Below are positions 1-64,000 of a stretch of 64,000 nucleotides of DNA, piece by piece; position 1 is the first letter of the stretch; each line of letters starts with the position of its first letter. Source of the stretch: Anolis carolinensis (taxonomy: Eukaryota); the NCBI RefSeq assembly GCF_035594765.1, contig NC_085846.1, positions 13,565,190-13,629,189 of the forward strand. Direction: 5' to 3'. Made by a program: the position numbers and the translations under genes. The notes beneath the pieces were generated by a model. That model made no database searches. It was not told where the DNA came from and saw only the letters and a list, made by a program, of their open reading frames with translations.

Positions 1-2078
1 TGTTGCTGGTGTGGGTGAGCAGAACAGAAGGCTGGCCGCCATCTGCACGCCGGGCTGCCAAACTTTGCCTTATTGACCTAGCTGGCTCAGAGGACAACCG
101 TCGGACTGGTAACAAAGGCCTGCGTCTGAAGGAGAGTGGTGCCATCAACACCTCACTTTTTGTCCTCAGCAAGGTGGTTGATGCCCTCAACCAGGGCCTA
201 CCTCGAATACCCTACAGAGACAGCAAACTTACCCGTCTTCTCCAGGTAGTTGGGAGATTATTTGGCTTCTCCATAGGGTTATGGGTTTGGGGATAACTGG
301 GGTTAAAGGATGTTTTCTTCCCCCTGAGTATCTTTCATCTTCCATCCAGGATTCTCTAGGTGGTAGCGCTCACAGCGTGATCATTGCAAACATTGCACCC
401 GAGAAGAAGTATTATTTTGACACACTGACAAGCCTCAATTTTGCTGCCAAATCCAAGCAGGTCATGAACAAACCTTTCACACAAGAAACACTGCCTGAGA
501 TTGGTAAGGGAAATGCTGGACTGGAGTTTGCTTGCACTGATGCAATTTGTGAATTTGTATGAAACCTGGATATGACAAGTTGTGGAAAACAAGGGGTAGG
601 GAGGAAAGGATACTTTGGCCCCCCAGGAAAGGAGGTAGATTAAAAAATACACCTGAACATCTTTTGATCTGCCTATTTCCCATGGACTAATATATACTCT
701 GTCATCTGCAGCTTTCAAAGGGTGAATGTTTTTAAGGAGTAGTTATAAATCTCATTCTGGGAGAAGGGCTGGATATAAATTCAATATATAAAATTATGTC
801 ATCTCTTATCCCCACTATATATAAAATTACCTTTATTGAATATATCAACTTGAAATGACCTTGATGTGAAGTGGCATTGTGATTTTTTATCGCCCATACT
901 TTCATGGTGCAAATTCTTTCCTTGGTTGGTTTACAAAATTATTCAAACAGTTTAATAAAATCACAGTTTAACAATATCAAAACACTACAAGCCACTGGAA
1001 CAGTCAGTGTTGGAAGGCTGGGAAAGGGAAGCCAAACTGGAGAAGGTCTTATGTCAAGGCAGAAACTAGGTTGATGTGGCCACCATGAGTAGTTTATTCA
1101 AGTAACAGATATGGTGATTTTAGATCTCATCTGTGTATTAAGGAAGTTGAAATGTGTCTAATAAATTGAAATGTTCTCTATCTCAGAAGCTTCCAAGAGA
1201 CCTTATGAAGGTAGCAGCAATGCTGGTCCTGAGGCAAAGAGACTTCGCATAGAGGAGGAACAACCAAAAGTGGTTGTGGAGAAGCCACTCAGGTGAAGCT
1301 TTTAAGGAGTTTACTGATTTTGATGTAAGGTCTGGCAGGGTTAAAAACAGCAAGTCTACTTTTTAGCTTTGGAACCTGGCAATATGCTCTGCTTTCTCTT
1401 CTCACTAGTTCTGTGCTGCCTCTAAAGGACCTGGACCCATCTGTGGTTGAACGGCTGCTACGAATAGAGGCATTGGAAAAAGAGACCACTGGAGCTGGAA
1501 GTCGTGGGGCGCTCCTCGTCAACACACCGCGCAAGGAGCGCATTGCTATTTTGAAACAGTTGGATGAGACTATGCGTGAGCTGAAGGTGACAGGCTTTGT
1601 GCTCCCATTTTCTTCTTTCTGCAGAAGTTAATAACTTCTGGTCTTCTAGATGGTTTTGGGTGACAGTTCCTATTCTTACCTAGCACAGAGGATGGCAGAA
1701 CATGATGGAAATCGCTTGTAGTCTCACATCTGAAAGCCAGTGGCCTAGTTCTTCATTAGTGGAGCCCAGGTCATTTTATCATTTCTAATTAAACAGCTTG
1801 CAAAATTTCCAAAGCTAATTGTTTTTGCCTGTCCCTTAACCTGTGAAATGGAATAATAAACAGCTATGATTTTAGCAAAGGGCGCTACTTCCCTTGTCAA
1901 CATGAATATGCTATAATGGAGCCAGGTATTGTGCAGATTCGGGTAGGAAGCCAGTGTTTGATTTCTGTGTTGTTTTCTTAAATTTTCAAGTTGCAACAAT
2001 AGGAAATTAGGAACTAGAGTCCAGTCTTGCTGGCTTTAAATAAACTTTCCTTGTGCAGTGAATAAATCCACTCAAAAC

Positions 2079-2111
<33 letters not shown>

Positions 2112-5100
2112 CCCCCCCCCCCCCCCCCCCCCGCGCTAGTGCCCTGGAACCCTATGCTACTTCCAAATGCCTTGGTTTCCCCCTGCAGTCTTTCTGATGA
2201 TGATGCAAGGAAAAGAGATGTATTTGGGGTTGCTTGTTTGGGGGGTGGTCCACAGAGTATATAGGGTGCTAAGCATTGGCCCATGCCCCCCTCCCCCCCA
2301 CCACAGTTGCCCATCCCTAGTTTATATACTTTGTACCTCCATACTATGGTTTCATGAGAGGTTCTTCTCTCATGAGAGATTTTTTTTTGGGGGGGGGGGG
2401 GGTTGAATTCTAGATACTATTTTGATGCAGGCATTCCCAAAAGCATGAATATTATATCAAGGGTTCCTCCAGGATGGAATAAAAGGGTGAGAGATGCTGT
2501 TCGTAATATACTTGTTGGACTTACAGCCCAGTTGTTGCATTTCATGGTGATAAGCAATTGGAACTTCCACCCCATAATTATTGAAAATGTCCTGCAGTTT
2601 TCTGATGGCCTCCCTTTTCTGCAGAGTTTGAAAGAAAAACATCAGGAGCTGCAAGCCATGACCCAGCAGAAAAAAGCACTTGCCCCCCGACTGCCTGCCA
2701 GGCCCAGGAAACAGGCAACTGTGTTGCCTCTCCAGAAAGGTGAGCAGACACGGGGGGGGGGGGGGGGTGTTAGGGGTGGGAGGAGTGATCTGGAAGCGAG
2801 GACTCTGTTTTTCGTCCTCTCTTTGTAAATTGCGAAGTCCTCACTCCCTTTCTTTCTTCTCCAGTGGAGGAAGCTGACAAATCTCAAAAGGCAGAGGCAG
2901 AAGAAGAGGAAAGCATTGCCCTCATAACGCAGAAGAACAATCGAAAGAGGAAGGTATGGGAGGGGGTTTGGGGTCTGTCTTTGAGAAGAAGTTCAGTAGA
3001 TGATAGCAGCAACTGAAGTTGTTGAACACAGTTTTTGTCACACTTTTTTTTCACTAAGGGTGACCTTTGGAGTTGTTTTACAACCACTTTCCAATACTGT
3101 TTGAACGTCCCAAGTGTTCTTGGACTCCAGTTCTCAATGTTCTTGACCATTGGCCATGCTATCTGGGGCTGATTTGAGAAGAACTCTTAACAACATGTGC
3201 AAAGCTTCAGGCTTTTACATTTAATTATATTCTGCATACCTTCCAATACAGTACCAAAGGTAGCTCACAATATAAATTAGATGGTGCAAAAGTTTTTTAA
3301 AAACACCCAAACCACTTGAACGGGGAATCGTGTTAAAATGGTGATTTCCAAAGTGGGCGCTACCGCCCCCTGGTGGGCGCTGCAGCGATCCAGGGGGGCA
3401 GTGATGACACCTATTAGGACACGGGGGCGAAGCTAGAGTGGGCGTGGCTTCTTCCCAAGAGTCGGAGACAGGGCTGAGAATCTACACCTCTCCTGAGGCG
3501 CCTGTTGGGACACAGAGGGCGGAGCTAAGGAAGGGGGCGAGGCCTCCTTCCAAGAGCCCGAGACAGGGCTGAGCCTCTGTATACCTCCCCTAAGGCACTT
3601 GTTAGAACACGGGGGTGGGGTATAGAGATTCAGCCCCCATCAGGCACTTGGGAAGAGGCCCCGCCCCCTCCTCTAGCTCTGCCCCTCCTCTAGCTTCACC
3701 CCCTGTGTCTTGGCAGGCAGCGCAGGATAGGGATAGAAGCTCAGCCCTGCCTCAGAGCTCGTAACTCTGCCCATCCCAGTCCTGGCTGCCCATTTGTGGC
3801 CCCGCCCACCTCCCCCTCCCAGCCCTGCATCTTGGACTAGGGGAGAGGCTCAGCCCCGTCCTCTTGAGCAGGAGCCACGCCCACCCCTCTAAGCCACACA
3901 CCCCTTTCCAGGGGGCGATAAGTAATATTTTTTCTGGAAAGGGCGGCAGGCCAAATAAGTTTGGGAACCACTGATTTAGAAGTTTGAAAAGGCCATTAAA
4001 ACAGCATGATAAAATACAATGTAAGTAACCCAAAATAAAATATCATCTGAAGCAGGTCATTGCAAGTCACTGGAGATCTTCCCCCCTAAAACTCCTTCAC
4101 CTGTGTATGTTTCTTCATGTGGAATTATGCACATAATTCATGAGCATGACTGGTGGTACTCAATTGCTTACTTCAGCTTAACACATTGAATCTATGATTG
4201 TTAAGAGGTGTTTTCAATAAAAGGATATAATAATAATAATAAATTTATTCTTATATCCCGCCCCATCTCCCCGAGGGGACTCGGGGCGGCTCACAACAAT
4301 AATAAAAACAGTGACAAATTACACATTGTAAAATCAAACATGAAAAGCTTGAAAGGATATGTGTGAAAGGGGAGAGGAATTAATCATAAAATAGCCTGAA
4401 GATGCCAGCTTAATTGTTTTATTTTCCTTTTGATGTCTGTCCTTCAGGCTTTGGGTTTTGACTCTGAAAATGAGGCTCCCCCTGAGTGGGAGATGAAGGT
4501 ACGCCCTGATCTTCTGGCTTGCGGCAAAAAAAACATATTGGACCTTCTGAACAAAGGCTCTGAAAAGGATCTCATGAGCCTACATTACATCGGCAAGAAG
4601 AAAGCTCAGCTCATTGTAGGCTGGAGAGAAATCTATGGATCGTTTGAGAAGGTCAGTGAATTCTGAGGACACTGTTGCTCAAAGAGAGAATAATCTGAAG
4701 ACCGATATCCCTGAGCCTATTGTACATTGTCAGTTCAGGGCAAATTCATTTCATCAAGGTCTGGTAGGTGGAGGACTGGTCTCAAATTAATCTCTCTTCA
4801 GCTTGTAAACTCAGTAGACTCACACCTGATACTAGCTGATTATTGGGGCAGTGACGAAAAAGGAAAAGCCAATCATTATTTTAAAAACATAAAGAGCTAA
4901 ATCTGAAAAAAGTTACTGTGTATGACTCCCAGAATTTCTCAGCCAGCATGGACACTAGTGGATTTCGGAAATTAGAGTACAAAATGATATCTGTTTTAAA
5001 ACTGGATCAAAGCAAAGGCCCACTTGATCCATCATCCTATGCTGTGTGCCAAGTCAGATGCTTCTTGGAAACTGTCAGGAGTGTCATGAAAGCAGAAAGC

Positions 5101-8100
5101 CTCTATTACTGCCTTCCAGTGACTAAGGGCCTTTTCAAACATTCCTATATCCCAGAATATCAAAGCAGAAAATCCCACAATATCTGCTTTGAACTGGGTT
5201 ATCTGAGTCCACACTCATATATTCCAGTTCAAAGCAAATAATGTGGGATTTTATTCAGCTCTGGAAGGGGCCTGAGTTTTCAAACTGGAATTTCCTTCCA
5301 CAAATGTAGCAGTGTTTAGAAACTTGGCTATGATATCTATCTACATAGTTTGTCAACTATCAAAGATAGCACGTGCCTGAATAATGATCCCTAAAATTAC
5401 AAGCAAGAGAGGTTGGCTATTGTGGGAACAGAATGCTGGACCATAGAGACCTATGTTTTGAGCCAGCACAACTTCTGTAGGTGTAAACAGCCTTTGAATA
5501 TGAAGGTATCAGTGTGCAATTGGCCTTTCAGATGTTAAGAGTGCAGCTTTTGTTGATAAATTTAGATAATGATAAAGAATGCTGAGAGTAACAGCCTGGT
5601 GTTTGGAGGGTGAAATTTGTCCACCTTAGCATGGAACCAGTTGTTGTGACTAATAATGGTAGATCAACTTATATTTCTCACTCAAAGATAGTGGCCATTG
5701 TCACATCTTGTAGTGTTAAGTTAGTTGTGCTTTATATAATGTACCATTATTTCACTGCATAATAGTCGCACGTGTGTCTTTTTAAATCAAAAGGGGGTGA
5801 CACTATTACGAGATGAAAAAATCTGCCTTTGACTTTTCTGGTTTCTGGGTTTTTTTAAAAAAACAACAACTAAAAACCCGCCTTATCTCCAAGGGACAGG
5901 GATGATCCAGCCTCAAACAAACAGCTCCGTTTCTGCTCGTTGGTTTGCTTTTTTAAAACTGCCTTGATTCAGAGAAAGGAGGAGGGAAGATTCCCCCTCC
6001 CTTCTTTGTCCAAAAGCAATGCAGTTTGCAAAATCTGAAATTGAACTCTTTGGGGGAAGGAGAGAAGATCAAAGTTCCAGAAACCTCTATTTCAGGTTTT
6101 TTAAACTGCCTTGATTAGAAGGAGGAGGAAAGAATAGAATTCCAGAGGACTCCCTTTCATAGTTTTTTAACCACTTTGCCTTCGGAGAAGGAAGGGGAGA
6201 CAACAGCAAACAGCTTTGCGACTATTATGCGATGAAATATTGGTAACTATGCTGGCTATCCTAAATCTTGTTGCCATGTGTCTTAAAGTCAATTCCAACT
6301 TGTTATGATCCACAGAAGAACCTATCACAAGGTTTTCGGGGCAAAATGTGTTCAGAGTGGGTTCAGAGTGGGTTTGCCTTCTTTCACTGGTTTTCACAGA
6401 GACAATGTACTATTGGAAACACTTCTTTTACATGGACACTGTACTCTGAACAAGATTTTAGATTTTACATGAGACCATACCTTCATGTAGGTCTGCATCA
6501 TTCTACAAGATTCTTGTCCTTTTACTGTTCTCTGGAATATGCCCAGCCCCATAATCATTAAACCAATGTGGTACCGTCACATCTTTTTCTCCCCCTTTCT
6601 CCAGGTAGAGGACCTTGGAAAGGTCTATGGCATCTCCCTTAAGCAAGTAGCATCCTTTGTGAAGGTATGTATTTAGTTCTATTTACAATAGAGCAGAAAT
6701 GAGCAACCTTCAGGCTTCCACACCTTTCGCAAGTATCGTTACTTATATCTGCCATGATGAGAATTATACAACACCTGAAAGCTTAACAAGTTCCTCATGT
6801 GTTCATTAAAGGGGATTTTAAAAAACAATTTAGTAGAGGTCTATTTTCCATTATACTTTCCACTTGAAGATCTGTCTTATAGTTATTGGAAGAATAGCTA
6901 CATTTCCCCAAAGCACAACCAAACTAAAAGCTTGGTTGTACCTTAAAAATTCACAACTTTATGGTGATACAAGCTTTCATAGAACACCAACTGCTTCATT
7001 AGAGTAATGAACTGTGGTGCTCACTAGGATTCAGGTTGGTCGGTTCCCTACAGCCTTTCCGGCTTGTTCGGATGGCCATAACAGCAAGTGCTCAGCCGCC
7101 ATGATTTTTTGCCCGAAACGGCCCATGTGGCTGCCGAGCACTGCTTCTTTCCTTCTGTTCGGAAGTATCCGGCGCATGCTTCCTTAACCCCATTGTTCAA
7201 ATCCACACTCCCTTGAAAGGAAGAAAGAAAAGGATCCCAGGAACGGGGGTGTGGGGGGGTGTCTTGTAAATTCCCTATTGCCACCAGTTGGACAGATCTT
7301 CCTGGACCTTTCTGTAGCCTAGCTGAAAACAAATATTTTCATTAACCAATTTTTGGGAGGCTCCTGAAAATGGATCTGGGTGCCCAACGAAATTCGGATA
7401 CCCAAAATGGATTGCCCTCTAGCCAAATTGCACGTGCCTAGTGCTCAATAGGTACAGAGAAAAAATAACCTTAAACATTGCAGCCAAATTGTCATGAAGC
7501 ATAAGCAGAATAAGAATTTTATAAACAAGTCCAGGAAATTTACTAATTTCATAAAAATTAAGTGTGCCTCTTCTGACATCCAGGCATGAGACTATGGCTA
7601 AATAAGGCCATGGATTTGAAATTGGTTTACAAACCTGACTTCTTTCAGATCAATTAATTAATCTTAGTTCTGGGCCGAGTGGGAATCCTTTGCTGGTTTT
7701 CTGCAAATCAGAAGACTAGTTATCTTATATACTCATGTCTAAGCCTAGAAATTTTAGTCAAAAACCAGGTTGATGTACTCGTGAATGACTCAGTGTAAGT
7801 ACTATATCCTAGTCTTATCAGAAAGTTTTGGAAAACCAGGAATCTCCATAGCCATTTGGAAGTGTGAACCTTTTTGGAGATCAGTTGACTTATACACTGT
7901 TTGGAATAATCACAACCTTTTGGAAAGGCATGACCTTGTTTGAGACCGTAACCTTTTGGAAAGTATGATCTTCCTGTGTTGAGTTAAAAACTCAATTTAG
8001 TCAATCTTCTCCTTAGTAATAAATATCCACTACTATTCAGATAAGGCAATTTATGTTTTTCAGCTGTTAGACTGATATCCCTGGTACTCTTTGAACTGTT

Positions 8101-9676
8101 AGGAACAAAGATATGTCAATGCATAAAATATATAGTAGATCTTCAGAAGTGTTATTTCAATTGTCCAAAAATAATCTATTCTCTCATAAAATATATTGCT
8201 TTTAAATTATGCTCTCAAGAGACCAAAAATAAGTAGAAGTTAGCATAGTTGATTTGCTTACAAACTTCATTTATTAGCATACAGGTACACTGATTATTGG
8301 TTTCATGTTAACTGACACTCTCTTAGACTTCTAATGAAGACTACTTATTTTTGGTCTCTTGAGAGCATAATTTAAAAGCAATATATTTTATGGGAGAGTA
8401 GATGTTTTATATTACTGAACATTAATTACTGAACATTGACAAATATAAACTGACTACTCACTACAGCATACTGTACTATACACAACTATATTCAACTGAC
8501 TTCATACATCAACTGATGCAATCAAACTATACTCGTAACTGTGTTGTTGAAGGCTTTCACGGCCGGGATCACAGGGTTGTTTTATGTTTTCTGGGCTGTA
8601 TAGCCATGTTCCAGAAGTATTCTCTCCTGACGTTTCACCAACATCTATGGCAGGCATCCTCAGAGGTTGTGAGGTAAATCACAACCTCTGAGGATGCCTG
8701 CCATAGATGTGGGTGAAACGTCAGGAGAGAATATTTCTGGAACATGGCCATACAGCCCGGAAAACATAAAACAACCCTATACTCTAACTGACATCAACTG
8801 ACTTCCAACTGACTTCTGATTCAAATGGATTCTTAAATGGGAGTCTCCCTCTGAACATTCTCAGATCTGGGTCACATGGTCTGTCGTTCCTCCCACAACA
8901 TCAAACAACATAGTTAAGGGAAAACTGCATACCAATATATACATACACTATAATAAGCAATTTCAATTACATAACAAATAATTAGTATAGGAGGCTTGTA
9001 GAAGGTTGCTATTTCCAACAGAAGGGTATCCACTCCTTCCCTGAGTGATGATGTCCTGGGAGAACATGAAAGCTACTGACCTCTCCCTCCATCATGGTAT
9101 CACTTCTGGCCTTTTGGAATGCCAGTGGTAGCCAAGGGCAACTGGCTCCCTGAGGTGATGCTGGCACTTTCCTCTCTTCATGGAATGACTCTTGGCTTAT
9201 CTACAACATATAAAACTCCTTCATTTTGGCCCCAGAACCTGTCCTTGACTTATATGAGTATGTGCAGTAAGTTCAAAGCCTATTAAATGAGCCTTACAAA
9301 ACAGATCATCTGCATTATTAGCTTGTTCCCACATATTTACATCAGTGGTGCTCAGCTACTGCTTAGGGGAAATAGCTCTTCCAATTTATTGAAGATCAGG
9401 TGCAAATTCATTTTCTGCCGAACCATAGTAGCTTAGATTTTTGATATGGTTTGTAATACAGGATGTGAGGAAAGGCAAAGAACTAAAATGCTGATTTTTT
9501 TGTGGTGGGTGCACATTACTGTAGGTAAGAATCACATAACAGTTGCATAGATGTGTTTATACAACCTTGTGTGTGTTGTCTCGTATAGTTATAGGATTTA
9601 ACATTCCGTGTCTTTTCTGTATTTCCTGCAGGCAAATATTTTGGAACATTGTGGAAAAATTAGTAACCAGATCTGA
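1..9676 (+). CDS. KIF22: Kinesin-like protein KIF22 (Kid), 3' portion; 5' end lies outside the window
   Basis: Motor motifs [27 protein letters not shown] and TSLNFA, plus a C-terminal helix-hairpin-helix region ([31 protein letters not shown]). Phase-compatible GT-AG exons: <1-245, 350-503, 1187-1292, 1409-1586, 2625-2739, 2865-2953, 4448-4651, 6605-6664, 9632-9676 (TGA). Confidence 0.95.
2080..2132. repeat. (CT)n microsatellite plus poly-C
   Basis: Directly visible. Confidence 0.95.
3340..3973. mobile_element. hAT-type non-autonomous element with GC-rich internal repeats
   Basis: Right TIR TTTGGGAACCACTG, degenerate left TIR GTGATTTCCAAAG; internal direct and inverted repeats of GACAGGGCTGAG. 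Confidence 0.6.
5127..5272. mobile_element. Harbinger-type MITE
   Basis: Termini GGGCCTTTTC...GGAAGGGGCC flanked by TAA/TGA (imperfect 3-bp TWA-type TSD). Related copies at ~10763-10886, ~14400-14625 and ~52772-52918. Confidence 0.6.
7025..7440. mobile_element. hAT-type non-autonomous element
   Basis: TAGG...CCTA ends; 8-bp TSD GTGCTCAC/GTGCTCAA. Confidence 0.6.
8539..8777. mobile_element. Penelope-like element terminus (inverted pLTR) with hammerhead motifs
   Basis: ~110-bp inverted arms containing CTGAGGA...GAAACGTC; imperfect flanking duplication TATACTC(G)TAACT. Confidence 0.8.
8685..8725 (+). ncRNA. Minimal hammerhead ribozyme motif in the KIF22 last intron (mirror copy on - strand at 8626-8666)
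   Basis: CCT-CTGAGGA-TGCCTGCCATAGATGTGGGT-GAAACGTC-AGG. Confidence 0.65.
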
Positions 9677-11611
9677 TCTACAGAACTCCTGCCCTATATC
9701 CTTGTTGTGACTGGTTTTCCATTTTGTTTAGCTTCAGTTTAATATACTGATATATGTGTGTGTGTGAAAGAGAGAGACATCTCAAATTGTTCTGCTACTT
9801 TGCTGGCAATTTATTTTGTAAATAAGACAAGGTCCATAATGCAACGAAGAGAAGAATAGTTTTTATACAGGAAAGTGAGGCAAAAAGATGCATCTGTAGC
9901 AAGGCTACTAAATAGTACCCCTCCAGATTTTTATTAGATTAAAATTGCTGATGTCAGCAGAGATTGATATGGGGGAGAGGTCCAAGAAGAACCACAGGAA
10001 AATTGTTTCTACAGAAAGCAAGGGTAAAAGAAATGCATCCAGAGTTTTAAAAAGTTACATTTTTGGATTATAATGCCTTGAATCCCCGAGGCTCTGTGGA
10101 ACATATGTGACAGAAGATTCTGGGAGTTCTCAATACCCAATGCAGCTTTTCTAAGGTTTGGGTGATGTATGCAACCAGCATCCAGAGGCAAAAAGGCAAT
10201 GTGGCTATTTCTCTGCATGACGAAAGACTGAGACATTCAAATTAGTGCTGGTTTAACAAATCAGAATGGCACATATTGAGATGGATGTGAGGCTTTAATT
10301 TTTTTATTTATTTAAAAATAAAATAGATTTAAAAAATAAAATAAAATACACAGAACTAAGATTAAAATACAGTAAACATGAGGCATGAGTTTAAAATGCA
10401 TGTTAAAAATTGAATAAACAGGCATGCCGGAAGAGATAAATCTGCTGGAAAATATTTTGTAATCCTATTTGTAAAGAATGTTTCTATTTCTGGTTTGTGA
10501 TTTTATTATACTTTTTAATTTTAATAAAATATATACAATACATGTGAATGTTCCGACGACAACAAAAAAGAAAAAGTCCTAATTAGAGGGAGAGGAATAA
10601 CTGTTTTTATCCAATTGCTGCCAGTTATAAGGCTAAGCTCCGCCCACTTGGTCTCCTAGCAACCCACTCAGCTCAGGACCTCTTCAACCAGACTTCTTCC
10701 CCACTGCCTATAAAATACAGATTATTTGATTTGAACTAGATTATATGGCAGTGTAGACTCAAGGCCCTTCCACACAGCTATATAACCCATTTATAATCTT
10801 ATATTATCTGCTTTGAACTGGATTATCTTGAGTCCACACTGCCATATAATCCACTTCAGTATGCATTTTATACATAGAAGGGGTCTCATATAATCCAGTT
10901 CTAAGCAGATAATATAAGATTATAAATATACAGTAGTCTCTCACTTACCCAAAATAAACACCCCGGCAGAACGCTGGATAAGCGAATATGTTGGATAATA
11001 AGGGATTCAGAAAAAGCCTATTAAACATCAAATTAGGTAATGATTTTACAAATTAAGCACCAAAACATGTTATACAACAAATTTGACAGTAAAAGTAGTG
11101 CAATGCGCAGTAATGCTATGTACTAATTACTGTATTTACAAATTTAGCACCAAAATATCACAATGAATTTAAAACATTGACTACTAAAAGGAAGACTGCA
11201 TTGGATAATCCAGAACATTGGATAAGCGAATGTTGGATAAGTGATATTCTATTGTAATATAAAATAATTACTGTGGTAGAATAATACAGAACAATATAAT
11301 CTCTAAAACCAGGACAGTAAATAAAGAGGAACACACTCAAAGCAGGTAAATTGGGAATTCCAGAAAGGAAACAATCAGGGCCAGCTAACACCTCCCAACC
11401 AAAGTCATTATTATTACTATAATTATTATTGTTGTTGTTGTTGTGTTGCTGTGAACTGTGAAAATGAACACAATCTGGCTCCAAGTATTCAAAAACACTA
11501 AAATCAGAACACTAAATAAAGAAGAACACTGAAAACGGGAATTCCAGACAGGAAACAGTCAGAGCCAGGTAACATCTCCCAACAAAGTATTCCCATCACC
11601 AAAGTCTGGCG

Positions 11612-11885
11612 AGCCCCCAGATGGCGTAGTGGACTAAGTGACTTGAAGGTTGGTTGCTGACCTGAAGGCTGCCAGGTTCGAATCCCACCTGGGGAGAGTG
11701 TGGATGAGCTCCCTCTATCAGCTCCAGCTCCATGCGGGGCCATGAGAGAAGCCTCCCACAAGGATGGTAAAAACATCAAAACATCCGGGCGTCCCCTGGG
11801 CAACGTCCTTGCAGACGGCTAATTCTCTCACTCCAGAAGCAACTCCGGTTGCTCCTGACACAAAAAAAAGAAAAAGAAAAAAAAA
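11612..11885 (+). mobile_element. tRNA-derived SINE (Anolis SINE2-like)
   Basis: A box TGGCGTAGTGG, B box GGTTCGAATCC, A-rich tail. A second copy is on the minus strand at 62385-62646. Confidence 0.8.
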
Positions 11886-12240
11886 CCCAAAGTCTGGCAA
11901 ATCCCGTTTTCTGAGGGCCAGAGCCTTTTTTTTTTTTTTTTGGAAATGTGTGCACTCAAGCACTGCATATGGGTACTTCTTCATCTACACAGACAGCACA
12001 AGCACATAAAATATCGCAAAGAACAACACTCTGAAAACAAGGGAATTCCAGATAGGAAACAATCAGGGCCAGCTAACACCTCCCAACAAAAAATTCCCTT
12101 AGGAAGCAGCCAGGCTTTAAAGCTGCAAGGCCATTACATGCTAATCATTTTGGCCAATTGCAGCATTCATACTAGCCTCCAACAGACAAAAAAACAACTA
12201 TCAGAAATACTGTATATCCACAAGCTTTAGGAAATAATAT

Positions 12241-12975
12241 CCCCTGATGGCGCAGCGTGTTAAAGTGCTGAGCTACTGAACTTGTGGACCGAAAGGTCAC
12301 AGGTTCAAATTGGAGGAGCGGAGTGAGCCCCTACTGTTACCCCAGCTTCTGCCAACCCAGAAGTTCGAAAACATGCAAATGTGAGTAGATGAATAGGTAC
12401 TGCTCCGGCGAGAAGGTAACGGTGCTCCATGCAGTCATGCCACATGACCTTGAAGGAATCTACGGACAACTTTACTTACTTAGGCGATCCCTCGTAGTTC
12501 GAGGACAATTGTCTTCCATATTTCTTGGAAGACGCCTGTGCATGATTTTTTTTAATGTGTGGAGGTCGGTGCACGGCCGGTTAACACAGTTTTCACAGAG
12601 TGTGGTCCCTGCAGTGGTGTGATTAACACAACGAGAGTGGCTTCTCAGTCTGCTGCAGCCTTCTTCCGCCTTCACAGCCATTGTAACATGCACCATGTTA
12701 TCCTCCGCCTGCTCCGCCGTTGATGTCTTAGGGTCTTCGGATTGTTCTTGGTCTGGATCCTCCCCTGTGACCACTCCTGGGAGTGCATGACTCCAGTGGT
12801 TGTGCCCGCAGGTTCACTGGAACATGCAAGCCCCCTCACCACGTCAAGGTGACAATCCATCGAGGGGGATGGACACCACCACCACTTCGGCTTAGAAATG
12901 TAGATAAGCACCAACCCCCACAATCAGACACGACTGGACTTAATGTCAGAGGAAAACCTTTACCCTTTACTTTAA
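12241..12975 (+). mobile_element. Sauria SINE interrupted by an RTE-derived insertion
   Basis: Sauria SINE head (TGGCGCAGCGTGTTAAAG), body and ACCTTT tail; split after GGACAAC at 12470. Confidence 0.8.
12471..12885 (-). mobile_element. Internally deleted RTE-clade LINE derivative (5' UTR joined to 3' end)
   Basis: On the minus strand it begins with an Expander/RTE-like 5' UTR (GATGGATTGTCACCTTGACGTGGTGAGGGGGCTTGC) and ends GATCGCC(TAAG)n. Confidence 0.6.
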
Positions 12976-13397
12976 CTACCACCAATTCCTCAATACTTTA
13001 TTTCCCATACCACCATATTTCGCCACAGCAACATGTGGCCGGACACAGCTAGTGTGATATAAAACAAAACCAATATGATAGTGTTGCTCTACTGGTGTTT
13101 CATATTCTATTGCATGACTTTCTGCACTGCAATGTGCATGTTCCTTTTCCCTCACCAATGCCAGTGATGAAAAACATATTTTCTGTTCAAGTTTGTTATT
13201 TCACAGGTTGCTGCTTTTTGATATTTACTAGTCCTTAGTTCCCATAATCTCTCCCTACTGGCCATGCTAACTAATGCTTAGAGGTGCAGGCTTGCCCATT
13301 CCACCATATTGTTTCAAGGCAATTTCTTGAGGAATCTATTCATATACTGATGGGGAAAAAAGAGGGACCTTTTTTCTTTCACAACTGACACACCTCT

Positions 13398-13823
13398 GTG
13401 TTGTCGAAGGCTTTAATGGCCGGGATCACAGGGTTGTTGTATGTCTTTCGGGCTGTGTGGCCATGTTCCAGAAGCATTCTCTCCTGACGTTTCGCCCACA
13501 TCTATGGCAGGCATCCTCAGAGGTTGTGAGGTATGGAGAAAACTAAGCAAAGAGGTTAATATATATCTGTGGAAAGTCTAGGGTGAGAGAGGTCAGTGTG
13601 AATGTTGTGTAGTTAATCAATGCTAATTAAAGTGATTAACTACACAACATTCACACTGACCTCTCTCACCCTAGACTTTCCACAGATATATATTAACCTC
13701 TTTGCTTAGTTTTCTCCATACCTCACAACCTCTGAGGATGCCTGCCATAGATGTGGGCGAAACGTCAGGAGAGAATGCTTCTGGAACATGGCCACACAGC
13801 CCGAAAGACATACAACAACCCTG
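13398..13823. mobile_element. Young Penelope-like insertion forming a 194-bp inverted repeat
   Basis: Arms 13426-13619 and 13633-13826; flanking direct repeat TGACACACCTCT at 13386-13397 and 13824-13835. Confidence 0.85.
13729..13769 (+). ncRNA. Minimal type I hammerhead ribozyme motif (mirror copy on - strand at 13483-13523)
   Basis: CCT-CTGAGGA-T-GCCTGC-CATAGAT-GTGGGC-GAAACGTC-AGG: stem I CCU/AGG, core CUGANGA, 6-bp stem II, GAAA, palindromic ACGU stem III, GUC cleavage triplet. Confidence 0.75.
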
Positions 13824-14054
13824 TGACACACCTCTTTTCTCTCACTTGCAATTTTTTCATCTTTGCTACCATTTCTCCCTATCCTCTGCCTCTATTCCTT
13901 TGCCTCTTTGTGATATTTCTGTTTTCTAGGAGACCCTTTTTAGCCCCAAGCTCCCTCCTTTCCTCTCGTATAGGAATGTGGGTTCTTCCCCCTTTCAACG
14001 TTTTGGCCTGCATTTCATCAGAAAGGAAAGCTACTTTTGTGGAACTTATCACAC

Positions 14055-14375
14055 TGGTGGCACAGTGTGTTAAAGCGCTGAGCTGCTGAACTTGTGGACC
14101 AAAAGGTCCCAGGTTCAAATCCCTGGAGCTGAATGAGCACCCACTCTTAGCCCCAGCTCCTGCCAACCTAGCAGTTTGAAAACATGTAAATGTGAGTAGA
14201 TCAATAGGTACTGCTCCAGCGGGAAGGTAACGGCGCTCCATGCAGTCATGACGGCCACATGATCTTGGAGGTGTCTACGGACAATGCTGGCTCTTCCGCT
14301 TAGAAATGGAGATGAGCACCAACCCCACGAGTCGGGTCACGACTGGACTTAACGTCAGGGGAAACCTTTACCTTT
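14055..14375 (+). mobile_element. Sauria SINE
   Basis: Full head, body and tail. Further copies at ~16645-16948 (+), ~29065-29330 (-) and ~61712-62030 (+). Confidence 0.85.
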
Positions 14376-14999
14376 TATAATAGACAGGTTGGAGCAACAC
14401 TGCCCTATATCTCAGGATATCACCCCAGATTATCGGCTTTGTATTGAATTATATGGCAGTGTAGACACAGATCCCTTCTACACTGCCATATAATCCAGAT
14501 GATCAAAGCAGGTCAACATTATTTGCTTTGAACTGTATTATATGAATCCACACTGTCATATAATCCAGTTCAAATCAGATATTCTGGGATCAGATCCTGG
14601 GGTATATGGCAGTGTAGATCCAGTCAGTCAGCCCTACAGTATGAAGTGTTGTTTTTGACCTTTAAAGCCCTACATGATTTGGATCCAGGTTACCTACAGG
14701 ATCGCCTTCTCCCATACAACCTGCTCTTTAGGACACTGGTTCTCTGGCGGATGTCGACTCCAATTTAAGACCCAACTGGAGACCTTTCTCTTCCATCAAG
14801 TCAACCCAGTCAACTCTGGATCACAAATTTTGAATTTACATTCTATTACCACTATAGGTTGGTTTTGTATCCTCTGTTTGGTGTATGTTTTTTAAATGAT
14901 GTGGTTTTATCTATGTATTTATGGTCACATGTTTTGACTATTGTATCCTGCCTCAGGCCATTAGGAAAGGCAAATAACAAATAAAAATAATTATTATTA

Positions 15000-15265
15000 C
15001 AGTAGAGTCTCACTTAACCAACATAAGCGGGCCGGCAGAACGTTGGATAAGCGAATATGTTGGATAATAAGACGGGATTAAGGAAAAGCCTATTAAACAT
15101 CAAATTACGTTATGAGTTTACAAATTAAGCATCAAATACGCAGTAATGCTATGTAGTAATTACTGTATTTACAAATTTAGCACCAAAATATCACAATGAA
15201 TTTAAAACATTGAATACAAAAATGCGTTGGATAATCCAGAACGTTGGATAAGTGAGACTCTACTG
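15000..15265. mobile_element. pogo/Tigger-like MITE (7 copies in window)
   Basis: TIR CAGTAGAGTCTCACTTA(T/C)CCAA with TA TSD. Other copies at 10931-11254, 17036-17354, 17723-18042, 24967-25284, 35325-35647, 44336-44658. Confidence 0.85.
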
Positions 15266-15639
15266 TATTACTATTAGTACAGGACATTGTAAAACCATTG
15301 CAGCACAAAGGTTTTATTTCCATCTACAAAAAAGTTTTCTTCCCAGCCACTATTTTAAAACGCGGTATGTTTTATTTTCACAGCACTACTTCCGTTTTGG
15401 GTTGATTTCCGCTGTTGTTATTTATATCCCAACTTTTCTCTCTTAAAAGAGACCTAAAGTGTTAATAAAGAGAATACAAATGTACAGTTTAAAACCAAAA
15501 GCATATAAACATCGAAACACAAGATGTTGAGTGAGAACCCACCTGTCCTTCTACACTGTCATTATAATCCAGAATCAGTACCCAGAAGAGTTGCCTATAC
15601 AACACTACAGTTAACAAAGCACTGAAGTTCTCACTGCCT

Positions 15640-15961
15640 TCAGCGCATGCGCCCTCAAGCAATCTTGGTCCCCGCTGCGTTGTTTCCCCTCCAGCATTTT
15701 GTTCTGCGCGTGCGCAGTTGTCTCCCCCCTCCCCTTTTCAATATGTTCGTGTGTTCCTCGGCCTCAGCTTGCTTCATATGGGCGGTACCCGGATGTAGCC
15801 GTTCACGGTCTCCAGAGAAAGAGTGAGAGACCCCTAGAGGAGGGAGAAGGCGGGGAAATCCGCGCATGCGCCGTGGCCTCCTTCTCCTCTTCTTTCTTCC
15901 CTCTGGGGCTTGGACATCTCCTCGGCTGGTCACTGGGCCCTGAATCCAGGCGGGGCTGGAG
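15640..15961 (+). promoter_or_regulatory. KCTD13 CpG promoter and non-coding exon 1
   Basis: CpG-rich; NRF1 motifs GCGCATGCGC at ~15643 and ~15862; splice donor GAG|gtgagc at 15961/15962. Confidence 0.7.
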
Positions 15962-16055
15962 GTGAGCGGGCCGGAGGTCAAAGGGGGAAGGAGGAGGGGG
16001 GAGAAGCAGTGGCTGAGGTGAGGGGCAGAGGAGCCCTCACAGCCACATTGTAGAG

Positions 16056-16249
16056 CAGGCCTGGGCAAGTTTGGGCCTTCCAAGTGTTTTGGACTTCAAC
16101 TCCCATCATTCCTAACCGCCTCAGGCCCTTTCCTTTTCCCCCTCAGCCGCTTAAGCGGCTGAGGGGGAAAAGGAAGGGGCCTGAGGCGGTTAGGAATGAT
16201 GGGAGTTGAAGTCCAAAACACTTGGAGGGCCCAAACTTGCCCAGGCCTG
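16056..16249. mobile_element. Fully palindromic hAT-type MITE
   Basis: CAGGCCTGGGCAA...TTGCCCAGGCCTG, spacer-free palindrome centred on CTTAAG (16150-16155). Related short elements at 16418-16532, 40855-40986, 41326-41461, 43563-43697 and 61218-61351. Confidence 0.75.
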
Positions 16250-16541
16250 CTTTAAAGTCTCAAAAATAATTCTGTTTTAATTTTTATATTCATAGGTTTT
16301 TAGATTGTGTGGTTTTTTTAAGGCAGTGAGATGCTTCGGGTACCAGTAATGGAAGAAGAGAAAAACGGGTACAAACCATCATCATCAAGTCTCTCTATCC
16401 CTCTTTCTATATGTATCAGGTATGGGCAAACTTTGGCCCTCTGGGTGTTTTGAACTTAAACCCCCACAATTCCTAATAGTTGTGGGAGTTGAAATCCAAA
16501 ACACCCACAGGGCCGAAGTTTGCCCATACCTGATATATATA

Positions 16542-16987
16542 CAGGCAATCCCCAAGTTACAAAGGAGAAAGGTTCTGTAGGTTTATTCTTAAGCTGAATT
16601 TGTATTTAAGCCAGAGCAGGTACTTTTTTAAAGTGTAACTCCAGCGGGTTAAACCGCTGAGCTGCTGAACTTGCTGACTGAAAGGTTGGCGGTTCGAATC
16701 CGGGTAGCATGGTGAGCTCCTGCTGTTAGGCCCAGCTTCTGCCAATCTAGCAGTTCAAAAACATGCAAATGTGAGTAGATCAATACAGGAATGTAACGGT
16801 GCTCCATGCAGTCATGTCGGCCACATGACCTTGGAGATGTCTACGGACAACACCTGCTTTTTGACTTAGAAATGGAGATGAGCACCAACCGCCAGAGTTG
16901 GACACCACTAGACTTAATATCAGGGGGAACGCTTTACTTTTACCTTTATATGTGTGTGTGTATGTGTGTATATATATATATATATAT

Positions 16988-17019
<32 letters not shown>

Positions 17020-17635
17020 CGCACACATATACATACAGTAGAGTCTCACTTATCCAACACTCGCTTATCCAACGTTCTGGATTATCCAACACATTTTTGT
17101 AGTCAATGTTTTTGATACATCATGATATTTTGGTGCTAAATTTGTAAATACATTAATTACTACATAGCATTACTGCGTATTGAACTACTTTTTCTGTCAA
17201 ATTTGTTGTTAATCATGTTTTGGTGCTTAATTTGTAAAATCGTAACCTAATTTGATGTTTAATAGGCTTTTCCTTAATCCCTCCTTATTATCAACATATT
17301 CGTTTATCCAACGTTCTGCCGGCCCGCTTTTGTTGGATAAGTGAGACTCTACTGTATATGGGTTAACACCACTGGTGTTAGTTTTGCTGTCTGTGCCCCT
17401 GTTCAGAAGATTTCATCTCACTTTCTGTCCCTGTGAGAATTGGATTTTGAAAAAATTGGTTTGTTGTGGAAGCAAGGATTGGTAATAAAGCTTTAATGGA
17501 GACCCCTTTTCTCCATGATAACTCTTTCAAGAGTTCATTTCCCTTCCTTGAAGTAGATTTCTCTCATTTCCTGTTGTCTCACCCTGGTTCTTAACTATGA
17601 GTTGTTTGTAAGTTGGATGTTTGTAACTCGGGAAC

Positions 17636-17638
<3 letters not shown>
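16542..17638. mobile_element. Tigger-like MITE with a nested Sauria SINE and a nested second MITE
   Basis: Ends CAGGCAATCCCCAAGTTACAAA ... TTTGTAACTCGGGAACTGC in TA context; partial copy at ~39530-39811. Confidence 0.65.
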
Positions 17639-17689
<51 letters not shown>

Positions 17690-18287
17690 GTATATATATA
17701 TATGTATATATGTATATGTATACAGTCTCACTTATCCAACCTTTGCTTATCCAACATTCTGTATTATCCAACGCAGTCTGCCTCCCGCCCGGATCCACAG
17801 CTGTTTCTCTAGGCAGCAACCCGCAATGGGCCAACACGCCCAGCAACAACACAAGAGCAGCCACGCTCCCAAACAAGTGGCAGACTTGTTGTAAAACATG
17901 GTTTGGTGCTTAATTCGTAAATTCATAACGTAATTTGATGTTTAATAGGCTTTTCCATAATCCCTCCTTATTATCCAACAATTTCACCTATCCAACGTTC
18001 GTTCGGCCAACCTGTTTATGTTGGATAAATGAGACTCTACTGTATATGTATAGGCAAACACATAATATCTTATAATTCTGGAATTATTTTTTCCACACAC
18101 CCCCCCCCACCCCAAATGTATACAGCCTTAACAGGATTGAAAGTTTTGATAGTACAGTATTGTTGAGAAATCGCAGGAGAAACTTTAAGTGAGGTTTACA
18201 ACTCTGTGCTTCAAGAATGCAAGTACTTTTGGAATACCATTTGTGTGATTTGTATGATACACAAGAAGCAAATTAAACACACACAAA

Positions 18288-18489
18288 GGATGCACCTACA
18301 CTGTAGAGTTAATGCAATTTGACACATTAACTGTTTTGGCTCAATGCTGTGGAATTTTACAAGATGTTTTGCATTCTCTGCCAGAGTGAAGGTGCCTTAG
18401 CAAACTACAACTCCCAGGATTCCATAGCATTGAGCTATGGTGATTAAAGTGGGTCAAAATTGCATTAATTCTACAGGGTAGATGCACTC
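18288..18489. mobile_element. Harbinger-type MITE
   Basis: Long imperfect TIRs GGATGCACCTACACTGTAGAGTTAATGCAATTTGAC / GTCAAAATTGCATTAATTCTACAGGGTAGATGCAC. Confidence 0.6.
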
Positions 18490-19002
18490 AAACACACGCC
18501 TGCTGTTCTTCATTCCTCAAGGCTACATATCTAGAAAGAGTTGAATCAACAACTTGCGGGTAGTTGATGGATGAAAACATGGAAATGTCAGGACTAATCC
18601 CTGGTGTGGTTACACAAAGGTGAGGCAATAGGAGGAAACAATAGCCTGAGGCAGGTTTGTTGAGCCAAAGGGCATTAGACACAAAGATGAGTGTAAATCT
18701 CACATTTCTTGCTAGGAGTAGCAGAGATGTGCAGAAGGCCAATTGGGATCTAATAGTTGATCTCTGGGTGATTTTTCAGTACCTTCACATGGGTTTCTGA
18801 TCCCTAGTTGTCTAATAAGAATACACATAAATACATAAGTCTTAGAATGTTCAAGAGAATGTGTTTTTGTGTGTGTGAGAGAACATGTAGCCTTGGTTCT
18901 GGAGGAAGACTATATTCAGAGCCACTCTGTATTTTAACTGTTAGTATAAGTACATGCCAGAGGTGACATTTTTCACCTGATTTTGGTTAATGGACCTCCA
19001 GA

Positions 19003-19360
19003 TGCAGGGCCTTTTCAGTAGTGGCTCCCCGCCTATGGAACGCCCTCCCCATTGAAATCAGGCAGGCTCCCTCCCTCCTATCCTTCCGTAGGAAGGTAAA
19101 AACTTGGTTGTGGGGCCAGGCTTTCGAATAAGAATCAGCAGCATTAATTACTATTATGTATGCTGGAACTCAACTGACAGACCCAGTCTTTTAAACTTGT
19201 ACACGCCTATCTATATTTTATAAATGCATTTTATGAATGTTTATGTAAGTTAATTTTTTAACTGATTTATAGTGTATTGTACTGTTTTTATATGTCTGTT
19301 TTATTGTAAGCCGCCCTGAGTCCCCTGTTGGGTGAGAAGGGCGAGATATAAATATTGTAA

Positions 19361-19403
<43 letters not shown>

Positions 19404-19406
19404 ATA
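19003..19406 (+). mobile_element. L2 LINE 3' end with (TAAA)n tail
   Basis: RAFSVVAPRLWNALP-like coding remnant, 3' stem GCCGCCCTGAGTCCCC...GGGCG, TAAA repeats. Confidence 0.8.
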
Positions 19407-20204
19407 GTAAAATCTAAGAAAATCCACAAGACTGAGGTTTACCCCCTTCCCTATAGAAGACCTACAACTGGTAATAAGCAGACAGGACCAGGATGGGATT
19501 TAATTGAATAAGTGGGGGAAAATGAAATTGGCTTGAAGGTTTGCAGAGTGCTTTTTTCTGCAGAAAAGGACAAAACCTTTTTTTCCTGAGGCAAAATTTT
19601 TCTAATTCAATAAATGGGTTGGGAAGTATGTGGTCACAAAGGTTAGAACTAACAGGTTAACAAGTTACTTTCAGAGCAGCAAGAGTTCGGAAAATGGATG
19701 AATGCATAACAGTTCACAGTTACTCTGAAAAATAACTGTTAGAAGCATTTTAATATACTTTTCTCTAGATCCTTTGCTGTATTTTTATTGGTCTCAAAAG
19801 CCTTTCCTCTCACAGTGAGTTAGGAAAGCAATAAAAATGGAACAAGAAATACACTAGGCATGACTTGCTCTTTAACACTGTAATGAGTAACAGCAGATGG
19901 TAATAAGGAATTAAAACAATTTTTAAAATGTACTTTTCTGGTTCTGACTCATCTTCTAAATGTAGCTGAATTGCCATTGCTTTGGATCTAAGTCCTGAGA
20001 GAAAAGCAGGGCATCGACTATCTATCTGTGTATCTAAAATAACAGCATAGCACTAGTGATGCGGAATGATGGAAATTACATTCTGACAACATCTAAAGAG
20101 TGGCACATTCTGCATTCCTTCCCAAAACAGTCAAATCTGAGCTCTGCAGAAAACACAGCATTGCATGATTTCTCTGTTGAATTTTCTCTTTTGTTCAGGT
20201 GGCT

Positions 20205-23200
20205 ATGTCAGCTGAAGCCACCGCAGACCAGGCCTCCTCCCTGGAGAATTGCGCACCCCTGGTCCCAACCCAGCAGCGACGGGATGGCGGCGGAGGGGTA
20301 GCTGGCGTGACCTTTGACCTCAAGCCCTTGAACCCTAGCAGCAAGTATGTCAAGCTGAACGTCGGAGGGTCCCTGCATTACACCACCGTGCAGACCCTCA
20401 CCAAACAAGACACTATGCTCAAGGCAATGTTCAGCGGCCGGATGGAGGTGCTCACAGATAGTGAAGGTTTGTTTGTGAGCTTTCTCACCATCTGTCCCCC
20501 ACTTACATGCAGGCAGGCAACCTTTCACCATTTTTGATGTTATGCTTGCCTTTTTCTGTACTGCATTAAGACTACTGTAGCATGTTTGAAAACTTTCTTT
20601 TAATAGTTTTTACCTCCACCACTGACTGGAGACCTGTAGGTCAACTGTGCTCTTCCACTCGGTTTGGACAGAAACATTTTTCTACCATACATGAGTTGGG
20701 TATACCTGGGTTTAACTGATACTGTACTTGGATCTGTTTTGCTTTTCTGCGTGTCTTCAAATTATTTCTAACCATAACAGCCTTAAGAAAATTTATTGTT
20801 GGACTTTCTTGACAGAATTTGTTCAGAGGATTTTTGCCTTTGCCTTCTCCAGATTCTGAGAGAGTGTGATTTGTCCAAGGTCATCCAGGGGATTTCCATA
20901 GCTGAGCAGGGATTTGAACTCTAGTCATCTCTGTTCAGCACCTAAACTACTACACTATGCTAGCTCTCACCTATCTATTTTCTTTTCTTAATGACTGCCA
21001 GCAATATCTGCATTTGTCTCCTTATCAGCATGCTAGCACCTTTTGCATTTCTGTTACCCTTCATATATCTGGTGCTAATAGTTTTAGTGGCAAAACTTGG
21101 CTTTACCTCTGTCAAAATGTTTTATCATATGGCACTATTTAATACTCTTCTGTGGTTTTGTAAGCTGAAAAAAATCATTATACTGTATAAGGAAAGAGCA
21201 GGTTTAATGTATCAAGAGAAAATATCCAGAAATAGATTGTCCTTGAAATAGCCTGAAACAAATCATTTCTGCTTTTTCAGGGTGGATCTTGATTGACCGA
21301 AGTGGGCGCCATTTTGGAACCATCCTGAACTACTTGAGAGATGGCTCAGTATCCCTTCCAGAGTCCCAGCGGGAGCTGGAAGAAGTGCTCTCTGAAGCCC
21401 GGTACTACCTGATACAGGGTTTGGTTGAGGACTGCCAGCTTGCCCTACAGGTAAGTGGCTCCCTGCTTAGAAACTAAAAAGTACATGTATTTTGAAACAA
21501 ATGGAGGATTTTGCAGGGGAAGTGAGCAGTAAGGCCTCAGTTCTCTTGGCTTAACTGGGCCCAACTGTCTTCTAGCTCCACTGCTCCAGAATTGCTGTAA
21601 CAATTCCATCTGGTTGTTTTTAATAATTAAGGATATGTTTGTATTTTTCTTTCTACCCTATCCTCCTTTTCTTTGATGTAGGGCATTGCTTATAATATTA
21701 TGAACTGCTTTGAAGATGATGGTGAAAGGTGGAATATAAACAATTTTAGTCAGTAATGCAGGGTAGCTTTGAGGGCATTTAATAAAACTGATTGACTCTT
21801 ATCTTTTTTCTACCCAGCAAAAGAGTGAAGCTTTTGACCCTCTCTGCCACATCCCCATGATAACATCACCCAAGGAGGAGCAGCAGATTATCTCAAGCTG
21901 TTCCAAGGTAAAAAGGAGTTGAAATAACGAGATCTTGTTATTGGTCAAGCCACTTTAGGCTATTCGGATGGTTGTTCTCTCTCTTGAGTAGAATCAGGGA
22001 AGAAATGCCAGCAGCATGGAAAACTGTTCCATATATCCTTATCCCTGTCATTATTAATATCCTTTTTTACTAACTTGTAGTACAGATTTCCCAATCTACT
22101 GTCTTCCAGGTGTATTGGGCCACCACTCCCATTGTTCTAGATCAGCATGATTATAGCCAGTTAATGCACACAGTCTTCGCTCTAAGACATGTGTATTTGT
22201 TCTCCTGTACACATAGCTGTCATTTTCTAAAAATAGCTGCATTGATTTTTGATATTTTGTAACCAGAGGCATATTGAAGCATTGCCTCACAGATGTTTTG
22301 TCGATAGGTAGACAAAAGTGCATGGTGGCTGTTCTGTCACACGCTGGGCCTGTTACTGATTGTCTACTATATACACTGTTTCCCCTAAAATAAGACATCC
22401 CCAGAAAATAAGACCTAGTAGAGGTTTTGCTGAATTGCTAAATTTAAGGCCTCCCCCGAAAGTAAGACCTAGCAAAGGTTTTGTTTGGAAGCATACCTGC
22501 CAAACAGAACACCAGAGCATGCAGAATCGGTAAATATATGTACCATAGAGTGTTGTACATAGAAATAATGGTAGTAATAAATTCTTGATAGGATTCACAG
22601 TTTATCTGGTTATGCTGGTTTGTGATGACAAGTACTGTACAGTATATAATAAATGTTCATTTTTTTTTGTTCAACAATAAATGTGAATTCTTCTTCATGG
22701 AAAAATAAGACATCCCCTGAAAATAAGACCTAGAGCATCTTTGGGAGCAAAAATTAATATAAGACACTGTCTTATTTCCGGGGAAACACGGTAGGACGTA
22801 CACTTTATGCCCAGCGGGAAGCCAGGGTTCCTAAAGAAAGGTTGTTGAGGAATTTCCCTGAAAAGATGGCCTTTGAGTCTTTAAAGAAATAACAAAGTCT
22901 TTATTGACGAACAAATAATAAATCTTCAAGGAGTCTTGTCCCCAAGGGACAGGCGATTGGCTTTGAATAACTCTGAAAATCCTCTTATAACCTCTCCCAG
23001 GCTGTCTATTATCTGGGCCTAGCTGATCTGGGACCCACTACCAACTCCAAATGCGTCTGGGTGTTGAGTGGACCTACCAGCCAAGGCTTGCAGATGTTTC
23101 TGTGCTGTTGTTCTGTATCCCCGGACGGTCAATATCCCTGATGTTCTTGAAATATGAAGCTTTTTATGGGACGAGCTGGTCTACATCCTATAGATGAGCT

Positions 23201-26200
23201 TCCTAAGTGAGACTAACTTAAAAATGGCTCCTTCCCTCCCAGAGCCCTGAACAAGGGGCGGAACCAAACTTAATGGTGATTGACAGGCGGCCTGTCCTAT
23301 GATTGCAAACTTTTGCAGAAAGAAAATAAAGCTGAAGTTTCTGGCACAGCTGTACCAGCACAGTGGCAGTTACTGGATATGCTAAGTTTCTGTACATTAT
23401 TATCTTGGCACATGGTTTGATATTTACATGAAAATTATTTTTAAATACCTTCCATGTAATGCCCTGGAAGTCAGAATGTTTGTTACTATTCTGTGAGTTG
23501 ACTGTGTATCAGCTGATGGCAAAGACAAACAGTTACATGTGACAACTAGTCTTGAAACAGCAGATCAAAAAAACAATCATCTTAGCTTTTTCGAAGGTTT
23601 CAATTGTATTTTTTGTTAACAAATTTCTTTCTTTTTTTAGCCTGTGGTGAAGTTACTGCATAATAGAAGTAATAACAAGTATTCATATACAAGGTAAAGT
23701 CCATCATGTTTTACTATTTATATTGAATGTAACTTGGCCTCATACCACACACATTTGCCCTGAGCAAATACTCCCACTCTTTTGCTAGGATTGTGAAGAT
23801 GCCACACAACTTTTTCTCTTCCTTCCCTCCCTTTCCAGTAACTCTGATGACAACTTACTGAAGAATATTGAACTATTTGACAAATTAGCTTTGAGGTTTA
23901 ATGGAAGGGTGCTCTTCATCAAAGATGTTCTTGGAGATGAGATTTGCTGCTGGTCCTTTTATGGTCAGGGCCGTAAGATCGCTGAAGTCTGCTGCACTTC
24001 CATTGTCTATGCTACAGAGAAGAAGCAGACCAAGGTAAATCGCAGGCAGTCTTCTGTATTCTAAATACAATTCTTCCATTTCCTGAGCTTTTTTAGCTGA
24101 CTTCATATGTAACTGTAAGTGCAGGTTCAGAGAGATCTTGACTAACCATGAATACATGCCAGCACATTCAGTGGTTTTTTCTCACTTGACTCCTCCTGCA
24201 GTTGGATATACGAAAACTTTTTAGTGCATCATATGAATCTGGGATCATGATTTGTTGCTTTCTTTTTGCAAACCAGCTTACTCTTCTTTGTATCCTACAT
24301 GGGACAAGATCCCATATTTGAGCAATTTATTAATTGATGTTTTTTTTCCAGTAACTATGCTAGCAAAGGTACTTAAGCTGAAATAATCAATTCTATACAT
24401 GAGTACACACGCCACTTGGATGATGTGTTTTGCCAAATTTTGTCCCATGCCAAGAAATATGGCCAGTGTCCTTTTTGTTTGTCCTCTTGGGACTGTAAAA
24501 GAACAATCATGCAACCTATTTTTAATGAACTTACTATCATGATGATGATCAATAACAAAAGAGGCTGCGGTTCAGCAATGTGCCTTTATGTTTGAAGCTG
24601 ACAGTAGCACCTTCAGTCAATAGGTGACAGATTTCCCACTGGATCAGTTTGAAGAGCATAATTAGAAAGAAAAATGTACAGGCCCTTTCCACTTCTTGAG
24701 CCTGCACCGAAAAAGTATATCTTTCCATCAAGGGAGATGATGATTATGATGATGATGATCCTTCTCCCCCTTAAGTTTGAGGAATTAAAAAGGAAATGAA
24801 AATAAATACTAGCACTTAGCTGGCTCTAAAGATGGTCATCCCATAAAAATTAAATTACTGCTACAAATTATTTTTTCTTACCACTACCACCCCCAATAGA
24901 TCATGACAGGGCACAACAATGAATTACACATATAGTATCAATTAAAAAATCCATAGAAAACCAGTACAGTAGAGTCTCACTTATCCAACATAAACGGGCC
25001 GGCAGAACGTTGGATAAGCAAATATGTTGGATAATAAGGAGGGATTAAGGAAAAGCCTATTAAACATCAAATTAGACTATGATTTTACAAATGAAGCACC
25101 CAAACATCATGTTATACAAATTTGACAGAAAAAGTAGTTCAATACGAAATAATGCTATGTAGTAATTACTGTATTTACCAATTTAGCACCATTATTATTA
25201 TTTATTGAAAACATCAACTACAAAAATGCGTTGGATAATCCAGAACGTTGGATAAGCGAGTGTTGGATAAGTGAGAATCTACTGTACTTTATAAAAATCT
25301 CTATTTTAAAACACTTGATTTAAAATTATTTGGATGGGCCTGTCATGAGACAGTGGTCTTTACTGCTGTTTTAAACTCAGAAAGTGTGTTCAATTGACTA
25401 ATCTCCTCCAGCACGCTGGTAGCAGAGAATATGAATGTACAAAATAGATTATACAGGAGGCTAGAACGTTGCAAGATCCCCATTCCGGCCCTATGAAGTC
25501 TTTGGTATAGCAATTTGATAGTTTATGAGTCCAGTTAAATTTCTTATTTCTCCAGTCTACAATTTCATGCGGAGTACTTCTTAAATATGGGCTTATTTGA
25601 TTTGAAGATCTAGTTTATATGCATTATCCAACAGAAGATTTAATATACCACCCTAATTCATAGGTTTCCGGGGAGATAAATTAATTTTTATCTTGCAAGT
25701 TGATTGCTATTATTTGCATTTCATATACAGTAGAATTGAGCCTGAGAATAGGACATTTATCTGTTTAGCTACTCAACAAAATTCCTGAAAAGATTCTCTT
25801 TAACCCCAACTTTCTCTGGTTTAGATCTATTTAGTCCTTTGTTTGCATTTTTATCTTCCAAGAAGTTCAGTGCAGGAATTTGATCAACACAGTTGGTTAA
25901 ATTGAAAAATAGTTTCTACTGGATGTATATCCGTGTCAAGATTTGAACCTGGGATTCTGTGTTGAAGCTGTACTCTTTGCCCATACTGTCTCCATTCCTG
26001 TTGTTGGAGAGGATCATGAGAGTCAACGTAATGTTGTTTCCCATGTGCACAGGTAGAGTTCCCAGAAGCCCGGATCTTTGAGGAAACCCTGAACATCCTT
26101 ATATATGAAACACCGCGAGTGCCGGACAGAGCCCTCCTGGAGGCAACTGGTGGGGTGGCCGGTGGAGGTGGGGGCCCCCTCCGTGCTGGTGATGACGAAG

Positions 26201-26295
26201 ATGGACGAGAGCACCGTGTCCGACGCATCCATGTCCGTCGACACATCATGCACGATGAGCGCCCTCATGGCCACCAAACAGTTTTCAAAGACTGA
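20205..26295 (+). CDS. KCTD13: BTB/POZ domain adaptor for CUL3, KCTD13 (BACURD1)
   Basis: Motifs [33 protein letters not shown] and C-terminal [24 protein letters not shown]. Coding exons 20205-20466, 21281-21450, 21818-21907, 23641-23693, 23839-24034, 26053-26295. AATAAA at 27985. Neighbours are 16p11.2 genes, which favours KCTD13 over TNFAIP1/KCTD10. Confidence 0.93.
22330..23362 (-). mobile_element. Solo LTR in a KCTD13 intron, with a nested mariner-like MITE (22375-22791)
   Basis: TG...CA ends; perfect 5-bp TSD GTGGC (22325-22329 / 23363-23367); minus-strand AATAAA at ~22900 and TATA-like element at ~22985. Confidence 0.65.
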
Positions 26296-28473
26296 TTCGT
26301 CCTCATTCCTGGTACCCTCATTACTCCATCCATTCAGTGCCAAGCCTTTCCTCACAAGGTCTTCTTTTCAAACCCTCTCCTCTTTGGGAGTTTTTCTTCT
26401 TCCCTTTCTATTGTTCCTCGACTTCATAACCAACCCAAATCTGCTTTCTTACCTTTATTGTAACAGTTCATTACTTGGCCCACTCTCCATTTTACTGTCA
26501 TGTCTTTTTCAGTTATTGATTTTTCTGTTAAATTTGAGTCTTAATGCTTTTGACTTTCCACTTGTTTTTCTTCTGAACCTTTCCCGGCCTCATAATCTTC
26601 TATAGTCCACTCCAAACTAGACTGTGGTCCTTTCTTCCTGTGACCCATAATATCTTTCTTTTAGAATGGAGACCTCTTGGCTCTTAACTTAGGATCCATG
26701 AAACAACTCCAATGTAAAAATAGCTGTGTTGGGGCAATGCATATCAAAGGTACCTACACTGCTTCTCTGCTAAATAATGTACAGTACCTTGACCTGTTAC
26801 TGTTTTTTTTTTCCAGAAGCCAAGGGCAAGAAGTTGCTTAGGTTGGTATGTGTATATATGTCCACACACACAAACCCCACAGGTACATAGAAACTCTGTT
26901 CAGTGTCTGGTCTCTTTGATCTTCCGTCCTTCACCCTACAACGGGTTTTAGTCTGAATACACCACCCTTTCTTAAATTGTTTACCTGGTTCACCTGTATG
27001 AAGGGAAAAATCTGTATTTAGAATACTTAAAGTGTTCTGGTTAAAGCTGTGACTACATCCCTTTTAAAAGTTTACAACGGGCTAATTTGTAATGAAATAA
27101 CTACAGTAGAATACATTGGATTATAAATCCATTACTACTTTAGAGCAGATTATTTTAAACTGGGTTTAGTCGCCTGTACGCCGAGATGAATAAATCTAGT
27201 TTGGAATAATTCAGAAGAAAATTGCATATTAGCCATCTCATTAGAACAGGTGGTAACCATCCCTGAAACCAGTTCATTTATTTGCCTGTTCTTCTCTTGT
27301 GAGGAAAGTTCTGGATCTGTTCATAGCTATTTTTCCCCTCTGAATCAAAAAACCCAGTTTAACACGGTCTCCTTAAGTATATGTCTTGCAATCCAAATCC
27401 ATCTGAATCCCCCCATCAACTTAATGCATATACTATAACATTGCTTCAAAATACTCCAGGTGTTTTAAAACCCCGTTTAGTAGGCATCCATCCAAACAAC
27501 ATATTATAGTCAGAACTATTGCTGCCCTCTCCTGCACAATGTAGTGCAAGATTCAGGTATAGATTTTCGATTCCCTTATTTATCCTTATCTTTCAACAGA
27601 ATATTATTCTCTCTGGTCCTCACCTTCAAATGCTTTCAGTCCCTTGTTTTACAGAGGGAAGGGTACGCAGTTCACACCACCTTATGCAAAGTGTAATATA
27701 GGGATTCCAACAGCTCTTTGAGCCCTTTCTTTGGTGTTGTTGGGATGGGGGAGAAGGAGGGAAGGTGAGCTTGTAATGAACCATTGCATTTATAAAAATT
27801 AATTACACGTAAATATATTTTTGCAAGGGAGAAGGTGTTATTTTTCCTCTCCCCTCTTTGTTGTTTTTTCTTTCTGTATATCCTCCCCTCCCTGGAGGAG
27901 GTAATCTTGCATTAATTATTGTAACTTTTTTTGTATTTGCATAATTTATTTTAAATTGTGGGTTTTTTTCTATTAAATTATTGTAATAAAGGTTCCTGCT
28001 TTAAAAAATGTTGTATTTTCTGATTTTTTTATATTAAAGAGAGGGAAGCATAGGGATACTTTCGGAAGGGGGGGGGGCTGAAGCCCCTCAAGCTCCCCCC
28101 CCCCAGCTACATGCCTGCCTCAGCCTAGCCTAATGCTATCTAGTTGCTTCTCATTGAGGACTGCAGACTTGAACCTGTGTGGTTGAATTCCAACACTTTC
28201 AACAGCTGATAGTAACTAGAGCAATTATACAAATAGGGGCCAAAAGACACCAAGACAGGTGATGTTTTAATAACTTTTCTGGGTGTGGGTGTGATAAAAT
28301 GCATGAAGAGGGGGCAGCCAGGAAGACACAGCTCCATCATGTCTTTTGCAACAGCACTTGGGAGCCCCTCAATATAGATAATAAAATAATATATAGAAAT
28401 AACCTTATAATGTAATAATACTATTTTATATATAATTAATAATGTAAAATAACATATATTACACTACTTACAA

Positions 28474-28844
28474 CAGGGGTCCCCAAACTTTTTAAACAGG
28501 GGGCTAGTTCACGATCCTTCGGACTGTTGGAGGGCTGGACTATAGTTGGCTACTGAGCAATAATAATAATAATAACAACAACAATAAAAAGAGGGTTGGA
28601 AGAGACCCCTTGGGCCATTTAGTCCAACCCCCTTCTGCCTATGCAGAACCAAAAGCACAAGCAAAGCATCCCTGACAGATGGCCACCCAGCCGCAATGTT
28701 AATAATAATAATAATAAGGGTTGTAAGAGAAGAGACCCCTTGGATCATTTAGCCCAACCCCCTTCTGCCCTTGTGCCATGGGGGCCGGATAAATGGCTTT
28801 GATGGGCCGCATCCAGCCCCCGGGCCTTAGTTTGGGGACCCCTG
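28474..28844. mobile_element. hAT (hobo-like) non-autonomous element
   Basis: TIR CAGGGGTCCCCAAACT; perfect 8-bp TSD ACTTACAA. Confidence 0.9.
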
Positions 28845-30019
28845 ACTTACAATATGGTACAATATATTATATAATACTAATAGTATAATATACTGGTAGT
28901 GTATTATATATATTGTATAATAATATAGTACAATATAATCTATAATAATATACTTGTATATTATATATTACGTATTAATAATATTGCAGGATGGTGGTAT
29001 AGTATAATATAATAATATATAATACTAATATTGTGCTATGCTAATAATATAACATTGTTTTGGTTTTCCCCTGACATTAAGTCTAGTTGTGTCCAACTCT
29101 GGGGATTGGTGCTCATCTCCATTTCTACGCTGAAAAGCCAGCGTTGTCCATAGACACCTCCAAGGTCATGTGGCCGGCATGTCTACATAGAATGCCATTA
29201 CCTTCCTGCCAAAGCAGTACCTATTGTTCTACTCACATCTGCATGTTTTCGAACTGCTAGGTTGGCAGAAGCTGGGGCTAACAGCGGGAGCTCATCCCAC
29301 TTTCTAGATTTGAACTGCCAACCTTTTGGTCCGCAATCTATGGCAGGCATCCTCAGGGTTGTGAGGTCTGTTGGAAACTAGGCAAGGGAGGTTTATATAT
29401 CTGTGGAATGTCCAGGGTGGGAGAAGGAACTCTTGTCTGCTTGAGGCAAGTGTGAATGTTGCAATTGGCCAGCTTGATTAGCATTGAATGGTTTTGCAGC
29501 TTCAAAGCCTGGCTACCTCTTGCCTGGGGGAGTCCTTTGTTGGGAGGTGTTAGCTGGCCCTGATTGTTTGTCCGGCAGGTGAAACGTCAGGAGAGAATGC
29601 TTCTAGAACAGTGGCCTTTGGTCCTCCAGAAATCCTGGCCAGCTTATAAGCTGTTAGTAACTGTGGGAGCTGAAGTCAAAAACACCTGGAGGCCCAAAGG
29701 TTGGGAACCACTGTTCTAGAACATAGCTATACACTCTGGAAAACTCACAGCAGTCCAGTGATTCCGGCCATGAAAGCCTTCGACAACACATTGTCCAGGC
29801 TCTGTGTTTTGAACTGGAGAGTCCTTGGTTATTTATCAGGAGATTCACAGGCAATGCGTTAAAGCGAAAGAGGGACAGAAGAGAAAGGGCTCCCAGATTC
29901 ATCCAAAACACCTGGAGGGCCGAAGTTTGCCCATGCCTGGAATAGATTGATGCACAGAGACATACTTGAAACCTAAAGCCCGCCAGGCCTCGATTCCGTT
30001 GGGCCCAATGCAAGAGGCC

Positions 30020-30350
30020 TAGCTGGGCGTCGCCACACCACTTTTCCTGCCACATGATTCGGGGAATCCGGTCACATGACCCCGGGGGGGGAAAGGTTCT
30101 GGCTCACGTGGTGGCTTCCCTTCCCGGAAGCGGCGGCGCCTGGGCGGTCACATGACCCGAGGAGGCCAAAGGGGGAAACCGGTCACGTGGCGGGGGTTGG
30201 CTGGCTGGGTGAATGTGCCGGGCGGCGGGCTTGAGGGAAATCGCCCGGGCCTAAGGAAGAGGAAGGCGGGCAGGAAGGAAGGAAGGAGGGAAGGAAGGAA
30301 GGGGGAAAGCGTCTGGGCCTGCAGGGAGAAGCGCAGGGCCTTCTTTTTTC
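30020..30350 (+). promoter_or_regulatory. CpG-island promoter of the NUFIP2-like gene with clustered E-box/CLEAR-type sites
   Basis: CACATG 30051, GTCACATGAC 30071 and 30147, TCACGTG 30104, GTCACGTG 30182; ETS core CCGGAAG 30124; high CpG density. Confidence 0.75.
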
Positions 30351-30962
30351 AGGGCGAGGTTCCTGGTTTGTTGCGGGGGAAACCGTTTGGGCGGCGGGTT
30401 TCGCTCTCTTTTGGGAAGGCCCCGATCGGAAAGCGCGAGGGGAAAAAAACAACCCGTCAGGAGGAAGGCTTAGGGCCTGTTTCCCAACTCTGAAGAGTAG
30501 CGTTGGCTGGAGAGGGGCCTCCTTAAGGAAGTAGAGAAAAAGGCGCTTTTGTGGGGCATTATTTTGGTAGGAAAAATACATTTTCTCTGTAGGGGATGGG
30601 AGCAAGGTACTGAGTAACGGGAAACGAGAAAGTAATAGGGAGTAGAAACAACTAAAAATAGAAGAAGAAGGAGAAATCACTTTTTAAAAAAATACTAAGC
30701 TGTTTGTCTTGAGATTATTTAGGAGCAGTTCTAGTTGCAAATACCACAGGCCCCATAGAATAAAAGCTTTTCTGAAGGAGTTGCCATTGAGGCCCGCTTC
30801 TGTCTGTCTTGATTGTTTTTCCGCCTGTAGCTTTTCAGGAACTAGGAAAGAGTTAATAGGAGGGTCGGAATACACCCATAGCTAGGTCTCGGGTCTCAAG
30901 GAAGGCCGTTTGCATCGTTGGGGGGTTTCCAACCAATCTATATCCCGGGGCATCCAGAGGCC

Positions 30963-32439
30963 ATGCAGAAAGAGGAACTGGGCATGGATGAGAACCGCAA
31001 CCCAGAAGAGGAGCTGCACCTCCTGGCAGCAAAGAAGGAGAAATGCCACAACCTCAGCAACCGCATCCGCACAGGTGAGTTATTATTATTATTAGGTTTA
31101 GTTATAATAACAATAATAATAATAAACTTTATTTCTAGATCACCCTCTCTCCCCAGAGGGACTCAGGGCGGTTTGCATACATATAAAACAGCAAACATTC
31201 AATGCCACAACTACATCACTTAATATCAAAAAATAAATAATAAGTAATAACAATAAAATGTTAAGTAACATATTAACAATAAATTTCAAAATAACAGTTA
31301 AACCAATAAGAACGTTATTGCACACAGCATATACCTAGACCAGGGGTCCCCAAACTAAGGCCCGGGGCCGGATGCGGCCCTCCAAGGTCATTTACCTGGC
31401 CCCTGCCTTCAGTTTTATAATACAACATTTTTATATCAGTTTTAATAATATAATATTGTATATACATATAATATTGATAGAAATATATAATGTAATACAA
31501 TGTCATACTAATAATAATACCATATAATAATATTAATTATATATTATATATTACATGCAATATTACTAATAATATTACAATATATCAGTATAATTCAATA
31601 TAGTAATATATAATGCTAATATTGTTCTATGCTAATAATATAATATATTGTATATAGATATAAATTGTAAGCCGCTCTGAGTTCCCTTCGGGGTGAGGAC
31701 AGGATATAAATGTAGTAAATAATAAATAAATAAATAATTTTTTGACTTCGGCTTGCCCAAAATCTGAAATGACTTGAAGGCACACAACAACAATAATCTT
31801 AATTAACTTGACTATCTTGTTGGCCAGAAGCAGGTCCACACTTCCCATTGAAATCCTGATCGGTTTAAGTTGGTTAAAATTGTTTTATTTTTAAATATTT
31901 TATTTTTCTTTTGTTGTTGTTGTTGTTGTTGTTTTTGCACTACAAATAAGACATATGCAGTGTGCATAGGAATTTGTTCATTTTTTTTCTTCAAATGATC
32001 ATTCGGCCCCTCAACAGTCTGAAGGATTGTGGACCGGCCCTCTGCTTTAAAAGTTTGAGGACCCCTGACCTAGACCAATTAAAATGACCCAACTACAGAG
32101 GGTGTCTGGCATTAATTCAACATGTTATACCACACTTTTTTCTCCACAGAGGAGGCTCCTTTGGAATCTCCATAGGAGTATTTTGTTTCTCTCCACAATA
32201 TTCCCACAAAGCCCAGTGTTTTTTAGGGCCTGCTTTGGAGCCTGGAAAATCTCAGCCATAATAATAATAATAATACAATTATTTTTATCATGTCAGAAGC
32301 AACTTTATTACATACTGCAAGTCCCTTCTGGTGTGAGAGAATTGGCTGTCTACAAAGACATTACCTGAGGATGCCCAGATGTGTTACCATCCTGCTGGGA
32401 GGCTTTTCTCATGCCCCAAATATAATAGTAATATATAAT

Positions 32440-32473
<34 letters not shown>

Positions 32474-35400
32474 TATTTATATTCTGCCCTATCTCCCCAG
32501 GGGGACTCAGGGTGGATTCCAACATACAAAAAGGCAAACATTCCGTACCTTAATGAAACAAGCACATACTGACAAAATAATCCAGAATTAACGCCACATG
32601 TAAATGTAAAATTAGAACCTAACATCAATAAATTAAACAAAACGTAAGCAAACAAAATTATATAACGACATAAAAATTATATAATGACATGAAACTGCCA
32701 TCACAGCCACTTGGAGTTTGTACTTTTCTTTAAAAAGGTTATCAACTTTGTTCTATTGCCAAATTAAGACTGTTAGGAATCATGGGAGTTGAAGTCCAAA
32801 ACACCCAAAGTTTGCCTATGCCTGGCTAATCCATTATCCCTTTAGTCTCAATAATCTCTGAACTACTGGATTCAGAGTGCCTTCTTACTTCATCTTTTCT
32901 TGCCTCAACTGTGTAATTTCTGCCATGTTTGTGGGCACGAAATCTCATCTTTCGCCTCCAGTGGAGTTCCCCACAGTACCCCCTCTCCTCATATTGGGAA
33001 AATCATCTAAACTAACAGCTGTATTTCAGAGGAAAGAGCTGGCAAAACCACATCAGAGTATTCTTTCACTTTAAAAAAACCCTGTGAAATTTACAGGACC
33101 ATCAAAAGTTGACTGGCAACATACACAAGCAGCCTGAAGGCACATGTACATATACCCGCCCCCTTCATATTGGGAAAATATTGAAACTACCAGCTATATT
33201 TCAGAAGAAAGTTTCTCTCTACCACTAGAGTGCATTCCTGCTTCATTTTTTCTTGCCTCGACCATATAGAATCATAGAGTTGGAAGAGACCACAAGGGCC
33301 ATCCAGCCCAGCCCAATTCTTCCATGCAGGAAAATGTGTAGTTTCTGCCAAACCTGTGGACATGAAATCTCATCTGCTATCAGCAATACTTCAGAGGAAG
33401 GAACTGGCAAAACCACCTCTGAGTATTCCTTGCCCAGGAAAACCTTGTGAAATTCACAGGATCTTCATAAGCCAACAGGCAACTTGAAGGCACATGCATG
33501 CACATACCAGTTACCACATCTTTACAGACTATTGAGAGTCATGTCCACCCGCTGATAATTCTCAATGCACCAGTCTACACTAGCACTGGTTTCCTGTTCC
33601 CACCAGGATACCCCCTGTTCAGTTGCCCATTTAGTGGCTCCTTTTTTTTTGCAACAGAAATCTAAATGCAAGCTGTCCTTTTTGATCTGTAAATGCTGTA
33701 AATAAAACCTTCTTTCTGTCATGCAGGGAGTGGAGCAGAGCTGGGCTACAGGCCAAGCCAGGTCTCCAGAGAAGGTGTGTTATACTGAATTGGGGCTTTC
33801 CTATTCTTCTGTCATGGTGTCTGTGTGTTTTTCTGTCTCAGAAGGGCTTCATCTCACTGCAGGATGAGATAACGTTCACCCTCAGAACACCCAATTCCAC
33901 ACTATAATCCCTAGCCACTCAGTCTTGTTTATTGAAAAAGTATGAAAGAAAATGTGATTGTTTGCAACTCTTTTTATTTACTAGATACCAACTTTTCTAT
34001 TTATCGTACTTGTGGAAGGGTATAGCATTTATTTAATAGTGCAATTAAGCTTATAAATTAAAAGAACTGAAGATTTTAGAACTTCATATTCTCAGACTAG
34101 CAAAGTATGGAAGAACCCCATAGTTCAGAATTTCTAGGATTTTTTAAGCAAATGCAACAATCCCAAAGAAATGAGATTTAAGTCTTGGGTTTGACTTCCT
34201 TACATTTTGGCATTTGTCTCCAGCATTTCTGTTTTTCCTTTTTTACCTCTTTTTAGAAAAGCATAAAAATGAAGAGGCAGGTAGTTTGAAGCTAAAGCAG
34301 CATTCCATTTAACAACTACTTGGTAGCCAAGGGCAACCAGAAGTTTCGTGTGAAAAATGAGTGGGCTGGCGAAAGAATGACACATATATCCAGTCTTTCT
34401 CCACTAGCCTACTTGGTTTCTGTTGTGGCTGTGAAGGAGGGAGACTTATACTTCCTTCACCAGCCTGTTGGCAGAAAGCCTTTTTTTTTATAGTTGCTTA
34501 CCGAGGTACTAGTTGCTTGTCTTTCAGAGCTGGCCATAGAACAACAGGCGCCTCACCTCGTTTGTGTAAACAAAGTCCCAAGCAGTTAATAAAGAGGGGG
34601 GAAGTCAGCTTATAACTTCTTTTGACTTATTCAAAAGCCCAGCTAAATAAAAAAGCAAAGAGGTTAAAACAGTTTCAAGAGTGGTATTTCAGATTTTTGC
34701 TTTTCCTAAACTGTATCAGTATATAGAAGGGCCATTCCTGTGCTTGCCTCCAATCCCTTCTCTGTACATTTAAATGATTGTTTTGGAGGTTAATAAGCTT
34801 GTTATACTAAGGGATTTCTTTTTTTAAAAAACCTCTGTAGATTGGAAAGATGAGCGACACCTTGGGTTTTCCTGCCCATAACACATGTCTGGAGCCTGAT
34901 GCTCTTGTAAAATATGAACCTCTGCTTCTTCCTTTTATAAGGCCAGTGAGCTCCAAACTGGAGAAAAGGATTCAGCATTCAGCAGAAAAGCAGCAAACAT
35001 ACTTTGAATTTTTAAGGGTTCAGATGACTTGGCACCCTGCATTCTTACCAGATTTAAAATACTAGTTCAATAGGGTGCCCTATTTTATTTTAGTTACACA
35101 TGGGAATTGATAAGTCATAACTCATACATATGGGAAGTGACAGAGTAGTGGTAGGACTGGTGTGTCAGGGGCCAGTATAATTTTTTTGCCCATTAGTTAC
35201 AGTTGTTTTTCTTTCTTTCTTGCAACTCACCAGTTCCTCAGGAGCTGGCACCACACTGAGCAGCACTAATGCAGTAGTAAAAAATGGTTCTGGACACAGT
35301 TATGACAAGTTGAAAAAGTAACTACAGTAGAGTCTCACTTATCCAAGCCTCGCTTATCCAAGCCTCTGGATAATCCAAACTATTTTTGCAGTCAATGTTT

Positions 35401-38400
35401 TCAATATATCGTGATATTTTGGTGCTAAATTCGTAAATACAGTAATTACTACATAGCATTACTGCGTATTGAACTACTTTTTCTGTCAAATTTGTTGTAT
35501 AACATGAAGTTTTGGTGCTTAATTTGTAAAACCATAACCTAATTTGATGTTCAATAGGCTTTTCCTTAATCCCTCCTTATTATCCAAGTTATTCGCTTAT
35601 CCAAGCTCCTGCTGGCCCGTTTAGCTTGGATAGGTGAGACTCTACTGTAAATAAAATCTGGGCCCCTGCCTTTATACCAGAAATGAGAGGAGGCATTATT
35701 TTAAGAGATATGCCAGGATGCCTGTGACTCAGTATTCTCCTAATTGTGTGACTAATGCAAACCTTGCTCTCACTGTTGCTGTCCTTCCTCTTCAGGGTCA
35801 TGGGAGTCAAATGGTTATACCACCCCCGCTGAGATAGCAGATGAGCCCAGTGTTCCCCTGAGCCCTTCTAACAGCCTTAACATCCGCAACCTCCAGTTGT
35901 CTGAACGGGACCCTCCAGTTCCTCACCACCCGCGCCGCTACCCTCCCCACTTCTACCACAGCCGGCCCTTCCATGCTGCCTACCGCAAGACCTACCGAGG
36001 GAGTCCCTCAGACCGCAAAGAATGGGGGCCCAGCACCAATGGCCATCACCACTGTGCTCCGGAGGGTCTTTCCAATGGGCGATGGCAGCATCGGCGCCGG
36101 GGCTACTCTGACCCACCTTCCCCATCCTCCTCTCCGGAGTCAGAGCGAGGCGGCACCGTCAAAGCAAGTGAGAAACCTGCTGTGGCAACTAATGCCACTG
36201 GCACAACCACTGAAGAGTCTGGAAAGGAAACATGGTCACTCTTCAGGCCTCTTCCCGCTTTCCCGGTCGATAGCAGCAGCGCCCGGATCATCCCCAAGAT
36301 CTCGTATGCCAGCAAGCTGAAAGAGAACTTGGATCAGCCAGGGAAAGCCTGCCATGTTCCTGCCTCAGCCGTCCGCACCACGAATAGCCTCCCCAACTGT
36401 GTCTTGGCGCCACCCCCAAGTAACTCCCCACCTACTGACAACAGTCGGCGACAACATCTGGGAGCCATCTTCCAAAATGAATGGGGCCTCTCCTTTATCA
36501 ACGAGCCAGGGGCCGGGCATGGAGGGGGTGGCGGGACAGCATCAGATAAGGAGGAAGAGGAAGCAGATCCTGGAGCATGCTGGGAAAAAATGGAAGCTGG
36601 TGACTGGCAAGCTGCAAGAAATTATCATTTGGAAGGTAAGATGATGGAAGAGACCTAGGACTGTGTGAGGGAAGTGTGGCCACTGAGCTATGTATTCAGG
36701 CTTGGGAGCTGTGTGAATATATTATGTCTGTTTTGATTGAATATATTATGTCTGTTTTGAAGGGGATGATGTGAAAGATCAGGGATGCTTATGGTGATGG
36801 TGAAAATGTTTCAGGATGCCTTTTGAATTGTATGGAAGGGGAGGCAACTGGGATAGTACAAGATGTCTAGCGAGGAAGTAAAGGGCAGGTAGGGCAACTA
36901 GGGTTTAGATAAAATATAATTTATCTTCAAACTCTGTGCTTTGTTTTTCCTGAAATGTGCATTTGGTCACCACAGTTTCTTGATTCAGTTAATATTGAAA
37001 GCATTCTTAGTGAGTAGTGAGCTGCTTGACTATGTCCGAGGATGTAGGGACACTGATTGTTATTTAGTAATACGGCAAGTCAGTGTATAACTTCTAATTT
37101 TCCTTTTTTCTCTTTCCTAATATAGAATGGAGTCATATATGGGAACTACACAATCAAGGTAAGTCATGGAATGAACTCCCTGTACAATTCTCGATCAATC
37201 AAACTTAGACCTGTAAGATCAGTGATACAGGTAGTGTAGTACTTCCTGGTCCAGCTGACTTGATATTTTGTGCCCAGCTATCTGTATCTTCACTGCAGAA
37301 CTCAAGGTTGGCTATGTGATTTCCAAACTGTGATTTAGGTGATTACATACATTAAAAGTAGTCTTATGGATTTCTGGAGAATACAGTTGTACGAGTTGGA
37401 GGGATGTAAGAGATGGAGTGGTATTTGGAGATCTTTGAAGGGGGACATTATTCCAAGAGTCAATGTGTACTTTATCTTATTTTTTATCAGAAACAATAGC
37501 TGGGACCCTTTGCAATTACCGTAATAGCTGGATTAATAGCCACAACAATTAATAGCTGGATTAATAGCCACAACAATTAATAGCTGGATTAATAGCTACA
37601 ACAAATACAAACTGATCTTTACTTTAGAAACATAATTTTCTTAATGCATTGGTCAGTTCCTTGTCATATAGCCATTGACACATGCACATAAATACCCCGA
37701 TGAAGCACACTATTTTATAAAGGAAATTTTATCTAAAAGTTGAGACAGGGTGAATTCATATTTTAACATCCTTTGACTTTTTGAAAACAAGACTTTAGTT
37801 GTGCTTGAGCACATAGTTCCTAATTTTCAAGCCTTAATTGCTGCATGATGCTGACTAATCTAGAGCCTAACCCTCCAGTGAAAGGATCACATTGTGCTTT
37901 GCAAAATATTTTCAGTCAGAGAACATAAATCTGGACACCTCATATGTCAGTGACACCTAAGACCCATTAGTCAGCACCATCCAAAGACCAACAGAGCAGG
38001 GCATGCCTTCTGCAGTAGCAGCTATTGAATCTGGATAAGGTGTACAGATGCTATTACAAGGCTGGCTGGTTTTCTGGAGTATGGGGAGATGTAGAAACTA
38101 TACTGAATGAGATTGGGACACATGGGGAGAGGTGCTGGAGACAACCACTGATTCTGGGTGTGGGTTTGCCCTCGATAGTTCAGCCCATTTATAGGATAAC
38201 TGTGTTCTTGTGAAGACTTGTCAGAGGTCTATTATTTCACTAACTTAATACATTAGACTAGGGCTAGCAAACACATTTGCACTGAGGGCCACATCAGCCT
38301 TACGGTTGCCTTCAAAGGGCCATTGATGGAGAATCTGGATACAGAGGGCCAACTATCATATTTCTACATAGCGTTTGGTACACTTTAGTTTTTATCCATT

Positions 38401-38763
38401 TTGGGTCCCCAGATGTTATTGAATTCAATTCAAATCCCACTCTCCTGACTAAAAGAATAAACTGCAGTCTTCTGGATGTTACTGCATCACAACTCCATCA
38501 GCTCTAGTCATGATGTCTAATGACTGAGGAATATAGGAAGACAGTATCTAGAAGGCCACATAAAATGACATGATGGACTAGACTGAATTTGATACATGTG
38601 CATTAGAATAATGAGGCCTGAAGAAACCCTGGGATCTGTTTTGCCATGAAACATCTCTACTGAGTATGTGTGTTCATTTCAACATCACCACCTGTTTTTC
38701 TTTTCCCCTCTAGCTCCTAGCAGAGTGATGGTCTACACGGATACCTTGGACGGAAAAGGTTAA
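30963..38763 (+). CDS. NUFIP2-like protein (~344 aa), compact paralog of nuclear FMR1-interacting protein 2
   Basis: Exons 30963-31074, 35796-36635, 37126-37158, 38714-38763; all introns phase 1, 1035 nt in total. NUFIP2 blocks: GYTTP, KETWSLFRPLPAFPVDSSSARIIPKISYASKLKENL, LGAIFQNEWGLSFINEPGAG, YHLEEWSHIWELHNQ. AATAAA at 39036. Confidence 0.85.
31341..32067. mobile_element. hAT (hobo-like) non-autonomous element
   Basis: Same TIR family; perfect 8-bp TSD ACCTAGAC; carries an L2-type 3' tail internally. Confidence 0.9.
37522..37605. repeat. 28-bp tandem repeat x3
   Basis: TAATAGCTGGATTAATAGCCACAACAAT repeated three times head-to-tail. Confidence 0.9.
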
Positions 38764-40307
38764 CTCCAAGGAAGCCCAGGGGAAACACCGCTAAGATATG
38801 AGGGGGAACATGGGGAGAGGCCAAGCGCCTGCCCCTATTCCCCTTGAAGACCGGAGAAGCCCAGGCATCTTGAAAGGGGAAGCTATGCCACCTGCCTACC
38901 TCCCTCCCTCCGCTGTTATAAGCCCAAATTGCCCCGAGTGGGGCTCATGTCTCATCCCCTCCCCTTTCCCACTGATTCAATGCTCTGGTTTTTAATTTCT
39001 TCACATGGTTTTTAATTTCTCTGGATTCCCCTGAAAATAAAGGCAAAAAAAGAATTTATTTAAATTCACATCTTTGGCATGGCCAGTGTCTGATTCTTGT
39101 CCAGCAGAACACAGAGATGAATAGCCAACTTTGTTACTAATACAATGCTTTGGGCTGTGGTGATGGGACATGAGATGGAAGGAGGTACTTTGAGAGCTGG
39201 AACACCTTAACAGAAATGAGGGAGTTGGGATCTCCTTCTGTGCATCCTTTAAGTATGCAGGGTCAATTTTGAAAAGTTGCCTATTTATATATGCTGATTG
39301 ATGGGATTCTCGTTTCTTTAATTGCTGTAAAGCCCTAATCTTCAAAAATACAACAGGCAATTTTGTTGAAAGGCTATACATAAATACATTTTGACAATTG
39401 TAAGAGCAGCACTTGAATAATGGTAGTGTATTGGAGAGGGTTATAATTGAGAGACTCAACCACATTTCAATAGAATCTCATATACATGTACATATATGTG
39501 TGTGGGCAAGTTTTGGATAGCATAGGAAAGGATGAATACCCCTGTGATGTTTGTTTTGCTGTCTCTTCCTGTTCAGAAGATTTTTGTCTCACTTTCTGTC
39601 CCCGAGAGAACTGGATTTTGAAAAAAAATCGACTTGTGGAATCGAGGATTGGGGATAAAGCTTCAGTTGAGACACCTTTTCCCCATGATAACTCTTTCAG
39701 GAGAGAATTTCCCTTCCTAGAGGTAGATTTCTCTCACTTCCTTTTGTCACACTCTAGTTTTTAATTATGAGTCATTTGTAAGTTGGATGTTTGTCACTCG
39801 TGGACTGCCTGTCTATATAAAAGTCAAAATACTGGTATGTCTTCTGTTGGTTTGTACCACAAAGCCTCCTAAATGGATTGATGGATCTGGACCATACCCT
39901 CCATTGTCCTGTCCCCAACTTAAAATAATGGAAATAAAACAACCATTGAGGGGGAATGTGTTGTTGACGGCTTTCCTGGCCAGAATCAACAGACAAAGAG
40001 TTCTTTCTCCCAACCTGGACCTTCCACAGATATATCAACCCACTTGCCTAGTTTCCAACAGACCTCACAACCTTTGAAGATGCCTCCCATAGATGAGGGT
40101 GAAATGTCAGGAGAGAATGCTTCTGGGACATGGCCATACAGCCTGGAAAACTCACAACAACCCAATGTAAAGTTATTTAACTACCCATTTCATGCCCAAA
40201 GCAAAATTAAAGAAAAGTAACAAAGCAGATTTGGTGAGGTGGCTCTATGTCACATGACCAAGAAAGAAAGGGAGTAAAGCCGATTGGCTGCTGCTGGGTG
40301 ACCTGTG

Positions 40308-41490
40308 TATGAGAATCAGAGCTGGAAGAGACACAGTGAGCCATCCAGTCCAACCTGCCAAAAAGCAGGAAAATCTCATTCAATGCACCCTGATAGATGG
40401 CCATCCAGCATCTGCTTAAAAGCCTCTGAAGAAGGAGACTCCACCACACTCTGGGGCAGAGAGAGAGTTCCACTGCTGAACAGTTCTCACAGTTAGGAAG
40501 TTCTTCCTCATGTTCAGGTGGAATCTCCTTTCTTGTAATTTGAACCCGTTGTCCTGCGTCCTAGTCTCCAGGGCAGCAGAAAACACGTTTCTTCCCTCCT
40601 CCTTCTGACTTCCCCTCACATATTTATACATGGTCCTCATCATGTCTCCTCTCAGCCTTCTCTTCTGCAGGCTAAACGTGCCAGCTCTTTCAACCGCTCT
40701 TCATAGGGTTTGCTCTCCAGACCCTTGATCATTTTAGTTGCCCTCTGGACACCTTCCATTCAATTGCAGTACCCAGAATTAGACACAGTGTGATTCCAGG
40801 TGTGGTCTAATCAAGACAGAATAGAGAGCTAGCATGACTTCCTTGGATCTAGATCAGTGGTTCTCAACCTGGGGTCCCCAGGTGTTTTTGGCCTTCAACT
40901 CCCAGAAATCCTGACAGTTGAGATTTCTGGGATTTCTGGAAGTTGTAGGCCAAAAACATCTGGGGACCCCAGGTTGAGAACCACTGATGCTTATTTATGC
41001 AGGCCAAAATCCCATTGGCTTTTTTGCCACTACATGACATTGTTGGCTCATGTTTAATTTGTTGGCCACGAGGACTCCAAGATCTTTTTCACACATACTA
41101 CTGTCGAGCCAAGCGCCCCCCATTTATTCTTTGCATTTCATTTTTTTCTGCCTAAGTGGAGTATCTTAGGCTGTTGAAGTTAATTTTGTTAATTTTGGAC
41201 AATCATCTCTCTAATCTGTGAAGATCATTTTTAATTCTGTTCCTGTCTTCTGGAGTATTGGCAATCTCTTCCAATTTGGTGTTGTCTACAAACTTAATGA
41301 TCGTGCCTTCTACCCTTCGCCTAAGTCAGTGGTTCTCAGCCTGTTGGTTCCCAGGTGTTTTGGCCTACAACTCCCAGAAATCCCAGCCAGTTTACCAGCT
41401 GTTAGGATTTCTGGGAGTTGAAGGCCAAGACATCTGGGGATGCACGGGTTGAGAACCACTGATCTAAGTCATTAATAAAGAAGTTGAACA
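40308..41490 (-). mobile_element. CR1 LINE 3' fragment with two nested hAT MITEs
   Basis: Minus-strand CR1 ORF2/3'UTR (NGFKLQERRFHLNMRKNFLTVR); MITEs at 40855-40986 and 41326-41461. Confidence 0.85.
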
Positions 41491-41587
41491 GAAGAGGAAC
41501 AAGTTGTATGAGAAACAAAGGAAAAGGGCAAGAAAGGACGAGAAGAAATTGAGGGAGAAATATGTATTTGTTATGTATTTAGAGAAT

Positions 41588-42660
41588 TCTTCGACGGTGT
41601 GGATCATAATAAATAGTGGCAAGTTCTTAGTGATATGGGGATACCAAGTCATCTTGTCTGTCTCCTGACAAATCTGTATAACAACCAAGTAGGAACAGTA
41701 AGAACAGACCACGGAACAGGAGACTGGTTCAAGATTGGGAAAGGATTATGGCAGGGCTGTATACTTTCACCCTACCTATTCAACTTGTACACAGAACACA
41801 TCATGCGGCGTGCAGGGCTTGATGAATCCAAGGCTGGAAGAAACATGAACAACCTTAAGATATGCAGATGATACCACTTTAATGGCTGAAAGTGAGGAGG
41901 AGCTGAGGAGCCTTATCACCAAGGTGAAAGAAGAAAGTGTAAAAGCTGGGTTGCAGGTAAACAGTGGCAGACTTTATATTTATAGGCGTGAAGATCACTG
42001 CAGAAGCAGACTGTAGCCAGGAAATCAGAAGACGTTTCTTTCTTGGGAGGAGAGCAATGGCCAACCTTGATAAAATAGTGAAAAGCAGAGACATCACACT
42101 GGCAATGAAGGTCCACATAGTTAAAGCAATGTTATTCCCCATAGTAACCTATGGATGCGAGAGCTGAGCCATAAGGAAGGCTGAATGAAGGAAGACTGAC
42201 GCTTTTGAACTGTGGTGTTGCAGGAAAATCCTGAGAGTGCCTTGGACCACAAGAAGATCCAACCAATCCATCCTCCAGGAAATAATGCCCGGCTGCTCAC
42301 TGGAGGGAAAGATATTAAAGGCAAAGATGAAGTATTTTGGCCACATTATGAGAAGACAGGAAAGCTTGGAATAGAGAATGATGCTGGGGAAAATGGAAGG
42401 GAAGGAAGAGGGGACGATAAGGGCAAGATGGATGGATGGTATCCTTGAAGCCATCTGTCAGGGATGCTTTGAATGCGATTTTCCCGCTTCTTGGCAGGGG
42501 TTTGGATTGGATGGCCCACTAAGTCTCTTCCAACTCTATGATTCTATGTGACTGGCTTGACCTCAAGGGAGTTGGGGGTGGTGGCGGCCGACAGGGAGCT
42601 CTGGAGTGGGCTGGTTCATAAGGTCACGAAGAGTTGGAAGCCGCTGAACTAATAACAACA
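41588..42660 (+). mobile_element. BovB (RTE) LINE 3' fragment, degenerate, with a CR1 3' tail inserted at ~42450-42548
   Basis: RT peptides MGIPSHLVCLLTNLY, GCILSPYLFNLY, NNLRYADDTT, DCSQEIRRR; frameshifts and stops. Confidence 0.9.
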
Positions 42661-43079
42661 CAATGTTAATTTGCTCTTAGGTTTACAATGTAAATAATGG
42701 AAGGCAGGAAGAAAAAGGAAAGAGGAAGAGACAAAGGAAGGGAAGAATTTAAAAAGCGGAGGAAGGAAGAGTGGGTAGGTATATGAGGGAAAGGAAGGAA
42801 AGAGGTAGAAGGGGCATGAGGGAAATGGAGAAAGGAAAGAAGGCCACAGCTTCAGGAGCCAGGTGGGAAATGGAGCCCAGGAGAAAGGTTTATTTAAAAA
42901 AATAATCTGAGGAAATTGAAGAAAATATCTTCATATGGATCTGGCCTTTCCACTTCAGCAGAGGAGCCATTTATAAGGCTAAGTTAACACTACTCCAAAA
43001 TCCTTTTCAATGGTGGAAGAGAGGAGGAAGCCTCAAATGACGACTTTTGCCCACAAACAAAATGGCTCCCCAAACTTCC

Positions 43080-43340
43080 AGCAAATGGGGCCGTTCTGCG
43101 CTTCTTCTCTATGCTCCTGGTACAAGGGCCAAAGAGCGGGAAGACGTGCTTTCCATATAAGGAAACAGGCCGGCGTGCGGGCGCACGTACGTACGCGCGA
43201 CGAACATGCTCAAGTCAGACTCTGGCTGATTGAAAGTAGAGGGGCGCCGTTTGCTCTTAAAGGGACCGTAGCCTCGATACTCGGCAAGGCCTGTAAAGGA
43301 GGGGGAATCGGCGGAAGCTGGCGGCAACAGCAGGACGGAG
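43080..43340 (+). promoter_or_regulatory. CpG promoter and non-coding first exon, probably of TMEM219 and/or the Harbinger-derived gene
   Basis: Local CpG cluster, near-palindrome GCGCACGTACGTACGCGC, reverse CCAAT (GATTG), strong donor GAG|gtaaga at 43340/43341. No other CpG island seen before the TMEM219 coding exons. Confidence 0.65.
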
Positions 43341-45147
43341 GTAAGATATGTATATATGTCTATATTTAAGTGGTGGTGTCAGGGTGAAAACTGGAGAGGG
43401 TCCCTGTGCCTTTAATGGCTACACAGCCATATAATTCAGATGATCTGCTTTGAATTGCATTATATGAGTCTACACGGCTATATAATCCAAAAATAGATAG
43501 ATAGATGGATTTTATGGAGAGATAGTGAGATAGATGCATGAAGGCTTTCTAATTGTTTAGGACAATGGTTCTCAACCTGTGGGTCCCCATATTTCTTGGC
43601 CTTCAACTCCCAGAAATCCTAACAGCTGGTAAAATGGCTGGGATTTCTAGGAGTTGTAGGCCAAAACACCTGGGGACCCACAGTTTAAGAACCACTGGTT
43701 TAGGAGATACTTCTGTCTACCTACCTATCTATCCATCCATTTATCTATATGTATAGATGCGATATATGGGTACTATGGATGAGTAGATAGATAGATCAAG
43801 GGAGGCTCCATAATTGTTTAGGAGATACTCCTTTTATCTGTCATTCTATCCATCTGTCTCTCCATCCATCTATCTAGCCTTCTAGATCTATAGATGTATG
43901 GGTACTAAAGATTTATGGATACATTGATAAAAGGAGGCATTGTAATTATTTAGGAGATACTTCTATCTGTCAATCTATCTAGCTATCTCTCCATCCATGC
44001 AGCCATCTATCTACCCATTCATCGATCCATCTATCCTTCTATATCTATAGGTATGGGTACTATAGGCTGCTCTGAGTCCACTTTGGGGTTAGAAGGGCGT
44101 AGTATAAATATGGTAAATGAATAAATAAAAATAAAATCCAGTTCAAAGCAGGTAATCTAGATCCAGAAACTGAGTTATATGGCTGTGCAGATGCGGCCTT
44201 AAACCCATGGCAGCGTGATTATTTGGAATCTGTAGAGCAAAGGTTATATAAACCCCAGGCTTCTTAAAAATTTTCCACTCGTAACCCCTTTCCTCCCGAG
44301 GAATTTTTCCTGATCCGAGGTATATTCCATAGGTACAGTAGAGTCTCACTTATCCAAGCTAAACGGGCCGGCAGAAGCTTGGATAAGCGAATATCTTGGA
44401 TAATAAGGAGGGCTTAAGGAAAAGCCTATTAAACATCAAATTAGGTTATGATTTTACAAATTAAGCACCAAAACTTCATGTTATACAACAAATTTGACAG
44501 AAAAAGTAGTTAAATATGCAGTAATGTTAAGTTGTAATTACTGTATTTACGAATTTAGCACCAAAATATCACGATATATTGAAAACATTGACTACAAAAA
44601 TGGCTTGGATTATCCAGAGGCTTGGATAAGCGAGGCTTGGATTAGTGAGACTCTACTGTATATAAAATAGGAATAGAAATCAAACATTTGCTGAAAATAA
44701 ATCAGCATTTGCAAGGCTTGCTAGACAGGCTGATTATCTTTTTTGTGAAGTATAGCTGAAGCATTTTCTGCAAAGTCCAGTCCACTAGAAACACTGCACT
44801 TAAGTTGCTAACAGATTTGTGTAAATGGATGGCATTCGGAAACCTTTTACTGCTGCCAATTACTGAGGCCACTTTCATTCCAAATGCCCCACTCCTCTCA
44901 GTGTTCTTCAAGAAAATTAATGTTCGGTTGCAGGATATTTTTGCATCTTCTCACACAATGAAGGTAGACCAATTCACCTGAATTTGATGCAAATGTTTGA
45001 CTTCAAGTTCCAGAAATCTCAGCTATTTTGGCCAATAATCAGGGATTCTGGAAGCTGAAGACCAAAACACCTGGACAGCCAGAGTTTGGGAAACTGTGTT
45101 TATAGCCCCAAGATCTGCAGAGTACTATGTGATAATTGCCTACTCGG

Positions 45148-45182
<35 letters not shown>

Positions 45183-47690
45183 GTTATTATTATTATCAAC
45201 ATTTATGTCCTGCCCTTCTCACCCCAAAGGGTACTCAGGGCAGATTACAAGTTATATGTACATACAATAAATTATATTATTAGCATAGCACAATATAAGC
45301 ATTATATATTACTATATTGTACTATACCACTATATTGCAGTATTATTAGTAATATTACATGTAATATATAATATACAATTATAATAGTGTATTATTATAT
45401 TTTATTACCTTATAATATTATCAATATTATATGTATATACAATATATTATATCATACTGTTAAGAGCCTAAAATGAACTAGCTGCATAACACAATGCCTC
45501 TCCAAGATTTTAAGCACAGAGGAAGACAGAGAGGGGTTTCTTGACACTTGTTAGCTAATATCTTTTCGCTGTTGATGGCCAAAGAGAATATTTTACAGAA
45601 TTTTGACATATAAAGCTCCTGATCTGCTACTGGGTAGTAGAGGTTTCCTCCAGTCAAGAGGCCCTTGATAAAAGTATCTGATGTGCAAGTGAGGTTTTCG
45701 CATCTATAATTAGAAATGTGAACCACTCTCTCCTTAGTCAATGTCCATAGCCTTGTAGCCTTATATGCATTTATTTCTGGGAAGATTGTCCTACATATTC
45801 ATGTATATGTCTAAACATTTCAGTCAAAAAATCAACCTCTAAAAAACTGGGTGGACTTATCTATGGCTCAATGGGAGTACTGTACCTCAATTCTTAGATC
45901 TAATTTTTTTTGTATTTTCCAGAGTAAGAACATGAGGGTCAGATTAATTTTTAAAGTTCTGAGGAGCTTACTGTCTGTGCCTTTTATCTAGCAGGCCCTG
46001 ATGGTAGAAACTGGGTTTTTTCAGCAATTGTTCCATATTTTGGAACATTCGTTTTGCAGAAGCCAACGAAAGCAGTACCTCTGTTACCTTTTATTGAGAA
46101 AGGCTTCTGGTTAACACAGTGCTTTCAGTATTGTTTTCTATCGCTGTTGTTGCGTTAAGGCGCCATGTTAGTTTGTTGTTATTTTTTAGGGGCTCTCAAC
46201 ACTGACCATTTAATGCAATTTCAAACCAGTATAAAGAAAGTGGTTCCTCTGACGATTACATAGGAAACCCTACAGCAAGTTTGAGACCCAAATAGCCATT
46301 ACACAAGAGCTCTGAGGTGCAGGAAATGCTTTCTTTTGCTAATTCTTGTGGGAGTTGGTTATCTGGCTACAGCAGTTGGAAGCTAGCAGAAAACTGCATT
46401 AAATGGTCAGTATAGATTATTATTCTGGTGCTTTGTCCCTGTAGCCAGTTTTTCCCTGCTCCTGCCTATGCAATACAAGGAAGTATCTGACTGGTATTTT
46501 TTCATATAGGAAGCACAACATATCCTAAGCTCTAAATTCCTTGTTTCAGCTGCGATGCTTTTGGGAAGGACATGGTTCAGCAACTTGCTGTTCAGAATGT
46601 GTTTGGCTCTGCTTTTCATGTTTGTTCTTGTGTGCCTTCCATTTAGTTCTAACTAATGGCAACCCTAAGGCAAACCTGTCACGGGTTTTGCATTTTTTGT
46701 TTTTTTGCAAGATCAGTCTCAAAGGATCCTGGACAGTAGGGGCATAGATAATGAAGAATGTGCCCTTAAATACTAATGTCCTCAGGCATGATTTTTGGCT
46801 GGGATATGCTTCAAAATCTGGAATGCCACACTATAGCATTTAGGATTCTTCCAGACCTTTGGAGAGCCACCCTTTTATCAGAACTCGAAGTGTTCCCTGG
46901 ATTCCTAGAACAGACATACAATTAAAAAGTTATTTTTTCCCTAATATGGTAATAGGATTGGGACGAGTTAATTTAATGTATGGCTGGTGCAGTCTGAGCT
47001 AGTCCCAGCTTTTCCTTTCCCTCTACTATGTTTGGAGGTAAACTGGAGCTCAAAAAGAAGGACATATTTGAGATCTTATTTCCCTTCATCTGTGTATTTA
47101 TTATCTAGATTTTGTGAGTTATTTTGAAGCCCCTCAGAAGCAATATTTAGGCAGACCATGTTACATTTTGAGTTGGTTTTATTTTTGTAGGACAGAAAGT
47201 GTATGTTAACCTAGAATTCACAGGCTGAACTAATATATAGAACATGTTATTTCTACCTGTGTCTGCCTCCCCTTCTAGCCTTTGTGCTCTGTTCAAAACC
47301 TTCCTTCCAACTGCCAGGCCCTGGGAGAAGACCCCAGTGTGGAGAGAAGGAGACAATTCAGACACTGACAAATTGGCTCATTTTGAAGGAGGAAGGAACT
47401 GGGAATTCACTCACAGATGAATGCACTCTCCTCTCCCTTCCCCTTCAGAGCTGTACTTGTTGAATTGCCTGCTTGCTTTTCTCCCTCTGCATTGGTTAGC
47501 AGCAGCAATAGATCCTCCTAAAACTTGAAAACTATGGAGAATTTGGTTTTGGACATTGTGCAAAGGGCTACAGAATAAGAGGCATATGAACACGTAAATA
47601 GGGTTACCAGGTTGGGTACAAGACAGGGCTCATGTAACGTTAAGCCTGAACAGATTTGAGAAGCAGGATGAGATACCAAGAGGTCTAGAG

Positions 47691-48066
47691 CAGGGGTCCC
47701 CAAACTTTTTAAGCAGAGGACCAGTTCAATGTCCCTCAGACTGTTGGGGGGTGGACTATAGTTTGAAAAAACATCAACAAATTCCTATGCACACTGCACA
47801 TATCCTATTTGTAGATATAGATATATATGAAAGAACAATACAATATTTAAAATGAACAATTTTAAACAACATAAACTTATCAGTAGTTCAGTGGAAAGTA
47901 TGGGTCTGCTTTTGGCTGATGAGATAGTCAAGGTAATTGGGATTGTTGTCACGGTGTGCCTTCAAGTCGTTTCAGATGACCCTAAGTCTAAAGTTTAGAG
48001 CAGGGGCTGGGTAAATTACCTTGGAGGGCCGCATCCGGCCTAAGGGACTTTGTTTGGGGATCCCTG
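47691..48066. mobile_element. hAT (hobo-like) non-autonomous element
   Basis: Same TIR family; perfect 8-bp TSD GTCTAGAG. Confidence 0.9.
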
Positions 48067-48468
48067 GTCTAGAGAAATTTGGTCAGTGTGACATTGCCCA
48101 GTGGAGAATATAGGAAGGGAAGCAGAGAAGTACCAAGCTCTGTCCTTGTTTCCAGCACTTGTCCTTGTATGCCTCCTTCCTCATTGCTTTCCACTGGGAA
48201 GCAAGCACTGTATTGGGGGCAATGGTGAGGTTGGGAAGGCAGGTACCCTTACCTGACTGCAGGGAGCTTCATGGTACCTCAATCTGTTTTGAGTTTAACA
48301 TTACAAGAGCCCCATCTGGTGCTCAGCATAACTCAATGTGCAAGCTATACTTAAGCTTGTGTATGACACTAATGGGATTTTATCATAGTCTGACAAGAAG
48401 ATATGTGCTTTCACACTCCCTTTCGTGCACATGCCCTGCACCATAAGGCAGTCTGCCACAAGCTTCCT

Positions 48469-48684
48469 NNNNNNNNNNNNNNNNNNNNNNNNNNNNNNNN
48501 NNNNNNNNNNNNNNNNNNNNNNNNNNNNNNNNNNNNNNNNNNNNNNNNNNNNNNNNNNNNNNNNNNNNNNNNNNNNNNNNNNNNNNNNNNNNNNNNNNNN
48601 NNNNNNNNNNNNNNNNNNNNNNNNNNNNNNNNNNNNNNNNNNNNNNNNNNNNNNNNNNNNNNNNNNNNNNNNNNNNNNNNNNNN
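48469..48684. other. Assembly gap (216 N)
   Basis: Run of N. Confidence 1.
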
Positions 48685-50595
48685 ATGCTTTTGTGGCAAT
48701 TGGAATGGGCAACACTTTTCATGAAAGCTCTGGCAAGGTTAGCAGGAGAGGTGGCAAAGGGAGAAAGGAATAGCATAGTGAACATAATTTTTATTCCTCT
48801 GTATTGTTAGCAGCAAAATGCCATTAAAAACTATATGAAAATTTGCTGGGGAAATGTATTTTATGATTTATTTACACATACATACATGTCCCAGTTTTCA
48901 TGTTAACACCAGCACATTGGCTCCCATCTGCTGCAGCTTCTCCAATTATCAGATTAATTAGAGAACATTGGTCTCTTGCTTTTCATGAGTATCCAGTATA
49001 ACATGATACATAGAGCACAAGCATCCACTCATAGGGTAACACTCATTATAGTGCTTTGAATGCGATTTCCTGCTTCTTGGCAGGGGGCTGGACTGGGTGG
49101 CTCATGAGGTCTCTTCCAACTCTATGATTATATGACTCTATATACCTATTCCTAATATGGTACTCAGAAATTGGTACTGCTGAGTTCAATGGGATTTGCT
49201 TTCATACAAGGATGTGTAGGGTTGCAGCCATAATCTAACAGCAACATACTGAAATTTGTGAAGTGTGAGAAAATTAGTATCATTAAAAGCTATATATGTG
49301 TGCAAATCTTAAAACGAATATTAGATGAGTTCTAAATGCTTTTCACTGCTGTTCTTTTAAAAAATAAGGCAGTAGGGCAAAGAGGCATTAAATTACTTCT
49401 GCAAGTGTTGCTAAGGGTAGTGAAATAGCAGCTGAACAGAATTATTTGGGTCAGTAGGCCCACAGAACTGAGCCTCAAACACTGAGAATACATTAATGTC
49501 TTGCTCATTTCACGGAAAAGAGGATTTAAAACTTCATTCAGCTGCAGTCAAGGTTTGAATGAAATGCTTTTGGAGGAATTAAATTAACCTCTTGAAATCT
49601 TGCTTTTGTAACTGGAGTAGGGATTCTGAAAATGGGCAAGATTATAAATCGAGTGAGGATCTAGTGGTTCCGTCACAACCTGCTTATAATGATGTAGCCA
49701 TAACTGCCTTTGATTATGTGTAAAGGGACGTTCATTACTACTGAGTGACTACAATTTGGCTGGATGCAGGACTTTCATGGGAGCTATGCTTTTATGTTAG
49801 AAAACATGGCTTGATTGATCAGCTTGGAGTGCAAGTACTAAAGCATTAAATGTTCTAGTTTGAGCAAACATTAGGTATAGGTAAATAACTAAGTGATGAT
49901 CAGTTGTGTTAGAAGAATCATAGAATAATAGAATTGGAAGAGACCACATGGCCATCTAGTTCAACCTACCATGCAGGAAAAGCGCAATCAAAGCACTCCC
50001 GAAAGATGGCCATCCAACTTGTTTAAAAACCTCCAAGAAAGGAACTTCCACCACATTCTGAGGCAGGGAGTTCCACTGTTGAACAATTTTTACAGTCAGG
50101 AAGTTATGCTTCTGAATTCTCTAGGCTGCATGACAAAACCAAACCACACATTGCTTTCTTAAAGCTTGAGACGTTTTGCAGGATCGGGAATCCTTGTGGC
50201 CTCCCAATGTGAGCTATGACATAATTCCTGGTTATTTGCCATACTATTTGAGGGTTATGATACCCATAGTCAGAAACACCTGTAAGGTATTTCTAAATTA
50301 TTCTTCCTGTGCATAAGCAGAAAAGAATTGCTTTACTAGTATATTAGGAGGAAAGGCCTTTATAATTGAAATGTAAATGTGATTTAATTAGCAAGCAAAA
50401 AGACAATTAAAATGTATTGCCCTTCAGTTCAACAGTGCCTTTCCAGGTGAAGTTCAAAGACCGCTTTTGAGTTCTCCTTGCCTGCAGTTGTCATCCCTGC
50501 CTTGGCCATTGGTGTAGTTGGGGGATGGATTTTGATCTCCCAGCACAGTTACATCCCCTTTGAACCTACTGTGAACTTCAAGAGAGGCTGGATAA

Positions 50596-51951
50596 ATGGA
50601 GCAGGAGTGCCTAGCTCTTGTTGCTGCCTGTGTTCAAACATCTCAGTTGCTCATACAACAATGGATGCTCAACAGACGTGCCGTGATTTTTGCCATAGCC
50701 AGAATCCTGCAGCGCAGGCGCTTCCGACGATCAGCTGCAGTGCTGCGGCGTATCCTCTCCGCGAGCGTGCGACGCAAGAGAGCCCTGCTACGCCTTCACC
50801 GAAATGCTATTGTCTCTGTGGTCACCATGGTATACTCCTCTTCTCCTGCCCTGCACTATGAGCATGAGCTGATGGCCTTGTCGGAGAGATCACATTGGAT
50901 GCTTCCAAGATGCAGTGAATGGTGGGAGCGGATGATTTCTTCAGAGCAGGATGACAGGTGCTGGATTTCTTTGTTCCGAATGTCACGCTCTACACTTATG
51001 TATATCGCAGAGGAGTTGCGCCCCGCCTTGCAGCGTCGAGACACTGGCATGCGGTCACACATACCTGTTGAAAAAAGGGTTGCCATGACCATCTGGAAGT
51101 TAGCTCACCATGACAGTTACAAGACCGTCTCAGAACTCTTTGGGGTGGGAATTTCATCTGCTTGCTCAATATTTGAAGAGGTCTGTGAGGAAATAAACAG
51201 CAGGCTGTTGACTCAGACAATTCAGTTGGGAGACCCAGAGCAAATCATGGAAGGCTTCAAAGAGATGGGCTTCCCCAACTGTCTGGGCGCAATTGATGCC
51301 ATACACATCTCTATACTTTGCCCACCATTTTCAGCTGACTCTTACATTAATTGTAAAGGCTTCTATTCAATGGTATTGCAGGCCCTGGTGGACAGCAGAT
51401 CTCGCTTCACTGATATCTATGTTGGCTTTCCTGAGCGGTCTCACGATTCCCGCATCCTGCACAACTCTCCTTTTTTCAACAGTATGGATGAGGGTACCTT
51501 TGGGCCACAAACTCCATTGGTGCTGGAGGGGGTCTCAATGACTCCAGTCATAATTGGAGATCATGCATATCCACTTCGCCCCTGGTTAATGAAGCCATAC
51601 CCAACGCCAAAAACTGAGGCTCAAGAGACATTCAACGAGAGACTAGCTAAGTGCCGAGCCTGTGTGGAGAGAGCTTTTGGGGTCCTGAGAGCTCGCTGGA
51701 GATGTTTGCAGATGAGGCTGGATGTCAGGGAGAAGCTCATCCCAGTAGTCATAGCTACATGCTGTATCCTACACAATATCTGTGAGATCAAAGGTGATGA
51801 GCTGTTGGAGCCACTAGAAAGCCCTATTGCTACCGAAAACCAGAATGCTTCTGCTAGGCCAAGGGTACCATTGTCAGAAGCAGGATTGACCAAAAGAGCT
51901 TGTCAGATTAGGGCAGTTTATTGCTCTTATTTTGAAAAGAACCCTTTGTAA
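50596..51951 (+). CDS. PIF/Harbinger transposase-derived protein (HARBI1/ALP1-like, DDE_Tnp_4), 451 aa, single coding exon
   Basis: Uninterrupted ORF. N-terminal motifs SEWW..FRMSRST..IPVEKRVAMTIWKLA..FGVG (HTH region). Catalytic motifs GAID(D234)AIH, SHD(D284), GD(D322)HAYP, VE(E358)RAFGVLRARWRCL and CCILHNIC. Acceptor ttccag| at 50446; AATAAA at 52013. Confidence 0.9.
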   Translation: MEQECLALVAACVQTSQLLIQQWMLNRRAVIFAIARILQRRRFRRSAAVLRRILSASVRRKRALLRLHRNAIVSVVTMVYSSSPALHYEHELMALSERSHWMLPRCSEWWERMISSEQDDRCWISLFRMSRSTLMYIAEELRPALQRRDTGMRSHIPVEKRVAMTIWKLAHHDSYKTVSELFGVGISSACSIFEEVCEEINSRLLTQTIQLGDPEQIMEGFKEMGFPNCLGAIDAIHISILCPPFSADSYINCKGFYSMVLQALVDSRSRFTDIYVGFPERSHDSRILHNSPFFNSMDEGTFGPQTPLVLEGVSMTPVIIGDHAYPLRPWLMKPYPTPKTEAQETFNERLAKCRACVERAFGVLRARWRCLQMRLDVREKLIPVVIATCCILHNICEIKGDELLEPLESPIATENQNASARPRVPLSEAGLTKRACQIRAVYCSYFEKNPL

Positions 51952-63720: not shown

Positions 63721-64000
63721 AGGACTGCCTTGTGGGCCTTCCCTACAACCCCACCCATTTGCCCTTACACCTTTTACACCGTTAAGAATAAATACCTTTA
63801 GGCATCTTCTTATCTAGAGAGGGCTGCAGCATTTCCCCATAGCTTCCCCCACTTTTGTAAGGCCTCCTTTACCTTGCATTTGCCCTGATTTGGGTTCCCA
63901 CCCACCCCGAAATAAAGAGCCCAGAGGCGAGGCCCAGAGATCGCTTTGCTGCAGATCTCTGCCAGCCGTAATTGGAAGTCCCCTCCCTTACACCTTGGCC

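What the first reader, a model, noticed from the sequence alone, without database searches (positions are those of the whole stretch)
30963..38763. Half-size NUFIP2 paralog in the KCTD13-TMEM219 interval: possible ohnolog not known in human
Seen: a 4-exon gene (large exon 2, 33-nt exon 3) encoding ~344 aa. It keeps only the NUFIP2 motif islands (GYTTP; WSLFRPLPAFPVDSSSARIIPKISYASKLKENL; LGAIFQNEWGLSFINEP; the C-terminal YH..EW..IW.L..Q helix) and lacks the His/Gln-rich N-terminus. Known: human NUFIP2 (~695 aa; FMRP/Roquin-interacting stress-granule protein) lies at 17q11.2 beside TAOK1 and near TNFAIP1 and SEZ6, whose paralogs TAOK2, KCTD13 and SEZ6L2 are at 16p11.2. I know of no NUFIP2 paralog at human 16p11.2. 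Inference: a whole-genome-duplication sister gene retained in reptiles; its conserved blocks would delimit the minimal functional motifs of the family.
Basis: partly seen in the sequence, partly recalled or inferred. Interest (0 to 1): 0.78.

Follow-up and report, generated by a model that had tools for sequence, protein, structure and literature searches.

The report
Short NUFIP2 sister gene in lizard
This lizard window carries a real, expressed, half-size sister gene of the stress-granule protein NUFIP2; the gene dates from before sharks and bony vertebrates split, is kept from sharks to lizards, was not found in birds or mammals, and keeps just the few short motifs that the two genes share.

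Summary
A 4-exon, 344-aa gene lies on the + strand at 30963-38763, and I also found an alternative 48-nt exon. All junctions appear in spliced transcript contigs from four studies. The large exon scores 99.5 bits on Pfam NUFIP2 (cut-off 27).

The gene is neither a reptile speciality nor a recent copy. Orthologues exist in sharks, rays, sturgeon, bowfin, teleosts (zebrafish name si:ch211-214j24.10), coelacanth, lungfish, amphibians, turtles and squamates, with an eroded copy in crocodilians. None of the family's 73 protein clusters that I could name or match is a short-type gene of a bird or mammal.

A careful tree splits true NUFIP2 from the short clade at 100/100. Both sides hold cartilaginous, ray-finned and lobe-finned fishes. 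Many species have both genes, on different scaffolds. All intron positions, including the 33-nt exon, match true NUFIP2. The neighbours are 16p11.2-type genes (KIF22, KCTD13-type, TMEM219).

Exon 2 has dN/dS of 0.08. The protein is predicted disordered apart from one C-terminal helix. It keeps the WGLSFI motif, whose Phe a preprint reports as needed for G3BP1 binding by NUFIP2.

Public databases already predict the gene, unnamed; no paper found describes it. It is a new member of a known family and moderately interesting.

The parts
30963..31074 (+). Exon 1, coding part (37 codons plus 1 nt). It encodes MQKEELGMDENRNPEE..., an N-terminus specific to the short clade. The 5'UTR extends upstream, because contigs carry about 800 nt before exon 2.
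   Evidence: Searches show the ATG and the GT donor. One search shows M1, D9, E10, N11 and P14 invariant across the 19 short-clade sequences, from paddlefish and coelacanth to lizards. One search shows the last 30 nt of the exon as the loose end joined to the downstream exons.
33727..33774 (+). Alternative 48-nt cassette exon (in frame, adds 16 aa: SGAELGYRPSQVSRE plus the split Gly), giving a 360-aa isoform.
   Evidence: joint 33774|35796 (GT..AG) in runs X1 and X5, with the end of exon 1 as the loose end before it. AG acceptor and GT donor; the same insert is in the Sceloporus and Rhineura isoform X1.
35796..36635 (+). Exon 2 (840 nt), which holds nearly all of the protein.
   Evidence: Pfam NUFIP2 at 99.5 bits; contigs cover it with 0 mismatches in 4 runs; dN/dS 0.08 against Sceloporus and Candoia.
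35849..35911 (+). Motif island SVPLSPSNSLNIRNLQLSERD (aa 56-76), strongly conserved within the short clade.
   Evidence: P58, L59, S60, S62 and N66 are invariant in 19 short-clade sequences.
36233..36331 (+). Motif island WSLFRPLPAFPVDSSSARIIPKISYASKLKENL (aa 184-216), shared with NUFIP2. In NUFIP2 it lies inside the aa 255-411 fragment needed for Roquin binding.
   Evidence: the motif lies at aa 335-362 in a 695-aa mammalian NUFIP2. PMC5775257.
36458..36508 (+). Motif island LGAIFQNEWGLSFINEP (aa 259-275). Its G..N.WGLSFI core is the family's only invariant block of consecutive residues and is the probable G3BP NTF2L-binding peptide.
   Evidence: G, N and WGLSFI are invariant from shark to lizard; the F of WGLSF is residue 511 in a 695-aa mammalian NUFIP2; the preprint reports F511 as critical for G3BP1 binding.
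36602..36635 (+). Start of the C-terminal helix (DWQAARNYHLE), which continues through exon 3 into exon 4.
   Evidence: the only confident AlphaFold2 element is a helix at residues 305-328 of the Podarcis orthologue, pLDDT 86-92.
37126..37158 (+). Exon 3, a 33-nt micro-exon (EWSHIWELHNQ), phase 1 to phase 1.
   Evidence: both joints are seen in 4 of 4 runs; true NUFIP2 of Tiliqua has a 33-nt exon in the same place and phase.
38714..38763 (+). Exon 4, coding part (APSRVMVYTDTLDGKG, then stop).
38764..39069 (+). 3'UTR, with an AATAAA signal at 39036-39041. Contigs end at 39031-39069.
20205..26292 (+). Upstream neighbour, a KCTD13-type (BACURD) BTB gene.
   Evidence: Pfam BTB_2, and the best PDB match is 4UIJ (BACURD1, i.e. 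KCTD13) ahead of 5FTA (KCTD10). TNFAIP1 has no PDB entry to compare with.
3..4663 (+). Further upstream neighbour: the 3' exons of a KIF22-type kinesin.
   Evidence: Pfam Kinesin. Naming it KIF22 rests on reading the translated exons by eye. The shark orthologue of the short gene is also next to a kinesin, one that carries an HHH_3 domain.
55998..57838 (+). Downstream neighbour: TMEM219 coding exons.
   Evidence: Pfam TMEM219 hits at 48 and 43 bits. Earlier scan notes s1-632833 and s1-632819 describe this gene.

Best explanation
The locus is the lizard orthologue of an unnamed second member of the NUFIP2 family, called NUFIP2L here. The two genes arose by a DNA-level duplication before the last common ancestor of living jawed vertebrates, most likely in the vertebrate whole-genome duplications. 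NUFIP2L lies in the block that corresponds to human 16p11.2 (KIF22, KCTD13, TMEM219). It has been kept under strong purifying selection in most jawed-vertebrate lineages. It was not found in mammals or birds, and it is eroded in crocodilians.

The protein is predicted to be an intrinsically disordered adaptor built from short linear motifs. My inference, untested, is that it docks on the NTF2-like domain of G3BP1/2 through the invariant WGLSFI motif. It may also bind Roquin-type partners through the W-LF-P-P-FPVD...PKISYASK-KENL motif, and an unknown partner through its C-terminal amphipathic helix. On that reading it works in stress-granule or mRNP regulation as a compact version of NUFIP2 that lacks the long His/Gln-rich low-complexity N-terminus.
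For: Shown directly:
- The gene model and splice sites are as described.
- Spliced transcript contigs in 4 runs from 4 studies carry the junctions, with empty introns.
- Exon 2 scores 99.5 bits on Pfam NUFIP2.
- Orthologues run from basking shark to squamates.
- The careful IQ-TREE splits the short clade from true NUFIP2 at 100/100, and 100% of 200 bootstrap trees keep each group on one side of a branch.
- Both genes occur in the same species on scaffolds of different size: Tiliqua, Rhineura, Naja, Carettochelys, X. tropicalis, Rhinatrema and Mobula. Salvator, Pelusios, Latimeria and Polyodon also have both genes, but the scaffolds could not be compared.
- All three intron positions and phases, including the 33-nt exon, match true NUFIP2 of Tiliqua. 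This excludes a retrogene.
- Synteny: KIF22-type kinesin, KCTD13-type gene, the short gene and TMEM219 in the window. A BTB gene, the short gene and the Harbinger/TMEM219 locus in Sceloporus and Candoia. A C2 gene, a BTB gene, the short gene and TMEM219 in a turtle. The short gene beside a KIF22-type kinesin in basking shark.
- dN/dS is 0.08-0.09 over exon 2 with dS 0.33-0.78.
- AlphaFold2 gives mean pLDDT 49 with one confident helix at residues 305-328.

Basis for the mechanism:
- G, N and WGLSFI are invariant from shark to lizard.
- The Phe of WGLSF is residue 511 in a 695-aa mammalian NUFIP2.
- A preprint reports F511 as critical for NUFIP2 binding to the G3BP1 NTF2L domain (10.1101/2025.11.30.691455).
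- NUFIP2 aa 255-411 is essential for Roquin binding (PMC5775257), and this fragment holds the shared W-LF...PKISYASK motif at aa 335-362.
Against: - No experiment exists on the short protein. Partner binding is inferred from motif identity alone.
- The F511 mapping uses a rodent NUFIP2 of the same length as the human one, not the human sequence, and the preprint text does not print the peptide.
- The location of true NUFIP2 next to TAOK1 in a lizard was not shown. The 10-kb flanks around Tiliqua NUFIP2 held no called gene.
- The same-genome check for the window's own species could not be made. The species is unknown, and its closest listed orthologue is Sceloporus at 95%.
- Synteny is not uniform. 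Xenopus shows only an NDK gene nearby. Milkfish shows GIMAP-type and TsaD-type neighbours. Bowfin shows an NLK-like kinase, whose human relative is at 17q11.2.
- Within the short clade the branching order does not follow the species tree. Long shark and ray-fin branches leave the root inside the clade unresolved.
- Absence from birds and mammals rests on predicted protein sets, not on genome searches.
Confidence: 0.8

Rival explanations
1. The duplication is ancient and predates crown jawed vertebrates, but it was small-scale (tandem or segmental), and one copy later moved. It was not a product of the whole-genome duplications.
For: The tree dates the split but does not say how it happened. 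I did not test the NUFIP2 side of the paralogy. The bowfin short gene sits next to an NLK-like kinase, whose human relative lies in the 17q11.2 region near NUFIP2. That could hint that both genes once lay in one region.
Against: In every species where contig sizes could be compared, the two genes are on different large scaffolds. The short gene lies among KIF22, KCTD13 and TMEM219 in shark, turtle, lizard and snake. By established knowledge this block is the paralogue of the TAOK1/TNFAIP1/SEZ6 block that holds human NUFIP2. Fishes have two NLK genes, so the bowfin neighbour may itself be the lost-in-mammals sister of NLK.
Confidence: 0.13
2. It is a recent, lineage-specific duplicate or retrocopy of NUFIP2 in squamates that has lost its N-terminus.
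For: It is half the length of NUFIP2 and lacks the His/Gln-rich N-terminus. That is what first suggests a truncated copy.
Against: Orthologues with the same N-terminal exon exist in coelacanth, paddlefish, amphibians and turtles, and more divergent ones in sharks and teleosts. The split from NUFIP2 has 100/100 support, with sharks on both sides. Three introns are retained in conserved positions.
Confidence: 0.01
3. It is the lizard's only NUFIP2 gene, that is, a fast-evolving orthologue of mammalian NUFIP2.
For: No note on a second NUFIP2 exists for this genome in the scan. I could not search the window's own genome.
Against: Four squamate species carry both a 574-714-aa NUFIP2 and the short gene. 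The window's exon 2 sits inside the squamate short clade at 100/99. Its neighbours are 16p11.2-type genes.
Confidence: 0.02
4. The gene is transcribed but no longer has a protein function, i.e. it is a decaying relic.
For: The crocodilian copies are eroded: the PKISYASK motif is lost, the tail is unrelated, and they fall below the Pfam cut-off. The gene was not found in birds and mammals, so it can be dispensable.
Against: In squamates the frame is intact. dN/dS is 0.08 at dS up to 0.78. Identity is 85-95% across lizards and snakes. The motifs are invariant. Clean spliced transcripts are present.
Confidence: 0.03

Closest known systems
NUFIP2 (82-FIP; FMR1-interacting protein 2), Pfam PF15293
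   Same: It scores above the Pfam family cut-off. It has the same three intron positions and phases, including the 33-nt penultimate exon. It shares W-LF-P-P-FPVD...PKISYASK-KENL, IFQN-WGLSFINEP and the C-terminal YH..EW..IW helix. Both are predicted to be largely disordered.
   Different: It is half the size (344 against about 695 aa). Exon 1 encodes a different, clade-specific N-terminus (MQKE..DENRNPEE) instead of the His/Gln-rich low-complexity region. The long Ser/Thr-rich linkers are missing. It has its own conserved island, SVPLSPSNSLNIRN. It lies in the KIF22/KCTD13/TMEM219 block. It belongs to a separate clade that split off before crown jawed vertebrates, and it was not found in mammals or birds.
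Database predictions of the same gene: zebrafish-type 'si:ch211-214j24.10', Xenopus LOC100145486 / XB5854344, 'FMR1-interacting protein NUFIP2-like' and 'uncharacterized protein LOC...' in reptiles, amphibians and fishes
   Same: These are orthologues of the window's gene. They fall in the same clade in the trees, and the sauropsid and shark ones share its synteny.
   Different: They are automatic predictions with no common name. In the full-text library searched, no paper mentions any of these identifiers. Teleost and shark versions are much more divergent: they keep the WGLSFI and helix motifs but lack the N-terminal exon motif.
G3BP NTF2L-binding short-motif proteins (Caprin-1, USP10, UBAP2L, alphavirus nsP3)
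   Same: It works like them only by inference: a disordered protein that presents a Phe-centred peptide, here WGLSFI. The equivalent Phe in NUFIP2 (F511) is reported to be needed for G3BP1 binding.
   Different: There is no sequence homology to these proteins. No binding data exist for the short protein. Whether it would promote or cap condensation is unknown.

Membership tests
NUFIP2 family (Pfam PF15293) | Profile match above the curated gathering score | tested here: met
   99.5 bits against a cut-off of 27, E 3e-28, for exon 2 alone.
NUFIP2 family (Pfam PF15293) | Conserved central motif W-x-L-F-[KR]-P-x-P-x-F-P-V-D ... P-[KR]-I-S-Y-A-S-K-[VL]-K-E-N-L | tested here: met
   It lies at window 36233-36331 and matches aa 335-362 of a 695-aa mammalian NUFIP2.
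NUFIP2 family (Pfam PF15293) | Invariant motif I-F-Q-N-x-W-G-L-S-F-I | tested here: met
   It lies at window 36458-36508. W, G, L, S, F and I are invariant in all short-clade and NUFIP2 sequences examined.
NUFIP2 family (Pfam PF15293) | C-terminal Y-H..E...W helix, split by a 33-nt phase-1 exon; the same gene structure | tested here: met
   Tiliqua NUFIP2 has introns at the same three positions and phases, and a 33-nt exon.
NUFIP2 family (Pfam PF15293) | Long His/Gln-rich low-complexity N-terminus | tested here: not met
   Exon 1 encodes 37 unrelated residues. Only a short His/Tyr/Arg-rich stretch remains in exon 2.
Orthologue of mammalian NUFIP2 | Groups with NUFIP2 of mammals and other tetrapods in a gene tree | tested here: not met
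   it falls in the sister clade, with the split supported at 100/100. It is therefore a paralogue, not the orthologue.
Orthologue of mammalian NUFIP2 | Binds FMRP, Roquin-1/2, G3BP1, DDX6 or ATXN2L; localises to stress granules | not testable with these tools
   There is only motif conservation, set against published mapping.
Ohnologue pair from the vertebrate whole-genome duplications | The duplication node predates the crown of jawed vertebrates | tested here: met
   Both clades contain cartilaginous fishes, ray-fins and lobe-fins. No outgroup was available, so the root is inferred by parsimony of events.
Ohnologue pair from the vertebrate whole-genome duplications | The two genes lie in paralogous chromosome blocks (16p11.2-type against 17q11.2-type) | tested here: inconclusive
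   The short-gene side was shown: KIF22, KCTD13-type and TMEM219 neighbours. The NUFIP2 side was not shown here, because no called gene lies within 10 kb. It rests on knowledge of the human map.
Ohnologue pair from the vertebrate whole-genome duplications | The copies are unlinked in living genomes | tested here: met
   Longest-contig sizes differ for the two genes in Tiliqua, Rhineura, Naja, Carettochelys, X. tropicalis, Rhinatrema and Mobula.

The most novel reading that the evidence does not exclude
NUFIP2L is not merely a redundant small copy. Because it lacks the low-complexity N-terminus, it acts as a low-valency cap that competes with NUFIP2, Caprin-1 and UBAP2L for the G3BP NTF2L pocket and so tunes stress-granule assembly. 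Its independent erosion or loss in archosaurs and in mammals, which include the two warm-blooded lineages, would reflect a change in how these animals set their stress-granule threshold.
Probability: 0.1. Interest if true: 0.7.

Novelty: new member of a known kind. Interest (0 to 1): 0.45.

Why it matters
NUFIP2 is treated in the literature as a single-copy protein. The only 'paralog' named for it in the papers I read is the unrelated NUFIP1.

- Redundancy in model organisms. A second family member present in zebrafish, Xenopus, axolotl and reptiles means that nufip2 loss-of-function work in those animals may be buffered.
- A natural deletion series. The two genes have evolved apart since before sharks and bony vertebrates split. 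Only about four short islands survive in both, and these are the candidates for the family's essential contact sites.
- Agreement with published mapping. One island coincides with the reported G3BP1-binding Phe. Another lies inside the mapped Roquin-binding fragment. The C-terminal helix has no assigned partner and becomes a clear target.
- Gene-content history. The finding adds a lost gene to the history of the 16p11.2 block, a region of medical interest in humans.

Losses of old duplicate genes in mammals are common, so this is useful rather than surprising.

Tried and rejected
- The scan's own notes have no entry for 'NUFIP2' in this genome. The presence of true NUFIP2 in the same genome therefore had to be argued from other squamates.
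- The look-up of the Podarcis isoform X2, the Liasis NUFIP2 and the alligator protein in the contig index found nothing on record.
- Flanks of 10 kb were too short to show neighbours of the paddlefish short gene and of Tiliqua NUFIP2. They gave uninformative neighbours in Xenopus (an NDK gene) and milkfish.
- The kinase next to the bowfin gene was first taken for a possible TAOK2. On reading its exons it is NLK-like.
- A divergent group of four 500-600-aa proteins inside the NUFIP2 clade (P0178, P0180, P0181, P0185) could not be named. The Atlas look-up gave only 'Chordata', so it could not serve as an outgroup.
- About two dozen other of the 73 clusters were classified only by profile score as NUFIP2-type and were not named to species.
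- The first tree alone could not date the duplication, because it had no cartilaginous-fish member of the short clade. The profile search supplied one.
- PDB comparison could not separate KCTD13 from TNFAIP1, because only KCTD13 and KCTD10 have entries.
Exon 2 was used by reference, and the database orthologues (P0001, P0002) stood in for the whole protein.
- No human sequence was fetched or compared. The F511 numbering was checked on a 695-aa rodent protein.

Full report
**1. The observation**

On the + strand, an ATG at 30963 opens a 112-nt coding stretch that ends at a GT donor after 31074. An AG acceptor precedes 35796, and an 840-nt exon runs to a GT donor after 36635. A 33-nt exon lies at 37126-37158, flanked by AG and GT. 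A last coding piece, 38714-38763, ends in TAA. The four pieces sum to 1035 nt, which is 344 codons plus the stop.

Pfam's NUFIP2 model (PF15293) matches it at 99.5 bits against a curated cut-off of 27, E 3e-28.

Exon 2 was used by reference, and database orthologues stood in for the whole protein.

**2. Transcription and splicing**

Twenty public runs hold exon 2 word for word. Fourteen are small data sets, which the tool guesses to be RNA. I laid four of them, from four studies, on window 33200-39199.

- In all four, one contig of 1.2-2.1 kb covers exon 2, exon 3 and exon 4 plus the 3'UTR without a single mismatch.
- The joints are 36635|37126 and 37158|38714 (GT..AG).
- Depth in the intervening introns is zero. 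These are therefore spliced transcripts, not genomic DNA.
- In run X7, the letters hanging off the exon 2 acceptor are the last 30 nt of exon 1.
- In runs X1 and X5, exon 2 is instead joined to a further 48-nt exon ending at 33774, and that exon carries the same exon 1 letters before it.
- This cassette (33727-33774, AG/GT) adds 16 residues. It corresponds to the 360-aa 'isoform X1' annotated in Sceloporus and Rhineura.

Both isoforms therefore exist. An AATAAA at 39036-39041 fits contig ends at 39031-39069.

**3. The neighbourhood**

- The first 5 kb of the window hold the 3' exons of a kinesin (Pfam Kinesin). I read its translated exons by eye as KIF22-type.
- At 20205-26292, on the same strand, is a BTB gene of the KCTD13/TNFAIP1/KCTD10 group. 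Its best PDB match is the KCTD13 BTB domain (4UIJ), ahead of KCTD10.
- Downstream, exons at 55998-57838 hit Pfam TMEM219. This agrees with earlier notes of this scan on the same window.

The 'KCTD13-TMEM219 interval' is thus correct, with one reservation. TNFAIP1 could not be excluded by sequence. It is excluded only by the company of KIF22 and TMEM219.

**4. Relatives**

A word search with exon 2 found close orthologues (77-95% identity, 324-360 aa), all labelled 'uncharacterized' or 'hypothetical', in Sceloporus, Podarcis, Rhineura, Tiliqua, Candoia, Salvator, Naja and others. It also found more distant ones in turtles, in frogs (about 400 aa) and in caecilians (about 455 aa).

A second search with a 460-aa caecilian member also reached true NUFIP2. 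It showed a clean gap between the short group, which includes axolotl and coelacanth, and NUFIP2 proper.

The claim rests in part on absence from mammals, so I ran the exhaustive profile search with an alignment of 19 short-clade proteins. The whole superfamily is only 73 clusters among 1.84 billion representatives. I named them through cluster look-ups and local BLAST. This added lungfish, Chinese sturgeon, bowfin, several teleosts (named after zebrafish si:ch211-214j24.10), basking shark, two rays and an eroded alligator model.

No cluster that scores better on the short-clade profile than on a NUFIP2 profile comes from a bird or a mammal. About two dozen further clusters score as NUFIP2-type and were not named to species.

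**5. Phylogeny**

Three trees agree.

- The first tree had 64 rows.
- The second tree included the divergent fish, shark and alligator rows.
- The third was a careful IQ-TREE search on 39 rows and 596 columns under LG+C20+F+G4.

In the careful tree the branch separating 20 NUFIP2 rows from 19 short-clade rows has ultrafast bootstrap 100 and SH-aLRT 100, and it is present in all 200 bootstrap trees examined.

The NUFIP2 side contains chimaera, shark, ray, paddlefish, gar, bowfin, teleosts, coelacanth, amphibians, turtle, crocodilian, bird, squamates, monotreme and placental. The short side contains shark, paddlefish, bowfin, teleosts, coelacanth, lungfish, amphibians, turtles and squamates, and the window's exon 2 sits next to Sceloporus.

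No outgroup was available. Even so, any root that avoids extra duplications and losses lies on the branch between the two clades. The duplication is therefore older than the split between cartilaginous and bony vertebrates. Inside the short clade the long shark and ray-fin branches leave the deep order unresolved.

**6. Independent support that this is a DNA-level duplicate and a separate gene**

- True NUFIP2 of the skink Tiliqua has introns at the same three places and phases. There is a phase-1 intron in the Gly codon that opens the large exon, a phase-1 intron just after the YH motif, then a 33-nt exon and a short last exon. A retrocopy is excluded.
- Many species have both genes: Tiliqua, Rhineura, Salvator and Naja among squamates, and also Carettochelys, Pelusios, Xenopus tropicalis, Rhinatrema, Latimeria, Polyodon and Mobula.
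- Where contig sizes are given for both genes, they lie on different large scaffolds.

I could not check the window's own genome for NUFIP2, because the scan's notes have no entry.

**7. Synteny elsewhere**

- Sceloporus and the boa Candoia show BTB gene, short gene, then the Harbinger-derived gene that sits in TMEM219.
- Kemp's ridley turtle shows a C2-domain gene, a BTB gene, the short gene and TMEM219 in a row.
- In basking shark the gene lies 3 kb from a kinesin with the helix-hairpin-helix domain typical of KIF22.

These are all 16p11.2-type genes. By established knowledge, human NUFIP2 lies at 17q11.2 beside TAOK1 and near TNFAIP1 and SEZ6, the sisters of TAOK2, KCTD13 and SEZ6L2. I did not test that side here, because the flanks of Tiliqua NUFIP2 were empty.

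The picture is less tidy in Xenopus (an NDK gene), in milkfish (GIMAP-type and TsaD-type genes) and in bowfin. The bowfin neighbour reads as an NLK-like kinase, whose human relative is itself at 17q11.2. I therefore put whole-genome duplication at about 0.8 and an older small-scale duplication at about 0.13.

**8. Selection and structure**

Over exon 2, dN/dS is 0.078 against Sceloporus (dS 0.33), 0.079 against Candoia (dS 0.78) and 0.089 between those two. This is strong purifying selection on a mostly disordered protein.

AlphaFold2, run with the 19-sequence alignment, gives mean pLDDT 49 for the Podarcis orthologue. The single confident element is a helix at residues 305-328 (pLDDT 86-92) that spans the end of exon 2, the micro-exon and the start of exon 4.

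Conservation within the short clade is concentrated in the following places:
- the exon 1 peptide (M..DENxNP);
- SVPLSPSNSLNIRN;
- W-LF-P-P-FPVD-S-A...PKISYASK-KENL;
- LGAIFQN-WGLSFI-P;
- the helix.

Across all jawed vertebrates, only G..N.WGLSFI and the Tyr of the helix are invariant.

**9. How it probably works (inferred)**

A 2025 preprint maps NUFIP2 binding to the NTF2-like domain of G3BP1 to Phe 511. It aligns this Phe with the key Phe of Caprin-1, USP10, UBAP2L and nsP3 (10.1101/2025.11.30.691455). In a 695-aa mammalian NUFIP2, residue 511 is the Phe of WGLSF. The preprint text does not print the peptide, so this assignment is probable rather than proven.

Rehage et al. showed that NUFIP2 aa 255-411 is essential for Roquin binding (PMC5775257). 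The only block of that fragment kept in the short gene is the W-LF...PKISYASK motif at aa 335-362.

My best reading is a compact, motif-only adaptor that docks on G3BP, perhaps also on Roquin, and uses its helix for a third, unknown partner. It lacks the His/Gln-rich low-complexity N-terminus that NUFIP2 has. I cannot say whether it substitutes for NUFIP2 or competes with it.

**10. Comparison with what is known, and novelty**

The protein passes the family tests for PF15293 but fails the orthology test for NUFIP2. It is a second family member.

It is already present in public gene sets under uninformative names. Two full-text searches found no paper that mentions a sequence paralogue of NUFIP2 or any of the orthologue identifiers. 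The one 'paralog' mentioned is NUFIP1, which is unrelated in sequence.

I therefore rate it a new member of a known kind. It is useful for people who work on stress granules, Roquin or FMRP in fish, frogs and reptiles, and as a natural map of the family's minimal motifs. Old duplicates lost in mammals are common, so it is not very surprising.

**11. Limits**

- There are no binding or localisation data.
- The runs are labelled RNA only by guess, although the empty introns argue for it.
- The tissues are unknown.
- Absence in birds and mammals is absence from predicted proteins.
- No human sequence was fetched or compared, and the assembly gap at 48469-48684 was left alone.

Noticed in passing
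window 33727-33774: An alternative 48-nt in-frame cassette exon in intron 1, included in contigs of runs X1 and X5 and skipped in X7. It gives 360-aa and 344-aa isoforms.
   Followed up: yes
window 35200-35800 (intron 1, just upstream of exon 2): A repeat with enormous summed contig depth in the transcript runs (up to about 200,000), with many short contigs at 95-99% identity and a recurrent G>A at 35466. It is probably an abundant, transcribed interspersed repeat family.
   Followed up: no
window 1-5000 and 20205-26292: A KIF22-type kinesin lies about 15 kb upstream of the KCTD13-type gene. By my knowledge of the human map, seven or more genes (MAZ through ASPHD1) lie between these two in human. 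The shark orthologue of the short gene is also next to a KIF22-type kinesin (L005 12772-19691), so the compact order may be the old one.
   Followed up: partly
L007 18034-25164 (bowfin): The gene just downstream of the bowfin short NUFIP2-like gene reads as an NLK-like kinase (RPIGYGAFGVVW, KRVFRELRMLCFFKHDNV). Human NLK is at 17q11.2. This may be the second fish NLK gene, another sister gene lost in mammals.
   Followed up: partly
P0187, P0192 (Alligator and another crocodilian): The crocodilian copies keep the exon 1 motif, WGLSFI and the start of the helix. They have lost most of exon 2, including PKISYASK. The annotated alligator model ends in an unrelated, Arg/Pro-rich and then hydrophobic tail. 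This looks like erosion or a mis-joined model. No bird relative was found.
   Followed up: partly
P0034/P0031 (Rhinatrema), P0026/P0036 (Microcaecilia), P0173/P0221/P0222 (Thalassophryne): Caecilians carry two copies of the short gene on the same scaffold, about 80% identical to each other. A toadfish has three loci. These are lineage-specific extra duplications.
   Followed up: no
P0051, P0116, P0133, P0143 (catfishes, characins): Proteins of 485-528 aa annotated 'NUFIP2-like' in ostariophysan teleosts are not orthologues of the short gene. They fall inside the ray-fin NUFIP2 clade as a second, fish-specific copy.
   Followed up: yes
P0178, P0180, P0181, P0185: A tight, very divergent group of 500-600-aa NUFIP2-type proteins of unknown species sits inside the NUFIP2 clade on a long branch. 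The Atlas says only 'Chordata'. If they are cyclostome, they would bear on the date of the duplication.
   Followed up: partly
window about 30270-30962: The transcript contigs carry about 800 nt upstream of the exon 2 acceptor. This implies a 5'UTR of roughly 700 nt, if exon 1 is one piece, running into the G+C-rich stretch at 30080-30680.
   Followed up: no
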